From positions 64,001 to 128,000 of the forward strand of contig CAXXHA010000008.1 in the NCBI GenBank assembly GCA_963662265.2: a DNA stretch of 64,000 nt. Reading direction: 5' to 3'. The notes beneath the pieces were generated by a model. The model did no database searches. It was not told the DNA's origin and saw only the letters and a list, made by a program, of their open reading frames with translations. The DNA is from Spirochaetia bacterium. Lineage in GTDB: Bacteria; Spirochaetota; Spirochaetia; CADAEX01. The position numbers and the translations under genes are program-made. This document shows, in pieces, positions 1 to 64,000 of this stretch. Numbering within the stretch: position 1 is the first letter of the stretch; every line of letters starts with the position of its first letter.

Positions 1-895
1 ATTCTTCATTTCTAAGAGTTCTTACTTGATTTTTTGTATCCATTTTAAATTTTTCAAACACTTTAGGATGTTTTTTTGTAAAACTTGCTAAAAAATCTTT
101 TGTTATATGTCCTATATCTTCTCTTATACTTTTTTTTGTTACATATTTTTTAATTATTTTTCCTTTTTTATTTCGTTTAATTTTTACTAAATGGGAATCC
201 ATTTTTAAATGATCATATTGAAGGAAATTTAAAACAAAGTGTGTTGTATATTTTTGTGGAGTATAATCTTTTGAAAAAGAGACAATTCTTTTTGGTACTA
301 ATAATATTTTCATATTATTAACAATAAGACTTTCAATATATTCATTCTTCCATTCTTGCGTTTTTCTTTCCCAATAAAATCCAGAAGGAACTCCTGCTTG
401 TAAAGGCATTCCCCACAATTTACACTGATTTATAGTATATTCTATTAGATGTTTCTTAATGATATTTGTTGTTAAATCTGACATTTTATCTTTATCTACA
501 CCTTCAACAAATATTCTAAAATCTTCAATGTCTTCAACAATTCCAGTTGTTATTGCTTTACTTTTTAATAAATTATCAAATATCTTTTCAGTATCTTTTG
601 GACCTACACCTCTTCCATTAGGTTTACCTTTAGATAATCCTAAATGTGTTTCATTTGGTTCTTTTAAATGCGAAAAAATGTATTTTGCTTCTTTTATTTG
701 ATTTGACTGTAAATATGTTAGTAATAATGAAAAGAAGTTTTCAAGAGTTCTATTTGCATTATTTGCCCATGCAAAGTCACATGTTCCTAGATAATAAGGA
801 TCAATAAATAATGGCATATCACTATCAATATTGATATCTATAAAATCTAATTCATATTGAGTTTTATCTAGTTTAAAATACTTACTAATATTCAT
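1..895 (-). CDS. Cassette ORF, conserved hypothetical protein (3'-truncated by the window edge)
   Basis: Not in the ORF track. ATG at 895 gives MNISKYFKLDKTQYELDFIDINIDSDMPLFIDP...EPNETHLGLSKGKPNGRGVG...EGVDKDKMSDLTTNII, open to position 1. Confidence 0.8.
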   Translation of the reverse strand, partial: MNISKYFKLDKTQYELDFIDINIDSDMPLFIDPYYLGTCDFAWANNANRTLENFFSLLLTYLQSNQIKEAKYIFSHLKEPNETHLGLSKGKPNGRGVGPKDTEKIFDNLLKSKAITTGIVEDIEDFRIFVEGVDKDKMSDLTTNIIKKHLIEYTINQCKLWGMPLQAGVPSGFYWERKTQEWKNEYIESLIVNNMKILLVPKRIVSFSKDYTPQKYTTHFVLNFLQYDHLKMDSHLVKIKRNKKGKIIKKYVTKKSIREDIGHITKDFLASFTKKHPKVFEKFKMDTKNQVRTLRNEE

Positions 896-992
896 ACTTT
901 TTCCTAAATATTTTAATTATTGATAATATTATAATTGTACACCCAAATATTAAAATCAGACAGATAAAGTTATATGTTACTAAATATTTACA

Positions 993-1098
993 ATATAACA
1001 CCCAGTTGAGCTGTTTGTCTGTCCCGAAGGGTTGGCGCGTGTTCTTGCTCTGCAAGAACCGTGACAAAAGACAAATCTGCTCCAACTTTTTGTTACAC
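993..1098 (-). repeat. attC site (106 bp)
   Basis: atataac-acccagttgag...ctccaac-tttttgttacac; nearly identical to 8626-8731. Confidence 0.92.
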
Positions 1099-1175
1099 GA
1101 TTTATTCTTCAATATTTGAATATATAGTATAAATAATCATTCTTAAGTAATCCCTGATATATTATGTAAATAATT

Positions 1176-1517
1176 TTAAGCCTGGATAACACATCCCCAA
1201 CCATTATATTCTACATCAAATAATTTACTAATACATACAAATAAAGCTGAAATTGAACATAATATATTTTGTTGAATAAGCATATCAATAAAAACATTTA
1301 ATCTATAATCATTTTCATCAATATACTGTATTTCCGTTTTCCCATAATTATTATCTGTAATAAAATCTGCTACAATATTTAGTTTATCATTATCCTCAGA
1401 AGAAAATGTAAAATCTACAGTTCTTGATTTATTAAAATCATCTCCTTTTTTATCCAAGCTAAATAGAGTTTTTGTATCTTCCTCTGATATTTCTAATAAT
1501 TCTTCAACTAATTTCAT
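1176..1517 (-). CDS. RraB-like (ribonuclease E inhibitor) domain protein, cassette-borne
   Basis: L..KGDDF..SRTVDF.F and C-terminal YNGWG pattern of the RraB family; 113 aa. Confidence 0.65.
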   Translation of the reverse strand: MKLVEELLEISEEDTKTLFSLDKKGDDFNKSRTVDFTFSSEDNDKLNIVADFITDNNYGKTEIQYIDENDYRLNVFIDMLIQQNILCSISALFVCISKLFDVEYNGWGCVIQA

Positions 1518-1562
1518 TTTTAGTCCTATATTTATTTTTTATTAATATTTTTAATCTTAAAA

Positions 1563-1784
1563 TTAATAAGCATGATAATAAATAAATAATAATGCAAGAT
1601 AAAGTATTAAAATTAATCCTGACATTATTATTAACATTATTGAATATTTCACTGCAAGTTTGTTAGTAATTGTATATACTTTATAAAAAGCATAAATTGA
1701 AATAGATTTATTTTTTATACCATTTAAACCTTTAATCAAATTATAAAGTATTAAAGTAATAAAAATTAGGCCTAATAAAAACAT
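1563..1784 (-). CDS. Small two-TM hypothetical membrane protein (same cassette as the RraB-like gene)
   Basis: 73 aa with two hydrophobic segments; AGGA upstream. Confidence 0.45.
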   Translation of the reverse strand: MFLLGLIFITLILYNLIKGLNGIKNKSISIYAFYKVYTITNKLAVKYSIMLIIMSGLILILYLALLFIYYHAY

Positions 1785-1918
1785 ATTTATAGTATTCCTA
1801 TTAAAAAATATTTTTTACAATTGATACTATCATATAGTATTTTTTAGATATTTATATCTTTATTTTGACAATCATATAAATAATATTCTTTGTTTTATCT
1901 AAAAAGCCCTGTAAGGGC

Positions 1919-2054
1919 GTGTAACGACGATTTGAGTAGCAAAATTGATCGGCGTCTTCGCCGAATTGTCACGATTCTGGAGTGAGCGATCAGCGAACGT
2001 CTTTAGCCAGAATCGTGACAATAAATTTTGACTACTCCAAATCTCTTGTTATGT
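1919..2054 (-). repeat. attC site (136 bp, divergent type)
   Basis: gtgtaac-gacgatttgagtag...ctactccaaatctctt-gttatgt with an internal stem ttgtcacgattctgg/ccagaatcgtgacaa. Confidence 0.88.
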
Positions 2055-2135
2055 GCCGTTTATTATATATAAATATTCCTACATCTCACTATATAATTCT
2101 TTTTCCCTTTTTTATTACTCCCAATTTATATTCGT

Positions 2136-2600
2136 TTAATGATTCAAAACTATATTTTCATAATAAGATAAAATCTCTTTTTTATTCCAATTTCTTTGTA
2201 TCCATATACTTAAATTCATATGTACTACATGCCATGTTGCTGATACTTTTGTATTTTCAACAACATTTGTCTCTCTCATATGATAGATGGCAATTTTAGA
2301 GGCCATTATTGACATATCAGTAAATGGAAATTCATTTATATTTTCATTTGAACAAGATAAAATACCTCCCATTAACCATTTATACATCCAATATGGAGTT
2401 AATTTATGAAATTCATCAATATCTATATTTGGTTCATATAATTCCCATTTTTTTTCAAAATCTGTTTCAGTTATGGAACTAGATACTTTTTGTGGATAAT
2501 TATCAATATATGATAATGCATTATAATATACGAAAATAGGTAATAAAATTATAAATAGTACTATTATAATAATAACTATACCTAAAATTTTCTTAATCAT
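2136..2600 (-). CDS. Hypothetical protein with N-terminal membrane anchor
   Basis: 154-aa ORF in cassette orientation with a hydrophobic N-terminus. Confidence 0.7.
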   Translation of the reverse strand: MIKKILGIVIIIIVLFIILLPIFVYYNALSYIDNYPQKVSSSITETDFEKKWELYEPNIDIDEFHKLTPYWMYKWLMGGILSCSNENINEFPFTDMSIMASKIAIYHMRETNVVENTKVSATWHVVHMNLSIWIQRNWNKKEILSYYENIVLNH

Positions 2601-3069
2601 TTAGATTACCATGTCTTATTAATCTATTAGTAATTAAAAGTGCAATCATCATAATATATCCAATTATCCATATTGAACTTACCAATTTTATCGTATTTTC
2701 ATTTGCTATTGTAAAATCACTAAATGGCCAAAATATTCTCAAATCTTTATGCATCAAGGAATCTAAAAATAGATGTGATAAAACACCTGCTTCTCCACCT
2801 AATATGTATGAAATTATTGTAACGTCCTTAATTCTTATTTTTTTCATTATTATACCAAATATAATTGATACTGGTAGCATAATTGCGGAACCACCAATTA
2901 TCGTATGGCTGAATCCATGCAATTCGAAGTTACAATCAAAAAAAACAACCAAAAATGGCTGTATATCAATTATTATATTTGATATTACACACATTGGAAT
3001 ATTTATATATTTCTTTAGAATCATCCCAAAGCTTGCATTTTAACCAAAATGTAAAGGTGTTATTGGCAT
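2593..3069 (-). pseudogene. Membrane metal-dependent hydrolase-like protein (YdjM/DUF4184-like) with an in-frame TAA at codon 10
   Basis: ATG 3069 gives MPITPLHFG*, in frame with ORF 2593-3024 (motifs IIDIQP, HGFSHT, SHLFLDSLMH). RBS AGAAGGG lies before 3069. Confidence 0.6.
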
Positions 3070-3139
3070 TCGACCCTTCTTACTTATGAATGTTTTATTA
3101 TATTTCATCTTCTAAAGATGTAGAATCACTTTTTCGTGC

Positions 3140-3250
3140 ACATAACGCCCAGTTGAGCTGCTTCGCAGTACCAATAAAACATACTTCTTTGCTGCTGAAA
3201 TAATCCTGAAAGAAAAAAGTCGCGAAGTCTGCTCCAACTGATTGTTATCT
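3140..3250 (-). repeat. attC site (111 bp)
   Basis: acataac-gcccagttgag...ctccaactgatt-gttatct; same type as 9740-9851. Confidence 0.92.
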
Positions 3251-3259
3251 TTTATATTT

Positions 3260-4315
3260 TTAAAATGGTATATCAATACATTCATCAAATATTTTTTCTA
3301 TTGTAAATTCATCTAATTTTCTCAAGGAATTATAAAGCTTTTGTTTTTTATCAGTTTCGATCTTTTCTAATTTATCCAGATCACCATTTACAACTATTGC
3401 ACGATTACTCTTATTATTAATTAAAAAAGTACAATTTCTATCTAAATTATTTCTACTGTCATGAATTCTAATATTATTTTCTAAATCAATTTCTGAAAAC
3501 ATTGTCATAAAATCATACCAGTTTTCATTTTCTTTTATACTTTGTTTAAATAACTCTATTGAAATTGCATAATTATCTATACTTAATTCTTTTTTAATTG
3601 TAATGAAGAATTGTTTTGCATTATTCTCATTATCTAAATCTAAAATTACTTTATCAGCATCGTCTTTATTAACAGATCTTAATATATTTTTCGTTAAATC
3701 TTCAATTTTTTCATTTATTGCAGAAATTGATGTTAATGCATTTTGAGTTTTTTCGTAAATTTGATATTGACTCCTTTGAACAAGAAAATCATAAAACATA
3801 CCAGACCATTGTTTTCTTAGATAGTTTTTTATTTCATTAGTATACTGAAAACTAAAATATCCATTATTTACTTTTGAAGATCTAACTAAATCTATAAATT
3901 TGAATATATTTATAGCAAAATCTTGTTTTTCAATTGATGGAAAAATAATTTGATTAGCATTTTCTTTATTTTTTATATATATCCGATGATCTTCATTTAC
4001 TTCGTTTTTGACAAATGTAAATACAGGAATATTCAATTCTTTAGCGGCAATATATTCAGCATTGACAATAGATTTATTAATATCTGCAATATAATTACCA
4101 CCAAATCGTCCTCCGATGATTAATATAAATAGCTGACAATTTTGTATTTCTTTTATACATGCATCATGAGTATGTAAATCAGGATGATAAAATACATCGC
4201 CTTTTTCACTAAGAATTGTATCAAATCCGAATGATTTAACAAATTCAATAAGATTATCTCTTACATCTGCTAAATCATAACATGTTGAACTTATAAAAAC
4301 TTTTGGGCAAGCCAT
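3260..4315 (-). CDS. DUF4062-domain protein
   Basis: N-terminal KVFISSTCYDL...C...I..C.LFILIIGGRFG...SIVNAEY signature; AGGAG RBS. Confidence 0.85.
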   Translation of the reverse strand: MACPKVFISSTCYDLADVRDNLIEFVKSFGFDTILSEKGDVFYHPDLHTHDACIKEIQNCQLFILIIGGRFGGNYIADINKSIVNAEYIAAKELNIPVFTFVKNEVNEDHRIYIKNKENANQIIFPSIEKQDFAINIFKFIDLVRSSKVNNGYFSFQYTNEIKNYLRKQWSGMFYDFLVQRSQYQIYEKTQNALTSISAINEKIEDLTKNILRSVNKDDADKVILDLDNENNAKQFFITIKKELSIDNYAISIELFKQSIKENENWYDFMTMFSEIDLENNIRIHDSRNNLDRNCTFLINNKSNRAIVVNGDLDKLEKIETDKKQKLYNSLRKLDEFTIEKIFDECIDIPF

Positions 4316-4449
4316 TTTATACTCCTAATATTTTTAATATTATACTTATTTTAGTTAGATATTAATATTTCTACAACTTTTATATTAATAATATTCATTT
4401 ATGTTAACATAAATACTTATCATTCAAAGTTATTGGACATTTTGAATAA

Positions 4450-4557
4450 AGATAACGCCAAGTTGAGCTGTTTGACTGATCCCGAAGGGTTGGCGCGTGT
4501 TCTTGCAAAAGCAAGAACCGTGACAAAAGTCAAATCTGCTCCAACTTTTTGTTATCC
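4450..4557 (-). repeat. attC site (108 bp)
   Basis: agataac-gccaagttgag...ctccaacttttt-gttatcc. Confidence 0.92.
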
Positions 4558-4665
4558 GTTTCATCATTCCATGATAATATCCATAGACTTAATTAATTTT
4601 ATAAAATAATTTTTTCAATAAACATAATGTTTTTCAGGGTGGAGCTTTTATTATTAATCCTTAAA

Positions 4666-5160
4666 TTACTGAATCTCCTTCCCCATCCAAACAACACTAA
4701 AATATCTTCCAAATTTTTTTCCAATATTTTTAAATATTCCATATTCTATAAATCCATTCTTTTTATGGAATTTTATACTATTATTATTTTCTGAACAAAT
4801 ACTTGCTAATATTTTTTTTATTCCCATTTTTTCAGCTTCAGTTTCAAGTTTATTTAAAGCTTGTTTTCCAATTCCTTTACCTGTATATTCATGATGTATA
4901 AAATACATAATTTCAGCAACTTCGGAAAAAGTAGATAAAGATATATGAGGTTTAAGCATACAAAATCCCAGAATTTTATTTTTATCATCTTTAATTGCAA
5001 ACCCAGGATATTTTTTAGTTACTTCAAGAAAATTTAGGAAATGATCTTTTTTAACAGTATTTTCTCTATATGCAGCTGTTGTTTCTTTTATATAATAATT
5101 AAATATTTCCATTACATCATTTTGATGTTCAATACTTAATTTTTCAAATTTACATTCCAT
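4666..5160 (-). CDS. GNAT N-acetyltransferase (phosphinothricin/YncA-like)
   Basis: IFNYYI..TTA, GKGIG acetyl-CoA motif, N..SIKFH.K.GF...G.KFGR. Confidence 0.9.
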   Translation of the reverse strand: MECKFEKLSIEHQNDVMEIFNYYIKETTAAYRENTVKKDHFLNFLEVTKKYPGFAIKDDKNKILGFCMLKPHISLSTFSEVAEIMYFIHHEYTGKGIGKQALNKLETEAEKMGIKKILASICSENNNSIKFHKKNGFIEYGIFKNIGKKFGRYFSVVWMGKEIQ

Positions 5161-5493
5161 ATTTACTTCTCCACAAATATTATTCTTTTCAATATTTATT
5201 ATTTTTGATTTATAAAATATTTTTCATTAATTCTTAAAGTTGATTTTTTATCATGATGCAAAGTATATAATTTGATAGGTGTAAAATTATAATAATCCTC
5301 TAATAATGACTTATTGGATTTATTAAATATCATATTTTTTCCCATATATCTTATATTATCATTTTTTTCAATATTTCTCTATTTTCTTAATCTCGAAGCT
5401 TGTTAAATATTCTTTTTTATTTCAAAGATCATGGATTTCATAATTTTTACGGTTTATTTTATCAGTTTTGCTATATTTACCGCCCGAAGGGCC

Positions 5494-5686
5494 GGATAAC
5501 ACCAAGTTGAGCTGCACCGGTGGTTCCTGAGCGAAGCGAAGGATTGGCATGTGTTTTTGCATTCATTTCTTTGCTTTGAAAGCAAATCTGGAAGTAGTAA
5601 ATAACTGCTGCAATTCTTTTATAATTCTACTTTTTTCCTGCAAAAACCATGACAAAACCGGGGTCTGCTCCAACTTTTTGTTATAT
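5494..5686 (-). repeat. attC site, long class (193 bp)
   Basis: ggataac-accaagttgag...cctgagcgaagcgaagg...ctccaacttttt-gttatat. Confidence 0.88.
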
Positions 5687-6115
5687 TCTAAATCCTCGCA
5701 AGGTCAAATGGCAAGTTCTTTTTCCCCATTTTCCAACCCGAAGATATTCTGCAGATCTTCAATATTTCTATTCAGAACTGCCAGGCGATCATTTCGGCAG
5801 GGCTCACCGCCCAGACTTTTGCACCCCAATCGTTCGGCGATCCTCGGAAATAATCAAGCCCTTAAATTCCTACCCTATATTGGACGGCATCGGCGCTGGC
5901 CATTTCGCCAAAAAGAAGATCAAGAAAACAAACGCTTTTCAAAATTGAAAGCAATATGTGCGAAATGCACCCGCCCAAAATTTCTTTCCCTAAATTGGCA
6001 GGCTCTGGAGGATGGCGGGCCTCAAAATGCTGCAAGCCATTTCCCAAAAAATCCTTAATTTTTATACGTCTACCAGTTTATTGGCAGTTTTTACGGTTTC
6101 CGCTAACTTGTGTGA
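5687..6115 (-). other. Gene-less cassette, family A (copy A1, 429 bp); candidate structured ncRNA/ssDNA
   Basis: Bounded by gttatat/atataac and GC-richer than the coding cassettes. Near-identical to 13047-13475, but no ORF is conserved between the copies. Confidence 0.8.
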
Positions 6116-6234
6116 ATATAACGGCCGCATGACCTGCAAACCTGGCCTGAGGTAATCCGAAGGATTGGCGCGGTTCTTGCCTGAGCAAGAATCCGTGCCA
6201 AAAAGGTTTGACTGGTCAATGCGATTTGTTAAAT
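6116..6234 (-). repeat. attC site (119 bp, divergent type)
   Basis: atataac-ggccgcatgacc...ggtcaatgcgattt-gttaaat; the internal ttcttgc/gcaagaa stem is shared with the 106-108 bp type. Confidence 0.88.
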
Positions 6235-6249
6235 GCCCATAGTTAGTAA

Positions 6250-6807
6250 TCAATTATATTTTGCTGTAACCAAACATCTTTTACCTGTAGAACCAGATGA
6301 TTTATCAATCTCAATAATAACTTCTCTTATTGATTCAGCAATCTTTTCTGAGACGTTAAGATTTTCTATAACAAAGCAATTATGAAACTCACATTTCTTA
6401 TCAAAGGATATGTGCTCCTCTCCATGGCTGCCTATACCATAACTATCGATCATAATGAACGATGGATGTTTTGACAAAAGCTGATCTAAGACTTCTTCTT
6501 TTAAAATAGTACATTTTGCTCCATACTCAGGTGTTCCATAACCATTTTTCTCCAAATTTCCTGTATAAAGGAGAACCGCCTTACCTGAAATATCAAGCGA
6601 TGATAATTCGTTGCTTAAAGGCATTTTATCCAAGCAGTTTACTGTTACAACCTCTAATTCAAAATGCGTTTTATCTGGTACTTTACTATAACAATCTATA
6701 TGAGTTCCTATATGCCCAAAAGCATTTACAGAATCAGACTGGTTCTTTGCCCAAATATATGAAGGATGTTCTGAGTTAATCTCTATGCTTAATTTTATTT
6801 CATTCAT
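6250..6807 (-). CDS. Cyclase/kynurenine formamidase-like metal hydrolase
   Basis: HIGTHID motif, LLYTG, ID..G, VIENL. Confidence 0.85.
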   Translation of the reverse strand: MNEIKLSIEINSEHPSYIWAKNQSDSVNAFGHIGTHIDCYSKVPDKTHFELEVVTVNCLDKMPLSNELSSLDISGKAVLLYTGNLEKNGYGTPEYGAKCTILKEEVLDQLLSKHPSFIMIDSYGIGSHGEEHISFDKKCEFHNCFVIENLNVSEKIAESIREVIIEIDKSSGSTGKRCLVTAKYN

Positions 6808-6933
6808 ACTGTATACCTCTCAACAAACCTTATATTAATTATCAAAATTGATAAATTCAATATTTAGTCAGTCGTTTCTAGATCTTTTTTAATTTTTCAA
6901 GATTTATCAAAGGCACATGAAAAATCAAGGTGC

Positions 6934-7127
6934 ATTTAACGCCAAGTTGAGCTGCTCCGGCGGTGCCTGAGCGAAGCGAAGGATTGGCATGTGTTTTTGC
7001 ATTTATACTTTGCTGTTAGAAAAATATGTAAAATAAGTGTTTTTTAGCTGCATATTTTTAATAATTCTACTTTTTTTCCTGCAAAAACCATGTCAAAGCC
7101 GGGGTCTGCTCCAACTTATTGTTACAT
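6934..7127 (-). repeat. attC site, long class (194 bp)
   Basis: atttaac-gccaagttgag...ctccaacttatt-gttacat. Confidence 0.88.
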
Positions 7128-7523
7128 TCTAAATCCTCGTAAGATCAATTAGCAAGTTCTTTTTATCCATTTTTTAACCCAAATATATCCTGCAGATCTT
7201 AATTATTTTGCATTTTTTATGCAGGGAGTATACCAAAACATAATCCTTGGATAACCGTCACAATATTTTTTCGGCTCGCTCTTTTTCGGCTGAAAAGCGC
7301 TTAGCTGTTTTTTCATTAAACAGTTATATCTTTTATTTTCGATTGTAAAAGGCTGTCCACACAAAACTATACTCTAACCTCTTTTTGAATCTGGATTGAA
7401 TCAAAACAAAATCGCTTTTCTGCCGAGAGGGTCTCAAGATGATGCATACAATCCTAAAAATATCTTTTTTATCACTTCTACCACAATATCGCCAGTTTTT
7501 ACTGTTTCCAATAACTTTTGTGT
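7128..7523 (-). other. Gene-less cassette, family A (diverged copy A2)
   Basis: Both ends align with A1 (tctaaatcctcg.aag.tcaa.t.gcaagttcttttt; cagtttttac.gtttcc..taactt.tgtg); no credible ORF. Confidence 0.72.
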
Positions 7524-7714
7524 ATGTAACGCCAAGTTGAGCTGCACCGGTATGCCTGAGCGAAGCGAAGGATTGGCATGTGTTTTTGCTTAATTTCTCT
7601 GCTTTAAAAACAGATCTGGAAGTAGTAAATAATTGCTGCAATTTTCGATAATTCTACTTTTTTTCCTGCAAAAAACATGACAAAACCGGGGTCTGCTCCA
7701 ACTTTTTGTTATAT
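7524..7714 (-). repeat. attC site, long class (191 bp)
   Basis: atgtaac-gccaagttgag...ctccaacttttt-gttatat. Confidence 0.88.
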
Positions 7715-8062
7715 TCTAAATTCTCTTTTGTTTTTTTAACAACGCCAAAATAGTTCAAGTATCCAGACTTTCACAATTATATCATAAACCTTTACGTGTT
7801 TCACTTTCAGAAACAAAAGGCCATTATTTTCTTCCTGCGCGGGCTCAGCGTGGGGAGTTGGCCCCATTTCCACGAATCGCGTGGGCAATTATCGCCAAAC
7901 TTCACCACCCTCTATCCCTGCCAGGGTCGTGGAAATGTCTACCCTAGATTGGACTGTCAGGGATCGCCAGGTAGCCAGGACACCAATAATCCGGTCTGAA
8001 CCAATTCCATCCAACTTTTCCCAAATTCAGCTACGTTTTACAGCTCCTCAAATTTTGGTGGA
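7715..8062 (-). other. Gene-less cassette, family B (copy B1)
   Basis: Colinear homolog of 9852-10201; 11-bp stem catttccacga/tcgtggaaatg. Confidence 0.78.
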
Positions 8063-8258
8063 ATATAACGCCCAGTTGAGCTGCTCCGGTGTGCCTGAAG
8101 CGAAGCTGAAGGATTGGCATGTCTTTTTGCATTTATATGTTTGCTTTTAAAACATCAACTTAAGGATTCAAATAACTGCTACAATTTTTTTTATAACTCT
8201 ACTTTTTCTATGCAAAAAGCATGACTAAACCGGGGTCTGCTCCAACTGATTGTTATAT
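8063..8258 (-). repeat. attC site, long class (196 bp)
   Basis: atataac-gcccagttgag...ctccaactgatt-gttatat. Confidence 0.88.
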
Positions 8259-8625
8259 TCTAAACCCTCGCAAGGTCAATTAGCAAGGCAAGATTTATCT
8301 CTTAACGACCCGCCTATACGCAGTTGCTCTTTCAATAATTCGAAACAAAACAGCCAGGAGATCATTTCCTGACAGGCCATACCTCCCCAATTTTTTTGAC
8401 CCTAACTCGAGGGGCATATCTTGGAAATGATCAAGCCCAAGATTTTACTATTCATGAGTGGGCAGGCATTGTCAGGCCCATTTCACACCCCAGATTTTCT
8501 TTCCCTAATGGTCGGCTGCGCAGGATGAAGGGGCTTAAGACGCTGCAAACAATCCCCAAAAAAATCTTTTTCAAACTGTTTACCCGTTTATTGAGTGTTT
8601 TAATGGTTTCCACTAACTTTTGTGA
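8259..8625 (-). other. Gene-less cassette, family A (copy A3, lacks one internal module)
   Basis: Shares cctcgcaaggtcaa, gatcatttc/gaaatgatcaagccc, ttctttccctaa and taactt.tgtgaatataac with A1. Confidence 0.75.
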
Positions 8626-8731
8626 ATATAACGCCCAGTTGAGCTGTTTGTCTGTCCCAAAGGGTTGGCGCGTGTTCTTGCTCTGCAAGAACCGTGACAA
8701 AAGACAAATCTGCTCCAACTTTTTGTTATCT
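8626..8731 (-). repeat. attC site (106 bp)
   Basis: atataac-gcccagttgag...ctccaacttttt-gttatct. Confidence 0.92.
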
Positions 8732-8738
8732 ATTTTTT

Positions 8739-9620
8739 TCAAAAATAAGATATTATTCTTCTTTCTGATGTTATTAATTCAAATATTCTATCATTTTTTC
8801 CCTTATGCATAGTTTTTTTAATAATCCAATTCTTTTTATTGTCAAATGTATATTTATATTTTATTTCATCAGTAACTTTATTATCTTTATATGTTATCTT
8901 AAATCTTATATTTCCATTCTTATATTCTTTTTTACTTTTTAATTCATCATTTATATATTCTTCAGTTGATTTAATTCTTCCTTTTCCATCATAATTATTG
9001 ATAACTACCCAACTACTAACAGCTTCATTAGAAATAATATTAATTTGTCGGATTAAGTCTTTTCCTTCATATTCATTTTCTACTATTATTTTTGTTTTAC
9101 TTTCTGGACTTAAAGTCTTTTGCTTTTTTCTTATAATGAGTTCACCATCGTATTCATAATTTATTAAAGTAATATGCTCTTCTTCCCCATTTATTGTTTC
9201 TTGTTTTATTAAATTTCCAAATTCATCGTATTCAAATGTAGATTCTGAAACCGGGATATCATCTTTTTCAAATATTGTCTTACTATATACGATTTGATCA
9301 TTTTTTTTAGTATTTACAACTATATACTTTCCAAATATTATATCATAACATGATATTTCAATAATATCATTGTTGTACTTACGTTCTTCAGAATAAACAA
9401 TTTCATCATTCAGACTAAATCGTTTATATAAGATTCTTTCCCCATTATTATTTTTTTCTTCAATTTCTCTTTTATACTCATTCCCTAAAATATCACTTTC
9501 AAATATTTCGGTACTCTGTATAATGAAATCGTTTTTTTTATCTGTATTTTCTAGTACACACCCACAAACTATAATTTTCATTATTAGTAGTAGTACTTTT
9601 ACTTCATGTTTTACTTTCAT
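8739..9620 (-). CDS. Hypothetical exported protein with YD/RHS-like beta-hairpin repeats
   Basis: Repeated FEYDEFGNLI, YEYDGELI, NYDGKGRI and YTFDNKKNWI segments; hydrophobic N-terminus with Cys. Confidence 0.7.
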   Translation of the reverse strand: MKVKHEVKVLLLIMKIIVCGCVLENTDKKNDFIIQSTEIFESDILGNEYKREIEEKNNNGERILYKRFSLNDEIVYSEERKYNNDIIEISCYDIIFGKYIVVNTKKNDQIVYSKTIFEKDDIPVSESTFEYDEFGNLIKQETINGEEEHITLINYEYDGELIIRKKQKTLSPESKTKIIVENEYEGKDLIRQINIISNEAVSSWVVINNYDGKGRIKSTEEYINDELKSKKEYKNGNIRFKITYKDNKVTDEIKYKYTFDNKKNWIIKKTMHKGKNDRIFELITSERRIISYF

Positions 9621-9739
9621 TAATTGATCCTACATAATAATTCTCTAATTTTTATTTATTGAAATCGTTTTTAAATCCTTATTTTTATTTAAAATTATAT
9701 CATATTTTCCTTTTATTCTCTAATTTTCCACGAAGTGGT

Positions 9740-9851
9740 AGATAACGCCAAGTTGAGCAGCTTAGCAATCACTGTAAAACATACTTCTTTGCTGCTTGAA
9801 ATAATCCTGAAAGTAAAAAGTCGCGAAGTCTGTTCAAACTTTTTGTTATAT
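9740..9851 (-). repeat. attC site (112 bp)
   Basis: agataac-gccaagttgag...ttcaaacttttt-gttatat. Confidence 0.88.
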
Positions 9852-10201
9852 TCGAAATTCTTTTTCAGTTTTCAAAACAACACCAAAATAGATCAAGGAT
9901 CAAGATCTTCCCAATTATATCATAATCCTTCACGCGGCTCACTTCCCGAATCAAAAGGCCAGTATTTTCTTCCTGCGTGGGCCCAGCGTGGGCCGAGTTG
10001 GCTCCATTTCCACGAATCGCGTGGGCAATTATTTCCCTACTTCACCGCCCTCAATCCCTGCCAGGCCGTGGAAATGTCTACCCAAGATTGGACTGTCAGG
10101 GATCGCCAGGCAGCCAGGACATCATTAATCCGGTCTGAACCAACATCATCCACTTTTTCCAGAATTCAGCTACGTTTTACAGCTCCCCAAATTTTGGTGG
10201 A
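9852..10201 (-). other. Gene-less cassette, family B (copy B2)
   Basis: Homolog of 7715-8062; bounded by gttatat/atataac. Confidence 0.78.
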
Positions 10202-10277
10202 ATATAACGCCTAATTGAGTTGCGCCCTCGCAGGAGCGCAGCGACGAGAAGGCGTCAACTCCAATTTTTTGTTACAC
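10202..10277 (-). repeat. attC site (76 bp, short type)
   Basis: atataac-gcctaattgagttg...caactccaatttttt-gttacac. Confidence 0.9.
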
Positions 10278-10475
10278 GAATTATTCTTCCATATATAGAA
10301 TTTCAATCACACGTGTTTCTCTTAAATGTAAGATTTTTCTTCTTTCTATAAGTTGATATTACTCTACCTGAGGTGCCATGTAAACTTTTTTAATAATATA
10401 CAGCTGTTTTATACCATTTTCAGCATATTTACAGCTGCAGTTAATAATCCTTTAACATAGATAATTTTGAGATTT

Positions 10476-11576
10476 TTAAGCTGTTTCAAGACTGCATTCA
10501 TGCTCTGGAGGGGACTTATTTATTCTTAAATATTCTTTGATAATTTCCGGAATATCCTCATAACTGAACTGATACAGGACTTTCATTTCTGTATTACATT
10601 TCGGGCATTCTTCTTCATACTCTTCTGCTTTTTTTACTTCGAAGCCGAACTTTTCTTTCAGTTCAATTAGTTCTTCTTTATGCCGGTTTGAATAAAGTCC
10701 ATAGTTTCTCACAAGGACTATTCCTTTGGGGGGAATGTGATTAAAAAATCTTTCCATGAATACTTCATATCGTAAGCGGGTTATTTTCTTACCTGTCGGC
10801 TGATATATTATTTCTCTGTTTAACCTATCCCATTCTATTTCTTTTTCGGGATTTACAACTGTTCCGCAAGCTGATTTTGATAAATAGTTGACTATTGATT
10901 CTCCACTATTCTGATGAAAAGTAACATTCCAGCCCCACTCGTCTTTTGTAAAATTATCTATCATTCTATATCTTTTCTTTGCATCATTCGGCAGCTTTTT
11001 TAGAAATCCGCAGCTGAAACTTTTCTTTACTTCTTCCAGTATTTCGCTATAATTCATACTGAAATCATCTTCCCACTCGTGCTCATCATTCATTCCTCCT
11101 GGGGTAATAATACAATGCACATGCGGATGATAACTTAATCCTTCACCTACCGATTGAAAGACCATTGTCATTCCATATTGCAGTCCTTTTTTCTTTTGAT
11201 ATTTCTTAAAGGATTCATTTATAGAGTTGAACAAAGAACTTATGAATGCATGCTTATGATACATCCAGATCATTGTATACATATCAGGGGGCACTATTAC
11301 CAGATGATAATGGCCCATTTCAAGCAGCCGACATTTTATATTTTCCTTCCATTGCAGCTGGTTTTTCTTTCCGCAAACAGGACATCCTCTTTTATTGCAG
11401 GGGTTGTATAATACCATTTTTTCCTTACAATTCGGGCATTCAACAATTCGCCCTCCCATCTTTATTGTGCGGCAGTTTTTATATTTTTCGATTATGTTTC
11501 TGATATCCGACATTTCCGGTGATAATATTTCACCGGTTAATTCATCCAGTAATTCAACGAATTTTACATTTTCCAT
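10476..11576 (-). CDS. IS91/ISCR-like rolling-circle (HUH) transposase with N-terminal Zn-binding domain, carried as a cassette
   Basis: CPNC...CNKRGCPVC Zn domain, HYHLV, HPHVH HUH motif, NYLSK, VRNYGLYSN, C-terminal CPKC and SPP. Confidence 0.88.
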   Translation of the reverse strand: MENVKFVELLDELTGEILSPEMSDIRNIIEKYKNCRTIKMGGRIVECPNCKEKMVLYNPCNKRGCPVCGKKNQLQWKENIKCRLLEMGHYHLVIVPPDMYTMIWMYHKHAFISSLFNSINESFKKYQKKKGLQYGMTMVFQSVGEGLSYHPHVHCIITPGGMNDEHEWEDDFSMNYSEILEEVKKSFSCGFLKKLPNDAKKRYRMIDNFTKDEWGWNVTFHQNSGESIVNYLSKSACGTVVNPEKEIEWDRLNREIIYQPTGKKITRLRYEVFMERFFNHIPPKGIVLVRNYGLYSNRHKEELIELKEKFGFEVKKAEEYEEECPKCNTEMKVLYQFSYEDIPEIIKEYLRINKSPPEHECSLETA

Positions 11577-11650
11577 GCAGCTCTATACTGCATTTTTATT
11601 ATTTCTGCTTCAAAATTATGTAATTTTCTTCAAAAAAGCCCTGAAAGGGC

Positions 11651-11756
11651 GTGTAACGCCCAGTTGAGCTGTTTGACTGTCCCGGAGGGTTGGCGTGTAA
11701 ATTGCGTAAGCAATTTGCATGACAAAAGGCAAATCTGCTCAAACTGATTGTTACAT
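11651..11756 (-). repeat. attC site (106 bp)
   Basis: gtgtaac-gcccagttgag...ctcaaactgatt-gttacat. Confidence 0.9.
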
Positions 11757-11760
11757 GGAT

Positions 11761-12735
11761 TTATTCTCCTATTTCTATATCACTTTTTAATATTTCAATA
11801 TTTTCAATATTTTTATATCTTAAAAATGATTTAAGAGAATGTTCTGCTTTTTTTGAGTTTAATGAGTTACCATAAATTATTTGGTTTATTGGTAGAGGCA
11901 TTTTTGTCGCTTCTTTCTTATTTTCTTTATAAAATGCTAATTTTTGATATGGAATCAGTAAATTATTTTTTTCTCTATAATGTATTTCATTGTTCATTTT
12001 TTTGGGAAATGAAATAATTCTCCATTCCTTTTCTTCTTCGAATTCTTTCTTCTTTAATAATGGTAATATATATACTATTAAGTCTTTTAAATATTCAATA
12101 ATTATCCGAAATTTTAAATTTTCATCAGAAGTAATATTATTTTCAGGAAAATCATTATCTAATTCAATAACTGTATTTTTAAAAATTGTTCTTACAAAGT
12201 CTTTCTGACTTTTATAGTCATAAAGTACTGGTTTTGGTAATAAACATGGGTAAAATTTTGAATCATCTTTTATATCTTCCCAATAAGGTCCAATTATCAA
12301 TTCCTCTGTATTATTAATACTTATACAATATCCTTTTCCATTTTGACCATATTCTCTCCATTGTCCTAACAAATTATTATGTTCACAAAACGATGTTATA
12401 TATATTTCATTATCTAGAATATTATTATCTGTATATTCTTCTTCCATTATAATTAAAAACATGTTTATTGCTGTTTTTACTGTGCTATTTTCATCGAATT
12501 CATCTTCCAATATATCTTTTATAATTTTTAAACCATATTTAATTTCATTAGGATCATTTAAATAACTATAATGAGTAGCCCATAAAGTATTTTCTTCTAA
12601 AATTCCTTTTAATCCATATGCACTTGTATAATGATATAACTTAGTAATTTTATTATTTTTAAAATATTTATTTAATTCATCAGTTATATTATCTAAAAAA
12701 AATAAATATTCTTTTTTATTCTTTTCATTTTCCAC
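11761..12735 (-). CDS. DUF2971-domain protein
   Basis: LYHYTS..GL.GIL....LWAT...LNDPNE, SFC....L.QWREYG..G.G, K...F.EEKEWR. Confidence 0.85.
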   Translation of the reverse strand: MENEKNKKEYLFFLDNITDELNKYFKNNKITKLYHYTSAYGLKGILEENTLWATHYSYLNDPNEIKYGLKIIKDILEDEFDENSTVKTAINMFLIIMEEEYTDNNILDNEIYITSFCEHNNLLGQWREYGQNGKGYCISINNTEELIIGPYWEDIKDDSKFYPCLLPKPVLYDYKSQKDFVRTIFKNTVIELDNDFPENNITSDENLKFRIIIEYLKDLIVYILPLLKKKEFEEEKEWRIISFPKKMNNEIHYREKNNLLIPYQKLAFYKENKKEATKMPLPINQIIYGNSLNSKKAEHSLKSFLRYKNIENIEILKSDIEIGE

Positions 12736-12854
12736 ACTTTACTCCAATATATAGTTCCATTTTTTTAATGATCTTTTATTAGTTCATAAATATATTAAAA
12801 TATTACTTTATCATTATTAGCATAACTTTTACCAACTAGTTTTAAACATATTGC

Positions 12855-13046
12855 ATGTAACACCAAGTTGAGCTGCTCCGGTGGTTCCTGAGCGAAGCGA
12901 AGGATTGGCATGTGTTTTTGCATTCTTTTCTTTGCTGTAAAACAAATCTGGAAGTAGTAAATAACTGCTACAATTCTTTTATAATTCTACTTTTTTTCTG
13001 CAAAAACCATGACAAAACCGGGGTCTGCTCCAACTTTTTGTTATAT
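12855..13046 (-). repeat. attC site, long class (192 bp)
   Basis: atgtaac-accaagttgag...ctccaacttttt-gttatat; near-identical to 5494-5686. Confidence 0.88.
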
Positions 13047-13475
13047 TCTAAATCCTCGCAAGGTCAAATGGCAAGTTCTTTTTCCCCATTTTCCAACCCG
13101 AAGATAAACTGCAGATCTTCAATATTTCTATTCAGAACTGCCAGGCGATCATTTCGGCAGGGCTCACCGCCCAGACTTTTGCACCCAAATCGTTCGGCGA
13201 TCCTCGGAAATGATCAAGCCCGTAAATTCCTACCCTATATTGGACGGCATCGGCGCTGGCCATTTCGCCAAAAAGAAGATCAATAATCCAATTGCTTTTC
13301 GAAAATGAAGCAATATGTGCGAAATGCCCCCGCCCAAAATTTCTTTCCCTAAATTGGCAGGCTCTGGAGGATGGCGGGCCTCAATATGCTGCAAGCCATT
13401 TCCCAAAAAATCCTTAATTATTTAAGCGGTTACCAGTTTATTGGCAGTTTTTACGGTTTCCGCTAACTTGTGTGA
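13047..13475 (-). other. Gene-less cassette, family A (copy A1'), first cassette next to attI
   Basis: Near-duplicate of 5687-6115, including its attC. Confidence 0.8.
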
Positions 13476-13500
13476 ATATAACATTACATATTCAATACTT
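13476..13500 (-). other. attI recombination site (crossover G/TT at 13482/13481 on the minus strand)
   Basis: The last NNNTAAC core (atataac 13476-13482) is followed by non-attC sequence just upstream of intI. The outer boundary is approximate. Confidence 0.75.
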
Positions 13501-13641
13501 TTGTATAATATTTTACCCTATAAAGCCGTTTTTTAAAACTAAGTAAAAATAAACATAATCTGAATCAGAAATACTTAAAAACCTGTTTTAAAATATAAAA
13601 CTGTTGTTTTCCCCTCATAGAAAGAAAACAGGAGGTTTGGT

Positions 13642-14862
13642 ATGACATTAGAGGATTTTTTGATCAACAAAAGCAAAGTAAAAGAACAGCATGTTTTTTA
13701 CTACCTGAAATGGATTTCTGAATATCAGAGTTTCAAATTACATAATAGTGATTCAGATTTAAATGATTTTCTGTTAAATTTGAGCAAAAGATTTGAGTCC
13801 TGGCAGGTTAACCAGGCACAGAAAGCTGTAAACTTATACAAATATTACAACAATACTTATGCAGAAATTAAGCCTGAAATAATTCATCCACCCGATGACT
13901 GGGATAAAGCGATAACTAAAGCAAAAGAGCTATGCAGGTTTCAGTATAAATCGTTAAGCACTGAAAAATCCTATATTTACTGGATAAAATCATTTCAGAA
14001 ATACCTTTCTGGTAAGATTCCGGTTGATGTCAACGAATCAGATGTAAAAAATTTCCTGACATACCTTGCTGTTCAGAAAGGTATCGCCGATTCTACTCAG
14101 AAACAGGCTTTTATTGCACTGCTTTATCTGTTTAGAAATGTTTTAAACAAGGAAATATCAGACCTCAACAATGTTATTCGCTCATCGCAATATAAAAAAC
14201 TCCCCGTAGTTCTCTCAAAAGATGAAGTTGCCCTGGTTATCAGTAAAATGAAAGGAATATACAGAATAATGGCAGAAATTATCTACGGAGGCGGCTTGCG
14301 ACTTTCAGAATGCCTGTCACTGAGGATCAGGGATCTGGATTTTCAGAGGCAGTGTATAGTTGTGCATTCAGGAAAAGGAAACAAGGACAGACTTACTCTC
14401 CTTCCCGAATCTATTGTTCCTAAGTTGCAGAATCACCTGATCATTGTAAGAAAGAAGCATGATAAAGACAGGAGAGAAAAAGTTGAAGGTGTTCCACTTC
14501 CTGATGCGCTGGAAAAAAAGTACAAAAATGCCTGCCTTGAATGGGGCTGGTACTGGGTCTTTCCCTCTGATAAATTATCTTTCGACCCGAGAGAAAAAAT
14601 TATCAGAAGATATCATATATATCCGACAACGCTGCAGAAATCCTTTCATGATGCTGTTGTTCAGTCTGAAATAGCAAAAAATGCATCTATTCACACATTA
14701 CGCCATAGTTTTGCAACCCATTTAATAGAAAACGGTTATGATGTCAGGACAGTACAGGAGCTTCTGGGACATTCAGACATAAGAACAACAATGATTTATA
14801 CACACATTGCGCAAAAGAATAAACTGGGGGTTGTCAGTCCTTTCGATGATCTGAAATTGTAA
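13642..14862 (+). CDS. intI: Integron integrase (tyrosine recombinase, long N-terminus)
   Basis: GLRLSE, GKGNKDR, HTLRHSFATH, LGH and TTMIYTH, plus the integron-specific insert LPDALEKKY...WYWVFPS....DPR....RRYH; AGGAGG RBS. Confidence 0.97.
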   Translation: MTLEDFLINKSKVKEQHVFYYLKWISEYQSFKLHNSDSDLNDFLLNLSKRFESWQVNQAQKAVNLYKYYNNTYAEIKPEIIHPPDDWDKAITKAKELCRFQYKSLSTEKSYIYWIKSFQKYLSGKIPVDVNESDVKNFLTYLAVQKGIADSTQKQAFIALLYLFRNVLNKEISDLNNVIRSSQYKKLPVVLSKDEVALVISKMKGIYRIMAEIIYGGGLRLSECLSLRIRDLDFQRQCIVVHSGKGNKDRLTLLPESIVPKLQNHLIIVRKKHDKDRREKVEGVPLPDALEKKYKNACLEWGWYWVFPSDKLSFDPREKIIRRYHIYPTTLQKSFHDAVVQSEIAKNASIHTLRHSFATHLIENGYDVRTVQELLGHSDIRTTMIYTHIAQKNKLGVVSPFDDLKL

Positions 14863-14970
14863 GCCAGAAATTGAACAAAAAACAATTGAAAACTATTGTT
14901 CCATCATTTTAAGTGAAGATAAACATAAAACTGTTGTTTTGTAAGATATAATATCTACAGTGATATTTTC

Positions 14971-17523
14971 TCATTTTTTCATAAATTTCCTTACATCACC
15001 GGCACTTACAGCTTTAAACAAAGTTGATACACATTTCTCATTGCATTCTTTTGAAGAAATATTTCTAACAGCTTTTTTCACCAGCGGGATCTGAGAGGGA
15101 TTCATACTCAGGCTGTAGATACCTATTCCGATTAATAAAGTTGCGGCATCAGGATCTCCTCCCAGTTCTCCGCAGAGACTTACATCTATTCCCGCATTTT
15201 CTGCAGACAGTACTGTTTTCCTGACAGCACGTATGACAGCTGGATCATATGGATCTGAATAAGAAGCCAGGTTTTTGTTTCCTCTTTCAGCGGCAAGCAT
15301 GTACTGTGTAAGATCATTTGTTCCAATACTGAAAAAATCGCAGATACCTGCAAGTTCGGATGACATAAATACAGATGAGGGTGTTTCAATCATAATTCCT
15401 GTTTCAACCGGCCAGATATGTTTTATCCCTTCAGTCAGGAGGTCTTTATGTACTTCATTTATCAGATTATAGGCTTTTTCACATTCATCATATTGTGAAA
15501 TCATAGGTATCATTATTTTCAAATCGTTATCCAGACCTGCTCGGAGGATTGCCCTGATATGGGTTTTTAAAAGTTTTCTGTAACTTTCATAGATTCTTAC
15601 TCCCCTCATCCCAAGGAAAGGGTTGTCTTCATAAGGAAGTTTCATGTAGGGAATTACTTTATCCCCCCCTATGTCAAGAGTCCTGATTGTGACTGGTCTT
15701 CCTTCCATTATTTTAAAGACTGTAGAGAAAAAGCTGAACTGCTCATCTTCTGTCGGAGGTGAGTTTTTTTCAAGAAAAAGAAATTCTGTTCTTAAGACTC
15801 CAACTCCATCTGCTCCGTTTTTTACCGCTGCAGCTGCTTCTGAAACAGAGGCAATATTTGCATATATATTAATTCTCTTCCCGTCTTTTGTATAAGAAGG
15901 CTCGCGTTCTTCTCGAATAAGTTTTTCTCTTTCTGATATATAAGCCTCTTTTTTCCTTTTCAGTGTATCCAGTGTTTCATGATCAGGATTTACAAAAACA
16001 GATTCAGAATCCGCATCGAAGCAGATATAATCTTCTTCTGTTATTTCACTTAACTTTGAATATCCTCCCAACGCAGGGATTCCCAGTGATTTAATGAGTA
16101 TTGCAGCATGTGACGTAGCATCACTGTCAGACAGAATTATACCTTCTGTCTTTTCCGGATCCAGCTGCAGAATCTGTGACGGCGAAAGCCATTTTGCAGC
16201 AATGACTGCTCCAGAAGGTATTTCATGATATTCCTGCTGTCTGTTTCCTTTGAGAAATGAATAAACACGTGATGCGACATCTCTGACATCAGCAGCTCTG
16301 GCTTTCAGATATTCATCTTCAAGTCTTTCATACCTCTCAATAACATCATTTGCAGAAATACTCCAGGCAGATGATGCATTATAATTTTCATCACGTATTT
16401 TTCTTATACTTTCATCTTTCAAGTCAGGATCTTCAAGAAGAAAAAGATGTGTTTCTATGATCTGCATTTTATCTTCTTCAATATTATTTTTTCTTACAGT
16501 TTTTTTAATTTCAGCTTTTACACTATCCAGTGCAGAGTGAAGCTTTTCAACTTCTTCCTCGCTGTTATCCGCTTTTTCCGCTTTTTTCTCAAGGCTGATA
16601 CTGCCGGGAAACCAGACTTTTCCCAGTGCAATGCCTGAAGAAAGCTTTAAAAGACCTTTTCCGGTTCCTTTTAAAATTTGTTCTTCACGGCTTATACAGG
16701 TGTTATTGTCCGGAGTTATACTCTGAGCCTCACCAGTTCCTTCCCTGATTATTCCCATCTTCTCACCGAAATTTTCCCCGACAAGTAAGTCAAGCTCTCT
16801 GAAAAAAGCATTTGAAGATATTTCATCGCTAAATGCTTCAACAAGTATTTCGTCATTTTCTAGCACTTCAAGAGAAGAAAGACGGTTAAAACTACGCCCA
16901 TTTACAGGTCCCCTGTTTTTTGTCAGATTTGTAACTTTTACATTACTGCATCCTGAATCTGATACTGCTTTTATGAATTTCGCTGCAGGTCTTGCATGAA
17001 GTCCGTTTTCATTAACAATAGTATATTTTTTTGCAAATCCGGTTTCTTCAGATTTAAATATTGTTTTATCACCTGAAGACACAGTAGATTTACTATCTGC
17101 AGTTAATTCTGATTCCCCCCCCAGGTATTCAATTTTCTGATATAAGCTTTCTTCTGCTTCATTTATAGAATTTTTGATAGTAGCCCCGGCACCGCACTGT
17201 ACAGCTGCGCTGATAACCCCTTCGGCAAGAGGCGCCGATGAAATATGAATATTTGATGCTTTTTCAGGATCCATGAAATCGACTGCTGTTTCAGAACTTA
17301 TGAGTGCACTTCCCATATCTGCAAATATGACTACACCTTCTTCAGAATAAACAGATTCAACGGCATCCATTATATCTGTGGCATCTGTTCCATATTCATC
17401 ATCTTTACCTTCAAATCCCCCCGCATATGCAACAGGAATATTTTTCCCGCCCATTTCAATTGCAAGTTCAGCCAGGCTCTTTGCAAGGATTCTGCTGTGA
17501 GAGACAATAACAATACCGAACAT
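14971..17523 (-). CDS. dhaM: PTS-dependent dihydroxyacetone kinase phosphotransferase (DhaM EIIA + HPr + full enzyme I)
   Basis: GIVIVSHS (EIIA), GLHARPA (HPr), TSHAAIL, GVLRTEFLF and FFSIGTNDLTQY (EI). Confidence 0.9.
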   Translation of the reverse strand: MFGIVIVSHSRILAKSLAELAIEMGGKNIPVAYAGGFEGKDDEYGTDATDIMDAVESVYSEEGVVIFADMGSALISSETAVDFMDPEKASNIHISSAPLAEGVISAAVQCGAGATIKNSINEAEESLYQKIEYLGGESELTADSKSTVSSGDKTIFKSEETGFAKKYTIVNENGLHARPAAKFIKAVSDSGCSNVKVTNLTKNRGPVNGRSFNRLSSLEVLENDEILVEAFSDEISSNAFFRELDLLVGENFGEKMGIIREGTGEAQSITPDNNTCISREEQILKGTGKGLLKLSSGIALGKVWFPGSISLEKKAEKADNSEEEVEKLHSALDSVKAEIKKTVRKNNIEEDKMQIIETHLFLLEDPDLKDESIRKIRDENYNASSAWSISANDVIERYERLEDEYLKARAADVRDVASRVYSFLKGNRQQEYHEIPSGAVIAAKWLSPSQILQLDPEKTEGIILSDSDATSHAAILIKSLGIPALGGYSKLSEITEEDYICFDADSESVFVNPDHETLDTLKRKKEAYISEREKLIREEREPSYTKDGKRINIYANIASVSEAAAAVKNGADGVGVLRTEFLFLEKNSPPTEDEQFSFFSTVFKIMEGRPVTIRTLDIGGDKVIPYMKLPYEDNPFLGMRGVRIYESYRKLLKTHIRAILRAGLDNDLKIMIPMISQYDECEKAYNLINEVHKDLLTEGIKHIWPVETGIMIETPSSVFMSSELAGICDFFSIGTNDLTQYMLAAERGNKNLASYSDPYDPAVIRAVRKTVLSAENAGIDVSLCGELGGDPDAATLLIGIGIYSLSMNPSQIPLVKKAVRNISSKECNEKCVSTLFKAVSAGDVRKFMKK

Positions 17524-17583
17524 TCTTTTTTCCTCAATTTCTTTTTTAAAAATATTATCTGAACAAGAAATATATCCTAATTA

Positions 17584-18210
17584 CTACTTCCAGATATCTG
17601 CTGCTGCCTTTATCATCATACAGCTTGATGCTGCTCCCGGATCAAGATGGCCTATGCTTCTTTCCCCGAGATAGCTTGCCCTTCCCTTTGTCGCTTTCAT
17701 CTCAATAGTTGAATTCATACCCGCTTCTGAAGCTTCCGCCCCTTTCAGAAGTATCTTTTCAACTGTTGCTTTTTCGGTTAACGCATTCTCCATGGCATCT
17801 ACAGAAGGAGACCATGTATCTATCATTGTTTTTTCACCTTCAGTTGCATGTCCCCTCATCTTGATTCCATCAAGGCCTGCCCGGAAAAGGGACACAAGTT
17901 CTTTTCCACCTATTTCATTCTCTGACGACAGGGATTTTGACATCTGAAGAAAACATGTACCAAGTAACGGACCTGATGCGCCTCCCACTGTTTTTATGAG
18001 TATCATTGCTTCTGCCTTGAGAAGATCCCTGATGGAGCTGTAATCCTTTGCCTCAATATCTTTTTTTACTGCAGAAAACCCCCTGTCAAGGTTAATGCCA
18101 TGATCGGCATCACCTATTGCAGAATCAAGATCAGTAAGGTATTCCTTTTTTTCACTGTATATTTCAGATAACTTAATTAACCAGGCTTTGACATCGCTGT
18201 ATGTAACCAT
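17584..18210 (-). CDS. dhaL: Dihydroxyacetone kinase ADP-binding subunit
   Basis: LDSAIGDADHG, GGASGPL, GRASYLGERSIGHLDPGA. Confidence 0.96.
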   Translation of the reverse strand: MVTYSDVKAWLIKLSEIYSEKKEYLTDLDSAIGDADHGINLDRGFSAVKKDIEAKDYSSIRDLLKAEAMILIKTVGGASGPLLGTCFLQMSKSLSSENEIGGKELVSLFRAGLDGIKMRGHATEGEKTMIDTWSPSVDAMENALTEKATVEKILLKGAEASEAGMNSTIEMKATKGRASYLGERSIGHLDPGAASSCMMIKAAADIWK

Positions 18211-18213
18211 TTT

Positions 18214-19215
18214 CTACATCCCCCACCTGAGAGCAGCTGTATGAACAGGATCATCAAAAAGTCTGATTATTTCATCATCAGCTTTCAGGAGGGAAAATGA
18301 ACAACCCTGCATGTCCAGAGATGTTATATAGTTTCCAACAAGGTTTCTCGATACTTTTATTCCCTTTTTTCCGAGTATTTTAAGTGCTTCATTATAAACA
18401 AGGTAAAGTTCAATAAGCGGAGTACCGCCCATCCCGTTTACCATCAGAATTGTGCTGTCTCCGGATTTGAAAGGAAGGTCTCCTGTTATTGTTTCAAGCA
18501 TCATCGCTGCTATTTCAGATGCTTCTTTTAGTTCCATCCTTTTCACACCCGGTTCTCCGTGGATTCCTATACCTATCTCCATTTCTTTTTCAGGAAGATC
18601 GAAAGTCGGCTTTCCTGCTGCCGGGACTGTACATGATGTAAGTGCCATCCCCATTGAGCGGCCGTAACTGTTTATTTTTCTGCAGAGTTCAGCTGTTTCA
18701 GGCAGGCTGTATCCTCTTTCAGATGCGGCCCCGCATATTTTTTCTGCAAAGACTGTTGTTCCGACACCTCTGCGGCCTTGAGTATATAGACTGTTTTCAA
18801 CAGCCACATCATCATCAATAACTACGGATTCTGTTTCTATTCCGTTATCTGAAGCAAGATCAGCCGCCATTTCGAAATTCATGACATCACCTGAGTAGTT
18901 CTTCACTATAAAAAGTACACCGGATCCTCCGTTAACCGCATTTGCTGCTGCTTCCATCTGGTCAGGAGTGGGTGATGTAAAAACATCCCCGGGGCATGCC
19001 GCATGAAGCATCCCTTTTCCGACAAATCCGCCGTGAAGAGGTTCATGTCCGCTTCCTCCCCCCGATATAAGTGCAACTTTTCCTTTAACAGGCCCATCCG
19101 CCCTGATTATCATATCAGGATTATGCTGTACTTTGATGATATCAGAATGCGCAAGCTGCATACCGTCAAGAGATTCGGAAATTACATTTTCAACACTGTT
19201 TATAAGTTTCTTCAT
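18214..19215 (-). CDS. dhaK: Dihydroxyacetone kinase substrate-binding subunit
   Basis: [26 protein letters not shown]. Confidence 0.97.
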
Positions 19216-19294
19216 GTTCCCCTTCCTGTCAGTTTTTAATTTAATCCATTTTCATCTGACGTCATTATTCAGGTCATACAAGGATCTAATCTAT

Positions 19295-19324
19295 ATCATA
19301 ACTCTCAGTTACACGATCTGTCAA
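19295..19324 (-). promoter_or_regulatory. Sigma70-like promoter of dhaKLM with a palindrome in the spacer
   Basis: Minus strand TTGACA-18-TATGAT; TAACT-GAG-AGTTA palindrome overlapping the spacer and -10. Confidence 0.55.
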
Positions 19325-19565
19325 ACTTACATTGCCTGAAATAACTGACACTGGTTCATTATTATTATTTATTACAGGGGTTGTTTTTATTTAATTTGCT
19401 TTTGAAGGAATATATTTTGAATAATAATTTCCTTTTTATCATATAAGATATCAGAGTAAATATTGTTTTCAGAAATTTATAAACCAGTCAGCCTGAATTG
19501 CGGAATAAAACTAATTCACACTTCAGCCTTTCAGCATGCTGCTGCTTTTCTGATTTTTAATCATA

Positions 19566-20315
19566 TTATCCGGCATTAAGAGATTCCATAAAGTTTTTTA
19601 CGCTTTCATAAACAGAACAGTCACCGGGGTTGTTGATCCGTTCCACTATTGCAGATCCTACAATCGCGCAGTCAGCATGTTTTTCAAGCATTTTTATCTG
19701 TTCTTTCCCCCGGATCCCGAATCCCGCAAGAATATTGAGGTCTTTTTTCCCTTTATTCCTTATAGTCTCAAGATACTGCCGGTTTGAACTGTCAATCACA
19801 GTCTCTTTTCCTGTTATCCCCTTTCTCATGGCGGCATAGATATAATCAGTCCTGTATGAAAGTATCTTTTCAAGCCTTTCCTCTTTTATTCCCGGTACGA
19901 CAACAGGCACTACAGAAAGGGCTGCTTTATCAGCTTCACTCAAGAGCCCCTCATCGCTGTCAAAAGGGAGGTCAGGAATTATGAATCCTGCAGCTCCTGA
20001 TTTTTTCCCCTTTTCAACGAATTCCCTTATTCCTGATTTATAGGCTATGTTTGCATATGTCATAATAAAGACAGGTATATCACTTGTTTCCTTTATTCTT
20101 TCAATAAGTCTGAATCCCTCTTCAACAGTAAAACCTGCTTCAATAGCATCGTATGATGCTTTTTCAATCACAGGGCCGTCTGCAGATGGATCTGAAAAGG
20201 GGAACTGTATTTCAAGATAGGATGCGCCGCCTGCAATAAGCGCTTCTGCCACTTTAAAAGATGTTTCATTGTCGGGAAAACCTGCTATCATGTGTGTCAT
20301 TATTTTAATACTCAT
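19566..20315 (-). CDS. trpA: Tryptophan synthase alpha
   Basis: LEIQFPFSDPSADGPVI, IIPDLP, GFGI, AIVGSA. Confidence 0.95.
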   Translation of the reverse strand: MSIKIMTHMIAGFPDNETSFKVAEALIAGGASYLEIQFPFSDPSADGPVIEKASYDAIEAGFTVEEGFRLIERIKETSDIPVFIMTYANIAYKSGIREFVEKGKKSGAAGFIIPDLPFDSDEGLLSEADKAALSVVPVVVPGIKEERLEKILSYRTDYIYAAMRKGITGKETVIDSSNRQYLETIRNKGKKDLNILAGFGIRGKEQIKMLEKHADCAIVGSAIVERINNPGDCSVYESVKNFMESLNAG

Positions 20316-20444
20316 ATTTTCAAGTCCTTTAAATTAGTTATGCGAAAATAATACTGATTTATTCTTAACCTGTTATGTCCTGTTATGAAAATTTTATTCA
20401 TATTTCTTCCTCTCTCAACTTCACTTTCCAGGTATTCGATCCAG

Positions 20445-21621
20445 TTATTCTATCAGCTCCATGGCTGATATGAATATATCCTTATCTCCCCTTCCTGACA
20501 TGTTTACAATAACGGCCTCCCCCTTCTTATATTCACCAGCAACTTTCAGTGCAGTTGCAGCTGCATGTGAGGATTCGAGGGCAAAGAGAATTCCCTCGTT
20601 CCGGGCAAATATCTTCAGAGCTTCAAGTACTTCGGAATCCCGCTTTTCATGTATTCTATCCTGCCTGTTTTTCCCAGGTATGCAAGTTCAGGCCCTATCC
20701 CGGGGTAATCGAGGCCGGCCGAGATTGAATGGGACGGGAGTACCTGACCGTCATCATCAAGGAGGAAAAGGCTTTTATATCCCTGTACTATTCCCTCTTT
20801 CCCCTCGCCGCACATCCTGGCAGCATGGTTTCCCCTTCCTTTTCCCCTGCCTCCGGCCTCAACACCTATGAGCCGGGGAGAACCAGTCTTCAGGAAGGGA
20901 TAGAAGAATCCTATCGAGTTGGATCCCCCACCGACACATGCAATCATTGCCTTTATATCAAGGTTTTTCCTTTCAGCCTGCTTCTTTACCTCTTTGCCGA
21001 TTACAGACTGGAATTCCCTGACCATGTCTGGATAGGGGGACGGTCCGAGCGCTGAACCCAGGAGGTAATATGTATCATCTGTGTTCCATGCCCAGTCACG
21101 GAGCGCCTCGTTAACTGCATCCTTGAGTGTCCTTGTCCCGCTCTTTACAGGAACAACTTTTGCCCCGTAGAGTTCCATGTAGTATACATTCGGCCTCTGC
21201 CGTGCAATATCGACTTCACCCATATATACAGTGCATTCAAGCCCGAGCCGTGCGCATATTGAGGCTGTTGCAACTCCATGCTGCCCAGCCCCGGTTTCCG
21301 CAATAATCCTTTTCTTTCCCATTCTCTTTGCAAGAAGCCCCTGTCCGAGTGCGTATTGATCTTGTGTGCGCCTGTATTTGCAAGACCTTCAAGCTTGATA
21401 TATATATCTCCCCCGCCGATCTTCTCGGAAAGATTTTCAGCATACAAGAGGGGTGTTTCCCTGCCGATAAAATCCCTTGAAAGAGATTCAAGTTCCCCGA
21501 TAAAGACAGGGTCGCTTATTGCATCAATGTATGCCTCTTCCAGGCTGTCGAGAGGCCCCCTCAGGATTTCTGCAACATACCTGCCGCCGTAGGAACCGAA
21601 AAAATTATTATATTTATCCAT
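20445..21621 (-). pseudogene. trpB: Tryptophan synthase beta, split by frameshifts (about 21354 and 20645, possibly a third near 20450)
   Basis: FGSYGGRYV...GAHKIN / [10 protein letters not shown]...[12 protein letters not shown] / ALESSHA...SGRGDKD lie in three successive segments that need frameshifts to join; probably assembly errors. Confidence 0.85.
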
Positions 21622-21691
21622 CTCTTACTCCGAATGTTTCGTATAAACAGTATTATCTTACTGCCTGTGAATAATTTTTATTATTCTGCAG

Positions 21692-21905
21692 CTATTCAGC
21701 TGTAATTATCCATTAAATAAACAGTGGAAAATATTCGTTGATTCAATCATTTGAAATCGTTTTTGAATATTCATCTGTTATATGTTCCGTTTCTATTCAG
21801 CTGTAATTATCCTAAAAATAAACAGCTGAAAATATTCGTTGATTCAATCATTTGAAATCATTTATAAATATTCATCTGTTATTTATTCCGTTTCTATTCA
21901 ACTGA
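21692..21905. repeat. 101-bp tandem duplication (about 2.1 copies) between trpCF and trpB
   Basis: ctattca recurs at 21692, 21793 and 21894 with colinear sequence between. Confidence 0.85.
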
Positions 21906-22162
21906 AACTGTTTCTTTATGCTCCTCTCATAAAATAATTTTTATGAGTTTTTTCACCGCATGCCGGATCAAGAAACTTTATTCCTGCCTGCAAGGCACCT
22001 TTACAAGTTTTCCATATCCCGGGCGGGTAAGCCTGCAGAAAAAACTATATTCTGGTATACGACACGTTATTACTTTACAAAAATCCATAATCTTAATCAG
22101 AACAAAATGATGCAACACCAAAACATGATCTCTCAGCAAATCACATGTTTCAGAATTCAAAC

Positions 22163-23614
22163 TCACAGATTCCCTTTCACAGTCCTTATGAAAAGTTTCA
22201 TCTTTCCGTGATCCTTAACACCGGGGGATGATTCAAGGCTGCTTGAAGCATCAATCAGTTCAGGTGAATATTTATCAATAATATCACCGGCATTTTCACA
22301 GGATATTCCCCCTGCAAGCCACAGCCTGTTTCCGGCTTTTTTCCTTACATCATCAAGAATACTCCCGGGGATTGTTCTTCCCGTCCCCCCGTAACTGCCG
22401 GCAGAAAAGCTGTCTGTGAGGATTCTAACGCTTCTGTATCTTGAAGCGTTATCATATTCATCAGCATTGCTGATTCTGATTGCCTTGTAAAAAGGGATAT
22501 CAAGGTTGTTGCAGAAATCAGCTGGTTCATCCCCTGAAAACTGTAAAGCATCAACAAGCCCTTTTTCATAGTATTTTCTTAAAGTTTCCATCATTGAATC
22601 ATCAGGGTTTACAACAACTGCAACTTTTGGAATATCAATCTCTGATATTTCATAAGGAAGAGTGATATCAGCTTTTCTCACTGAAGGGGCAAATACCATC
22701 CCTATCATGTCAGCTCCTGCTGATAATGCGGCCTCTGAGTCTTTTCTGCTTGTTATCCCGCATATCTTGACAAGAGGTCTGGCTTCTCCACTTTCACAAT
22801 TTCTGTGTTTGAATATTCTGTTCCAGAAACAGCGTTCCCTGTCCCTGGTTCTTTTTCCGATACAGTAAAATGCGTCAGTGTAGACAGAAACAAGAGATGG
22901 ATCCTTTATAACTGATTCCCCTGTCAGCATGCCGCTGAATCCTGATGAGAAAGCAAAGAAAGCATCAGACCTGCTTCCTATACCCGATTCATAGACAACT
23001 TCAGCGCCCCAGTCAATCTTATCCTTCAGAATGAGGGGGGAGATCATATCAACAGAAAAATCCTTCAGGTTCCGGGAATTTATCCCGACAAGTTCCGGTT
23101 TGAAACTTCTCACCTTAGATAGATCTTCCTCATCATGGATTTCGACAAGAGGCCTCATCCCCCTCTCAAGAGTAAGGTTATGCATTTTCTCGAGAACTTC
23201 TTTTTCTAGTGCAGATGCAATCAGCAGAAGCGCATCCGCCCCTGAGTTATATGATACTTCTATGTCATTTTCAGAGATGAGAAAATCCTTTCTCAGGACT
23301 GAAATATCAGGATATTTCCTTTTGATTTCATAGAGATAAGAGAGAGAGCCTTCAAAATAATTTTTTTCTGTGATGACGGAAATATTTTTTATCCCCTGCC
23401 TTATATATGATTCTGCAGCCTCAATATGGTTGAAGCTGTCAGTGAAAATTCCTTTCGACGGAGATCTCTTTTTCACTTCAGCTATTACAAAAGGGTCTCT
23501 TCCGAAAGGGATAACCGGGACTTCCCTCTTTTCAGGGGGAATGAAATTTCCTGTATCTGTTCCGGAGGCAATTTCTCCCTTACGCCTTTCAATTATCTCA
23601 TCAATTATTGTCAT
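22163..23614 (-). CDS. trpCF: Fused indole-3-glycerol-phosphate synthase / PRA isomerase
   Basis: IAEVKKRSPSKG, LRKDF, GINSRNL; VKICGIT, GGTG, LAGG, ESSPGVKD. Confidence 0.94.
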   Translation of the reverse strand: MTIIDEIIERRKGEIASGTDTGNFIPPEKREVPVIPFGRDPFVIAEVKKRSPSKGIFTDSFNHIEAAESYIRQGIKNISVITEKNYFEGSLSYLYEIKRKYPDISVLRKDFLISENDIEVSYNSGADALLLIASALEKEVLEKMHNLTLERGMRPLVEIHDEEDLSKVRSFKPELVGINSRNLKDFSVDMISPLILKDKIDWGAEVVYESGIGSRSDAFFAFSSGFSGMLTGESVIKDPSLVSVYTDAFYCIGKRTRDRERCFWNRIFKHRNCESGEARPLVKICGITSRKDSEAALSAGADMIGMVFAPSVRKADITLPYEISEIDIPKVAVVVNPDDSMMETLRKYYEKGLVDALQFSGDEPADFCNNLDIPFYKAIRISNADEYDNASRYRSVRILTDSFSAGSYGGTGRTIPGSILDDVRKKAGNRLWLAGGISCENAGDIIDKYSPELIDASSSLESSPGVKDHGKMKLFIRTVKGNL

Positions 23615-23688
23615 GAAAATATCCCTGTTAATTTAAGATCAGTTTTATAAAACAGATCTCTTAATATTCCGTTGTTTAAATATATAAT

Positions 23689-23885
23689 GTCTTTCACATT
23701 AAGCTCCTGAATCTACTGATCTTTTCAAGGACTTTTCCGCCGCCTGAATATATTAAATCTTTCACGCAAAGCTCCCTGGTTTCCAGACTTTTTCAAGAAC
23801 CTTTTACCGGTGCATAAATATATTTTGTCTTTCACATTGAGCTCCTGAGGCTCTGTACCTTTTCAAGTACTTTTCCGCTGCTTAA
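23689..23885. repeat. Three degenerate copies (about 69 bp) of the trpD 3' end
   Basis: ctttcac...agctcc...ttttcaag.ac.ttt.ccg at 23691, 23759 and 23829; the last copy is the trpD stop region. Confidence 0.7.
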
Positions 23886-25418
23886 GGTATCAGATGAAAT
23901 CCGGTACCCCTCTTCTATGCTACCTGCAAGTCCGTAAAGGTAAAGCGCGGCACCTGCATTAAGGCATACTGAAGTCCTGACTGCCTCGTTTCCTTCCCCT
24001 TTCAGAAGCCTTTCGGCCTCTCTTGCATTGTCAGCAGCGCTCCCCCCTTTCAGCATTTCAACAGGGTATGTTTTTATCCCGCATTTTTCAGGTTCAAATA
24101 CATATACATCCTCTTCGCCGTCCTCAAATATTTTAACTACTCTTGTGGGTGCTGAGACTGATATTTCATCAAGCCCGTCAAATCCGTGAACAACTACCAC
24201 TCTCTTAACGCCAAGCATTTTAGCAGCCTGCGCAATTGTCCTGCACAGCGACCTGTCATAGACACCTATAAGCTGATAGTCTGCTGATGCCGGGTTAACA
24301 AGTGGTCCGAGAAGGTTGAAAATACTCTTTACCCCTAACTTGTTTCTCACCGGTGCTGCATGCTTCATCGCGCTGTGATAATAGGGGGCGAAAAGAAAGG
24401 AAAAACCGCATTTTTCTATCAGATCTTCAGCTGTTTCAGGCTTTATATCAACAGGAAGTCCCAGGGCCCTGTAAAAGTCCGCGCTTCCTGAAAGAGAACT
24501 GACTGCCCTGTTGCCGTGTTTTGCAACCTTTGCACCTGCGGACGCAGCTATGAGTGCCGAAAAGGAGGATATATTGAATGACCCGAGTTCATCACCGCCT
24601 GTACCGACTATATCAAGTATTTTTCCCGAGGATTTGATATTGACTTTCTTCTTCATTAAAACTGATGCGCATCCTGCAATCTCATCTGCGGATGCACCCT
24701 TGGTATTCATTGCAGTCAGAAATCCTGAAATTACAACCTCATTCAGATTGCCTTCTGTAAGCTCCTCCATGAAATCGGCAGCTTCTTCAAAGGTGAGGCT
24801 CTTGTGTTTCATTATAGACTTGAGGATTTCCTTCGGTTTCAGAGACTCTCTCTTGTAATTGAGGAAATTTTTAAGAAGATGATGTCCTGCCTCTGATGCG
24901 ACAGATTCAGGATGGAACTGTACCCCCTCTATCATGTATTTCCTGTGCCTGAGCCCCATAATCTCACCCTCAGATGAAAATGCTGTTATTTCAAGTTCTT
25001 CGGGAAGGGATTCCTTTTCAACAATAAGTGAATGGTACCTTACAACTTCCATTCTGGGGGGAAGGTTTCTGAATACCCCTTTCCCGTCATTTTCAATAAT
25101 ATCAGTCTTGCCGTGGTAGATTTTATCTCCTCTGATAATTTTTCCGCCGAATGCCTGCCCTATGGCCTGGTGTCCGAGGCATATACCAAGGATGGGGTAA
25201 ACACCCTTGTATTTCTGTATGCATTCCACAATTATACCGTTCTCATCAGGTCTTCCCGGGCCGGGTGAAATAATAATACCTTCAGGATTCATTTCCCTGA
25301 TCTCGGAAAGGCTTATCTCGTCATTTCTCTTTACTGTTATTTCTCCCGGTTTGAGTTCAGTCAGGTACTGATAAACGTTATATGTAAAAGAATCATAGTT
25401 GTCTATTAGAAGATACAT
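23832..25418 (-). CDS. trpGD: Fused anthranilate synthase component II / anthranilate phosphoribosyltransferase
   Basis: LIDNYDSFT, GICLGHQ, QFHPES; GTGGD, KHGNRAVSS. Start set at the ATG of MYLL. Confidence 0.95.
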   Translation of the reverse strand: MYLLIDNYDSFTYNVYQYLTELKPGEITVKRNDEISLSEIREMNPEGIIISPGPGRPDENGIIVECIQKYKGVYPILGICLGHQAIGQAFGGKIIRGDKIYHGKTDIIENDGKGVFRNLPPRMEVVRYHSLIVEKESLPEELEITAFSSEGEIMGLRHRKYMIEGVQFHPESVASEAGHHLLKNFLNYKRESLKPKEILKSIMKHKSLTFEEAADFMEELTEGNLNEVVISGFLTAMNTKGASADEIAGCASVLMKKKVNIKSSGKILDIVGTGGDELGSFNISSFSALIAASAGAKVAKHGNRAVSSLSGSADFYRALGLPVDIKPETAEDLIEKCGFSFLFAPYYHSAMKHAAPVRNKLGVKSIFNLLGPLVNPASADYQLIGVYDRSLCRTIAQAAKMLGVKRVVVVHGFDGLDEISVSAPTRVVKIFEDGEEDVYVFEPEKCGIKTYPVEMLKGGSAADNAREAERLLKGEGNEAVRTSVCLNAGAALYLYGLAGSIEEGYRISSDTLSSGKVLEKVQSLRSSM

Positions 25419-25419
25419 C

Positions 25420-26820
25420 TTAAACCTCCAGCCCTGCGATATGCGCAATTGATCTTAATTTATCCGCTGTTTCCCTGTATTCCTTATCAGGGACTGAATC
25501 ATAAACTATTCCCGCACCTGCCTGGAGGGTTAGAATATCACCTTTTTTCATTCCGCTTCTTATTGTTATGCATGTATTGAGGTTTCCGCCCGGTTCAAGA
25601 TAACCTATAACGCCTGCATAGAATCCCCTCTTTTCCTTTTCAAGCCTGTCAATTATGGAAATAGCCCTTATTTTGGGTGCTCCTGATACTGTACCAGCAG
25701 GAAAAGTGGATTTTAGAGCATCGAGGCAGTCTGTCCCATCATCAAGGCTTCCCTGCACCTCTGAAACTATGTGAATAACATTCCTGTACTTTTCAATTGA
25801 TCTTGAATCTGTAACTCTCACACTCCCTGCCCTGCAAACCCTTCCAAGGTCATTACGCGCAAGATCGACAAGCATCAGGTGCTCGGCAGATTCCTTTTCA
25901 TCGGCCAGGAGTTCCTTTTCGAGTCTGTCATCCTCAGCCTGGTTCTTTCCCCGTTTCCGGGTTCCTGCGATAGGTCTTACAAGAGCTTTACTGTTTTCAA
26001 CTTTCAGGTGAACCTCGGGAGATGATCCGAAAATCTGGAAATCACCGAAATCAAGGTAAACCATGTACGGGGATGGGCTTTCCATCCTGAGTTTCTTGTA
26101 TGCCTTGAACGGGGGAAGATCTGTCTTTATCATTATTTTTCTTGAAAGAACTACCTGAAGGAGGTTTCCTTCTGCAATTTCCCTCTTCCCCTCTTTTACC
26201 ATCTCTATAAACTCATCATACGGAGTCTCATAAACAACTTCAGATTCATAACCGTTTCTGTCCTGCACAAGGTAGTTGAAGTTAAGATCGTTGATTTTAT
26301 TTTCAATTCCTATCACTGCTTTTTCGAGGTCTGTTTCAGCTCCGTTGTAATTCACGCCGACAATATAGATCTGTTCTGTATAGTGGTCATATACAACAAA
26401 AGTATGCCCGAAAATAAACAGAGCCTCAGGAACACCTGTATCATCTTTATTCTCTGAAAAATATATCTTGTCGCAGCAGGATGCAAATTCAAATGAAAAA
26501 TACCCTATTCCCCCTGCAGGGAACGGAAATTCGAGCGCCCTGTGCTGTGATGCGACCGCATTGATCACATCTGTGAAGTTGTCATTAAACTCATCAATAT
26601 CAAAGTCTGCATTTTCCCCTTCCACATACACTTTTCCATTTTCCTGAATAATCCTGAATGCCTCATCAATCATCAGGAGAGAATGGCGGGCCTTCCCCAG
26701 GTTGTAGCTTGATGATTCAAGAACTACTTTTGCTCCCAGTTTCTCTGCCAGTGCGCATGGTGTAAAATTATCTCCAGGGATTATCCTGATGACAAGATCA
26801 TCCCTTTTTTCTGTAATCAT
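25420..26820 (-). CDS. trpE: Anthranilate synthase component I
   Basis: SPSPY, GSSPE, PIAGTR, AEHLMLVDLARND, PAGTVSGAPK. ATG 26820 has an AGGAG RBS; the track start TTG at 26892 is a TTGACA -35 box. Confidence 0.95.
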   Translation of the reverse strand: MITEKRDDLVIRIIPGDNFTPCALAEKLGAKVVLESSSYNLGKARHSLLMIDEAFRIIQENGKVYVEGENADFDIDEFNDNFTDVINAVASQHRALEFPFPAGGIGYFSFEFASCCDKIYFSENKDDTGVPEALFIFGHTFVVYDHYTEQIYIVGVNYNGAETDLEKAVIGIENKINDLNFNYLVQDRNGYESEVVYETPYDEFIEMVKEGKREIAEGNLLQVVLSRKIMIKTDLPPFKAYKKLRMESPSPYMVYLDFGDFQIFGSSPEVHLKVENSKALVRPIAGTRKRGKNQAEDDRLEKELLADEKESAEHLMLVDLARNDLGRVCRAGSVRVTDSRSIEKYRNVIHIVSEVQGSLDDGTDCLDALKSTFPAGTVSGAPKIRAISIIDRLEKEKRGFYAGVIGYLEPGGNLNTCITIRSGMKKGDILTLQAGAGIVYDSVPDKEYRETADKLRSIAHIAGLEV

Positions 26821-27076
26821 AATCTCTCCTGTTTCTATACACAGTATCGTTTCTTTAGGTAGAAACTTAACGCGGTACTTGATTTTTGTCAATATTTTTT
26901 CGGAAAATTATTTAAAACCTGACAAAAGAGTTAAAAAACTGATAATTTTATTACATCAAATGCTGTATTCTGATAGAATTCTGATAGGTTTCTGCTAACC
27001 AGGCAGTCTCTGTCTGCCTGTCAGCTTACTGATCAGGTATCAAATTCAAGTCTTAAGAACTGGTACAGGAGGGAAA

Positions 27077-28078
27077 ATGAACAAAATCACAATAAGAAAA
27101 CCTGATGACATGCATATACACCTGAGGCAGGGTGAAAATATGAAAAGCTATGCACAGGCTGCTGAATCTTATTATGCCAGAGCTCTTATAATGCCAAACA
27201 CTGTTCCCCCTGTAAATTCTGCCTCTTCTCTGATTTCATACAGAAATAAAGTCCAGGAAGCAGCTCCTTCTCTCATCCCCCTGATGGCTTTCAAGCTCTA
27301 CAGGGGGATGGGAAAAGAGGATGTTTACAAACTGAAGGAAGCAGGAGCTGTTGCAGGGAAGCTCTACCCTGCAGGAGCCACAACCAATTCAGAGGACGGA
27401 GTTCGAAACTGGAAAGAAATCAGAGATGCGCTTTCGGCCATGAGTGAAGCAGGAATAATGCTTTCTGTACACGGGGAAAAACCTGAATCTTTTTCACTCG
27501 ACAGGGAAAAGGATTATCTCTCAGAGCTTTATGAAATCATGAATAACTTCCCGGATCTTAAAATTGTGTTTGAACATGTATCATCAAGAGAGGGGGTTAA
27601 AGCTGTTCTTGAGGGGGGGGAGAACCTTTCGGCAACAGTCACACCACACCACCTCCTTTACACACTGGATGATCTCCTGGGGGGAATGCTTAATCCGCAT
27701 TTTTTCTGCAAGCCTGTGGTAAAAACCCCTTCAGACAGGGCTGCTGTTCAGGAGGCAGTATTATCAGGAAACAGTAAATTCTTCTTCGGTTCTGACAGCG
27801 CTCCCCATCCTGAAAATGCAAAATTCGGAAAATCAGGAAGCGCAGGTATTTATATAACACATGCATCTCTTCCGCTTCTTGCATCTTTTTTCGAAAAATC
27901 AGGCTGTATGGATATGCTTGAGAATTTCACTTCCCGGTTCGGAGCGGAATTCTACGGTCTTGAGCTTAACAGGGGAACAATAACGCTTGAGATGTCTCCC
28001 TGGAGTGTACCTGAAATTTCAGGGGGATCTGTACCTTTCATGGCAGGTGAAAATCTTGACTGGAAAATTATAAAATAA
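27077..28078 (+). CDS. pyrC: Dihydroorotase (type II)
   Basis: DDMHIHLR, MPN, KLYPAGATTNS, GSDSAPH. Confidence 0.95.
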   Translation: MNKITIRKPDDMHIHLRQGENMKSYAQAAESYYARALIMPNTVPPVNSASSLISYRNKVQEAAPSLIPLMAFKLYRGMGKEDVYKLKEAGAVAGKLYPAGATTNSEDGVRNWKEIRDALSAMSEAGIMLSVHGEKPESFSLDREKDYLSELYEIMNNFPDLKIVFEHVSSREGVKAVLEGGENLSATVTPHHLLYTLDDLLGGMLNPHFFCKPVVKTPSDRAAVQEAVLSGNSKFFFGSDSAPHPENAKFGKSGSAGIYITHASLPLLASFFEKSGCMDMLENFTSRFGAEFYGLELNRGTITLEMSPWSVPEISGGSVPFMAGENLDWKIIK

Positions 28079-28209
28079 CAGTGGTGAGTATTTTCAGAAA
28101 ATAAAGATTGAATGCCCGGAAATTCCTTAATTCTTATAATTGTTTGCAGTACTTAAACATAATCAGGCATCAGCATGGCATGAATTATCAGGAATATACG
28201 GAGAAAATA

Positions 28210-28719
28210 ATGAAAAAATATCTGGTTTTAATGATAATGATACGGACAGTATCCCTCCTCTATTCGGAAGAGACTGAACTTCTGAAAACAGAGGGGAAAA
28301 GCGATAAAAATGTGAGCCTTGATTCAATTGATAAGAAACTTGAAGGGAAAGCTAAACTGGGTCTTTCTCTGGGCACGGTAACAGGAATCACATTCGGTTT
28401 TCAGGCCACAAGAATTATGGAACTGAATGCAGTTGTCGATATTTTCGACCTGGGCGATTTCGCAGGGGGAATGAGCGTACTTTTTGCATTACTGGACCTT
28501 GAAGCAGGCGATGCAGTATTTCCGGTTACAGCAGGGCCGGCTGTAGTTTTTAAAGCAGGAAACAATGAAAAAACAGATATCCTCGGAATAATCAGAATTG
28601 AATATGATTTTACAGATATTCCCTTGAACCTTTACCTTGAGGGGGGGATTGGGCTTAAGATAATACCTGATATAAAGACTGCCGGAGAAGGTGCACTTGG
28701 AGTCAGGTATATATTCTGA
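28210..28719 (+). CDS. Small outer-membrane beta-barrel-like protein
   Basis: Signal-like N-terminus from ATG 28210, alternating beta pattern, C-terminal RYIF. Confidence 0.6.
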   Translation: MKKYLVLMIMIRTVSLLYSEETELLKTEGKSDKNVSLDSIDKKLEGKAKLGLSLGTVTGITFGFQATRIMELNAVVDIFDLGDFAGGMSVLFALLDLEAGDAVFPVTAGPAVVFKAGNNEKTDILGIIRIEYDFTDIPLNLYLEGGIGLKIIPDIKTAGEGALGVRYIF

Positions 28720-29010
28720 CTCCAGGAATTAAAAAACATAAATCTGCTTGAAATAAGAAGGATTATTTCTAAAAGCGGCAACATGACAGGTTGGGATCTC
28801 TACCTGCCTCTTTCAGTGTTGATAGAATACAGCTGAAAATTAAAGAAAAACACCCTGAAGATCTGCTCTGTAGGGTGTTAATCTAGAAATATCATCTGTC
28901 AGATTCTTTGCCAGACCGCTTATACTGCAAGTAATGACAGGGAATCTGAAGATAACAAATGCGGCCATCTGTCTGTCATGACTGGATGCAGCATTTTTTA
29001 TATATGTATT

Positions 29011-29919
29011 CTAAAGAATTCCCAGTGATTTCTTCAGGGAATTGAGAGTATTTTTCATCAGCATTGTGATTGTCATCGGCCCGACCCCGCCCGGTACAGG
29101 GGTAATGGAACCTGCAATCCCGCTTATTTCATCAAAATCAACATCACCCTTGAGAACAGCAATATTTTTACCTGTTTTTTTACTTATTTTTTCACCAATC
29201 CTGTTGACCCCGACATCTATGACACATGCCCCGGGCTTTACCCATTCAGGCTTTACAAGTCCCGGAACACCGGCAGCAACTATAAGTATATCAGCCCTTC
29301 TGCAGTGAACATCCATCTCTTTTGTTCCTGTGTGAACTACAGTTACTGTTGCATTAGCCCTCTCGCCTTTCTGGAGAAGCATGTTTGCAACCGGTTTGCC
29401 CACAACATTTGACCTGCCGACAACAACAACTTCCGCCCCGTTTGTCTCAACACCTGATCTCTTTATCAGCTCGATAATTCCTGCAGGTGTGCAGGGGGGG
29501 AATATAGCTTCTTTACCGCCTACAATGAGCCTCCCCACATTTACCGGGTGAAATCCGTCAACATCCTTTTCAGGATCAATAGCATAGATGATTTTTTTCT
29601 CATCAATATGCTTCGGCAGGGGAAGCTGGACAAGTACTCCGTTGATTGAATCATCATTGTTATACTTATCAATTTCTGCAAGAAGATCTTTCTCTGAAAC
29701 AGTATCCGGAAGGTTAACCTGAACCTCATGAAACCCGAGACTTTCCGCCGTCTTTATTTTAAGTGTCACATAGGAAACTGATGCGGGATTCTCCCCCACG
29801 AGAATAGTCACAAGTCCGGGGATTTTCCCGTATTTCTCTTTTATTGAATCAGTCTCCTCTTTGATTTCCCTGAGGATTTCTTTTCTGATCTCTGTACCAC
29901 TGATTATTTTAGCTGCCAA
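29011..29919 (-). CDS. folD: Methylenetetrahydrofolate dehydrogenase/cyclohydrolase
   Basis: VQLPLP, KDVDGFHP, PCTP, GRSNVVGKP, TPVPGGVGPMT. Confidence 0.97.
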   Translation of the reverse strand: MAAKIISGTEIRKEILREIKEETDSIKEKYGKIPGLVTILVGENPASVSYVTLKIKTAESLGFHEVQVNLPDTVSEKDLLAEIDKYNNDDSINGVLVQLPLPKHIDEKKIIYAIDPEKDVDGFHPVNVGRLIVGGKEAIFPPCTPAGIIELIKRSGVETNGAEVVVVGRSNVVGKPVANMLLQKGERANATVTVVHTGTKEMDVHCRRADILIVAAGVPGLVKPEWVKPGACVIDVGVNRIGEKISKKTGKNIAVLKGDVDFDEISGIAGSITPVPGGVGPMTITMLMKNTLNSLKKSLGIL

Positions 29920-29997
29920 ATCATCTCCCTGTTTTCATTTCTTTTTATATATTAAAAAAAGCGCCGGATTATATCACGGCGCTATTATAACATGTTT

Positions 29998-30849
29998 TCA
30001 ACCCAGAAGCGCTTTAAGCTCTTCAAGTGTTTCCTTTTTTATGCTGAATGAGTGTTCAGGTCCCGGAAAACTTCCCTCCTTGACCTCTCTGCTGTACATG
30101 GAAAGCGCCTTGACAGATTCTGAATAAATATCTGCATAAACCTTCACAAACTTTGGTGTAAACTTCCTGTACATTCCAAGCATGTCATGATAGACAAGTA
30201 CCTGCCCGTCACACCCTGCGCCTGCTCCTATTCCTATAGTAGGGACAGAAATCTTTTCCGTGATAATTTGTGCAAGCCCTGAAGGAATTGCTTCAAGCAC
30301 TATTGCATATGCACCTGCCTCATCAAGGGCTACAGCATCATCCACCATTTTCTTTGCAGCATCAAGCTTCTTACCCTGTACCTTGTGTCCCCCGAGAAGT
30401 GCTGCTGTCTGGGGAGTTAGCCCTATGTGGCCGCATACCGGGATACCTGCCTTGAATACAGCGCTAACTGTATCGGCATAGTCTGTCCCCCCTTCAAGCT
30501 TGACAGAATCGGCCCTTCCTTTCTGGTAGAGTATGCCTGCATTTTCTATTGCCTGTTCTTTTGAAATATTGTAGCTCATGAAAGGCATATCGCCAATAAC
30601 ATGGGTATCCGGTGCTCCCCTCGTAACAGCCCTGATATGGATAAGCATATCATCCATTGTAACCGGGACTGTATCGCTGTATCCCAGTTCCACCATACCG
30701 AGAGAATCCCCGACAAGAATCATATCTACCCCGGCTTCCTCTGCTATCTGGGCCTGCGGATAGGAATAGGCAGTTACAACAGATATTTTATCTCCCTCTT
30801 TTTTCATGTCTTTAAGATTATTAAGAAGCAGTTTGCTGTTTCCTGACAT
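29998..30849 (-). CDS. panB: 3-methyl-2-oxobutanoate hydroxymethyltransferase
   Basis: TAY, LVGDSLGM, DMPFMSY, VKLEGG, GHIGLTPQ, GIGAG...DGQVLV. Confidence 0.97.
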   Translation of the reverse strand: MSGNSKLLLNNLKDMKKEGDKISVVTAYSYPQAQIAEEAGVDMILVGDSLGMVELGYSDTVPVTMDDMLIHIRAVTRGAPDTHVIGDMPFMSYNISKEQAIENAGILYQKGRADSVKLEGGTDYADTVSAVFKAGIPVCGHIGLTPQTAALLGGHKVQGKKLDAAKKMVDDAVALDEAGAYAIVLEAIPSGLAQIITEKISVPTIGIGAGAGCDGQVLVYHDMLGMYRKFTPKFVKVYADIYSESVKALSMYSREVKEGSFPGPEHSFSIKKETLEELKALLG

Positions 30850-31061
30850 AATTACATCTCCTCATTATTTCAGTCATTCAATTTTCAGGCATTTTACCCA
30901 TCTGATCCATATAACGGAAACCATATCAGATATTACCTGATACATCCGGCAGATCAGACAGCTGAAATATTTCTTCCATATCACACATATATTTAATGCA
31001 TGACAGATTATTCACAGAAATCTTTGTAAATTATTCACTTTTTCTGTAAAATCCAAAAATA

Positions 31062-32318
31062 TTAAAGTATATCGGAAATCACCTTGATTATTTTCTCCGC
31101 AACTTCCTGCTTTGTAGCCATGGGTATCTTTATGTTCAGTCCCTCCCTGGAGAGCAGAATCATCTCGTTTGTGTCTGATTCAAACCCGGCACCGGATTTT
31201 GAAACATCATTGACTGCAATCATATCAGCTGCCGCCTTGTTCATTCTCCAGGATGCATTTTCAACAAGGTCTTTTTCCTCCATATCATGAAGAGCCCTGA
31301 ATGCAAGGAGAAATATATCAGGATACTTTTCCCTGATACTGTCTATAATCTTCGGTGTGGGTTTCAGTTCTATTGTAAGTCTGTCCCTGTTATGGGTTGA
31401 AACCTTCTCAGATGAAGGATTAAGAGCCTGCCAGTCTCCGACAGCTGCAGCCGATGCAAAGAGGTCATATTTTTCCCCTGAAAGCTCGCTGTGGACTGCC
31501 CTGAACATTTTTTCCGCTGTTTCACCGTCAACAACTTTTATTCTTGATGATGGCTTAACTGTTATCTTACCAGCCACAAGCGTGACATCCGCCCCTGCCC
31601 TTAGTGCGGCTTCCGCAATTGCTACCCCCATCTTGCCTGATGAGTTGTTTGATATCACCCTGACAGGATCAAGGTATTCTACAGTCCTTCCCGCTGTCAC
31701 AAGCACCCTCTTGCCTTTAAGCGGCTTGTTTTCAGTCTCGCTGTCCAGTATTTCTATGACTTTTTCAAGTATATCGCTGTTTTCAGGTATTTTAGCCTTA
31801 CCCTCTTCGACACGGGGCATCATGACAGTAATACTGTTTTCTTCAAGCTTTCTGATGTTTTCCTTTACAAAAGGATGCCTGTACATAGGCTCATGCATTG
31901 CAGGGACCACGATAAGAGGTATCCCCTCGCCGAGGCCTGTAGTGACAAATGTTGTCACAGGTGTATCATCTATTCCGCATGCAATTTTTCCCACAGTGTT
32001 GGCTGTTGCAGGAGCTACAAGGATAAGATCTGCCTTTCCCTTGACATTTCCTGCCAGTGAAACATGTTCAACTTTGCCAGTTATTTCAGTTACTGCCTCA
32101 TTTCCTGTCGCCCAGTGCATGAGGTCCGGGTGAATTATACCGCAGGCAGCCCTGCTCATAACAGGATAAACATCTGCCCCGTATCTCATGAGAAGCCTTG
32201 CAATTTCAGATGCTCTCACTGCAGCAACACTCCCGCTTATGCAAAGCACTATTTTCTTTCCGCAAAGATCATCTGACAGAGTGCCTTTTATATCAAGGGA
32301 GGGATGTTTTTCAGTCAT
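31062..32318 (-). CDS. coaBC: Bifunctional PPC decarboxylase / PPC synthetase
   Basis: APATANT, PAMH..M, TAG.T.E.LDPVRVISNNSSGKMG, AAAVGD; archaeal-style N-terminus HPSLDIKGT. Confidence 0.95.
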   Translation of the reverse strand: MTEKHPSLDIKGTLSDDLCGKKIVLCISGSVAAVRASEIARLLMRYGADVYPVMSRAACGIIHPDLMHWATGNEAVTEITGKVEHVSLAGNVKGKADLILVAPATANTVGKIACGIDDTPVTTFVTTGLGEGIPLIVVPAMHEPMYRHPFVKENIRKLEENSITVMMPRVEEGKAKIPENSDILEKVIEILDSETENKPLKGKRVLVTAGRTVEYLDPVRVISNNSSGKMGVAIAEAALRAGADVTLVAGKITVKPSSRIKVVDGETAEKMFRAVHSELSGEKYDLFASAAAVGDWQALNPSSEKVSTHNRDRLTIELKPTPKIIDSIREKYPDIFLLAFRALHDMEEKDLVENASWRMNKAAADMIAVNDVSKSGAGFESDTNEMILLSREGLNIKIPMATKQEVAEKIIKVISDIL

Positions 32319-32384
32319 ATTTCACTCCTATAACATGATAAAACAGTTTTTTATCATTACTTTCCTGACGCTATTATAATACTG

Positions 32385-32643
32385 CTTTCGAGCACTTTCT
32401 CTTCGAGAAAGTCTCTGTCGCTTATTGCAAAACAGGGTTTTGCAATTTTTCGAGCACTTCCTTTCAGGGAGTCTCTGTCGCTGATGATAAAAACTTATCA
32501 TTTCTTTCTTAAACGCTTTCGAGCACTTCCTTCCAGGGAGTCTCTGTCGCTGATGATAAAAACTTATCATTTCTTTCTTAAACGCTTTCGAGCACTTCCT
32601 TTCAGGAAGTCTCTGTCGCTAATGATAAAAACTTATCATTTCC
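32385..32643. repeat. Four-copy tandem repeat (62/69/69-bp period) of double-hairpin units
   Basis: ttcgagcactt...agtctctgtcgct with cgagc at 32389, 32451, 32520 and 32589. Confidence 0.9.
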
Positions 32644-32691
32644 TGTTTTATTATATATTCAGGTTTGTTTTATTCCTTTGCAGCATCAGCC

Positions 32692-33471
32692 TCACACAGT
32701 GTCTGCAAGTTCTTTCACATGTTCAGAAATATGTATAAGCGATGCTTTGAGTACTGCCCGGTTATCATACTGTTTAAGAAGACTCTGGAGTTCTTCCCTG
32801 CTTTTATCTTTCATCTTTCCAATATAGTTGCAGATACATGGCAGAGCACGTGTAATATTGTCAATAATTGAAATATCTGCTTTTCGGGGAGTCCTCGAAA
32901 TGGGATTAAGATCAACAGTTACAACTTTCTTTCCCATTGCAACAAGTGCATCTGTCCTGTCTCCGTCTTCAAGAGGAACAAAGACAAGGTCGGCTTTTAG
33001 TATCCCGTCAGGGTCCACTATTCTCCTGTCACTTGAGAGTTCGGGGATTGTTGCACCCATTTTAAGTCTCTCCTCGGTACCGAGGACCTCATCAGCGCCT
33101 GCCTTCTCAAGGACTTCAAGTATTGCAGCTTCCCGTCCATTTTCCCTGTAAAAAAGGTTTATCTCGAGTTTTGCACCTGAGATTTTTGAAAGCTCAACAA
33201 GTTCTTCGGGGACCAGCTGTGCGACATTGCCGTTAACAGAAATTACAGGACGTTCTGCCAGAAGAAAAGCTGCTGCTGCTGCCTCGCATGCCCTGTCTGC
33301 AAAAGGGGCTGTCTTTTCCCCTATCAGGTAATCAAAAGCCTCGCCCCTTCCCTGGGCAATAAGACCTGCCGGAGCCACAATTTTCTTTTCGCATCCCTTT
33401 ATCAGGTTATGCCTTATCATCATCGCCTTGTAGCGGGGATGATCTTCCGGTATATTAATCTTCACTGACAA
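32692..33471 (-). CDS. 4-phosphopantoate--beta-alanine ligase (archaeal-type phosphopantothenate synthetase, COG1701)
   Basis: IP.DHPRY, GLIAQGRGEAFDYLIGE, PVISVNGN, LEINLFYR, VPLEDGDR, DLNPISRT, DNITRA. Confidence 0.92.
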   Translation of the reverse strand: MSVKINIPEDHPRYKAMMIRHNLIKGCEKKIVAPAGLIAQGRGEAFDYLIGEKTAPFADRACEAAAAAFLLAERPVISVNGNVAQLVPEELVELSKISGAKLEINLFYRENGREAAILEVLEKAGADEVLGTEERLKMGATIPELSSDRRIVDPDGILKADLVFVPLEDGDRTDALVAMGKKVVTVDLNPISRTPRKADISIIDNITRALPCICNYIGKMKDKSREELQSLLKQYDNRAVLKASLIHISEHVKELADTV

Positions 33472-34387
33472 TTCTTACTCCCCCTTTTGCAATATTTGAA
33501 TAAAAAAGCTGAGGTTTAACATCTGAATCAATCTTTTTTATTATTTCAGTATATATTTTCTGCATTTTTCCAAGCTCATCCTTGTCTATAATTGAGAAAG
33601 TACCCTCGCCGAACATAAGCATACTGCTTTTTATTCCCCTGAGGTCAAGTTCATCAAGTATCATTCTGACACTGGATGGAATAATTCCCGTACTTTCAGC
33701 AAATGCTCTCGAGTATTCCATGAATCTCTCAAATTCCGGAGTCTCCTGTATCATGCTGTGGTATTTTTCACCGCTTTTCATAATACTTTCACGGACTTCA
33801 GGGTTGCTTAAAGCCTCGCTTGTGGAATAGGGACCGAAAACTATGAATGCGGCATAAAGCCCTTTCGGATACTTTATTGAAATAGTCTTCCCTATTCCGG
33901 GGGCTCCCGGTTCAACAAGGACTTTGAATCCCCCCATGGTCTCTCCCATGACTGTACCGAGACCTGTCTTGCAGAGGACTTCAGCGACATGCGCTATCTG
34001 GGATACCTTGATTGCGCTCAGCGGATCATTGTAGAGGCGGTTCAGAGCAAATGCAAGGCTCAAGGCGCCTGAACCGCTTGATCCGAAACCTGCGCCCTGG
34101 GGCGTCTCAATATGATGCCTGATATCGACCTGCCTGTACGGGATATCTGCCCAATCATGAAAAAGTTCAACAACTTTCCTGCTGACAGGAGCATCACAGT
34201 TCTTATCACGGTTAATGGAAACAGCAGTCTCTGATATTTTGCTGTTAAACGAAACTGAAGTAAAAGCTCCCTTTTTCAGGGAAAACCCGGATCCCAGAGA
34301 TCCCCTGTAGAGGGGGTCTTCAATCAGATCCTTCATATAAAACAATCCGGTAACGTGACCGGGAGAAAACGCAATAACCTTGTTCAT
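33455..34387 (-). CDS. Pantoate kinase (archaeal-type GHMP kinase, COG1829)
   Basis: AFSPGHVTGLF, GSLGSG, PQGAGFGSSG, AHVAEV..KTGLG, PGAPG; overlaps the PPS gene. Confidence 0.9.
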   Translation of the reverse strand: MNKVIAFSPGHVTGLFYMKDLIEDPLYRGSLGSGFSLKKGAFTSVSFNSKISETAVSINRDKNCDAPVSRKVVELFHDWADIPYRQVDIRHHIETPQGAGFGSSGSGALSLAFALNRLYNDPLSAIKVSQIAHVAEVLCKTGLGTVMGETMGGFKVLVEPGAPGIGKTISIKYPKGLYAAFIVFGPYSTSEALSNPEVRESIMKSGEKYHSMIQETPEFERFMEYSRAFAESTGIIPSSVRMILDELDLRGIKSSMLMFGEGTFSIIDKDELGKMQKIYTEIIKKIDSDVKPQLFYSNIAKGGVRIVSED

Positions 34388-34484
34388 AACACTGAGTATC
34401 TAACATAAGCGTTTTTTTTTCAACACTATACATAAAGGTTATCAACTACTTACAAAAGAATGAGTTTCTGTTATGCTTGGAATA

Positions 34485-35414
34485 ATGAAAACAGCAATAA
34501 TCGGTGCAGGTGCTATAGGAAGTCTTTTCGGATCACTTTTGAAAATAAACAATATTGATGCAGTTTTATTTGACAGGGACCAGGATAAAATAAACTATAT
34601 TAAAAACAACGGGCTTAAGCTGATCTATCCGGGTAACGGAGAAAGCTTCAGGATTTATCCGGAAGCAGAATCTGATATCATGAAAATAAAAGATTTTGAC
34701 TATTATCTCATGTGCGTGAAATCATATTCAACAGAAGCTGCTGCAGCTGAAATCAGTGCAGTATGCAGCAGTAAATCTGTTATTGTTACTTTTCAGAACG
34801 GCATGGGAAATGTAGATATACTGAAAAAATATTTCCCGGAAAGCAGAATTGCTGCAGGTACAACATCGGAGGGGGCATCGTTCAAGTCACCCGGTACTGT
34901 TATATACGGAGGTAAAGGAAAGACCTCTTTTTCAATTATAGATGCAGGTAATGACAATAAAAAGCTCGGGCAGCTCATAACAATGCTGAATAACGGAGGC
35001 ATTGATACCTCCCGGGCAGACAACTACAGGAGGGATATATGGAAAAAGCTTATTGTCAACGCTGCAATAAATCCCTTAACTGCAGTTCTCAGGGTCAAAA
35101 ATATTTCTGTCTCAGAATCCCCCTGTCTCAGGAACCTTGCTGAAATGATAATTTCAGAATCTGTAAAAGCGGCAGAAGCTGACGGGATATTTTTCGATTA
35201 TGAAGAGATAAGAGAAAATGTATTTAATATTGCGGAAAAAACTGCTGAAAACAGGTCTTCGATGCTCCAGGATATAGAAAACAAAAGGAAAACAGAGATT
35301 GACTATATATCGGGAACTGCGGCAGACAGGGCGGAAAAAGCAGGAATAGAAAAATCTGTAAACAGGATAATGCAGAATATAATCAAAGTACTTGAAAACA
35401 GGTACTTCACTTAA
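34485..35414 (+). CDS. panE: Ketopantoate reductase
   Basis: [30 protein letters not shown]....R.TEID. Confidence 0.93.
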
Positions 35415-35440
35415 AAAAATATAATTGTTACAATTCCACC

Positions 35441-36013
35441 ATGAATGAACAACGAGTACAGGAACTTATTAAAGAACTTCTCATCGAAATAGGCGAAGAT
35501 CCTGAAAGGGAAGGACTCCTGACAACACCGGACAGATTTGCAAAAGCATTTTCATTCCTGACTAAGGGATACAACGAAAATATAGAAGATGTCATCAATG
35601 GAGCTGTTTTTACGACAGAAAGCAACAACATGGTGATCCTCAGGGATATTGAGGTTTACAGCCTGTGTGAACATCACATGCTTCCCTTCTACGGGAAATG
35701 CCATATCGGATACATACCTAAAAACAAGCTGCTTGGAGTAAGCAAGCTTGCAAGAATTGTGGAAGTTTATGCAAGAAGGCTCCAGATACAGGAGAGGCTC
35801 ACTGCACAGATCGCAGATGCCATAAAAAATGCCATTGATGTTGAGGGAGTCGGCGTTGTAATGGAATGCAAACACCTCTGCATGATGATGAGGGGTGTTG
35901 AAAAGCAGAATTCCTTCATGACAACATCAACAGTACTCGGAAGTTTTCACAACCAGCTGGCAACAAGGCAGGAATTCATGAATCTTATAGGGATAGGAAG
36001 AACACAGCTCTGA
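35441..36013 (+). CDS. folE: GTP cyclohydrolase I
   Basis: [40 protein letters not shown]. Confidence 0.97.
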
Positions 36014-36215
36014 CAGATATAAATAGCCCTGCAGGCAGACAATCTTAAGCACTGTTCCATGTTCTGATCGGGGAAAAAAAGCAGAAAGATGGTTTTAAAG
36101 AAGTACCTGTAAAACCTCTTTCAAAGGCAGTCTGAATCAAGTAACAAGTCAGATAAATTTAAAACAGCTTTCCTGAAAAGGAAAGCCGTAATATTCCTGA
36201 AAAATATCTGAACTG

Positions 36216-37790
36216 TTATTTCCCCAGCATCAGTTTTGTAAGCTGGAGGAAAAAATATATTTTTCTGTATATTTTCTTTATCTCTTCAGGGAGGTTACCG
36301 GGATATTCCCCCTTCACTACTGAAGGATTGATAATAATCGACATTTTTGTTGTATCTTCAAGATCCGGAAGAAGATCCTTGAGACTGTTTGCTACTTTAA
36401 CAAGATTCCTGTAAGTATCCTGCCCCAGCACAACAGCTCGGTTATTGACATCCATAAGGCATTTCTTTACATCAACCTTGTACTTGGGCTCTGCAGTCAT
36501 TCTCTTCATGAAAGTATTCAGCTTTATCCCCACTTCCTCGTCCGAAGCAAGCGACTGGTCAAAATCAGTGATTTTTTCTGAAAGGGAAACAAGTTCATCC
36601 ATTGTATCGGAGAGTTCCTTGCTGTAATTATTTGACTTCCATTCGACCTTTACTACGAAAAAATTCACGAGTTTCAGGATATCGCTTTTAACAACATCAA
36701 GCATAAATGCCTTGAGATAATTCATGAAATCAACATGGAGATAACCTCCAAGAAGCTTTGTCTTGAATGCTGTGTTGTTGCTTTCAGTGTAATACTTCAT
36801 CCTGCTTATTGCAGTGGTGCCGAATATTTCCTTGAGAAGATTATCCCTCCTGCTGTTCTTTGTTTCTTTTATAACTTTCTGTATAACAAGCTCGGTAGAT
36901 GTTTTCAGTTTATTGAAATACTCCTCAAATATTTCCCCGTCAGGATCGGAAACAACCGGCTTGTAAAAAGGGTCCTTGTTAAGAAGCTTTACAATATAAA
37001 GAAGAACCTGGGATTTTTCTATCGCAGAAACTGCACCAAGGACTTTACCCCACTGCTGTCTGGGAATGAGTTCCTGCTGCTTGAATAACTCGAGAACTGC
37101 GAAGAGTTTTTCCCAGTCAGGATATTTAAGTATCACAGGAAACATTGATATTGTATCAACAATATCCTCTGTGATATATTCACAGGTTATAGGTGTAAAA
37201 GAAGGTTTATACTTGAAATCCATTTCACCGAAATTTGAATCAAATTTCCTGAGTAGAAAGTAATAATCAAATTTTATAAACTGGAGAAATGCAAGATACT
37301 GTCTGTAGAGAAGATGAACATTCTGTTTCTGCTCATCAGTTATGGATTTCAAGAGAACATCAAGCTCTTTTTTTACAACTTTTATAACAGCAGGATTTTC
37401 CTTTATCCTTTTTTCCACATTATCCTTATGAAGCCTGTTAATAAGTTCTTTCTGTTTCTCGCTCAGCTGGCTGTCGATAAAGAGGTATTTGAGAGCAGGG
37501 GATTCTTCCTGGTTTGCCAGAAAACTTGCAGGAACTGCCACAGTCTTGTAGATCTGGTAATAGAACTGTGCAAGCTGGGGAAGCGCCTCTTCTGTCTTTA
37601 CATTGAGAAATTTATATTTCTGTTTTCTGAGTATTTTCTGAATATCCTTCAGAAGTCTCCGCTTTTTTGCTTCCGGAGAATTATTAACAAAAAAACTGAG
37701 TATTTTTTCTATAAATGAAAGCGGCTGCTGCTCCTCTGTGCTGAGCTGACTTTCATCAGAATATTCATCCTGCAGCAAATCATTATCCAT
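36216..37790 (-). CDS. Conserved spirochete protein (DUF5312-like)
   Basis: Long helical ORF with FDYYFLLRKFD. Start moved to ATG 37790 because the track TTG at 37826 is a TTGACA box. Confidence 0.7.
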   Translation of the reverse strand: MDNDLLQDEYSDESQLSTEEQQPLSFIEKILSFFVNNSPEAKKRRLLKDIQKILRKQKYKFLNVKTEEALPQLAQFYYQIYKTVAVPASFLANQEESPALKYLFIDSQLSEKQKELINRLHKDNVEKRIKENPAVIKVVKKELDVLLKSITDEQKQNVHLLYRQYLAFLQFIKFDYYFLLRKFDSNFGEMDFKYKPSFTPITCEYITEDIVDTISMFPVILKYPDWEKLFAVLELFKQQELIPRQQWGKVLGAVSAIEKSQVLLYIVKLLNKDPFYKPVVSDPDGEIFEEYFNKLKTSTELVIQKVIKETKNSRRDNLLKEIFGTTAISRMKYYTESNNTAFKTKLLGGYLHVDFMNYLKAFMLDVVKSDILKLVNFFVVKVEWKSNNYSKELSDTMDELVSLSEKITDFDQSLASDEEVGIKLNTFMKRMTAEPKYKVDVKKCLMDVNNRAVVLGQDTYRNLVKVANSLKDLLPDLEDTTKMSIIINPSVVKGEYPGNLPEEIKKIYRKIYFFLQLTKLMLGK

Positions 37791-37911
37791 AGAATTATAA
37801 TAGTGATAAAACCGCCTCACTGTCAATCTTATTAATTAAGTCTGTGACAGCATGACACAAAACACCATGTTTTTCGAATAAAATGTTTCAAGGCAAGTAT
37901 TTTTAGCTTTC

Positions 37912-38835
37912 TCAGTCTTTATAGAGCCGTCCCTGTCTTGCTCCCTGCCTTATCATCTCTTTTGCAAGAATCGTGTATATCTCCCCTTTCCTTAAGTCCC
38001 GCCTCGGAGCAGCTCTTCTCTTATCAGGAGTATCGCAGGTCACTCTCATGATTACCATATCCTCTGGCAGAAGTTCTATCGCCTTTACAAGATATGTTAT
38101 ATGCCTCATCCCGCACGGAACACTTAACTCCCCTTTCAAATACTCATCAAACAGAGGAGTAGAAAGTGGAACATGGAGGTTATGAAGCTTAATCCCTTCA
38201 GGCTTCTGACTTGCAAGATATTTTACACTCATCATCATATCATCAAATGATTCATCCGGGAGTCCGAAAATAAGGTGGGTAATTAGCTTTATCCCCCTTT
38301 CCCTGAGCATATGAAAGGCTTTTTCAAAATCCGCTACAGTATGTCCCCTGTTTATTCTTACAAGTGTCCTGTCATGGCTGCTCTGGAGACCAAGCTCCAC
38401 CCAGACCTCAAGTCCTTTTTCCCTGTATGAGGCGAGAAGATCTGCCTTCTCTTCATCAATACAGTCAGGCCTTGTTGAGACAATTATTTCCCTGAAATCC
38501 CCGAGAGAAAGACAGTAGTCATATATTTCCTTCAGTTCATCTGTTTCGCCGTATGTTCCGGAAAAAGCCTGGATATAGAGGAGAAATATTTCTGCATTAT
38601 ATCTTTTTTTAAGAAACCTCACCCCCCGTTCAACCTGCTCCCTGATTTCAACCGATTTATCAAGATAGGTGGCCCTGGCCCCGTTTCCGTCACAGTATGT
38701 ACAGCCGGGTCTGCTTCTGTCTTCTCCCCTGTTCGGGCATGAAAGTCCGATATCGACAGAGACGCGGAATGCTTTTTTCCCGTATTTATTTATGAGGTAA
38801 TTCGAATAGTTGTTAAAAGGTAATTTTATATCCAT
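37912..38835 (-). CDS. Radical SAM protein, TIGR01212/YhcC family
   Basis: SCPNR...GCTYC, TRPDC, WVELGLQS, INRGH, GIKLHNLH. Confidence 0.92.
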   Translation of the reverse strand: MDIKLPFNNYSNYLINKYGKKAFRVSVDIGLSCPNRGEDRSRPGCTYCDGNGARATYLDKSVEIREQVERGVRFLKKRYNAEIFLLYIQAFSGTYGETDELKEIYDYCLSLGDFREIIVSTRPDCIDEEKADLLASYREKGLEVWVELGLQSSHDRTLVRINRGHTVADFEKAFHMLRERGIKLITHLIFGLPDESFDDMMMSVKYLASQKPEGIKLHNLHVPLSTPLFDEYLKGELSVPCGMRHITYLVKAIELLPEDMVIMRVTCDTPDKRRAAPRRDLRKGEIYTILAKEMIRQGARQGRLYKD

Positions 38836-38841
38836 ATCTGA

Positions 38842-38870
38842 TTGACATTCTAATCACTGTAACATAAAAT
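38842..38870 (+). promoter_or_regulatory. Sigma70 promoter, probably leaderless transcript
   Basis: TTGACA-17-TAAAAT; the ATG is 8 nt downstream and there is no SD. Confidence 0.7.
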
Positions 38871-38878
38871 TTCCACCT

Positions 38879-40117
38879 ATGAAAATCAATATAAAAACAG
38901 CTGCTGTACTGCTTTCAGCATTAATAATTTTAAACGGATGTAGTCTTTTCACAAAAAAGACTTTTGTAATATGGACGGATCAGCCTGCAATAATTTCTTA
39001 TATAGAAAATTTCAACACAGCCCAGAAATCTGTGAAAGCGGAACTTGTTTACAAGAAAAACCCGGCTTATGAAATCAGAAAGACCAAAGTTTATCCCGAC
39101 CTCGTCATAAGCAGCAGTCTTAATTCAGCAAGAGTTATTGACAACTTCACAAAAACAGATTCGCTGTTTAAAAAAAACAAAATAGACAGAAATACATTTT
39201 ACAGGAAACTCCTCGACAAGGGGATGTCTGACAACAGGCAGATACTGATCCCTGTATCATTCAATCTCCCGGCACTCATGTTCAGAAAAGGGGAAGTAAG
39301 TTACAACATAAGCAACTTTGTACTGAACGAACAGAACCTGATCGATATAAGCTCAGATTTCAACAGCAAGAACAGTTCACTTCTTGCCTTCTCACCGAGA
39401 TGGAACAGGGAATTCCTTGTACATATCGCAGACCTGTATGGAGCATCTTTCCAGGAAAAGGGATCGGGACGTCTTTCCTACAACATGGAAAATATAGAAA
39501 ATTCTCTTTCCTTTGTCAGGAAATTTATCGAGGAAACAAACAAGGGAATTGAAAACGACATAGCTTTTGAGGATAAATACCTTTACAAACCTGCCGAAAA
39601 CCTCCTTGATGAGGGTAAAATTTTCTTTTCATTCACAAACCTGAGAAAATTCTATGCCATAAGCCAGAAGGAACGGGTAAACCTCAACTTCAGGTGGACT
39701 GCCAAGGATAACTATATAATGGCTGATGAAGATATTGTCTACGCAGGAATACCAAAACACGCAGAGAACAAGCGGGGAGCATTTGATTTTCTCGAATGGT
39801 TTTTTACACATGAGACACAGCACAAACTTATGGAATCTGCAAAAAAGAAAAGAACAAGATCTTTCGGCATCTGCATGGGCTTTTCATCGATAAAATCTGT
39901 AAATGAACAGACCTTTCCCAGGCATTACCCTCTTCTTGTCGGGCATATTCCGCCCGAGGATATCCTTGAATTTCCAAAGCCCCATCCGCTTGAATGGAGA
40001 AAAATCAAGAAAGAGGCAGTTCTTGACTGGCTTTACATGGAATCTGCCAACAAAAAAACAGAAACAAGTTTTGACGATGCTGTAAATAACTGGTATAAAC
40101 TGAATCCCGAATTCTGA
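38879..40117 (+). CDS. Extracellular solute-binding-like lipoprotein
   Basis: Lipobox LNGC; LIPVSFNLPAL and GAFDFLEWF resemble sugar SBP motifs. Confidence 0.7.
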   Translation: MKINIKTAAVLLSALIILNGCSLFTKKTFVIWTDQPAIISYIENFNTAQKSVKAELVYKKNPAYEIRKTKVYPDLVISSSLNSARVIDNFTKTDSLFKKNKIDRNTFYRKLLDKGMSDNRQILIPVSFNLPALMFRKGEVSYNISNFVLNEQNLIDISSDFNSKNSSLLAFSPRWNREFLVHIADLYGASFQEKGSGRLSYNMENIENSLSFVRKFIEETNKGIENDIAFEDKYLYKPAENLLDEGKIFFSFTNLRKFYAISQKERVNLNFRWTAKDNYIMADEDIVYAGIPKHAENKRGAFDFLEWFFTHETQHKLMESAKKKRTRSFGICMGFSSIKSVNEQTFPRHYPLLVGHIPPEDILEFPKPHPLEWRKIKKEAVLDWLYMESANKKTETSFDDAVNNWYKLNPEF

Positions 40118-40300
40118 TTGTTTTAAGCTTCTGTTGAAGATTGTTTATGATAAATCACTGCATCAGCATTACTGCCAGATAAGACACACTGAAAGCCCTG
40201 AAAACAATTTTATCCGGGAGCAGTGCTGCTGCTCCTGAGCAGTTCTGATACTGCAGAGCCAAGCTGCAGAGCCGGATCTCAGCAGAATAAATCTCAGCAG

Positions 40301-41398
40301 TTAAGAAAACTGCTTCTTCACTCCCCGCACATTCCTGAAAATCCACTTAAGGTCATCAGTTTCCCCCGGGACTTTTCCAAACGCCTTTTTCCACACAGTG
40401 CTACTCTCCATGCACATGTAGACAGGCGCTCCTGTAGCCTTTTTAAGCTTTTCATGCATTTTCCTGTAGACTTCCTTTCTTTCCGTCTGAAGATACCTGA
40501 ACTTACCGTCATGGCAGGGAACAAATTCATTGTAGAGATACGGCCTGTCCTGCATCCTGTCCTTAAGAGAAGGTGTATACCTGAATGTTCCCAGGCTTAT
40601 CCACTTGATTTTTCCCTTCGGAAAGACAGAAAGCTTTTCAGCAACTTCCAGATACCTCGGCTCCCAGTTGTTCTCGCATATTATAGGGTCAAAATGGAAT
40701 GCAAGGTTATAGCCTGCATTCACAGCCTTTTCAGCAGCCTTCAGCCTGCTTGAAAGGGGAAACGCATCAGGTTCTTCAGCGCATACAGTATCTTCAGGGT
40801 TGAGGGAAAAACTTATAATAGCGTTGCCCTTCCTGTCTATATCTAGAAGGTGGTCGACAAAATCAGTCTTTGTCTTTGCCTCGAAATATACATTGTCATA
40901 TGATGAAAGCTCTCTTACAAAATCCTCAGTCATTTCAAAGAGGGGATCAAACTGAAGCGAATCGCCCACTTCCCCGGTACCGACTCGTATGAAGCGGTCT
41001 GAATTAAGCTCTGCAAGCTGTTTGATTCTTTCTATTGCTGGGGCTGAATCACCGTAAACCGTAATAGGAGCAAAATTAAGATAGCTTTTCATAATGCAGT
41101 AGCTGCAGCCTAGAGTGCAGCCTTCATAGAGGTCCACGGTAAGATAATTGCAGCAGATATGGCCGTTTGTGCCGGGGCAGCGGCCGACAGTCTCCCCTAT
41201 TCTCTTCTTTATGAAGAGAGTGCTGCTGTTGAGGTCTTTTTCAGGGATCTGGTCCTTGTTGTCAATAACTGTCACAGGAAGCCTGTCAAGCCTGTCAAGA
41301 GCCCTCCTGACAGGTTTTTCATCAAGTACATCCCCGATAACATAAATCCGTTTGAAAATAGAGTAATAGTAATCCTTATAGTAATCTGAAAATATCAT
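40301..41398 (-). CDS. Spore photoproduct lyase-like radical SAM protein
   Basis: CPGT..HICCNY, GCTLGCSYC, RVGTGE..DSL, HFDPI, KFRY, YMCMES. Confidence 0.85.
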   Translation of the reverse strand: MIFSDYYKDYYYSIFKRIYVIGDVLDEKPVRRALDRLDRLPVTVIDNKDQIPEKDLNSSTLFIKKRIGETVGRCPGTNGHICCNYLTVDLYEGCTLGCSYCIMKSYLNFAPITVYGDSAPAIERIKQLAELNSDRFIRVGTGEVGDSLQFDPLFEMTEDFVRELSSYDNVYFEAKTKTDFVDHLLDIDRKGNAIISFSLNPEDTVCAEEPDAFPLSSRLKAAEKAVNAGYNLAFHFDPIICENNWEPRYLEVAEKLSVFPKGKIKWISLGTFRYTPSLKDRMQDRPYLYNEFVPCHDGKFRYLQTERKEVYRKMHEKLKKATGAPVYMCMESSTVWKKAFGKVPGETDDLKWIFRNVRGVKKQFS

Positions 41399-42236
41399 CT
41401 GATGTTTCCCTGACTTTCTCAAGCCTCTCAATTATTCTGGAAAGCTGTTTCTTTGATTTAAAGCTGAACTGTACTGAATAGCCACCTCCCTCGAAATAAG
41501 GTGGAGATTTCAGCTGTATGCCTGACCCTTTGAGATATTTATCTGTATAATCACTGAAATCTTTTTCAAGGCTTTTAAGAGAGGGATACCTGCATGCTGC
41601 TATATACCCGAAGGGGTCATCTGCTTCAGCTGCATTATTGAGAAGAGATGCAATATCGCCCCTGTCCCTGTCTCCCTTTTTGAATAGCTCAACAATATAG
41701 TTTATGAAAAGACGTTTTCTGCTAAAGGAAAAGTCCCTGATTATTTCAACAATTTTAGAAATAATTTCATTATCAAAAAGACTGAGCCGCACTGCTGTTT
41801 TCAAGTCAATAATATTGTCATTGACAATCTCTTTAAGATAAGAATCAAGTGAGGAGAATTTATCTGTATTGGGGATGAATGATCCGACTTCCTGTATAAG
41901 CTTAAGTACTTCAGTTTTTTCCTCATCAATACTGTTTTTACGGATAAATTCAAGTATTTGTTCCTTCTCAAACCATGTGTAGGAATCTTTTCTGTTTTCA
42001 GCCTTCAGAGCTGTTACAAGGCATTCTTCAGGAGAAGCAGCAATATACCTGCAGAAAATATCTTTTCTGTTTCCTGATATAGCACAGCGCACAATATTAT
42101 GCCCCCAGACAAGGTCGCTGCCTGATATTACCGGGAGTTCATATAAATCTTCATCAACAGCATCATTATTCACAAAAAAATCATATTCAGAAGTGTTTAA
42201 TGCTATTTCGCGGACAGTAGTATTTTTAATAATCAT
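41376..42236 (-). CDS. Hypothetical protein, possibly a degenerate ParB-like protein
   Basis: Overlaps the SPL-like start; C-terminal PPYFEG...VQFSFKS. Confidence 0.6.
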   Translation of the reverse strand: MIIKNTTVREIALNTSEYDFFVNNDAVDEDLYELPVISGSDLVWGHNIVRCAISGNRKDIFCRYIAASPEECLVTALKAENRKDSYTWFEKEQILEFIRKNSIDEEKTEVLKLIQEVGSFIPNTDKFSSLDSYLKEIVNDNIIDLKTAVRLSLFDNEIISKIVEIIRDFSFSRKRLFINYIVELFKKGDRDRGDIASLLNNAAEADDPFGYIAACRYPSLKSLEKDFSDYTDKYLKGSGIQLKSPPYFEGGGYSVQFSFKSKKQLSRIIERLEKVRETSDDIFRLL

Positions 42237-42367
42237 TTAAGAATAGTATCAAAATCAGCTGATTATTCCAAGATATTAACTACAGATGATTATTGACAAT
42301 TTCAATCCTCATCAATAGGATAAATGTTGATTAAATATCTCATAGCGATCAGCAAGGAGCATTAAAT

Positions 42368-43696
42368 TTGGACATTTCAGAAAAAAAAGCAGTAGCAATT
42401 CTGGGATGCGGTGTTGTCGGCGGGGCAACTGCATCAATCTTAACCAAAGATATTGATTATCTTAGAAAAAGAACAGGTATCAATTTTTATCTTAAATATA
42501 TCGTTGATATTGACTTCACGTATGCAGAATCACTTTCTCTTGATAATAATCTCTACACGAAAGATCTGGATACAGTTCTTGCTGATCCGGAAGTAAGCAT
42601 AGTTGTTGAACTCATGGGAGGAACAACAATTGCAAGGGATTTCTCAAAGAAAATCCTGAAAGCGGGAAAACATATTGTAACAGCAAACAAGGCACTCCTG
42701 GCTCATTATGGTGTTGAACTTTTCACACTTGCAAGGGAAAACAATGTTTCCATCTCTTTCGAGGCAAGCTGCGGAGGCGGAATACCTGTAATAAGAGCAC
42801 TTTATGACGGCCTTATTGCAAATAAAAACGAAGCTCTCTACGGTATTGTCAACGGTACCTGTAACTACATTCTCACAGAAATGACTGCTAACGGCGTCAG
42901 TTACGATGAAGCCTTGATCGGGGCAAAGGAAAAAGGGCTTGCAGAAGCAGATCCGTCACTTGATGTTTCAGGCATGGATTCGGCACACAAACTTGCTATT
43001 TTAAGCTCAATTGCATTCGGCAAGCAGGTTTCTCTTGATTCCATCCCTGTTACCGGGATTGATAATCTTGAACTTTTTGATGTTGCATCAGGTAAAGAGC
43101 TCGGCTATATTGTCAAACTCATTGCAATGGCAAAAATTGTAGATGACAAGGTTTCCCTCAGGGTAAGCCCGTCATTCATCAGCACAGAACATCCGCTCGC
43201 ATGGATTTCAGGCCCTTTCAACGCAATAAGCGTATACAGCCATGCAGTTGGACATACAATGTACTACGGAAGAGGGGCAGGAGGATCTCCTACAGCATCA
43301 GCAGTAATTTCAGATATTATCTCGGTACTTCTCGGAACAACAGAAAATACTTTCAACAAGCTTCCTATATGGCCTGATATTTCAGAAGCTGCGGATATTC
43401 TTCCGGCAGAGGAAATCAAGGGCAGATATTACATACGTATAACTGTGAAGGATCAGCCCGGCGTACTTTCAAAAATTTCTACAGCATTCCTGGAACACAA
43501 TATAAGCATTTCAAGTGTTCTCCAGAAAGGAAACGGGGAAGATACAATTGACAACTATGTTCCAATTGTAATAACAACACATGAAGCAAAGGAAGGAAGC
43601 ATTGTAAAAGCCCTGAAAGAGGTTGATAACTTCAGTTTCAGCAAGGGAAACAGTGTATATCTGAATATCATCGATGAACATGAGGAATCTCTGTAG
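42368..43696 (+). CDS. hom: Homoserine dehydrogenase with ACT domain
   Basis: GCGVVG, VTANKA, FEASCGGGIP, NGTCNYIL, AEADP, GRGAG..PTASAV, DQPGVL. Confidence 0.96.
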   Translation: MDISEKKAVAILGCGVVGGATASILTKDIDYLRKRTGINFYLKYIVDIDFTYAESLSLDNNLYTKDLDTVLADPEVSIVVELMGGTTIARDFSKKILKAGKHIVTANKALLAHYGVELFTLARENNVSISFEASCGGGIPVIRALYDGLIANKNEALYGIVNGTCNYILTEMTANGVSYDEALIGAKEKGLAEADPSLDVSGMDSAHKLAILSSIAFGKQVSLDSIPVTGIDNLELFDVASGKELGYIVKLIAMAKIVDDKVSLRVSPSFISTEHPLAWISGPFNAISVYSHAVGHTMYYGRGAGGSPTASAVISDIISVLLGTTENTFNKLPIWPDISEAADILPAEEIKGRYYIRITVKDQPGVLSKISTAFLEHNISISSVLQKGNGEDTIDNYVPIVITTHEAKEGSIVKALKEVDNFSFSKGNSVYLNIIDEHEESL

Positions 43697-43731
43697 ATAT
43701 AATCAGTTTCCGTTTAAAACTTTTACATAAT

Positions 43732-43765
43732 AAGCTGCAGATACCAGTTATCTGCAGCTTTTTTT
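43732..43765 (+). terminator. Intrinsic terminator after hom
   Basis: aagctgcagata/tatctgcagctt stem followed by a T-run. Confidence 0.85.
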
Positions 43766-43901
43766 AGCCTCTCATCTCAATCCGTAATTAAAACGTGGAA
43801 ATCAGCTGTAAATAATCCGTATTTCTTCTTTAGCCGGTTTTTAAACTGGAATTCATACGTTCAACTAAATAATTGTTTATTTGCCCCTAAAAACTAAACT
43901 C

Positions 43902-43931
43902 TTGACTGCAAAAAGTCGATCATGATATTAT
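43902..43931 (+). promoter_or_regulatory. Sigma70 promoter
   Basis: TTGACT-18-TATTAT with TG extension; AAGGAGG RBS downstream. Confidence 0.6.
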
Positions 43932-43953
43932 CTCAATAATTAAGGAGGTACTG

Positions 43954-44262
43954 ATGGAAGGTAATAATGCTTCCAGTCAGGATTCTGTACATCCAGCTGA
44001 AAAAGTATATTGTGCCAACTGTATTCATTGCAAAATGGTTAGAGAAAAAGACGGAAACGGTTCCCAGTACTATCTTCGTGTAAGATGTGCTGCAGGAAAA
44101 TGGAAGAAAAAACTCGGTGGTGAAAAAGTATATAAATACTTTACAGTAGCCAGGAGAAGTCTTGATGAATGTGACTGCTATATTCCAATGGGAGATCCAA
44201 AGGAATTTCTAAAAGACCTTAAAAAGACTCTTCCGATAAAAGATGAATTATATCAGCAGTAA
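43954..44262 (+). CDS. Cys-rich conserved hypothetical protein
   Basis: CANCIHC, RVRC, C.CY; strong RBS. Confidence 0.8.
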   Translation: MEGNNASSQDSVHPAEKVYCANCIHCKMVREKDGNGSQYYLRVRCAAGKWKKKLGGEKVYKYFTVARRSLDECDCYIPMGDPKEFLKDLKKTLPIKDELYQQ

Positions 44263-44280
44263 TCAGTGAGTATAAATACA

Positions 44281-44673
44281 ATGAAAAGAGTTCTACCCTT
44301 TATTTTGACATCATTTTTTCTATTTTTAATTTCATGTAACAGCGTACCCAAAGAAATACCTGAAGATATGCAGCCTGAGGAATTTTTCAAGAATGCCCAG
44401 TCAGCAGTAGTGGACTGGGGAAACTACAGAAGGGCTCTGTTTTATTATAATGAATTCATAAAACGGTATCCCGACATGAAAGGAAAAATCCTTGAAGCTG
44501 AATATGAAATAGCATTAATTTATTATAAAAAAGAAAATTATTATGAATCTGAAAAACGGTTCAGGGCAATCCTTGATAAATATCAGACAGATGATGCTGT
44601 TTATTATCCTGAATGGCCAAAAATACTTTCAGAAAAAATACTTAAACAGATTGAAGAAGAAAAGAAGTACTGA
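44281..44673 (+). CDS. TPR lipoprotein (BamD-like)
   Basis: Lipobox LISC; AL.YY..F..RYP and AEYEIA.IYYK. Confidence 0.75.
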   Translation: MKRVLPFILTSFFLFLISCNSVPKEIPEDMQPEEFFKNAQSAVVDWGNYRRALFYYNEFIKRYPDMKGKILEAEYEIALIYYKKENYYESEKRFRAILDKYQTDDAVYYPEWPKILSEKILKQIEEEKKY

Positions 44674-44689
44674 TTCTTTTTAATTATAT

Positions 44690-44720
44690 AAAGGATGCCT
44701 TAAACAGCATCCTTTTTTTT
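44690..44720 (+). terminator. Intrinsic terminator
   Basis: aaggatgc/gcatcctt stem followed by a T-run. Confidence 0.8.
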
Positions 44721-45130
44721 ATCTGTTCTAGGTAATCATTATTGTGAAAATAATATGACCAGCTGCCAGATCCCATGATTGAAACTCCTGTGATTTTATT
44801 TCAGAATACCGGTAATTTGTTCTTCATTTTAAGAACACTGAATTTAAAAAAGCAACATTCCTTACACAATAATTTTTATAAAATACAATATTTCGATAAT
44901 TCATTCAGAGAAATACAGGATATTTAATCATAATTTCACATATCAACAAAAGCTTTTAAAGGACAATATCCTTTCTGCGACCCGTTAAATATCGAACGGC
45001 CCACAAAAAGAGAACACCTTCTATTAGTTTAAAGGGAATATTAAAATGGCAGGAATAAAGAAAGAAAAGAGATATAAACAGCCAACACTATGAAAAGTAA
45101 AATATCAGGCGGTTTTAGAACCGCCTGTTT

Positions 45131-46283
45131 TTATTGAGGAAGTATTATAGGGTAAATTCGTATATTGCGTTCAGAGGCTTTTTTGAAAACATCTTCCCGT
45201 TTTATTGTTCCTTTAGGTTTGGGATGGGGGGGGCGCATCACCGATCAGAATAATTATCCGTTCATCGGCTGTCCATACATATCCGGTAACAGCGCTGTCA
45301 AGCGCTTCGTAAACCGCCTCGGGCCGATCTTTGCCGCCCCAGACTCTTATCCTGTTGACTGCCTTTCTTACCTGCTCCATATCATGGGTAAAGGGAACAT
45401 TTTTTGTTATATATGTTTCACCGTAATCCTTATAATAAACAAGGCCGACGCTGACATCGGAAAATCCCTCTGTCTCCTCTTCAAGAAGCTCAACAAGTTT
45501 CTCCTTGAGGAAAGGCACATCATTTTTCATGCTTTCAGTTGTATCTATTGCAAAAACAAGATTAAGACTTTCCCCTTCCGCATGCATCAGGACAGCCTTG
45601 ATATCATCTAGAAGACCAGCCTCCCCGTCTGAATAGATTATTTCTCCGCTTCCTTTTTCCGCAATCTCCCTGAAACTGTCCACAGCTTCATTCATGTAAT
45701 TATCAGGAGGTATTACTTTCAGCGGCACCTGAACTATATCAATCATAAAAGGGTTATCCTTAAAGCTTCCTGTATAATCACAGTACTCTTTCTCAAATGT
45801 CCTTATATTGATAAATGTTCCTGCAGAAAGGTAAATTTCCCCTCTCCTGCTCCACGGATAACCGTATTCTGTGACATAGGGAATAAATATATGAAATGCT
45901 TCAACAGGATCAGCAGCCCCAGATTCGTCACCGGAAAGGCTGGACGGAAAACCGGTTGTTTTCATCTCGGGAGTTGAATCTGCAAGAAAATAGAGATTTT
46001 TATCCCGGCTTATAAACTCTCCGTTTAGGATCCTCTTTTCATCACCGTTTACAGGATTATACTCGCTGGCACGTAATGAAAATACAGCTTTTTTTTTCTC
46101 CGGATCTGCAGTTGATTCAGTAATCATTACAGATTTGATATTTCCCTTTTTCTTTATCCAGAGATGGTATCCACCGTCTGCTTCCTCTTCAAGCACAATA
46201 TCATCAGCACTGACTGCAAGATCCTGCGGATGGGCAATAAACAGAGGAATCAAAAACAGAATAACATAGATTATTATTTTCAT
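45131..46283 (-). CDS. Exported von Willebrand factor A domain protein (+1 frameshift in a G8 run at 45226-45233)
   Basis: MIDAS DTTESM, YKDY, GG.D.PEAVYEAL and LIGDAPP; removing one base restores HPKPKG...IILPQ*. Confidence 0.8.
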
Positions 46284-46309
46284 GATATTCTGATTATCGG
46301 CTTAAAAAA

Positions 46310-46780
46310 TTATCTTTTAATATTAATGATTGCAGGAAACGATGAGACTTTGAAAAACTCTTCAGTTTTTGCAAAAAACAGCATACTCTTAACAAGTTCA
46401 TCAGCAACTGAATAAACAGAATCATCTTCAGTTTCATATGAGATAAAGAGGCTCCACTTATCTTTGTTTACATAGCAGAGGACATTGTCAGAGACCCTGT
46501 AAAAGCTGTATTTAACCCCTGAAAGTTTTTTCCACCCTGTAAAAACAGGAATATCTTCTGTAGAATAGAAAACTTCTATTTTCTTATCATCCAGCTGATA
46601 AATCCCCTTGTAACAGGGTATAACATTTTCACCTATTCCCGGAACACCTTCAGTCAGGAGGGGCCCTTCGAGAAGATATGCGAAACTGTTACTATCCTGA
46701 GAAAAAGAAAGGGTCATACCTGATAACAGTAAAATTATCAGGCATGTAATATATTTATTCAACTGTGACACTCTTGGCAA
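46310..46780 (-). CDS. Hypothetical exported protein
   Basis: 156-aa ORF with a signal-like segment, directly downstream of glmS. Confidence 0.6.
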   Translation of the reverse strand: MPRVSQLNKYITCLIILLLSGMTLSFSQDSNSFAYLLEGPLLTEGVPGIGENVIPCYKGIYQLDDKKIEVFYSTEDIPVFTGWKKLSGVKYSFYRVSDNVLCYVNKDKWSLFISYETEDDSVYSVADELVKSMLFFAKTEEFFKVSSFPAIINIKR

Positions 46781-48579
46781 GGTTCCTGGGCTGATCTACA
46801 TCCCGGCTCAGGTTCAGGGCGCAGTAATATGAAAACAGCTGCAGAGGTATACTCATGAGGAAAGGATATATATATTCGGATGCATGCGGTACACAGAAAA
46901 CATCATCTGCAATTTCAGCAACATCTTTATCATTATCAACGCAGAAAGCAATAACCTTCCCTTTTCTTGCCTTGACCTCTTTCATATTTGATATGACTTT
47001 TTCCCTGAGCCTGTCATCCGGCACAAGAAACAGTGAAGGTGTCTCTTCATTAATCAGCGCAATAGGCCCGTGCTTGATCTCAGCTGCACTGAAACCCTCT
47101 GCATGGATATAGGAGATCTCTTTGAGTTTAAGTGCCCCCTCAAGAGCAACTGGATAGTTTATACCCCTTCCCAGGAATATAAAATTCTCCGCTTTACAGT
47201 ATTTATCAGCAAGTTTCCTGACTTCATCCTTCCTGTCAAGAATCATGCCGATAAGATCAGGTATTGAATGCAGCTGACTGACAAACTCGCTGCCTGATTC
47301 GAATGACATATCTTTCATTCTTGCCATCATCAGGGTAAATATATAAAGTGCTGTCAGCTGTGAAGTAAAGGCTTTTGTCGAGGCAACAGCAATTTCAGGA
47401 CCTGAGTGGATATAAACCCCGCCGTCTGTTTCTCTTGCAATAGTTGAACCTACAACATTGCATATCCCCAGCACCTTTGCCCCCTTCCTCTGGAGTTCCC
47501 TCATTGCATAGAGAGTATCTGCAGTCTCCCCTGACTGGGAAACTACAAAGTAGAGTGCATTTTTTTTCAATAATCGGATTTCTGTACCTGAGCTCGGATG
47601 CAAGCTCTGTAGTTGCCGGAATTCTGGCTACAGATTCCATAAGGTATGCAGCAACCATACCTGCATGGTATGAAGTCCCTGCAGCAACAATAACCACCCT
47701 CTCAATATTTAGAAGTTCAGAACTGGTCATGTTGAGACCGCCGAGGTGACCTGTTGCCATTTCCTTTCTTAGCCGTCCAAGCAGTCCCCTGGTGATTGAT
47801 TCTTTCTGCTCAAATATTTCCTTGAGCATGAAATGGTCGAATTCACCCTTATCAAAAGCTTCACATTCCCAGTCAACTTCATCAACTTTCTTGCTTATCT
47901 TCTTCGCATCAAGACCTGAAGTCCTGAAAGAATCCGGTGTTACTGTTATAATCTCGCCGTCTTCGATATATACTACCTGTTTTGTATATGAAATCATTGC
48001 TGTAACATCAGAAGCAAGAAACATCTCGTTTTCGCCGATACCGAGGATCAGAGGAGATCCGTTTCTTGCACCTACAAGAGTTTCTGGATGTTCCTTGTGC
48101 ATGACAACAAGCCCGTATGTCCCCTTGAGCCTTACAGCAGCATCCCTTACTGCCTTGGTAAGGTCTCCCTCATAGAGATCTTCAATAAGGTGTGCAATTA
48201 CTTCTGAATCTGTTTCAGATCTGAATTTATGACCTTTCTCAACAAGTATGCTTTTAAGCTGCATGTAGTTTTCAATTATTCCGTTATGGACAATTGTGAT
48301 CTTCCCGGTACAGTCTGAATGGGGATGCGCGTTTTCATCAGTTACGCCTCCATGTGTCGCCCACCTTGTATGGCCTATACCGTTTTTGCCGAAAGGTTCA
48401 TCAGGCACTATTTCCCTGAGTTCTTTTATCTTGCCTTTCCGTTTTAATATCCTGAATCCATCCTCAGTACCGACAGAAATACCGGCTGAATCATATCCCC
48501 GGTATTCAAGACGTCTGAGCCCTTCAAGAAGTATTTCTGAAGCAGGTTTTATCCCGCAGTATCCGACTATTCCGCACAT
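46755..48579 (-). CDS. glmS: Glutamine--fructose-6-phosphate aminotransferase (+1 frameshift in a T8 run at 47560-47567)
   Basis: MCGIVG, LEYRGYDSAG, GHTRWATHG; SQSGETADT, ASTKAF, ALKLKE, PRNLAKSVTVE. Confidence 0.95.
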
Positions 48580-48737
48580 ATAATAATTCTCCCTAATCTG
48601 AATCGAAGTACATTTTTTACATTGATTCTGCATATTTTTACCAGTTACCAGTCAGGTCTCTGAAGAACACACAAAACCTGGAAACAACTATCTGCTGTTC
48701 AGTATACCGGCATATTTAATGAAAATGTTTATTTTTT

Positions 48738-49343
48738 TCAGCTGTATTCTTTAAGCCTGTCAATATCCTTGATTATAATCCTGTTCCCGCTGATTTCTAT
48801 AATCTCTTTTTTCTGAAATATTTCAATTTTCTCCTGGATTATATCAATCGGCAGTTCCATATTCTTCGAAATAGTATCTGAAACTTTATCATAATATAGG
48901 TTATCATATTCCTCTTTGCTCTGGCAGAGATAATAAAGATTCATAGCAATAAGACTCTTAATATCTTTTTTAACAAGCATCTTGATCTGCTGATTCGCGC
49001 TTTCAATTCTTCTGCACAGCTTATCTATGATATTTAGACCGATTTTTGCATTCTTCTCTATCATTGTAATAAACCCGTCCCTGTTGAAAGCAAGCAGCTG
49101 TACTTCACCTACAGCAGTAGCTGTTGCAGATCTTTTAAGCCTGCTCACAATAGCCATTTCACCGAAAAAATCACCCTTATTCAGTATTGCAAGAATATGC
49201 TCCTTTCCAGCAATCATCTTGCTTATTTTCACGGAACCTTCCTGTATGATATACATCTGTTCCCCGTCTTCATTTTCCTTGAATATTATCTGCCCGTTTG
49301 GAACATGGCGTCCAAATTTATTAAACAATGAACTGTCAGACAT
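48738..49343 (-). CDS. Crp/Fnr-family cyclic-nucleotide-binding protein
   Basis: IFKE.E.G..MYIIQEGSVKI, FFGEMA, RSATA. Confidence 0.88.
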   Translation of the reverse strand: MSDSSLFNKFGRHVPNGQIIFKENEDGEQMYIIQEGSVKISKMIAGKEHILAILNKGDFFGEMAIVSRLKRSATATAVGEVQLLAFNRDGFITMIEKNAKIGLNIIDKLCRRIESANQQIKMLVKKDIKSLIAMNLYYLCQSKEEYDNLYYDKVSDTISKNMELPIDIIQEKIEIFQKKEIIEISGNRIIIKDIDRLKEYS

Positions 49344-49416
49344 ACAACCCCCGATGAATATTTTGAATCACTATTTACAAATTATATGTTAATACAAATA
49401 TCGACAGGAGAAAAGC

Positions 49417-50442
49417 ATGTTAAAAACCTTTTTTAAGTTCTTTTTACCGGTCTTTATACTGATCTGCCTATCATGCACTGAAATCAGTATGAAAGAGGAT
49501 GAAAACAGTATCAATGTAATCCCCCCAAAAATTACAGATCTCAGAATAATCAATTCCGATTCTGTTGAATTTGATTTCTCAGGCAATATACAGCCTCTTG
49601 AAAAAGTTTTCAATATATCACCTGACCTCGGAATTGAATCAATGGAACTAATCAAATCAACCCTGAAAATAACATTTTCCGCCAGCCAGAACCCTGGCGA
49701 AGAATATTTTATAAAAGGAGCAGTTAGGGATAAACAGGGCAATTCCCTTACATTCTGCGCAGAATTTTACGGGTTCAATCCTTTTATTCCCGATCTCCTC
49801 TTGAATGAAGTCACAACCCAGGGCTCTTCTTCTCACCCCGATTTAGTTGAACTTTATATCTTAGAGAATGGAAACATGGCCGGGGTAACATTTTTCGAAG
49901 GGACAAAAGAAGACTATGAGGATAAATACATATTCCCCCCGATTGAGGTACTATCAGGTGATTATATTCTGATCCATACAAAACCGGAAGGAATCCCTGA
50001 TGAAATAAATGAAACAGATGACAAGTCAGCATCAGGAGGTATAGATGCATCAGATTCAGCATATGATATATGGCCGGGAGGGTTTACAGGACTATCAGGC
50101 AACAACGGAGTTCTTTCTGTTTATTCAGGTCCCGGAGGCAGCCTTATTGATGCATTTCTCTACAGCAACAGGACATCGCTATCGGATGAGAAATACCGTG
50201 GATTCGGAAGCCTTTCAGTCATGAAGAGAATGGATTATATGGCAGCTGAAGAGGGATGGATTTTTTCAGGAGATCAGATCTCACCGGAAGACTGCGTAAA
50301 CCCTGATCCATCTACAGCTACCAGGTCGATATGCAGAAGCTCATCTTCATCTGACAGTAATTCAAAATCCGACTGGCATACTGTGCCTACATCAATGTAT
50401 TCTTTCGGATCTGTTAATACTGATGATATTTATACACCTTAG
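49417..50442 (+). CDS. Lipoprotein with lamin-tail-like domain
   Basis: Lipobox CLSC; LLLNEV...DLVELY, GDYILIH, SICR...DSNSKSDW. Confidence 0.7.
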   Translation: MLKTFFKFFLPVFILICLSCTEISMKEDENSINVIPPKITDLRIINSDSVEFDFSGNIQPLEKVFNISPDLGIESMELIKSTLKITFSASQNPGEEYFIKGAVRDKQGNSLTFCAEFYGFNPFIPDLLLNEVTTQGSSSHPDLVELYILENGNMAGVTFFEGTKEDYEDKYIFPPIEVLSGDYILIHTKPEGIPDEINETDDKSASGGIDASDSAYDIWPGGFTGLSGNNGVLSVYSGPGGSLIDAFLYSNRTSLSDEKYRGFGSLSVMKRMDYMAAEEGWIFSGDQISPEDCVNPDPSTATRSICRSSSSSDSNSKSDWHTVPTSMYSFGSVNTDDIYTP

Positions 50443-50778
50443 ACAGTCATCAGCATGTTTCATTCAAATAAATACATAGGATTTTTTGAAAATATTATTT
50501 TTATTCATAACAATATTTTTGAAATTATTGTTTTTACACTTTCCTTAGAAAGGATAATATAATGGTATCTTTAAAAACTATTTTTTTTATTTTGCATCCG
50601 TTTATTATAAATTTGACTATAGACTCTTGTATGATAGTAATTTGTTTCATACAAAAAAAAATAGTTTTTTCTTATAGATTCCCTTTTGGGCAAACTTCTA
50701 AGGCACTTGTCCCGGCTTGCCGGGTAAAAAACTTGCATTTGTAGAGGTGTCCATTATAAATTTCCGGAGGTCAAAACA

Positions 50779-50871
50779 ATGGAAACTGATTCAATATTTT
50801 ATCTTCTTCAGTATCTTATCTATCTGCTTATGCAATTCTATATTTTAAGTTTAATCCTGCTTAATCCATAA
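50779..50871 (+). CDS. Unannotated 30-aa hydrophobic peptide
   Basis: GGAGG RBS, then ATG giving METDSIFYLLQYLIYLLMQFYILSLILLNP*. Confidence 0.45.
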   Translation: METDSIFYLLQYLIYLLMQFYILSLILLNP

Positions 50872-51116
50872 AAGACTGTGAAATCAACTGCCCGGTATAT
50901 CTGCAGATATTTTCAATGCTAAAAAAATGAACTCTCAATTTTTATTTCAGGTTTCAGCTCTTTTCCGGAGCATGTGTAAAAAATTATGATCATCACTCCT
51001 CGATCGATAATTTCAATTATCTGGAAAAACCAATACATTTAACTTGATTAAAGTAATCAGTATTATCAACTGCAAAGAAGTCAAAGTCAAAAATAATCAT
51101 TGTTAAAAACTGACAG

Positions 51117-51917
51117 CTAATATTTCGTGAATTCCATCAGATCATTCAGACGGAAATCATTTTTCACATTCTCGAGATAATCCTTCATATCTGAAATATC
51201 ATGAAAATCTTCTGTAGTCATATGTTCTGTATCATCAATTTCAGAAAGAGCCTTTTTCAGGTTATTGATAAGAACAGCTGATTCCAGTATGACCATTTTT
51301 TCCTCTTTTTCGATATCTTTTGTTCTTGAAAATGGGGAAGACAGCATTGTCTTGTACCTTATCAGCCTGGTGGGTACATCATCCTTGTAAATACGGGAGA
51401 AATCGTTGAGCTGGTTTTCCAGCTGGATATATGAAAGATTATATTTCAGAGCCCTGTATTTCTTTGATATTCTGTCATAATTCTTCCAGTGCTTGCTGTC
51501 AAAATCAATGAGGGTACCGAAAAGTTTTCTGATTTCCGGATTTGCATGATCATGGATAAATATTTCAGGGTATTTCTCAATTTTCTGCATCATCTTTTCT
51601 ATCATCCTGTCTGCAAAATCCTGCTTGACAGTATTTATATTCTGCTTTTTACGGGCTTCGATTTTTCTTTTTTCGGCTGCCTCTTTATTGAGTTTTTCTC
51701 TTTCCCTTGTTTCTATATTCTTTATATTAAGGATTTCATCATGGAAAAAACGTTCAGGGTTTACCCCTGCCCTTTTCACCTGATACAGGCGTTCTTCAAA
51801 ATGATTTTTTATCCTTGGAGAAAGCATATATGTTACAATAAGATCATTATACCTGTTTCTGATTTTGTTGATGATCTGTTCGATTTCCTGCTCATTCAAC
51901 TTTTTTTTCATCACCAC
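51117..51917 (-). CDS. Conserved hypothetical protein
   Basis: 266-aa charged helical ORF with FEERL, KIEKYP, E..KLFG and DFRL. Confidence 0.75.
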   Translation of the reverse strand: MVMKKKLNEQEIEQIINKIRNRYNDLIVTYMLSPRIKNHFEERLYQVKRAGVNPERFFHDEILNIKNIETREREKLNKEAAEKRKIEARKKQNINTVKQDFADRMIEKMMQKIEKYPEIFIHDHANPEIRKLFGTLIDFDSKHWKNYDRISKKYRALKYNLSYIQLENQLNDFSRIYKDDVPTRLIRYKTMLSSPFSRTKDIEKEEKMVILESAVLINNLKKALSEIDDTEHMTTEDFHDISDMKDYLENVKNDFRLNDLMEFTKY

Positions 51918-52127
51918 TATTATATTTTAAATAAAAAAAAACTCCAGTACCTTAATGGTGCCGGAGCATTATTTTTAATTTTTTAAAGCAGCTTTTAAAA
52001 ATATTTCAGGTTATTTTCTTACTCCTCGACTGCTGCAGCTTCATTCTCATGCTCATAAAATCTTTTATAAGCAGATATAACTTATTCATTCACTGCTTTT
52101 CCGCTTTTAAGTGACTTCAGTTTCCCC

Positions 52128-52574
52128 TTATACTGTCTGCTCCTCCAAAGCTGCATTCTTTTCTGAAGGATCTTCGACTTTTTCACCAGCATCAGGATTA
52201 TTTTCTGTTACACAAGGCTTTTCCCCCTTATCTGTTTCTTCATGATTAGTTACAGGTTTAAACTCTACATGTTCTGCCACAATCTTTATCCTGCTTTTTG
52301 CCTTACCTTCACTGTCGCTCCACCGGTCCTGCTTCAGCCGCCCCACTACTCTTACCCCCCGTCCCTTTGCAAGGTGATCGCTGCACACTTCTGCAAGCCG
52401 CGCCCATGTTTCAATGTCGAAGTATGAAACTTCGCTCTGGATTTCATCATCCTGTTTATAGTACCTGTTTGTTGCAATAGTAAATTTGGATACAGGAGTT
52501 CCTTTGGGTGTTTCATTGAACACCGGATCTTTTGTCAGATTTCCTTCGATCAGAATTGAATTAAGGTTATTCAT
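52128..52574 (-). CDS. ssb: Single-stranded DNA-binding protein
   Basis: LNSILIEGNLTKDP, FTIATNR, W.RLAE, KG..V.V.GRL.QDRW. Confidence 0.93.
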   Translation of the reverse strand: MNNLNSILIEGNLTKDPVFNETPKGTPVSKFTIATNRYYKQDDEIQSEVSYFDIETWARLAEVCSDHLAKGRGVRVVGRLKQDRWSDSEGKAKSRIKIVAEHVEFKPVTNHEETDKGEKPCVTENNPDAGEKVEDPSEKNAALEEQTV

Positions 52575-52881
52575 CACTTTCCTCCGCATTTTTTACCTTT
52601 CTCAGGTTTTTAATTTTATATACTCATAAGTACTCTTCTTTTATATCCAATGCTTCAAAATTCAATTATTATTTTGTTTTATTTCCCTGATAGCTATAAT
52701 TTTTATTATTAATAAAAATTACCCAGGACATCAGACAATTGTTCTTAAAACGATATCTTAAAATGAAAGATCATATTTATAAATCTTTTGTTATAATAGA
52801 CTTAATTAATTTAATAACACTTTGACAAAAAAAAATATAGAATGTACTCTTTCTTTATATTTAATATTAATTGAGGTTAAA

Positions 52882-53481
52882 ATGAAAAATAAATTACTGC
52901 TTTTTTCAATTGTTCTGTTTAATATTTTTGCATTAAACAGCTGTATGATAACACCAAAATATCATATTACTGATAGTTACAAAGTTCAAGAAAATGAAAA
53001 CGATGGTATCAGAATAAAATGTACATATCTTAATCGTGAAGACATTATTAAACGTCATGGAACAAAACATAATCCATTTCTGGCTCCTTACCGAGTAATG
53101 ACACCTCAACCTGTTATTATTTTCGAGCTTGAAATTACAAATCTTGAAGAAGGGGTTATAAAACTAGACCAGAGAAAAATAGATTTTTTTTATAATGACA
53201 AAAATTATACTCCTATGAGCAGATTAAAAATGAGAATGAAAATTGAAGACGAAGTAACAAAAGGATCTGAGAGGTTACGACAGGAAAGAATAGTAAAACA
53301 ATATATGTTTAATGATATAGAAAAAATCAAGGGAAATCAAACCGTAACTAAATATATAATTTATATGAGAAATCTTAAAGACCGGGGAGAAAGTGAATTA
53401 GTAATTCCAATTTATACAATCGATGGTTTAGAAGCAGCTGATTTCAGTTTTTTTTATAACTTTACAACAAAAAATAGGTAA
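52882..53481 (+). CDS. Hypothetical lipoprotein
   Basis: ATG 52882 with GAGG RBS, lipobox LNSC; TTGACA-17-TACTCT upstream. Confidence 0.7.
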   Translation: MKNKLLLFSIVLFNIFALNSCMITPKYHITDSYKVQENENDGIRIKCTYLNREDIIKRHGTKHNPFLAPYRVMTPQPVIIFELEITNLEEGVIKLDQRKIDFFYNDKNYTPMSRLKMRMKIEDEVTKGSERLRQERIVKQYMFNDIEKIKGNQTVTKYIIYMRNLKDRGESELVIPIYTIDGLEAADFSFFYNFTTKNR

Positions 53482-53882
53482 TTCGTCTATTCTGGATAAA
53501 GCAAATTATATTCAATGATTTCTGCTTTATCCAGAATATTTCAAAAATAGTTATTATAAATATTCAGACCTTTCATGCTCTCAGATGACTTCTAATAATC
53601 CATCTTTTTTATCTCTCAATCAAAATAGCGTATTCAGACTAATCATTAAATCCCCTAAAAATAATCTCACCTTCATACTTATTCTTGTTTTATTTTCTTA
53701 ACATTTTTAGTTGAGAAATCTACTTTAAATATTTTTCTCGATCCATACAGTTTTTCAATGTTTTAAATGCTGTTTCTGTTCATCAATTCACGCTCAGGAT
53801 AAAAAGGCGCTACCATTTTTATCATTTTAAATATATTTCTCTACTAAATGAATGAAATTATGACAGGTAGGGTGTAAAATAC

Positions 53883-53917
53883 AAAAAAGGGGATTATCTT
53901 ATTTAAGACAATCCCCC
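53883..53917 (-). terminator. Intrinsic terminator of the outer-membrane protein gene
   Basis: ggggatt.tctta/taaga.aatcccc stem with a T-run on the minus strand. Confidence 0.75.
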
Positions 53918-53945
53918 ACGATTTTATATAAGAATTAAATTATTC

Positions 53946-55058
53946 TTAGTATTCAAGGTCAACAGCGAAGTAGATTCCGCCGTTAGCAGGTGCATCATAA
54001 GCTGTGTATGAATCATAAACAGCACCTTTTTCAACACCAAGCATATCGATGTCAGCAGGATAAACTGCATCTTCAGATGTCACGATGTAACCAAGTGAAT
54101 ATTTTACAGCACCTGGAGAAACAGAGATACCGAATTCAGCTCCGATAAAAGTTTCATCATTTGTAACATTTTCTGCATAATCACCCATAGCCATCATTAA
54201 ACCACCGTTAACTCCAAGCCATTCGAGGATATCGTATGATGCATCAAAAGTAAGATTAGAAAGAGCTAAACTAAGATCCTGTGGATTAAGATCGTCTGGA
54301 AGGAAATAACCGTTAAGAGCAACATTAGCAACAGCACCATAAGCTTCTACACCTGCAGCTACAGAATATTTCTTTGCCCAGTTATCTTTATCAGCTTTAG
54401 ACATACCGAAAGTAGCACCAGCATTAGCAACAACACCGTCAGCAACTTCAGCACTATACATAGCACCAAGACCAAAAACTGATCCAACTGCATCTTCTGC
54501 ACCAGCACCTTTGTAGTATACTTCAGCAGCAACTGGAGCAAATTCTACATCAGTACCGATAAGGAAATCAGATCCAGCTTCGCTTCCGTCAGGATATGAT
54601 CGAAAGTTCATTGCAGCATATGGTTTAACCATTCCCATGATATCCATATTGATCTGCCAGCTAGCTCTATCAGCAATATCAGGATTCTGTGATTCGATTT
54701 CATAAGCTGTGAAACATACAAGATCTGATGTTTCTGGATCCCAGTGACCTACTTTAGTAGTAAGACCGAAACCTGATTCAGCAAAACCAAAGTATTTACC
54801 CCAGTCTGTTGTTACCATGTAGTCAAGAAGTTCAAGTTTTTCATCATCAGCACCATCTGTTTTGAGTACGAAAGAGTTGTAGTCATCAAGAGCTGTTTTG
54901 AAATCAAGACTAAGATCATCAACTGCATCAGCAAATTCTGAATCGCCTGTGTTCCAAGCTGCTGAGTAGTCATAAGCTCCTGAAATAGCTACATCAGCCA
55001 TAACTGGAGCAACTGCGAATGCCATAAGAGCAAGTGCAAGAACGAAATATTTTTTCAT
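53946..55058 (-). CDS. Major outer-membrane/sheath porin-like protein
   Basis: Signal peptide, amphipathic beta pattern, C-terminal Y, GCT/GCA/TAC/TTC-biased codons, consensus promoter. Confidence 0.7.
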   Translation of the reverse strand: MKKYFVLALALMAFAVAPVMADVAISGAYDYSAAWNTGDSEFADAVDDLSLDFKTALDDYNSFVLKTDGADDEKLELLDYMVTTDWGKYFGFAESGFGLTTKVGHWDPETSDLVCFTAYEIESQNPDIADRASWQINMDIMGMVKPYAAMNFRSYPDGSEAGSDFLIGTDVEFAPVAAEVYYKGAGAEDAVGSVFGLGAMYSAEVADGVVANAGATFGMSKADKDNWAKKYSVAAGVEAYGAVANVALNGYFLPDDLNPQDLSLALSNLTFDASYDILEWLGVNGGLMMAMGDYAENVTNDETFIGAEFGISVSPGAVKYSLGYIVTSEDAVYPADIDMLGVEKGAVYDSYTAYDAPANGGIYFAVDLEY

Positions 55059-55135
55059 TTCATTTCTCCTTTTAGTAATTGGGATTCAAGCCAACAGCCT
55101 GAATAACTTCCCTTTTTGAATATCTATCGAAAAAA

Positions 55136-55164
55136 ATTATACCAATTGTGATTTTTACTGTCAA
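55136..55164 (-). promoter_or_regulatory. Perfect sigma70 consensus promoter
   Basis: Minus strand TTGACA-17-TATAAT with TG extension. Confidence 0.85.
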
Positions 55165-55230
55165 GAAAAATTATTATTTTGTTTAATATACTGATTGCAG
55201 TATCTTCTATTAAATGCTTTAATCTTTTCC

Positions 55231-55872
55231 ATGATAAATTACATACTTTTCGACGTTGATAACACTCTTTATCCTGCATCCTGCGGTATCGGGACGGAAA
55301 TGATCAGGCGAATGAACATATTTGTATCTGAATTACTGGGTATAACTGTCGAAAAAGCGGCTGAACTTAGGCGGGACCGGGAACCTGGCATGTATGATTC
55401 AACGCTTGACTGGCTTCAGAGGAAATATTCACTCAAAAACCCTGAAGATTTCTTCAGATTCATACATCCCGAGGATCTTGAAAACTTTTTTCCGGTTAAT
55501 AACGACCTAAAAACAATGATGGAAAGGCTAACACTCCCCTCCTCTGTCCTTACAAATTCTTCAATCGAACATGCGAAGAATGTTACAGACTACCTGGGCA
55601 TTAAAGATCATTTTGAGAATATATTTGACCTCAAATTCAATAATTTCAAGGGGAAACCCAATAAATTCGCATATGAAAATGTATTATCAGCATTGGGAAA
55701 AAAAGCTAATGATGTGCTTTTTGTCGATGATGTACCATCATATCTTGAGACTTTCAGGAAAATAGGGGGTAATATACTACTTGTTGATGAAAAATCTGAT
55801 TACAGTGAGCTTGATATCCCATCTATAGGTAAAATCACAGATCTTGAGAATTATTTAAGGAGTATTCAGTAA
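55231..55872 (+). CDS. HAD hydrolase (pyrimidine 5'-nucleotidase-like)
   Basis: FDVDNTLY, LTNS, KP...AY, FVDD. Confidence 0.88.
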   Translation: MINYILFDVDNTLYPASCGIGTEMIRRMNIFVSELLGITVEKAAELRRDREPGMYDSTLDWLQRKYSLKNPEDFFRFIHPEDLENFFPVNNDLKTMMERLTLPSSVLTNSSIEHAKNVTDYLGIKDHFENIFDLKFNNFKGKPNKFAYENVLSALGKKANDVLFVDDVPSYLETFRKIGGNILLVDEKSDYSELDIPSIGKITDLENYLRSIQ

Positions 55873-56053
55873 TTTATCAGTATGAATATAATATAATTCT
55901 AAGCTGATTGAGCGTAATTTTTTTGTCTATAAATAATGATTTACATCTGATAATCACAAATATTCCATAATATGAGTCATGGTCTTGACACTGAAAGTTA
56001 TAATGTAGATAACTATTAGATGTAGAAAATATTAATAAAAGAAGGAGCATTAA

Positions 56054-57349
<1,296 letters not shown>

Positions 57350-57395
57350 TTTTACTATTTTACTGCAATACGCAGTAAATCATGGTATTTATATT

Positions 57396-57430
57396 AAAAG
57401 CCCTGTACAGATTCTGAAACAGGGCTTTTA
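57396..57430. terminator. Bidirectional terminator between eno and the OmpA-family gene
   Basis: aaaagccctgt/acagggctttt stem between convergent genes. Confidence 0.8.
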
Positions 57431-57598
57431 TTATCTGCTGAGACAGTCAATGAAATATCACAAAATGGATTATTTTATAAATATATCCAATATTTTATTT
57501 TTATAGATAATTTTTAATAAATATGATATTTATTCCACAAATAATATGGTTTATAATTTTCTGCCTTAAAAATAAAAAATTCATTATCTTCTTAATTA

Positions 57599-58834
57599 TC
57601 AGTCCTCGAGAATAATAATCTCAACACGCCTGTTCAAAGCTCTTCCCTCTTCTGTATCATTCGTTGCAGCAGGCTCACTTCCCCCTTTACCCTGAAAAAT
57701 AAGCCTGTCGCCTGCAATACCTGCATTTTTAAGCATGTTTGCGATAGTCTCTGCCCTTTTTACAGATAATTCAACCTGGCTCTCTGCAGAACCGATATCA
57801 GCAGTGTGACCTGTTACAAGAAAACTTCTTTCCGGTATTTTTTTAAGTATATCCGCGATAATCCTAACCTTGCTCTCTTCGCCAGGTAAAAGCACTGCCT
57901 GATCAGGCCTGAAATGAAGCTTGTTGATAGTAAGGGATAAACCTTCTTCTCTTTTTTCTATTATAATGTTTTCTTCCAGTTCTTTATTTCCGCTTCCTGA
58001 TACCGCTTTTTCAATATCCTCTTTCAGTGCAGTCCTGTCCATGCGGGGAACAGGCTTGTACCAGGTATGTGAAAATCCCTTGAAAGAGATATCAGTCCCA
58101 GTGTATGTATAAACTTCATCAATATTATCCTGAATAAAAAAAGGTCCCGCATCAGGATCATCAATATAAATCATGACCTTGTGAGATCCTGAAATATTTT
58201 TCAGGTCAAAATCCCCAGCCGGGTCATCGCCGGATCTGTATCTGACAGCATACTGTGCATATACTGCATGAACTTTTCTTCCGTTAAAGTCCTTTATACC
58301 GTCATACCTGTACTCGCATATAAAATGAACTCTTGTGTAAATACCTTTTTTAAGGGGGTCCACATAAAAATCACCGAAATCCTGCCATTTTTCACCCGGT
58401 ATAAATTTCTTTCCGGCAGGAAAAACAGGAAAATCCCTTAGAAGAGGGTAAAGACTGTTTTCTTCAGGTTTTATTTTACCTGTATAGTAAAAAGTGAAAT
58501 CTGTATCAGCAACCTTATCAATTTTTTTCGCATTCAGCCGCCCTTCCCTTTTCAGCTCCTCAAAAACAAATGTTTTGCCTGAATATTCAGCTTTTCCGTT
58601 TCCATTATCTGACATCCTGCACAGCTGTCTGTATTCACGAAATACAGATCCTGCATATCGCCCCTCTTTCTTCACCCTCAGGTTGAATTTCTTTATTATC
58701 TTGAAATCCTCTCCTGGATAAAATGAGAAAACTGTACCTTGTGCCGGATTATCTGCAACATTCTGGGAAATAACAAAATACGGGAAAAGCAAAAATAAAA
58801 AAATGATTAATGATGATTTTCTGAATATACTCAT
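57599..58834 (-). CDS. OmpA-family protein
   Basis: C-terminal GHTADIG...LS..RA...N....GRALNRRVEI. Confidence 0.9.
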   Translation of the reverse strand: MSIFRKSSLIIFLFLLFPYFVISQNVADNPAQGTVFSFYPGEDFKIIKKFNLRVKKEGRYAGSVFREYRQLCRMSDNGNGKAEYSGKTFVFEELKREGRLNAKKIDKVADTDFTFYYTGKIKPEENSLYPLLRDFPVFPAGKKFIPGEKWQDFGDFYVDPLKKGIYTRVHFICEYRYDGIKDFNGRKVHAVYAQYAVRYRSGDDPAGDFDLKNISGSHKVMIYIDDPDAGPFFIQDNIDEVYTYTGTDISFKGFSHTWYKPVPRMDRTALKEDIEKAVSGSGNKELEENIIIEKREEGLSLTINKLHFRPDQAVLLPGEESKVRIIADILKKIPERSFLVTGHTADIGSAESQVELSVKRAETIANMLKNAGIAGDRLIFQGKGGSEPAATNDTEEGRALNRRVEIIILED

Positions 58835-58934
58835 TTACATACCTTTATATTATTTTTCTGATTTACATTAATATAAGGGAGAAGTGCTTATTTCAGTGAC
58901 CGGATCTTGATAATATTATTAAAAGCGGCTGTTT

Positions 58935-59315
58935 TTACTGCTGGTTATATTGATCTTCAATATAACTGCCTGTATTTTCAAGACCTTTCCTGTTTATAGT
59001 ACATTTACCTTCCAGCACTACACCATCCTGAATAATGAGCTCAGGTGTTTTAATATTACCAAGCACCCGTGCAGTGGAAAGGAGAAGTATACGGATAGTA
59101 GCTGATATATTGCCTATTACAACCCCTTCAACTACAACACTTGATGCATTTATGTCTGATTTAACACGCCCTTCAGGTCCGATCTGAAGCTGATCAACCT
59201 GGAGCATTTTCCCTTCAAATTTGCCGTCAATCCTCAGATTCCCTTTTACAGCAAATCGTCCTTCGAAAGATGATTTTCCTCCGATTACAGTATTAGCTCC
59301 AATATCTATCTGCAC
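58935..59315 (-). CDS. Bactofilin (polymer-forming cytoskeletal protein)
   Basis: TVIG..S.FEG....G.LRIDG.FEG...V.V.G...GNI.A....G.V.EG.C. Confidence 0.9.
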   Translation of the reverse strand: MQIDIGANTVIGGKSSFEGRFAVKGNLRIDGKFEGKMLQVDQLQIGPEGRVKSDINASSVVVEGVVIGNISATIRILLLSTARVLGNIKTPELIIQDGVVLEGKCTINRKGLENTGSYIEDQYNQQ

Positions 59316-59710
59316 ATTAATTCTCCATAAATCTATCTGTCATATTGTTACAAAGTTCCACTTATAAAATTAATAATATACCATCATTAAAGACTATTAA
59401 TTATTAACGTAAAATTTGTCTATATACTTTTATACAATATATCAGTTAAAAATATTCCTTACCAGATATTTCGTTAGAATATTTTTAAATAATCCCTGCC
59501 ATCATTTAAACAGTAATATTCAATATCTGAAAATGCCGCTCATGTTATAGTTGATTTCTTTTAATATTGACAGTGCTTTGATCAGCAACTTCCTTTATAT
59601 TCAAACTTTCCGACTTACACATATACCCGATCGCAAAAAAAAACTTCCTTCGCAGGAAATAATAAAGACAGCTGACTCAATAAATGCCGACACCTACCGG
59701 TTAAGCTCAC

Positions 59711-59742
59711 AAAAAAACCCTGCAGCATCTATACTGCAGGGT
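59711..59742 (-). terminator. Intrinsic terminator of the flaA operon
   Basis: accctgcag/ctgcagggt stem with a T-run on the minus strand. Confidence 0.8.
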
Positions 59743-59764
59743 CTATATCTACAAAAGGTAATTT

Positions 59765-60496
59765 TTACCAGCCGTCAGCCATGTCATCGACATCTCTGCT
59801 TTCTTCAGTGAAGAGGTCTGAAACAGCTCTCAGATCATCAAAGTAAACATAATATGTACCGAATGTATCTTCAGGATCACAATCAACCCTGAATCCTGCA
59901 AACTTGATACCGTTGATATTGGTGTAATGGTAATCTTTCTGAGTTATACTTGGAGGAACAGCTACTGTAAGCTTTTTCCAGCCGGAAAAATTAAGCTTTC
60001 CAATTGTCAGCTCCATCGGATTTCCGAAATAATCAAGTATCATCATGCTGAGCATATGGTTGTTGTTTCTTCCTGCTACCCATACAGACATTGTCTTGGT
60101 GATACCTGCTATTGGAAGAGGTTTTACCGGCATTACTGCAAATGAGTTAACTCCTCTTTTTTCATAATGCACTTTTACCCCAAGAACATACTTGTCATCT
60201 TCTTCAAGTCCAATAGCTTCTTCATCAGCTATAGGTTCTTTGTCGATAGGAGAGCCAACCAGTCTTCTTGTCAGTACGAAACCCTGGTCTCTTGGCATTG
60301 CTGTATAGAAAAAAGCAGGATCTTCGAATTTTACTACAGATATTTCCTTCAGACTCTGCTGAGCCTTATCAACACCGATATTGTTAGGATCAGGATCGCC
60401 GGGGCTTCCACCCTCGCCTACCTGCTGAGCAAAACAAACTCCGGTAATTAGTAATATAAGCAGAAGTAATGCTGCAGATCTTTTAAGCATATACAT
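59765..60496 (-). CDS. flaA: Flagellar filament outer layer (sheath) protein FlaA
   Basis: VLGVKV, P.PI.G.TK.MSVWVAGRN, G.LNF.GWK, YFDDLRAV.D. Confidence 0.9.
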   Translation of the reverse strand: MYMLKRSAALLLLILLITGVCFAQQVGEGGSPGDPDPNNIGVDKAQQSLKEISVVKFEDPAFFYTAMPRDQGFVLTRRLVGSPIDKEPIADEEAIGLEEDDKYVLGVKVHYEKRGVNSFAVMPVKPLPIAGITKTMSVWVAGRNNNHMLSMMILDYFGNPMELTIGKLNFSGWKKLTVAVPPSITQKDYHYTNINGIKFAGFRVDCDPEDTFGTYYVYFDDLRAVSDLFTEESRDVDDMADGW

Positions 60497-61257
60497 TAGT
60501 TACCCCCTCCTGATTCTGGTGCAGTCCAGTCCATATTATTGATACTATCTTTTTCTGCCAGATTATCACCATCAAATCTAGTGATAAAGATATCTGTAAG
60601 AACTTTAATCTGGTCAAAGAAAATAAAGAAATTATCAACTTTTTCTTCAGGTCTTGTCCAGACAACTATTTTCGCAAGACTTAACTGCTTTATTTTCGGA
60701 ATATAACTTCTTCCCTGGGGAATATAATTTGGAATTCTCACCTTCAGATTTTTCCAGCCTTCATATTTCAGGCTGCCGAGAGGAAGAACATGTGTAATGC
60801 CCCTGTAATCAGTAACATGAATCTCGGCATAATAGTCATAATTTGACCCCCATGCCCAGAGATCTATCATTTTACATCTTCCCGGAATTGGAATACCGGT
60901 AAATTCCCCTTCTTCATTTTTTATATCTGGAATAAGTTCAATAAAATTATAACCATGTCGGTCAAACTGACCATTTACACCAAGTACCTTATAATCTTCA
61001 CCTTCAGAATTTGAACCATAAAGAGCTGCCGGCCACGCCTTGGGAAATGCTTTCTTAGGAAATCCTTCATGAGAAAATTTACTTCCTTTGACTATCCACC
61101 CGTTCTCTTCAGGATTATCAAAGTTATCAAGTATTCTTGATACCAGGTTTTCTGTTCTTTCGTCAGCATAAACCGGTAAAGTGAGTAGCACAGACATCAA
61201 TATGAAAAAGCCGAATACCAGGCCTGCTCGTCTCATTACCTTCTCCTTTTGCGTCAT
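60496..61257 (-). CDS. flaA: Flagellar filament outer layer (sheath) protein FlaA
   Basis: W.V.GSKF, LGV...FDR.GYN, DLWAWGSNY, G.L.Y.GWKNL, FDQIK. The start may be ATG 61236. Confidence 0.9.
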   Translation of the reverse strand: MTQKEKVMRRAGLVFGFFILMSVLLTLPVYADERTENLVSRILDNFDNPEENGWIVKGSKFSHEGFPKKAFPKAWPAALYGSNSEGEDYKVLGVNGQFDRHGYNFIELIPDIKNEEGEFTGIPIPGRCKMIDLWAWGSNYDYYAEIHVTDYRGITHVLPLGSLKYEGWKNLKVRIPNYIPQGRSYIPKIKQLSLAKIVVWTRPEEKVDNFFIFFDQIKVLTDIFITRFDGDNLAEKDSINNMDWTAPESGGGN

Positions 61258-61284
61258 TATCCGCTTTAATTCTTATTAATTTGA

Positions 61285-61313
61285 ATTATATTTCTTACAA
61301 GATTCTTTGTCAA
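61285..61313 (-). promoter_or_regulatory. Perfect sigma70 promoter of the flaA operon
   Basis: Minus strand TTGACA-17-TATAAT. Confidence 0.85.
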
Positions 61314-61318
61314 ATATT

Positions 61319-62128
61319 TTATTTTTTTTCGAAACTGCAGCTGTAGATTATCTGCCTACCTTTTTCACCATTTTCATATGACAAAATACTGTCAAATGAA
61401 CCAATATAATCATATTTCATGACTGTAACAGGGGCCGGCAGTGATAAAAACTGTTCTGTATCGGAAAAATTAATAAAATCAAACAAAATATAGCTGTTTT
61501 TTAACCTTGAAAGTGCTTCTATCAGGCTTTCAGGGTAGGATTCCGGAATATAAACAGAAAGATTATCTGAATTTTGAATATTCGAAGCAGAATCTGTATC
61601 TGCAATATTGTTGAAACTATACATTATCCCGCTTCTGTTTAAATCGGCAGCCTTAATAATTCCGGAAGATATCCAGTATTCCGGAAAACTGTCTTTATTG
61701 TCATCAATAAAAAATGATATTGAAGCAGTTCCTCTAAGCAATTCAATATTTTCAAAATTCTCTTTTATATTTCCGATAACTTCAGTATTTTTAATGTTAA
61801 AATCAAAATATGGACCTATAATAAATAATTTGTCGTCAGTATCAGTATTATAATTATTAAGATAGGTAAAAGCAGATAAAACTATTTTATCATCATTTCC
61901 GTTATTCATGCTTTCAAACAGAGAAGCTGTTTCTTCTGCAGAACCTGTATATAATATGGATAAATCATACCGGTTTTTTTCAGCTTTTTTCCGGAATTCT
62001 TCTATTATAATATCGCTGATCAATTCTGAAGAATATGTATCTTTAATAAAATATACAGTTTTATCTTTTGAGCATGATATAATAATCAGGGTAAGCAGAA
62101 ATAAAATTATCTTTTTAGTCATATTCAT
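61319..62128 (-). CDS. Hypothetical lipoprotein
   Basis: Lipobox IISC; 269-aa ORF. Confidence 0.7.
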   Translation of the reverse strand: MNMTKKIILFLLTLIIISCSKDKTVYFIKDTYSSELISDIIIEEFRKKAEKNRYDLSILYTGSAEETASLFESMNNGNDDKIVLSAFTYLNNYNTDTDDKLFIIGPYFDFNIKNTEVIGNIKENFENIELLRGTASISFFIDDNKDSFPEYWISSGIIKAADLNRSGIMYSFNNIADTDSASNIQNSDNLSVYIPESYPESLIEALSRLKNSYILFDFINFSDTEQFLSLPAPVTVMKYDYIGSFDSILSYENGEKGRQIIYSCSFEKK

Positions 62129-62210
62129 TTTTTAAACCTGATAAAATCCCCTGCTCTGCTTACAGAGACAGGGTATATATGAATTATGAAATTCCTTTCA
62201 TATTCTGTTA

Positions 62211-63496
62211 TCAGTCGTCAAAATTTCCTTCTTCGCCTTTATCCACATCAAGCTGTGAAGCTTTTTTCACGATAAGTTCATCAGTCCACTCGGAAGGATC
62301 TTCAATTCTCTTTCCTTTTGCTCCGGGATCAAATGAACCTGCTTTCAATATTGCATCAACAGCAAGAGGAGCTGTATCGCCTGCATTAAAAACATTAATA
62401 AGCATGTTATAGACAAAATCTTCCACTCTTTTCACCATTCTGTCCCTGATTTCAGCAGACTGGCCGCAGAACTTGTTTTCAAAAGCAAGATTTATCTTCT
62501 TGTAATCACCTTTCTTCCAGCCTTTTTCATCAGCAAATGCTTTAACCTCTTTCCAGAGCTCATCATCAACACCTTCGCCTTCAACTTTTATAAAATCTTC
62601 ATTTTCATCAAGAATAGCATTTCCGTAATCATTTACTTTAAGTCCCCAGGAAACCATCTGGAGTGCTGTTGCAACATTTGCTTTTGTTGTATGTGTCTGT
62701 GATGCTATTTCCCTGAGCCTGTCTGAACTGTTGCCTGAAGTTCCATGCTGTGCACCTGAAATACCGTATTTTTCAAGCCCCTTGTGAATACCTGCAGTGA
62801 GATCAACCTGAATTCCGGCGGAACTTGCTTCAATTCCATGAGTAGTTCCGTTATTGAGCGCAATCCAGTCAGGGAATATATCATGTGCATTGAGACCTGC
62901 TATTAAAAATTCTGCTTCCGAGAGCGAAGAAAGCCCTGTGCTTCCCTTGATCTCCCCTACTTCTGTTTCAAGACCTGCCCAGTCAGGAATATACTGGTTA
63001 AGTTCCTTATTCACCAGGAGGTTTTTATCATCAGGAAGATGGGATGCATCTACAGCTATTGATGTTATTCCGGCATCAAACATGCTCTTTATTTCTGTCC
63101 TCGCCTGTTCAACATCCTTATCATTTTTTATCCCGTAATGATCAGCATGTACCGCAACAGGAACTGTAATTCCAAGCTCATTGCAGAATTTATCGACATA
63201 CATTGCCATATTCCAGTAGCTTACCGGACAGTAGGATGAAGCACCCCCCTCAGACTTTGCTATTTCAATAATTATCGCAGCATTAGCCCTCTGTGCAGCC
63301 TGAAGAGCACCTTTAATTACAAAACTGCTCCTGCCGTTTGCAGCAATTGTCATTGCCTTTCCTTTTGCAATCATTGCCCTGTCTATCACTTTGCCGCTGA
63401 CAATCAGAGCTTTTGAATTGGGAAAAAAGTTTTTTTATGTTTAGGCGGTCTCCCTATTTCAACCGCTTTTTCAAAATCCTTTTTATAATCACCCAT
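62211..63496 (-). CDS. fba: Class II fructose-bisphosphate aldolase (frameshift near 63420-63445)
   Basis: HADH, DASH, ETEVGEI, NNGTTHG, AQHGTSG, KANVAT. True ATG at 63496 with RBS; TTGACA-17-TACTAT at 63561-63533. Confidence 0.9.
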
Positions 63497-63683
63497 TACT
63501 TCCCCCTTAATATTTTTGTTTCCAATACAAAAATAGTAAATACGGGATCATATGTTGTCAACCTAAATTATGTTAAATGAAATCCAATTAAACATATGTT
63601 TATTAAAAGAAAGACTTTTTCACCGGAAAATTATACTTCTTATTTCCGGTGACTTGATTAAAACTGAAAAGTATACGGAATTT

Positions 63684-64000
63684 TCACTTACGTATAACGG
63701 GTGAATAGTAGTAGAAAAGCCATGCTGTAAATATCACAAAAACAGCAAGGATAATTCCCGACAGCAGAATATTGTTAACAAAATAGAAAAAAGAGACAAA
63801 AGCAACTGCAAACGGCAGGAGGAACAAAGATATTATATATAAGAATTTCAAAAAACCGGTTGATTCACTTATTAATGGAGGAAGAATGGAAAACAAAAGT
63901 ACCATAACAACCCTGCTTAACGGAAGAAAATACAGGATATAGGGGCTTTCCCATCTGTAAATATATAATCCGTCAAAAACAGCAAGGGCTGCAAAAAAAC
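63684..64000 (-). CDS. Hypothetical membrane protein (5' part beyond the window)
   Basis: The frame is open from the window edge to TGA at 63684 and is hydrophobic. Confidence 0.6.
   Translation of the reverse strand, partial: FFAALAVFDGLYIYRWESPYILYFLPLSRVVMVLLFSILPPLISESTGFLKFLYIISLFLLPFAVAFVSFFYFVNNILLSGIILAVFVIFTAWLFYYYSPVIRK

Follow-up and report, generated by a model that had tools for sequence, protein, structure and literature searches.

ORF-less cassettes account for a considerable part of chromosomal integron arrays. To our knowledge, the only roles so far given to them are those of promoters (Vibrio, Treponema) and, in one case, of an sRNA (Xanthomonas). Promoter activity of such cassettes was described for the sedentary chromosomal integrons of Vibrionaceae (Blanco et al. 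2024, PMC11014356). The available sections of that article depict cassettes like those at the present locus in being ORF-less, in belonging to a chromosomal integron array and in being interspersed among gene cassettes. The promoters there were measured, whereas the candidate promoter here, on the sense strand at the 3' end of the cassettes, is recognised from consensus only. The same sections do not contain the words 'hairpin', 'secondary structure', 'sRNA' or 'non-coding RNA', and they do not describe what sets the present cassettes apart, namely their grouping into two families that have a hairpin unit in common, and an unusually long attC in five of six cases.

Oral Treponema integrons, too, have ORF-less gene cassettes with demonstrated promoter activity (Tansirichaiya et al. 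2019, PMC6557892). As at our locus, one ORF-less cassette stands in first position beside attI. Unlike here, no hairpin modules are described in the available part of PMC6557892, a comparison made by description and not by sequence. The article also cites sRNA-Xcc1, a trans-acting sRNA of Xanthomonas encoded by an integron cassette (Chen 2011). As far as that citation goes, sRNA-Xcc1 is a non-coding RNA on an ORF-less integron cassette, while RNA from the present cassettes is only putative and a search with Rfam 15 gave no match to any family at gathering score in the window, by which we mean the whole 64-kb stretch of DNA analysed.

Positions 1-13480 of the window are the cassette array of a chromosomal integron, and the cassettes are read on the minus strand (Table 1). 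The array has 14 attC sites. The window shows 14 complete cassettes, six of them non-coding; these six form two related ORF-less families, A (four copies) and B (two copies). They are gene-less integron cassettes by their attC or attI borders beside intI and by their content, in which no credible protein-coding gene was found; in our reading of the attC sites, every cassette has an R'' box complementary to the start of that cassette. Five of the six have a GC content of 0.42-0.47, whereas the cassette genes mostly range from 0.16 to 0.33. On the minus strand the order is A1', two genes, B2, one gene, A3-B1-A2, one gene, A1 and then genes. This order, with gene-less cassettes ahead of genes, fits regulatory cassettes upstream of genes.

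Table 1. Positions in the window of the integron, the gene-less cassettes and their features
Feature	Position	Strand	Remarks
intI, integron integrase gene	13642-14862	+	TIGR02249, 382.6 bits (cut-off 265); Pfam Phage_integrase and SAM_4
attI	about 13483-13641		beside intI
Cassette A1', gene-less	13046-13482	-	first beside attI; modules 1 and 2; bounded by attI and long attC 12855-13046; no Pfam match
A1' module 1	13147-13215	-	9-bp closing stem GATCATTTC/GAAATGATC; interior 51 nt
A1' module 2	13259-13328	-	8-bp closing stem CATTTCGC/GCGAAATG; interior AT-rich
Cassette A1, gene-less	5686-6122	-	module 1 at 5787-5855, module 2 at 5901-5967
Cassette A2, gene-less	7127-7530	-	ends conserved as in other A copies; middle unrelated, AT-rich
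Cassette A3, gene-less	8258-8632	-	module 1 at 8360-8432 (10-bp stem); orphan module 2 arm at 8479-8484
Cassette B1, gene-less	7714-8069	-	module at 7865-7937, 11-bp stem CATTTCCACGA/TCGTGGAAATG
Cassette B2, gene-less	9851-10210	-	module at 10005-10076, 10-bp stem; short attC 9740-9851
CCAAT-N-TAGGG linker box	13233-13243; also 13347-13357, 5873-5883, 5988-5998, 7942-7952, 10081-10091	-	
Long attC (185-190 nt)	12855-13046; also 5494-5686, 6934-7127, 7524-7714, 8063-8258	-	
Promoter-like TTGCCA-18-TAGAAT, cassette 3' end	13045-13074; homologs 5685-5714, 8257-8286, 7126-7155, 7713-7742	-	consensus match only
IS91-family Y2 (HUH) transposase gene, ordinary cassette	10476-11576	-	NF033538, 190.7 bits; Pfam Y2_Tnp and Zn_Tnp_IS91

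An earlier note on this DNA had drawn attention to CATTTC/GAAATG pairs in the gene-less cassettes, and all twelve of its coordinate and sequence pairs were exact on re-check. The pairs are the closing stems of hairpin-forming inverted repeats of 63-73 nt (modules). Their 6-mer cores are 51 to 61 nt apart, and the modules sit 100-280 nt inside the cassettes, away from the borders. Each module is a sub-unit of a tandem unit of ~114 nt, which consists of the hairpin and a CCAAT-N-TAGGG linker and is present in about two to three copies in family A and in one copy in family B. A direct repeat with this 114-nt period (13207-13248 and 13321-13362, 71% identity) includes the linker box. When the whole window was searched for the box with at most one mismatch, all six matches lay inside gene-less cassettes, on the minus strand. 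Loss of module 2 had been given as the reason for the shortness of A3, and the alignment bears this out: A3 has 62 nt less (375 versus 437 nt with our own cassette boundaries; 367 versus 429 bp in the earlier note) and has kept a single arm, with CATTTC at 8479.

The motif pair exceeds the shuffled background. The pattern CATTTC-N45-70-GAAATG has eight matches in the 64 kb, compared with a mean of 0.47 in 100 shuffles, none of which reached eight. Six of these matches are inside gene-less cassettes; those at 37221 and 47758 have only the 6-mer in common with them, and both lie inside ORFs. We also scored each cassette for a perfect stem with a loop of 30-90 nt against 1000 dinucleotide shuffles. 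Stems of at least 8 bp were found in 443 of 1000 shuffles, and are thus so common that module 2 by itself is not significant. A 9-bp stem was reached in 134 of 1000, a 10-bp stem in 29 (A3) or 22 (B2) of 1000, and the 11-bp stem of B1 in none of 1000.

Repeated extragenic palindromes (REP/BIME) are another system of this general kind, and REP elements are handled by an HUH enzyme. The modules are similar to them in being repeated palindromic units in alternating orientation with conserved linkers between. In contrast to REP/BIME, they occur in integron cassettes only, and the ~50 kb of the window that lie outside the array hold just the two core-only matches inside ORFs; on this count we rejected REP/BIME-like dispersed palindromes within the 64-kb window. 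Moreover, the HUH gene here is of the IS91-type Y2 class, not a REP-associated Y1.

The modules had been described as attC-sized but with another core, and this is what we found. Modules (63-73 nt) and the short attC sites here (66-110 nt) are alike in size, and both are imperfect hairpins with a conserved foot and a variable top. Unlike attC sites, the modules are internal to the cassettes and do not mark a cassette boundary, and their arms, GATCATTTC(C)/(G)GAAATGATC, CATTTCGC/GCGAAATG and CATTTCCACGA/TCGTGGAAATG, do not contain the AAC/GTT core (expected: RYYYAAC...GTTRRRY). We trained an attC covariance model (R1) on eight short attC sites of the window and searched positions 1-16000. It scored its own eight training sites at 61-115 bits, gave weaker, partial matches over the five long attCs and picked up a newly noticed site at 1919-2054 (31 bits). 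No module was matched at E≤10 with filters off, and the modules were rejected as attC sites. By our reading of the alignment, the long attC sites look like the short type with an AT-rich apical insert of roughly 80 nt. All five stand behind gene-less cassettes, and five of the six gene-less cassettes have one.

The HUH protein encoded in the array had been put forward as a second enzyme that might use the modules as its site. This proposal found no support. The IS91-type gene is an ordinary cassette with attC sites on both sides (10203-10277 and 11651-11756), and only one of the six gene-less cassettes, B2, adjoins it. Its flanks contain no CATTTC/GAAATG pair; four copies of CATTTC (10584-11511) lie inside the coding sequence.

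We then considered how the copies are related. A1 and A1' differ in 30 of 630 aligned columns, attC included (about 95% identical), and B1 and B2 are 86% identical. The module copies are therefore not independent and represent about three lineages: A module 1, A module 2 and B. A1' and A3 are 57% identical overall and share 24 of 53 positions in the module interior; their longest identical run (13206-13221, 16 nt) covers one arm and the adjoining flank. Arms and flanks are among the best-conserved parts of the cassettes. Between the three lineages the interiors are unrelated, with identities at random level (16/51 and 18/61), and the shared 6-mer is extended in each lineage by differing complementary bases (GAT/ATC, GC/GC and CACGA/TCGTG). 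The conserved closing stem with a variable interior is, as the earlier note held, a real repeated unit common to families A and B. Since the sequence of the stem is conserved rather than covarying, it is as compatible with a sequence-specific site as with a pure RNA helix.

In all 14 folds of isolated modules, over both strands, the closing stem was formed. With DNA parameters, hairpins also appeared in each of 10 folds, whichever the strand (z from -1.3 to -3.9). Full-length cassettes folded weakly: z was -2.10 (minus) and -1.12 (plus) in A1', -0.56 (minus) and -2.20 (plus) in B1 and, on the minus strand, -0.45 in A2 and -0.56 in A3. The stem of A1' module 1 was also part of the full-length MFE structure on both strands; in B1 (either strand) and in A3 the module stem was unused. 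The consensus fold of A module 1 was better than that of column shuffles (z=-4.5 on the minus strand, z=-3.2 on the plus strand). Four of its pairs were changed on both sides, a compensatory count that, with few sequences, was not above the column-shuffle null (reached by 27 of 200 shuffles on the minus strand and 11 of 200 on the plus strand). Taken together, thermodynamics and covariation give the modules modest support.

The minus-strand RNA was the more stable in all seven modules, with 21 G.U pairs compared with six on the plus strand. Both single-sided arm changes point the same way: the right arm of A1 module 1 (GAAATAATC) has a C.A mismatch on the plus strand and a G.U pair on the minus strand, and pair 11 of the B2 module is A.C on plus and G.U on minus. 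Family B as a whole, however, folded better on the plus strand (z=-2.99, versus 0.04 on the minus strand), which makes the strand assignment tentative. The RNA domain suggested by the earlier note is thus plausible as such, but its assignment leans on weak strand asymmetries and no Rfam family matches it. At E≤5, the only Rfam match in 5400-13700 was a plant miRNA model inside an attC (E=0.17). We rejected intrinsic terminators as well: the scan flagged 8373-8353 (minus) and 10009-10025 (plus), neither of which is a module closing stem, and no module is followed by a U-run.

Protein searches with the B ORF gave one match, P0001, and none among shorter proteins. P0001, the sole outside homolog, is a spurious 148-aa ORF over a B-type cassette on another contig, represented by its protein sequence only. 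Its residues H-F-H-K and A-L-W-K-C imply an A-T in place of G-C at stem pair 10, which leaves the stem intact, a compensatory change deduced from amino acids and not from DNA. By our own reading of the alignment, P0001 does not preserve the predicted interior helices of B. The nearer hairpin formerly proposed as a mutually exclusive fold of family B fared no better, two of its five pairs being lost in P0001.

These findings point to a structural role of the modules, probably in RNA, over that of a second recombination site. Our preferred reading is that the ORF-less cassettes are regulatory and that the modules form RNA hairpins in their cassette-sense transcript. Quite possibly, the stems have been kept by selection for pairing in a single-stranded molecule, most likely cassette-sense RNA (minus strand), with the hairpins as structural elements; we hold this tentatively, on an evidence base of six paralogs, about three independent lineages and one protein-only homolog. 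The data show the anatomy of the units, the conservation of their arms, the lack of coding capacity and the distinctness of the modules from attC sites and Rfam families. Selection for pairing we infer from a single compensatory change that a protein translation implies; the strand, RNA as the molecule and any regulatory role are presumptive. Read-through, starting at Pc or in cassettes further upstream, would produce the sense transcript, in which the hairpins might influence RNA stability or processing or serve as a stem for protein binding. The module-bearing cassettes stand ahead of gene cassettes, and an outward-facing promoter at the 3' end may be a further feature of theirs. Should the hairpins prove functional, structured non-coding modules would join the cargo that integrons exchange, and the motif would offer a defined target for tests.

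The stems could also be functionless. The cassettes would then be selfish non-coding passengers copied by IntI, their modules would stem from tandem duplication of a palindromic unit, and the conserved arms would reflect young copies or homogenisation by gene conversion. The tandem unit, with its 114-nt period and 71% identity, is consistent with this, and so is the near identity of A1 and A1', whose differences are clustered in a patch inside module 2, which suggests recombination between copies. Stems of 8-9 bp are common in shuffles, covariation counts are not significant, and very large protein sets yielded next to no homologs (none for the A ORF, one for the B ORF). Nevertheless, the arms are perfect over 8-11 bp while the interiors are at random-level identity, A3 holds its 10-bp stem at so low an overall identity to A1', P0001 implies a compensated pair, and no shuffle reproduced the stem of B1. 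We consider lack of function somewhat unlikely. Were it true, the locus would be an example of selfish gene-less cassettes multiplying in an array, which matters for the interpretation of array content.

Integron recombination operates on folded single strands, and the modules might act at the level of DNA, as ssDNA hairpins, cruciforms or two inverted half-sites. Recognition by IntI, by an accessory factor, by the IS91-type Y2 transposase or by a regulator would then affect cassette mobility or local transcription. It is the sequence of the stem, not pairing alone, that is conserved across both families, as is typical of protein recognition sites, and the hairpins do form with DNA parameters. 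Furthermore, the cassettes have multiplied in the array (four A, two B), a near copy of A1 occupies the attI-proximal position, and an HUH gene lies within the array. Against this stand the missing match of any module to the attC model of the window, the single gene-less cassette next to the IS91 cassette with its pair-free flanks, and the G.U versus A.C asymmetry, which favours one strand. The core distance, in addition, varies by 10 nt (51-61 nt), arguing against two rigidly phased half-sites. On balance, a DNA-level role seems unlikely.

A bolder proposal, which we regard as quite doubtful, is that the cassettes belong to an undescribed class of mobile, modular, structured cassettes. Their sequence-specific hairpins (RNA or ssDNA) would be bound by a dedicated protein and, with an enlarged attC of their own, would control the expression, processing or mobility of neighbouring cassettes.

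Plain promoter cassettes, as in Vibrio and Treponema, are improbable in our view. Here, only the 3'-end TTGnnA-18-TAGAAT would be functional, and the modules would be filler or operator sites. A site at the homologous position was found in five of the six gene-less cassettes; its hexamers are common to A and B, the 18-nt spacer sequence is not conserved, and the gene-less cassettes stand ahead of gene cassettes. There are precedents, as far as the available sections of PMC11014356 and PMC6557892 describe them. However, the -10-like TAGAAT overlaps the attC R'' box GAATATAAC, which is obliged to pair with the cassette start GTTATATTC, and B2 and P0001 have TCGAAT instead. Promoter-like sites are in total no commoner than in shuffles (34 found, 34.8 expected), and in the available sections of PMC11014356 the measured promoters did not match in-silico prediction. 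The conservation of the arms would also be left unexplained.

That the cassettes encode missed small proteins, for which long plus-strand frames such as 5549-6058 (169 aa) and 9735-10214 (159 aa) might speak, is scarcely credible: no reading frame stays open throughout the copies, the indels that separate them have lengths other than multiples of three, Pfam gave no match, the A ORF has no homolog (none confirmed from 33 candidates in a set of 5.8 billion clusters, and none among 1.84 billion representatives), and the sole match of the B ORF, P0001, hits B1 and B2 in shifting, different frames, stops included.

Cassette A2 has no CATTTC module, which counts against the reading that we favour. 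It has an imperfect inverted repeat of its own, of 30 nt, at 7286-7315 and 7397-7426.

An earlier note had read CATTTC/GAAATG stem modules in the gene-less (ORF-less) cassettes of a chromosomal integron, and every coordinate and arm sequence that it listed was correct in the window sequence. The modules are inverted repeats of 63-73 nt; two cassettes of family A, A1 and A1', carry modules 1 and 2. With GAAATAATC as its right arm, module 1 of A1 has a mismatch (C.A) on the + strand where the - strand forms G.U. A third member, A3, is 62 nt shorter than A1 and A1' and has lost the interior and other arm of module 2 as described, with one arm kept (CATTTC at 8479). The pattern CATTTC-N45-70-GAAATG had eight matches in the window, where 0.47 were expected (0/100 shuffles reached eight), so the motif pairs are indeed above the shuffled background. 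Six of the eight matches are modules; the remaining two (37221 and 47758) lie inside ORFs and have only the 6-mer in common. For the stems themselves, we counted perfect stems with a loop of 30-90 nt in 1000 dinucleotide shuffles per cassette. Stems of at least 8 bp appeared in 443 of the 1000 shuffles, 9-bp stems in 134, 10-bp stems in 22-29 and the 11-bp stem of B1, a family B cassette, in none. Single stems thus carry uneven weight. The copies are also non-independent: A1 and A1' differ in 30 of 630 columns, attC included, and identity between B1 and B2 is 86%. The case is therefore built on about three module lineages.

The cassette array occupies window positions 1-13480, and its features are collected in the table below. 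Every cassette gene that matched a family (11761-12735, 10476-11576, 8739-9620, 6250-6807, 4666-5160 and 3260-4315) lies on the - strand, which identifies this as the cassette-sense strand. Read along it, A1' comes first, followed by two gene cassettes, B2, a single gene cassette, A3-B1-A2, another single gene cassette, A1 and then further gene cassettes. We placed 13 attC sites through their conserved ends; a 14th (1919-2054), missed in the end-motif search, was found by a covariance model (31.2 bits, E=1.4e-5). In every cassette read, the R'' box was the complement of the bases with which that cassette begins, as it should be in real cassettes. The IS91 gene also lies within an apparently regular cassette (10278-11650), with attC on both sides and an R'' box GTGTAAC complementary to the start GTTACAC. 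A rolling-circle transposase gene seems unusual as integron cargo. GC content was 0.42-0.47 in five gene-less cassettes and 0.33 in A2; it was mostly 0.16-0.33 in the cassette genes versus about 0.30-0.43 in chromosomal DNA to the right of intI. The chromosome beside the array (14000-64000) carries ordinary housekeeping genes (dhaKLM/PTS enzyme I, trpE/GD/CF, pyrC, coaBC, hom, glmS and eno).

Features of the integron array in window coordinates
Feature	Position	Strand	Remarks
Integron integrase gene intI	13642-14862	+	TIGR02249, 382.6 bits (cut-off 265); Pfam Phage_integrase and SAM_4
attI	about 13483-13641
Gene-less cassette A1'	13046-13482		First position, adjoins attI
Gene-less cassette B2	9851-10210
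Gene-less cassette A3	8258-8632
Gene-less cassette B1	7714-8069
Gene-less cassette A2	7127-7530
Gene-less cassette A1	5686-6122
IS91-family Y2 (HUH) transposase gene	10476-11576	-	NF033538, 190.7 bits
Long attC sites (185-190 nt)	5494-5686, 6934-7127, 7524-7714, 8063-8258, 12855-13046
Promoter-like TTGnnA-18-TAGAAT	13045-13074, 5685-5714, 8257-8286, 7126-7155, 7713-7742	-	Consensus match

The modules belong to a larger repeating unit. Within A1', the segment 13207-13248 recurs at 13321-13362, 71% identical and with a period of 114 nt, and each module is preceded on the - strand by a CCAAT-N-TAGGG box. With up to one mismatch, this box had six matches in the window, all in gene-less cassettes, a count not above chance (25/100 shuffles reached six). 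Family A contains two full units and a decayed third, and family B one unit. Since CATTTC and GAAATG alternate along A1' (13150, 13207, 13261, 13321 and 13397), the arms could also pair across the linker. Pairing of GAAATG with the next CATTTC involved the 6-bp core only, versus 8-11 bp in the pairing of the earlier note, and we kept the latter. All four A copies, A2 included, have common ends of about 55 nt (5') and about 60 nt (3'); family B has in common with them its terminal bases on both sides and some of the 5' block. The middle of A2 is unrelated to the other A copies and is without a CATTTC module. At the corresponding place, A2 has an imperfect inverted repeat of its own (30 nt, 7286-7315 / 7397-7426; 73% complementary, 81 nt between the arms), and the full-length fold of the - strand shows it as a long helix.

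We tentatively read the modules as base-paired RNA elements of regulatory ORF-less cassettes, which might act on RNA stability or processing, or as a protein-binding stem. Several observations favour selection on the stems. A1' and A3 are 57% identical, and their longest run of identity covers one arm and its flank (16 nt, 13206-13221); in the module interior, 24 of 53 positions were identical. Among the interiors of A module 1, A module 2 and B, identity was at random level (16/51 and 18/61). The shared 6-mer is extended in each module by the module's own complementary bases. The only homolog found outside the window, a 148-aa predicted protein (P0001) from a public collection, aligned with B2 in frame +3 (67/91 identical) and then in frame +1 (43/49), and with B1 in other frames, with stops. 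P0001 is evidently a spurious frame, read across a cassette of type B and its attC of the B2 type. Its residues H-F-H-K and A-L-W-K-C place an A (Lys codon) at the tenth base of the left arm, which is G in B1 and B2, and a T (second base of a Leu codon) at the partner position, which is C in B1 and B2. Read from amino acids rather than DNA, this would be a double change, from G-C to A-T, by which the stem is preserved.

The consensus fold of A module 1 (A1, A1' and A3) had 35 pairs on the - strand and 22 on the + strand, with four changed on both sides in each case. Its energy was well below that of column-shuffled alignments (z=-4.5 on the - strand, -3.2 on the + strand); the counts of compensatory pairs were not above the null, being reached by 27/200 and 11/200 column shuffles, which speaks against selection, as do the results on whole cassettes and on the B interior. 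Full-length folds were unimpressive (z -0.45 to -2.2), and the module stems were used in the full-length minimum-energy structure of A1', not in those of B1 or A3. In our reading, the predicted interior helices of B are not kept in P0001. Nor is the nearer CCACG/CGTGG hairpin conserved, which had been proposed as a mutually exclusive fold of the family B left arm: two of its five pairs are broken in P0001 by the same residues that indicate the double change. This hairpin is present in the full-length + strand minimum-energy structure of B1, and its B2 counterpart was flagged as terminator-like. An intrinsic terminator reading of the modules was ruled out by a terminator scan. A neutral by-product in selfish cassettes would fit the chance-level compensatory counts, against which stand the arms kept amid changed interiors, and we regard this reading as rather doubtful.

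Isolated modules closed with the stem on both strands, in 14/14 folds with RNA parameters and 10/10 with DNA parameters. The - strand RNA was more stable in seven of seven modules, with 21 G.U pairs versus six on the + strand. Where only one arm has changed, in A1 module 1 and at B2 pair 11, the - strand has G.U and the + strand A.C in both cases, an outcome with a one-in-four chance without constraint. The opposite holds for family B as a whole, whose + strand gave the better fold (z=-2.99 vs 0.04 for the - strand). On balance we weakly favour RNA of the cassette-sense strand as the molecule concerned. A protein site at the DNA level would likewise be served by stems that close with DNA parameters, and we consider it unlikely. 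The HUH protein, suggested earlier as the enzyme for such a site, appears a poor candidate: its gene is the cargo of an ordinary cassette that has B2 as its only gene-less neighbour, and no module-like pair is present in the flanks of the gene.

Another possibility is that the gene-less cassettes are promoters only. A promoter-like element sits at the homologous 3' position in five of the six, directly before attC, with hexamers common to A and B and a spacer whose sequence is not conserved. The element and its placement recall promoter cassettes described for Vibrio (PMC11014356) and Treponema (PMC6557892). Sequence support for a promoter appears thin, because shuffled sequence has as many such sites (34.8 vs 34 observed), the attC R'' box and the -10-like hexamer overlap, B2 and P0001 read TCGAAT, and in-silico predictions disagreed with measured promoters in the Vibrio study. 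We consider a role as promoters alone improbable.

Hidden genes are scarcely credible: no frame was open in all copies, indels were not in threes, Pfam was empty for eight candidate ORFs, none of 33 candidates scored for the A ORF 5549-6058, and this ORF had no match among 1.84 billion protein representatives. The B ORF 9735-10214 matched one protein, P0001, and none among shorter proteins. Nor are the modules attC sites: a model built from eight short sites (the array's ~100-nt type) scored its own eight and 1919-2054, with weaker partial matches over the long attCs; no module was matched at E<=10 with filters off. The modules matched no known RNA family in Rfam. A junction pattern common to the gene-less cassettes found 6/6 in the window and 11 loci, from unrelated genomes, in genome contigs. 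By blastn these loci matched the six cassettes over 11-37 nt only (best E 0.013) and are probably chance matches. A1' with its attC had no match in a plasmid collection (blastn, distant mode).

Roles already known for ORF-less integron cassettes are that of promoter and, in a single example, that of sRNA (sRNA-Xcc1, as cited in PMC6557892). A narrow literature search on gene-less or non-coding integron cassettes gave no description of such hairpin modules. New here are two related families from a common hairpin unit with conserved stem sequence, multiplied within one array, and the coupling of these cassettes to an enlarged attC in five of six copies. Long attCs occur only behind gene-less cassettes; B2 has a short one. 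The long type has the appearance of a short attC enlarged at its apex by some 80 nt of AT-rich sequence. Since family B is paired with both the long (B1) and the short type (B2 and P0001), recombination has joined cassette bodies to different attC types. A1' closely duplicates A1, which lies nine cassettes further down. Its place at attI would fit fairly recent IntI-mediated copying and re-insertion there. Eight of the differences between the two are clustered within 25 nt inside module 2 (5924-5948).

Canonical attC sites carry the extra G on the bottom strand. In the L box of the array's attC sites (e.g. 8626-8731), the unpaired extra base, read by eye, is G on the - strand 5' arm, that is, C on the + strand 3' arm. 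If the canonical rule holds, extra-base identity and gene orientation disagree in this array.

Follow-up and report, generated by a model that had tools for sequence, protein, structure and literature searches.

Cassette numbers in long chromosomal integrons run from dozens to hundreds, beyond what a single promoter can express. Cassettes that carry no gene are an already known class, and their persistence, like the transcription of the arrays that contain them, has been studied almost only in Vibrio. What such cassettes are, and what they may do, is the question raised by an integron of a Spirochaetia bacterium, whose genome is referred to here as G000. The stretch of DNA that was analysed, called the window, is 64,000 nucleotides long. 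In this work, we describe its gene-less cassettes as paralogous, genus-restricted non-coding families, A and B, with a related family C in a congener; they are new sequences of the known class. Among the roles considered for them, that of an internal promoter cassette, possibly beneficial to the host, is the most likely, and it is proposed here tentatively.

The integron and its gene-less cassettes

The cassette array adjoins an integron integrase gene and an attI region, the end of which (TTGAATAT..ATG|TTAT) is common, in alignment, to G000 and to two congeneric Spirochaetia genomes, G001 and G002. The cassettes are read on the minus strand, and transcription of intI is directed away from them. 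The main features are as follows.

13642..14862, plus strand: intI, integron integrase (TIGR02249, 382.6 bits, cut-off 265; Pfam Phage_integrase and Phage_int_SAM_4)
13482..13641, unstranded: attI region, crossover point G|TT (13482/13481)
12861..13481, minus strand: cassette A4 (family A, A1 type), first in the array; body 13043-13481, long attC 12859-13049
5500..6121, minus strand: cassette A1 (family A); body 5683-6121, long attC 5498-5689
6940..7529, minus strand: cassette A2 (A2 subfamily); body 7124-7529, long attC 6938-7130; without ATTTC/GAAAT units
7530..8068, minus strand: cassette B1 (family B); body 7711-8068, long attC 7528-7717
8069..8631, minus strand: cassette A3 (A3 subfamily); body 8255-8631, long attC 8067-8261; without one 63-nt hairpin module
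9746..10207, minus strand: cassette B2 (family B), 87% identical to B1; body 9848-10207, attC 9744-9854 of the 104-nt type

The window contains 14 complete cassettes, from the attC at 997 to attI at 13481, and the whole contig at least 47 across about 54 kb. A first-pass annotation of this DNA had stated that six of the 14 lack a credible gene, that the six fall into two families and that they are richer in G+C than the coding cassettes; our analysis agrees on all three points. The families were recovered by alignments and nhmmer and are larger than the window shows: 15 gene-less cassettes (10 of family A and 5 of family B) make up one third of the array cassettes, and nhmmer placed every copy in the array, bounded by attC, with none outside it. 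With a G+C content of 0.32-0.46, the gene-less cassettes stand above the mean of the other 32 cassettes (0.25, range 0.20-0.34); the genome has 0.385.

All six gene-less window cassettes are bounded by ..ATAAC/GTTAT.. cores, in attC sites with R''/R' boxes. The attCs fold as hairpins with DNA folding z-scores of -6.92, -7.05 and -4.86 (the last for the long attC of A1), as expected, and the attC of B2 folds poorly (z 0.00). Five of the six gene-less cassettes had been noted to share the extended ends GTTATATTC...GAATATAAC. Such ends are not peculiar to them: an R'/R'' complement of 8-9 nt is present in each cassette of the array, in a version of its own, such as GTTACACGA...CGTGTAAC or GTTATCTAT...TAGATAAC.

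No reading frame is conserved in the gene-less cassettes, as a six-frame search across copies demonstrated. The ORFs first annotated at 5549 (169 aa) and at 12912 (its counterpart, 124 aa) are both confirmed; ORFs beginning inside attC reach 159-169 aa and are not conserved. The bodies themselves contain ORFs of 36-58 aa (sense strand) and 44-78 aa (antisense strand). Some of them are above the limit of Boucher et al. 2006, for whom a non-coding cassette has no ORF >150 bp and no translated database match. Under the definition used for promoter cassettes (Blanco et al. 2024, Tansirichaiya et al. 2019: no annotated gene, no ORF >210 bp), most bodies lie within the limit, and antisense ORFs of 78 aa occur in the A3 type and in B3. 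A scan for tRNA and tmRNA found none.

Decayed protein-coding cassettes, or cassettes encoding a missed small protein, are a very improbable explanation. Some Vibrio gene-less cassettes are degenerate genes (Blanco et al., PMC11014356), several A copies have an open stretch that runs to the same stop just before R'' (...DLQNIFGLENGEKELAI*), and the antisense frames are unusually open (0-4 stops), although such openness is consistent with the A/G-rich composition of the sense strand. Against a gene, present or past, no frame is common to all copies, and no small ORF is common to all nine A sequences; the open frames of B2 and B3 stand in different register, and those of family C switch frame between copies. 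Most indels between copies have lengths not divisible by three, and substitutions are spread over the three codon positions without bias (16/16/12 and 37/35/44 are examples). Pfam returned no match for any of the seven ORFs tested. In a large protein collection, the A1 ORF had no match and the B2 ORF a single one (148 aa, 74% identity), which is probably another copy of the cassette. Searches of the cassettes' own genome outside the array by tblastx and blastn gave nothing meaningful, the only tblastx match being marginal.

Family structure, mobility and distribution

The cassettes of each family had been described as homologous end to end. This holds inside subfamilies (A1 and A4 are 95% identical) and fails across the subfamilies of family A (A1/A3 69%, A1/A2 56%), where only about 100 nt at each end are common and the middle is unrelated. 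When five subfamily representatives are compared, the first 40 and last 40 columns show identities of 0.77-0.83, and the middle 0.12-0.46.

Paralogs exist for 14 of the 15 gene-less cassettes and for 4 of the 32 others, in line with the earlier view that these cassettes are amplified by the integron. Their description as mobile non-coding cassettes is likewise upheld: B1 has two further copies upstream on the contig, all three being 100% identical at array positions with different neighbours, and A3 (two copies) and A2 (three copies, 0-1 substitutions) recur between different neighbours, with limits at the R' boxes, as expected of units cut at G|TT. From these identical and near-identical copies we infer movement. 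In two of the three genomes a family member stands first at attI, namely A4 in G000 and a family C cassette in G002.

Outside G000, a scan of genome contigs found homologs only in the two congeneric Spirochaetia genomes; across the class, cassette bodies occur in 3 of 401 genomes, all of one genus. Family C occurs in one of the congeners and has the 3' block of family A with a different attC type. The families combine in-array paralogs with homologs restricted to close relatives, the combination that Boucher et al. 2006 used in defining non-coding cassettes. Identity between the copy at C8:32799 and that of G001 is 97%, compared with 71% between the two IntI proteins, which suggests recent cassette exchange. 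A pattern scan of metagenomes matched two contigs, which lack homology to the families and were set aside as chance matches. Parts of the stretch also occur in other sequencing runs, which contain 8-30% of it, and none of the 14 runs listed is an RNA run.

Such data could also be produced by selfish or neutral non-coding cassettes, that is, cassettes that are maintained and copied as good IntI substrates, by virtue of their attC and adjoining ends, and that bring the host no gain; we consider this possible, if on the unlikely side. The conserved ends would then be a cis-acting recombination context and the middle unconstrained filler, and conserved ends around a free middle are the pattern of non-autonomous mobile elements. 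The excess of paralogs, the identical copies in different contexts, the first position at attI, the near-identity with the G001 copy and the one distinctive long attC (~185 nt) carried by 13 of the 15 gene-less cassettes all favor this explanation, which was put forward as an option for Vibrio by Boucher et al. (PMC1382264). It is opposed by the 3' block that A and C have in common despite their different attC types, and by the absence of any conserved pairing between the 5' and 3' blocks beyond the universal 9-bp R'/R''. Variation in the hairpin units described below also speaks against it.

The conserved 3' end and the hairpin units

Across subfamilies, conservation is highest in the ~36 nt that precede R'', a segment also common to the families. 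It resembles a sigma-70-type promoter on the cassette sense strand, TTGC[CT]A, 17-18 nt, TA[GA][AT]AT, which abuts R'' and points into the next cassette. The sites of the window, all of them sequence motifs, are listed below.

13045..13074, minus strand: promoter-like site of A4, TTGCCA, 18 nt, TAGAAT, abutting R''
5685-5714, minus strand: same promoter-like site in A1
7126-7155, minus strand: same promoter-like site in A2
8257-8286, minus strand: same promoter-like site in A3
7713-7742, minus strand: promoter-like site in B1 (TTGTTA)
7776..7804, minus strand: B-family extended -10 site TGATATAAT, ~75 nt before attC, identical in B1, B2 and B3 (three of three B variants)

The site lies at the same place in all five distinct 3' ends of G000 family A, in the A copies of both congeners and in B1, scoring 8-10 of 12; its -10 variants (TAGAAT, TAAAAT and TAGTAT) all keep A2 and T6 of the hexamer. 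In family C, inspection by eye gave TTGCTA and TAGTAT for five of six listed 3' ends and TTGATA for Cb_16169. Promoter scoring ranked TTGCTA, 17 nt, TAGTAT top only in the first cassette of G002; in the other C copies, the overlapping TTGAAA or GTGAAA, 17-18 nt, GATGAT scored higher. Antisense promoters were considered for the attC loop and for the 5' block of family A, and dropped for lack of conservation; a sigma-54 site was dropped by eye, its spacing being off by one.

A sense-strand promoter at the 3' end, a reading absent from the first-pass annotation, is the one closest to published work. If it is correct, transcription would start at the cassette 3' end, pass through the cassette's own attC and express the next cassette or cassettes, restarting transcription within a very long array, whose length far exceeds what one Pc promoter could serve. 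The gene-less cassettes would be moved and copied by IntI via their attC sites. The abundance of the cassettes and their first position at attI may reflect selfish amplification as well.

Several observations weigh against a promoter. In 5400-13700, promoter-like sites number 34, against 34.8 expected in shuffles, and in silico prediction disagreed with the measured Vibrio promoters in the work of Blanco et al. (PMC11014356). The terminal site of B2 and B3 (TCGAAT) is without a good -10. Half of the -10 hexamer lies inside the extended R'' box, so that its conservation could serve recombination instead. Gene-less cassettes are often adjacent (A3, B1 and A2), an arrangement wasteful for a promoter role, and, in contrast to the AT-rich Vibrio cases, the G+C content of most of them exceeds that of the genome. 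A promoter also leaves unexplained the equally conserved family A 5' block and a set of ATTTC/GAAAT hairpin units.

These hairpins, with stems of 8-13 bp and loops of ~50 nt, are conserved across families.

7865..7937: B1 hairpin unit, CATTTCCACGA, 51 nt, TCGTGGAAATG
10005-10076: B2 equivalent of the B1 unit
5901..5967: A1 hairpin unit 1, CATTTCGC / GCGAAATG, loop 51 nt
5786-5855: A1 hairpin unit 2
13261-13326: A4 hairpin unit
13147-13215: A4 hairpin unit
8360-8432: A3 hairpin unit, the only one in that cassette

The units, ~70 nt long, might be RNA domains or paired binding sites, which would make the cassettes a regulatory RNA or a platform to which a protein of the host or of an IS would bind, with an effect in trans or on the array. 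We judge this improbable, even though an ORF-less cassette encoding an sRNA, Xcc1, offers a precedent (cited in PMC6557892). Units with loops of 47-53 nt recur in A1, A3, the G002 A copies, B and C, and 10 of the 20 occurrences of CATTTC-N44-62-GAAATG in the genome are in A and B cassettes. Stem changes are compensatory: in place of CCACG/CGTGG, B3 has CCACA/TGTGG and family C has CAT/ATG, and in G002 CATTTCACAC/GTGTGAAATG replaces CATTTCGC/GCGAAATG. Stems also vary less than loops (14 of 90 against 113 of 278 columns, Fisher p 7e-6), which speaks for constraint inside what selfish cassettes would carry as filler. The unit core TGGAAATGG is identical to the two termini of an IS21-family element, of which the genome carries five copies, inserted at varied sites with 5-bp duplications. 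The IS right end, however, shows no extended similarity, and its score of 10.5 is reached by 30% of random 45-mers.

The A2 subfamily and the G001 copy lack the units and yet keep the family ends, and neither loop sequence nor inner structure is conserved between families. A large structured RNA is not borne out. Whole-element RNA folding (z -0.44, -1.73, -0.20 and +0.17) is no better than that of shuffles, and across 482 columns the consensus fold contains 41 pairs, so that the earlier term "structured" is weakly supported. No Rfam family reached its gathering threshold in window positions 1-15000 and the G002 array segment; with E up to 1, there were only two matches, both to eukaryotic families and both by chance: MIR7729 scored 23.2 bits against a threshold of 92, and snoR66 scored 22.7 bits against one of 43. 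The earlier idea of an ssDNA decoy or protein-binding platform is speculation, its only lead being the recurring ATTTC/GAAAT inverted-repeat unit.

Other candidates were rejected. A group II intron or retron RNA would have matching ends or a reverse transcriptase, and the cassette sequence, inspected by eye, shows neither; DnaA boxes, also sought by eye, reach at best 8 of 9 positions in one unit type. A MITE or IS21-derived miniature element does not fit copies that are all attC-bounded and within the array; the inverted motifs face the opposite way from the IS ends, and the similarity comprises only the 9-nt core and one 21/23 match.

A combined scheme, which we regard as a long shot, would treat the cassettes as modular regulatory devices in which a 3' sense promoter is joined to one to three of the ATTTC/GAAAT-stemmed units, each of a fixed size of ~70 nt. 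By binding a protein of the host or of IS21 type, or by folding as RNA, the units would couple array expression to that factor, or else recombination at attI, next to which a cassette of this kind stands first in two species.

Comparison with known systems

This array is a clean second case from a distant phylum. Its few families and one sharply placed promoter-like site make the promoter-cassette idea directly testable, and they provide defined non-coding families of which it can be asked whether they are regulators, integron parasites, or both. The published systems are compared below.

Paralogous, genus-restricted non-coding cassettes are known in Vibrio (Boucher et al. 2006, PMC1382264). 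Like those described here, they have no conserved ORF and frequent in-array paralogs, with close homologs only in related species, across which they are conserved; the same two explanations, a selfish element or a promoter/RNA function, were offered for them. The present families differ in phylum (Spirochaetia), their sequences are unrelated, and the G+C content of most of them exceeds that of the rest of the array, and often that of the genome. Here, moreover, only the ends are common to subfamilies, the ~185-nt attC is the predominant type, and ATTTC/GAAAT hairpin units are present.

The encoded product of a gene-less cassette may also be RNA rather than protein, as in sRNA-Xcc1, a trans-acting sRNA from an ORF-less cassette of Xanthomonas campestris (as cited in PMC6557892); the cassettes described here have no Rfam match.

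Promoter cassettes are known in Vibrio (PMC11014356) and Treponema (PMC6557892). Most of the 29-30 Vibrio gene-less cassettes studied by Blanco et al. 2024 have sense-strand promoter activity. Those Vibrionaceae superintegron cassettes resemble the present ones in being gene-less, a few hundred bp long and part of a long sedentary array, with a sense-strand promoter toward downstream cassettes that was measured there and is predicted here. They are AT-rich, with attCs of 101-127 bp, unlike those described here, and their start sites are not at fixed places, whereas here one predicted site is conserved at R''.

Expression of gusA can be driven by the ORF-less cassettes of oral Treponema integrons (Tansirichaiya et al. 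2019, PMC6557892). As here, the host is a spirochete, and one of the ORF-less cassettes is in first position. The "genetic clutch" idea developed for those integrons fits A4 at attI.

Integron layout and its gene-less cassettes

The leftmost 13.5 kb of the window belong to a chromosomal integron and make up its proximal end. As is usual for integrons, intI and the cassette genes are divergently oriented, the cassette genes being on the minus strand. Read on this strand, each cassette starts with the TT of a GTTRRRY box and carries its own attC at the low-coordinate end. Fourteen complete cassettes are located between an attC at 997 and attI at 13481, and the array runs on upstream of the window to reach 47 cassettes (C8:23153 to attI at C8:77481, C8 being contig CAXXHA010000008.1), with an additional attC at 17372, beyond the 47-cassette stretch on C8. 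The assembly comprises 3.77 Mb in 41 contigs, and the window covers C8:64001-128000.

Features of the integron and related loci (window coordinates unless a contig is named)
13642-14862, plus strand: intI (TIGR02249, 382.6 bits with the cut-off at 265; Pfam Phage_integrase and Phage_int_SAM_4)
5683-6121, 7124-7529, 8255-8631 and 13043-13481: bodies of family A cassettes A1, A2, A3 and A4
7711-8068 and 9848-10207: bodies of family B cassettes B1 and B2
10476-11576, minus strand: ORF of an IS91-family Y2 transposase (Pfam Y2_Tnp, Zn_Tnp_IS91)
5873, 5988, 7942, 13233, 13347 and upstream equivalents: 11-mer CCCTAnATTGG
C8:51061-53532 and C8:20477-22947: IS21-family element, 2472 bp, within the array's upstream part, outside the window
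G002:C1:925001-965000: second attC cluster of the congeneric genome G002, holding its A copy and three copies of family C
G002:C1:2825153-2826364: intI of G002

The first-pass annotation reported that six of the 14 window cassettes lack a credible gene; this count, their coordinates and the ORF details (169 aa at 5549, 124 aa in the copy at 12912) proved correct. Gene-less cassettes number 15 in the array (ten of family A, five of family B), and genome-wide profile searching found no A or B copy outside it. The cassette carrying the IS91-family transposase spans 10208-11656, with a G+C of 0.34.

Coding potential and RNA structure

No conserved frame was seen in copies of the A and B cassettes. 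Indels between copies measure 1, 2 and 4 nt, also 3 and 63 nt, and the substitutions show no third-position excess. B2 and B3, a further variant upstream, have one stop-free plus-strand frame each, and their conserved 3' part is read in different registers. No small ORF with a stop common to all nine distinct A sequences was found, and seven cassette ORFs gave no Pfam match. Among 5.8 billion proteins, the 169-aa ORF of A1 had no relative and the 159-aa ORF of B2 had one (74% identity over 57% of the ORF length), which is most simply another cassette copy called as a gene. The sense strand, the minus strand of the window, is A/G-rich, and the low plus-strand stop count fits this composition. 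That the cassettes are decayed or missed genes is very improbable.

The proposal of structured RNAs did not find support as regards a large conserved fold. Rfam searches covering window 1-15000 and a segment of the G002 array returned nothing beyond two matches put down to chance, no tRNA-like genes were found, and A1 and B1 fold, whichever strand is taken, with energies inside the dinucleotide-shuffle range (z -0.20, +0.17, -0.44 and -1.73). Nine A sequences gave a consensus fold with 41 pairs in 482 columns, 9 of them pairing the attC boxes R' and R''. Two-sided changes at 11 pairs and paired cells at 91.8%, against 87.0% in shuffles, do not support such a fold, since the structure was derived from the same sequences.

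Conserved ends, promoter-like sites and hairpin units

The extended ends GTTATATTC...GAATATAAC, previously read as a family mark, are not one: each array cassette starts with 8-9 nt of its own that are complementary to the R'' box of its attC, a match that R'/R'' pairing in the excised cassette would predict. End-to-end homology within family A likewise failed to hold. Identity is 95% for A1/A4, 69% for A1/A3 and 56% for A1/A2; among five subfamily representatives, column identity reaches 0.80-0.83 in the first 40 columns and 0.77-0.78 in the last 40, with 0.12-0.46 in between.

On the sense strand, the last ~36 nt before R'' contain TTGC[CT]A, 17-18 nt and TA[GA][AT]AT. Scans located this promoter-like 3' site in all distinct A variants, and B1 has it with TTGTTA; B2 and B3 have no good hexamer there, and TGATATAAT lies ~75 nt ahead of attC in all three B variants. 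In family C, a gene-less family found in G002, the same hexamers are visible in 5 of the 6 listed 3' ends (the copy Cb_16169 has TTGATA). They were the scan's top pair solely for G002's first cassette, and an overlapping TTGAAA- or GTGAAA-type pair ranked higher in the remaining C copies. Our leading reading, tentative and somewhat short of an even chance, is that the gene-less cassettes would act as promoter cassettes, probably combined with selfish spread. Against it, promoter-like sites show no excess (34 versus 34.8 in shuffles), the -10 hexamer overlaps R'', and the family A 5' block and the hairpin units are left unaccounted for.

Each such unit is a perfect inverted repeat of 8-13 bp with ATTTC/GAAAT in its arms, around a loop of 47-53 nt. 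One or two occur in A1, A3, the G002 A copy and family B, and two in family C; the A2 subfamily and the copy of the other congener, G001, have none. Of 20 genomic matches to CATTTC-N44-62-GAAATG, ten fall within gene-less A/B cassettes. The stems are maintained by compensatory changes, and variable columns make up 14/90 in stems versus 113/278 in loops (p 7e-6, with one stem set too narrow by the script). Between families, neither the loop sequence nor the inner folds are conserved. We consider it distinctly unlikely that the units function as RNAs or protein-binding sites.

The termini of the IS21-family element, TGGAAATGG, have the same core as the hairpin stems, and at its left end 21/23 positions agree with the A1 3' block, exceeding the 300 random and 300 shuffled controls. 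The genome contains five full copies of this element (IstA-like 520 aa, IstB-like 246 aa, 5-bp target duplications), and one of them splits an attC. Nine of the ten genomic occurrences of CCCTAnATTGG fall within A1-type and B1 cassettes, and TACCCTATA, which resembles it, lies in attI ~35 nt from the crossover point.

In 13/15 gene-less cassettes, the attC measures 182-189 nt: it corresponds to the array's ordinary ~98-nt attC enlarged at the apical loop by ~85 nt that are AT-rich and poorly conserved. B2 and B3 have a type of 103-104 nt that is also present on some coding cassettes. As ssDNA, the B2 attC (104 nt, 9744-9854) folds like shuffled sequence (z 0.00), and other tested attCs fold better. 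The attC of a putative cyclase cassette (6120-6230; ORF 6250-6807) is of a G+C-rich type unlike all others in the array and still folds strongly (z -7.05). Array attCs (8626-8736, 5494-5691) share a conserved short side hairpin, CCC-GAA/AAA-GGG or a longer equivalent, and thus fold into a three-way junction in place of the usual simple stem.

Mobility, distribution and published parallels

Three copies of B1, 100% identical, sit at array positions with differing neighbours; A3 and A2 also recur in this way. A paralog is present for 14/15 gene-less cassettes versus 4/32 others. At attI, the first position is taken by A4 in this genome, by a member of family C in G002 and by a coding cassette in G001. 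Purely selfish or neutral cassettes are an unlikely reading, though one to be taken seriously.

Among 61 relatives searched, only the two congeners, G001 and G002, have cassette bodies, and BLAST across 401 genomes of the class gave the same restriction; the 3'-end/attC junction pattern is also confined to the genus in these 401 (counts 13, 1 and 3). In 185,579 species genomes, the family A pattern again matched only the two congeners, both MAGs named Spirochaetia bacterium. A metagenome pattern scan yielded two unrelated matches, attributed to chance. Family C, related to family B, is represented in G002 by the first cassette and at least six further copies (bodies 472-474 bp, G+C 0.41-0.42). 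The second attC cluster of that genome comprises at least 13 sites, ~1.9 Mb from its intI. The copy at C8:32799 and that of G001 are 97% identical, with IntI proteins at 71%, which suggests that cassettes have been exchanged between species.

In Vibrio, Boucher et al. (PMC1382264) describe non-coding cassettes as 6-49% of arrays, usually paralogous and with close homologs only within vibrios, and propose that they are either selfish elements or act as promoters and regulatory RNAs. Blanco et al. (PMC11014356) report sense-strand promoter activity for most of 29-30 Vibrio gene-less cassettes, cautioning that in silico promoter prediction disagreed with experiment. Tansirichaiya et al. (PMC6557892) report promoter activity of Treponema ORF-less cassettes, discuss the first-position cassette as a "genetic clutch" and cite an sRNA-encoding cassette in Xanthomonas. 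The spirochete families present the same syndrome as the Vibrio non-coding cassettes of Boucher et al., and are a real and fairly clean case of an already known type of element, now in a new lineage.

Follow-up and report, generated by a model that had tools for sequence, protein, structure and literature searches.

Homologues of archaeal pantoate kinase and 4-phosphopantoate--beta-alanine ligase in a conserved coenzyme A gene cluster of Spirochaetia

Results

Gene content of the locus

The window, a stretch of 64,000 nucleotides from the genome of a Spirochaetia bacterium (G000), contains two overlapping genes encoding homologues of pantoate kinase (PoK) and of 4-phosphopantoate--beta-alanine ligase (PPS). 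For comparison, the window's genus (g1) was represented by 3 genomes and its family (f1) by 20 genomes, including G000. A preliminary description of the window had reported the overlapping pair with its motifs and a cluster with panB, coaBC and panE. The coordinates, motifs, profile matches and PDB matches agree with that report, and all of the neighbours score above curated cut-offs (Table 1). The conserved order of the cluster is folE<panE<|>PoK>PPS>coaBC>panB>folD, in which an 85-nt spacer separates PoK from the divergently oriented panE. FolD would be expected to supply or interconvert the methylene-THF used by PanB.

Table 1. Features of the cluster and their positions in the window
Feature	Position	Strand	Description	Evidence
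folD	29011..29919	-	Syntenic family-wide	NF010765, 525 bits (cut-off 501)
panB	29998..30849	-	Ketopantoate hydroxymethyltransferase	TIGR00222, 332 bits (cut-off 207.6)
coaBC	31062..32318	-	Bifunctional PPCS/PPCDC; uses 4'-phosphopantothenate	TIGR00521, 372 bits (cut-off 219.7)
Tandem repeat	32448..32642		69-bp unit x 2.8, within the 373-nt PPS-coaBC spacer	
PPS homologue	32692..33471	-	259 aa; TTG start at 33471	Profile and PDB matches
Shine-Dalgarno-like run GGGGGAG	33478..33484	-	6 nt 5' of the PPS start, within the end of PoK	Read from the sequence
PoK homologue	33455..34387	-	310-aa GHMP-fold kinase; opens the operon	Profile and PDB matches
panE	34473..35414	+	Ketopantoate reductase	TIGR00745, 254 bits (cut-off 141)
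folE	35441..36013	+	GTP cyclohydrolase I; syntenic with the cluster	TIGR00063, 248 bits (cut-off 181.6)

The PoK stop codon lies at 33455-33457, and the end of PoK shares 17 nt with the start of PPS; translation of the two genes may be coupled. The repeat in the spacer between PPS and coaBC belongs to a dispersed family with 36 matches within the same genome, and in a same-genus locus (L022) the corresponding gap is just ~30 nt. An Rfam search of positions 28000-36500 returned two chance-level matches, both outside the locus. The promoter and terminator scan was uninformative, with 13 and 7 sites, respectively, versus 8.3+-2.8 and 4.2+-2.5 in shuffled sequence.

Identification of the PPS homologue

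The PPS translation contains GRGEAFDYLIGE, SVNGN and VPLEDGDR. PF02006 (PPS_PS) matches with an E-value of 5.8e-70 and 234.9 bits (gathering score 26.4) over profile positions 2-175 of 176. The subfamily model NF010324 gave 352 bits (cut-off 227) and the archaeal equivalog NF041123 gave 300.0 bits, which is precisely its cut-off of 300; the homologue in another genome, G010, reached 299.1 bits with the latter model. The solved PPS of Thermococcus kodakarensis (3wdk) was matched over residues 5-257 with an E-value of 2.2e-78, and 4mb0 was matched with an E-value of 1.3e-75.

An alignment of 94 PPS rows has 37 invariant columns, all of which are kept in the window PPS. Two other positions are characteristic of the family: A16 of the window PPS is Ala in 11 of 11 f1 rows and Ser in 82 of the 83 others, and Q40 is Gln in 11 of 11 f1 rows and His in 74 of the 83 others. 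Thus, substrate handling may differ in f1. The N-terminus is conserved (P8, H11, P12, R13), so the long start giving 259 residues was favoured over the 243-aa database form.

Identification of the PoK homologue

The motifs AFSPGHVTG, PQGAGFGSSG and AHVAEV..KTGLG are all present in the PoK translation. The protein matches PF00288 (GHMP_kinases_N) with 37.3 bits against a threshold of 22.3, and its PxGxGxGSS loop reads PQGAGFGSSG. The top NCBIfam matches are two pantoate-kinase models, NF041122 and NF040725, with 139.2 and 136.1 bits; both scores fall far below the cut-offs (500 and 380, respectively) of these models, which were derived from narrow archaeal groups. In JGI annotation the spirochaete proteins are called "pantoate kinase" and "4-phosphopantoate--beta-alanine ligase", and the NCBI name for the PoK homologues is only "GHMP kinase".

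The sub-threshold scores and the NCBI label could be taken to mean that the protein is a different kinase, for homoserine, mevalonate or the like, with no link to coenzyme A, but four observations make this most improbable. First, the next NCBIfam family, homoserine kinase, scored 27 bits, against 139.2 and 136.1 bits for the pantoate-kinase models; the best matches to other GHMP kinases for which the preliminary description had allowed were not seen. Secondly, a PDB search at E<=0.01 gave a single match, 6jbc, which is the pantoate kinase of T. kodakarensis (residues 5-281, E 1.6e-37). Third, the gene overlaps PPS and adjoins coaBC in every genome examined. Lastly, the same PoK>PPS adjacency recurs in many archaeal loci. 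In addition, the window protein clusters with archaeal PoK genes that adjoin PPS.

In an alignment of 76 PoK rows, S30, S104, H133 and T189 are invariant and E136 is almost so. In T. kodakarensis PoK, Ser28, Ser104, His131, Glu134, Asp143, Arg155 and Thr186 are reported to be required in catalysis or pantoate binding; five of these seven positions, mapped by eye from the alignment with 6jbc, are retained in the window PoK. Thr stands at the position of Asp143, a feature shared by 18 of 50 archaeal rows. The equivalent of Arg155, which is presumably involved in recognition of pantoate, is Leu (L157 in the window) in 17 of 17 f1 rows and Arg in 50 of the 59 others. The remaining nine rows also lack this Arg though their genes adjoin a PPS, which weakens the Arg-to-Leu change as a sole marker of a new substrate. 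Roles for the conserved PoK residues were reportedly described by Tomita et al. 2012. The dN/dS ratio of PoK was 0.06-0.10 in six pairs of genomes that have PPS.

Integrity of the locus

The codon style of the pair had been described as similar to that of its surroundings, and this was borne out: PoK and PPS have a GC content of 0.44-0.45 and a GC3 of 0.39-0.43, near the values for 41 window ORFs (0.39+-0.06 and 0.35+-0.09). Continuity was also seen in contigs from the runs of two studies, which span positions 32592-35500 (PPS, PoK and panE) unbroken with 0 and 17 differences. At the PPS-coaBC repeat, the depth is ~13x and the contigs stop; no Logan contig spans the repeat at 32413-32592.

This unbridged repeat, together with a draft assembly of 41 contigs and an estimated contamination of 2.26%, is what could be said for archaeal DNA having been binned with, or joined into, a bacterial contig. 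However, two same-genus assemblies (1 and 3 contigs) share the gene order, as do two other genera, PPS, PoK and panE lie on single contigs from both studies, the composition of the pair is like that of its neighbours, and the PoK and PPS trees match the genus structure of f1. Chimeric assembly, against which the preliminary description had cautioned, is excluded by the synteny in relatives, and we assign it a negligible probability.

Distribution in Spirochaetota

Within f1, the PoK homologue is present in 19 of 20 genomes and PPS in 11 of 20, and the same 11 genomes have panB. The type III pantothenate kinase gene coaX is found in 3 of 20, namely the three g1 genomes. No panC was found in any of the 20, among them the 1-contig and 3-contig assemblies from the window's genus. 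The seven-gene order is common to three f1 genera, as pieced together from overlapping g1, g2 and g4 loci, and three named Spirochaetia MAG loci (L043-L045) contain the complete cluster. Trees of PoK and of PPS mirror the genus structure of f1; the pair is vertically inherited within the family.

The pair is rare in the phylum as sampled. In a sample of 401 Spirochaetota genomes, PPS occurs in 7 and the PoK homologue in 9; as controls for the PPS family search, 4 of 4 archaea were positive and 0 of 10 bacteria. Of 579 confirmed GTDB relatives, the best 80 include 72 archaeal ones, which are spread over many phyla.

Phylogeny and origin of the pair

The 73-row PoK tree places 22 of the 23 spirochaete rows in a single clade (SH-aLRT 95). 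In a concatenated PoK and PPS tree (65 rows, 561 columns; a quick LG+G4 search with SH-aLRT support only), all 15 spirochaete rows form one clade with a support of 99. The cluster that encloses this clade has a support of 98 and also contains 9 Bathyarchaeota, 8 Nitrososphaerota and 1 Thermoplasmata MAG. The pairs of five spirochaete families are a single clade nested among archaeal sequences. A careful PPS tree of a 47-row subset recovered the f1 clade (100/99) and placed the PPS of Ca. Poribacteria with Methanosarcinales/Nanoarchaeia (99/96); the bacteria formed one clade in 0 of 200 bootstrap trees. An AU test, for a group defined after inspection of the tree, rejected, with p 0.0006 and an lnL difference of 71.8, a single clade that unites all 13 PPS rows from bacteria. 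Trees of PPS alone have a weak backbone; their spirochaete cluster has a support of 85 or 74/86 and also takes in one bin of Bathyarchaeota and one row from Cloacimonadota.

As none of the trees is rooted, the direction of transfer was judged from nesting and from phyletic rarity. Unrooted trees would also accommodate a pair that is ancestral in bacteria or that moved from spirochaetes to archaea, and the Bathyarchaeota bin L085, which groups with the Sediminispirochaeta PPS (92/85), could be a transfer back. An ancestral bacterial pair and a spirochaete-to-archaea origin are both very unlikely given the scarcity of PPS in the sampled Spirochaetota, the archaeal majority among the best relatives and the nesting of the spirochaete clade in one archaeal sub-cluster. 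Transfer from archaea to spirochaetes is therefore the direction that the sequences suggest. The preliminary description was right to call the transfer old, since the gene order is common to three genera and the five-family clade is nested in archaea. The PoK-PPS pair was probably gained once, by an ancestor within the class Spirochaetia from a TACK-type archaeon, the nearest sequences being those of Bathyarchaeota and Nitrososphaerota, and this acquisition would be independent of the transfer into Ca. Poribacteria.

[quoted passage not shown]

No panC and no pantothenate kinase (PanK) gene is present in the window, as had been stated. The panC family (PF02569) was not found in G000 either (90.6% complete; the same search matched 9 of 14 reference genomes). 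An intact coaX lies on contig 1 (G000:C1:86423-87034; NF009855, 286.5 bits, cut-off 233) and coaX is also present in both same-genus genomes, G001 and G002; type I and type II pantothenate kinases were not found. The genome encodes coaE (C18:27088-27612, 101 bits) and coaD (C39:85524-85982, 192 bits). As a source of beta-alanine, neither PanD nor a PF00282 decarboxylase was found in the genome. The preliminary description had further proposed that the pair replaced the bacterial route, with panC, panD, coaA and coaX to be sought across the genome. This proposal stands for panC, which was not found in any of the 20 f1 genomes, and not for the kinase, as coaX is intact in G000 and both of its congeners.

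The gene identities, gene order, distribution and tree positions described above are consistent with a working, vertically inherited operon leading from 2-oxoisovalerate to 4'-phosphopantetheine, in which the two middle steps are archaeal chemistry, CoaX serves salvage and the pair derives from a single TACK-type gain; we give this reading a probability of roughly 0.8. PanB and PanE would produce pantoate, which the PoK homologue would phosphorylate, and PPS would join beta-alanine to 4-phosphopantoate to give 4'-phosphopantothenate. The adjacent CoaBC would consume this product, and bacterial CoaD and CoaE, encoded elsewhere, would complete coenzyme A. PanC would have been lost, and CoaX, encoded on another contig, would have been retained, most likely so that free pantothenate can be salvaged or recycled. 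The genome would then be a hybrid of an archaeal-type de novo branch and a bacterial salvage kinase. Against this reading weigh the low scores of PoK with the pantoate-kinase models, the f1-specific residues in PoK and PPS, the negative searches for PanD and PF00282 and the persistence of PoK in g3 genomes that have neither PPS nor panB.

The sister genus g3

The sister genus g3 comprises 9 genomes of 1.2-1.8 Mb. In 8 of the 9, the PoK homologue is present and PPS, panB and panC are missing, and the same eight have no type I, II or III PanK above cut-off. A PPS protein query gave no match in 5 of 5 g3 genomes tested, and all four of the PPS-less loci examined read PoK>coaBC>folD, with PPS and panB cleanly absent. 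The g3 genomes retain coaBC (5 of 5), coaD (5 of 5) and coaE (4 of 5). The dN/dS ratio of PoK in the PPS-less genomes is 0.03-0.05 where dS<1.5. The pantothenate importer gene panF (TIGR02119, cut-off 328 bits) is above cut-off in six of the eight PPS-less genomes, the exceptions being G004 and G019, and in 0 of 11 f1 genomes with PPS. In G007, no kinase gene adjoins panF.

The retention of PoK without PPS and panB in 8 of 9 g3 genomes indicates that the homologue has a use independent of pantoate and PPS. It may phosphorylate pantothenate, since g3 keeps PoK and coaBC without a known PanK, and panF in six genomes. The f1 homologue would then be a pantothenate kinase with a GHMP fold, besides or instead of being a pantoate kinase, and would add a fourth kind of PanK to those recognised so far. 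We put this forward tentatively, at somewhat less than even odds. In a weak form, PoK accepts both substrates and PPS works as before; in a strong form, enzymes of archaeal fold work in the bacterial order, the PPS homologue as a pantothenate synthetase (PS) and the PoK homologue as the PanK. The family-wide changes at otherwise conserved columns, Arg to Leu in PoK and Ser to Ala and His to Gln in PPS, also favour a pantothenate kinase. T. kodakarensis PoK reportedly has a low PanK side activity, with a Vmax ~7-fold below that on pantoate.

Several points weigh against a pantothenate kinase. First, G000 has the whole PoK/PPS route and CoaX covers pantothenate, so the role is not needed there. 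Secondly, the Arg-to-Leu change alone proves little, given the nine PPS-adjoining rows outside f1 without Arg. Third, the g3 genomes are a single lineage and not independent cases, two of them lack panF above cut-off, and an unrecognised kinase could be encoded elsewhere in them. Lastly, the strong form conflicts with the biochemistry of T. kodakarensis PPS, which is said to have no PS activity. The g3 gene pattern nonetheless argues for acceptance of pantothenate by the PoK homologue. In the reduced g3 genomes, the homologue would alone pass PanF-imported pantothenate to CoaBC. The window PoK may be dual-specific, with the Arg-to-Leu change in PoK and the Ser-to-Ala and His-to-Gln changes in PPS possibly marking the shift.

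Discussion

The spirochaete proteins resemble T. kodakarensis PoK (TK2141; 6jbc) and PPS (TK1686; 3wdk) in full-length match and, by family, in their GHMP and PPS_PS folds. They differ in that the host is a bacterium, the downstream enzymes are the bacterial CoaD and CoaE, CoaX coexists with the pair, and four positions are changed (Asp143 to Thr and Arg155 to Leu in PoK; Ser16 to Ala and His40 to Gln in PPS). The classical route of PanC and CoaX or CoaA has the same start (pantoate, beta-alanine and 2 ATP) and the same product, 4'-phosphopantothenate, and shares CoaX with the spirochaete. However, its order of phosphorylation and ligation is reversed, its enzyme folds are unrelated and its panC was not found in the spirochaete.

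The spirochaete pair is not the first bacterial case. The preliminary description would have been undercut by a pair already widespread and described in bacteria; the archaeal-type PoK/PPS has been described, in Ca. Poribacteria (Entoporibacteria; Thomes & Lescure 2020, PMC7883664), and is not widespread in the Spirochaetota sample, where PPS occurs in 7 of 401 genomes. As in the spirochaete, PoK and PPS of Ca. Poribacteria occur without PanC and with bacterial CoaBC, PPAT and DPCK (PMC7883664). There are several differences. First, the spirochaete PPS lies near Bathyarchaeota/Asgard sequences and not near those of Methanosarcinales/Nanoarchaeia. Secondly, a classical panE is present in the spirochaete and none was found in Ca. 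Poribacteria (PMC7883664). Third, in the one poribacterial locus examined there is no PoK within 4 kb of PPS, whereas the spirochaete genes overlap. Lastly, a type III PanK coexists with PoK/PPS in g1, and PMC7883664 states the presence of both routes in one organism to be undescribed. Picrophilus torridus, an archaeon with a bacterial-like PanK (PMC6650551, PMC7883664), is the mirror image of this cross-domain mixing, in the opposite direction and with no involvement of PoK/PPS.

In our literature searches, no paper was found that joins pantoate kinase with spirochaetes. By titles and abstracts, none of the pantoate-kinase papers found up to 2019 concerns bacteria, and of those found since 2020 only PMC7883664 does, which was also the only paper found for GHMP, pantothenate kinase and pantoate together. 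A paper on termite spirochaetes (PMC13067680) has no mention of pantothenate or pantoate.

The split between PS/PanK and PoK/PPS has been treated as a marker parting bacteria and eukaryotes from archaea, with one published bacterial exception. The spirochaete locus would mark a second acquisition, much older than the first and independent of it, in a genome of cultivable size and in a tidy seven-gene cluster. It would also combine an archaeal de novo branch and a bacterial pantothenate kinase in one genome, which PMC7883664 states to be undescribed. Because NCBI labels the PoK homologue only "GHMP kinase", reconstructions based on panC would mis-score these spirochaetes as pantothenate auxotrophs. 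In addition, g3 is a natural test case for the takeover of the pantothenate kinase role by a pantoate kinase; if this has happened, a new type of enzyme would be added to a step that serves as a drug target elsewhere among bacteria.

Identity and context of the gene pair

The preliminary description recognized a pantoate kinase (PoK) and a 4-phosphopantoate--beta-alanine ligase (phosphopantothenate synthetase, PPS) from motifs, all of which were found in the window translations, and the presence of the pair in a spirochaete was confirmed. The second gene is clearly predicted to encode PPS. Its product matches PF02006 in a profile search (E 5.8e-70), scores 352 bits against NF010324 (cut-off 227) and 300.0 bits against the archaeal equivalog NF041123 (cut-off 300), and resembles the solved Thermococcus kodakarensis enzyme 3wdk over its full length (E 2.2e-78). 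In family searches the PoK homologue scores best against two pantoate-kinase models (139 and 136 bits), well below the cut-off of each; the next-ranked family reaches just 27 bits. Its sole PDB match is the T. kodakarensis pantoate kinase 6jbc (residues 5-281, E 1.6e-37).

Features of the locus (window coordinates)
Feature	Position	Strand	Length	Remarks
PoK homologue	33455..34387	-	310 aa	GHMP-fold kinase
PPS	32692..33471	-	259 aa	TTG start; 17-nt overlap with PoK ORF
Tandem repeat	32448-32642		69 bp x2.8	inside PPS-coaBC spacer

The PPS start codon is preceded, at 6 nt, by a GGGGGAG run. Conservation of the N-terminal residues P8, H11, P12 and R13 supports initiation at this codon, or at a GTG 6 nt downstream, rather than at the start of the 243-aa form held in the database. 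A 373-nt spacer separates PPS from coaBC, panB and folD, and panE and folE lie upstream of PoK in divergent orientation; all of these genes score above curated cut-offs.

Soundness of the assembly

The locus is not an assembly artefact. The order folE<panE<|>PoK>PPS>coaBC>panB>folD, in which arrows give direction, is also found in the two congeneric genomes, assembled in 1 and 3 contigs, as well as in three named MAG loci from Spirochaetia and in two further genera of the same family. Runs of two studies each yield a contig that spans positions 32592-35500 (PPS, PoK and panE) without a break (0 and 17 differences), and positions 29900-32413 (panB and coaBC) are likewise covered in one piece. 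The best-matching run may be the window's own sample; the other study shows 17-21 differences. Synteny in relatives and single-piece contigs from two studies thus rule out a chimeric assembly. The run contigs end at the PPS-coaBC spacer because of its tandem repeat, which belongs to a dispersed repeat family (36 genome-wide matches) and is covered at a depth of about 13-fold. A congener has just ~30 nt at this site.

The codon style of the pair had been described as similar to that of its neighbours, and both genes indeed fall inside the variation among 41 window ORFs in GC, GC3 and codon usage. Elsewhere in the window (~39% GC), positions 1-6000 and the ORFs at 3260-4315, 8739-9620, 11761-12735 and 52822-53481 are GC-poor (21-29%), with atypical codon usage, and may be recently acquired islands.

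Coenzyme A pathway of the genome

Searches of the genome (3.77 Mb in 41 contigs; 90.6% complete) detected neither PanC nor a type I or type II pantothenate kinase (PanK); panC and coaA are likewise absent from the window. However, an intact type III PanK (coaX) lies outside the window on contig 1 (PF03309, 213 bits; NF009855, 286.5 bits, cut-off 233). The proposed replacement of the bacterial route therefore holds for PanC, whose place the archaeal-type pair has taken, but not for the bacterial PanK, which was kept. Bacterial coaE and coaD are present. A beta-alanine source for PPS was sought, and neither PanD nor a PF00282 decarboxylase was matched in this genome. We put the probability that the locus makes 4'-phosphopantothenate in the PoK/PPS order at roughly 80%.

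The preliminary interpretation was otherwise largely right, except that a bacterial precedent exists: an archaeal-type PoK/PPS pair was published in 2020 for sponge-associated Poribacteria (PMC7883664). Coexistence of this route with a bacterial PanK had, according to that paper, not been described, and the presence of CoaX is what sets the window's genome apart. The literature search found no paper tying the pair to spirochaetes. JGI names the spirochaete homologues 'pantoate kinase' and '4-phosphopantoate--beta-alanine ligase', and NCBI names most of the kinases 'GHMP kinase'.

Origin of the pair

Scanning GTDB species genomes by pattern yielded at least 579 confirmed PPS relatives; the best 80 comprise 72 archaeal, 6 Spirochaetota, 1 Cloacimonadota and 1 Ca. 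Poribacteria sequences. Loci L043-L045 were excluded from the trees as redundant. The PoK tree (73 rows) joins 22 of 23 spirochaete rows in a single clade (SH-aLRT 95), and a concatenated PoK and PPS tree (65 rows), a quick LG+G4 search with five near-duplicate rows removed, joins all 15 (support 99). In the concatenated tree this clade is nested in a cluster (98) that also takes in 9 Bathyarchaeota, 8 Nitrososphaerota and one Thermoplasmata MAG. PPS-only trees have a poorly resolved backbone; the window's family is recovered at 100/99, and the PoK and PPS trees both track genera inside it.

These results support the old archaea-to-spirochaete transfer proposed previously; since the trees are unrooted, its direction is drawn from nesting and rarity. 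Spirochaetia would have received the pair once from a TACK-type archaeon and then passed it on by vertical descent, with losses. The Poribacteria PPS groups with Methanosarcinales/Nanoarchaeia (99/96), the bacteria are united in 0 of 200 PPS bootstrap trees, and an AU test rejects a single bacterial PPS clade (p 0.0006; the tested group was defined with the tree already in hand). We read the spirochaete transfer as separate from the Poribacteria event. The PPS of a Bathyarchaeota bin (L085) groups with that of Sediminispirochaeta (92/85), and the PPS of Ca. Celaenobacter (L048, Cloacimonadota), adjoining panE, panB and coaBC, lies near the spirochaete cluster; both may represent additional transfers, either between bacteria or returning to archaea.

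Distribution and the kinase without PPS

The pair is not widespread in the phylum: in an even sample of 401 Spirochaetota genomes PPS was found in only 7, and the PoK homologue in 9, made up of these and two genomes of a small-genome sister genus (1.2-1.8 Mb). A survey of relatives covered 41 genomes, 20 from the window's family and 21 from other families of the class. Within the family, the 11 of 20 genomes with PPS are exactly those with panB; 19 carry the PoK homologue, none has panC, and coaX is confined to the three genomes of the window's genus. Of the 21 other families, 2 have PPS and the PoK homologue, 5 have panC and 13 have coaX. Seven genomes from other families of the class (G020, G022, G027, G032, G034, G039 and G040) have panB with no panC or PPS match; three of these have a type II PanK-like gene, and in G027 panB adjoins a panF.

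The 76 rows of the PoK alignment all share S30, S104, H133 and T189, and nearly all share E136. Only one column sets the family apart from a consensus of at least 80% elsewhere, with Leu157 replacing the Arg of 50 of 59 other rows; by a mapping made by eye this is T. kodakarensis Arg155, which has a reported role in pantoate binding. The substitution alone proves little, because the nine other rows without Arg adjoin a PPS. The PPS of the family carries Ala16 where 82 of 83 other rows have Ser, and Gln40 where 74 of 83 have His; these changes may be related to a shift in substrates.

One of the nine sister-genus genomes (G010) retains PoK>PPS>coaBC and panB. The other eight (G004, G007, G012, G014, G016, G017, G018 and G019; loci L032-L034 and L130-L133) retain the PoK homologue, but PPS, panB, panC and all PanK types went unmatched; a PPS protein query likewise matched none of five. 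The four PPS-less loci examined read PoK>coaBC>folD, with PPS and panB cleanly missing, and coaBC, coaD and coaE were found in 5, 5 and 4 of five such genomes. This kinase is under purifying selection no weaker than in PPS-bearing genomes (dN/dS 0.03-0.05 vs 0.06-0.10; six of the eight genes compared). The pantothenate symporter panF exceeds its curated cut-off in 7 of the 41 relatives, namely six PPS-less sister-genus genomes and one unrelated family, and in none of the 11 PPS-bearing genomes of the window's family. In G007, no kinase adjoins panF.

Some other kinase may phosphorylate pantothenate in the sister genus; the eight genomes are one lineage and two of them are without panF, which calls for caution in assigning the role to the PoK homologue. 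The T. kodakarensis PoK reportedly has a weak PanK side activity, which fits such a role. That the PoK lineage of the whole family is a GHMP-type pantothenate kinase is a tentative proposal, to which we give somewhat less than even odds. For the sister genus, the simplest reading of its gene content is that it switched to importing pantothenate, which the PoK homologue would phosphorylate.
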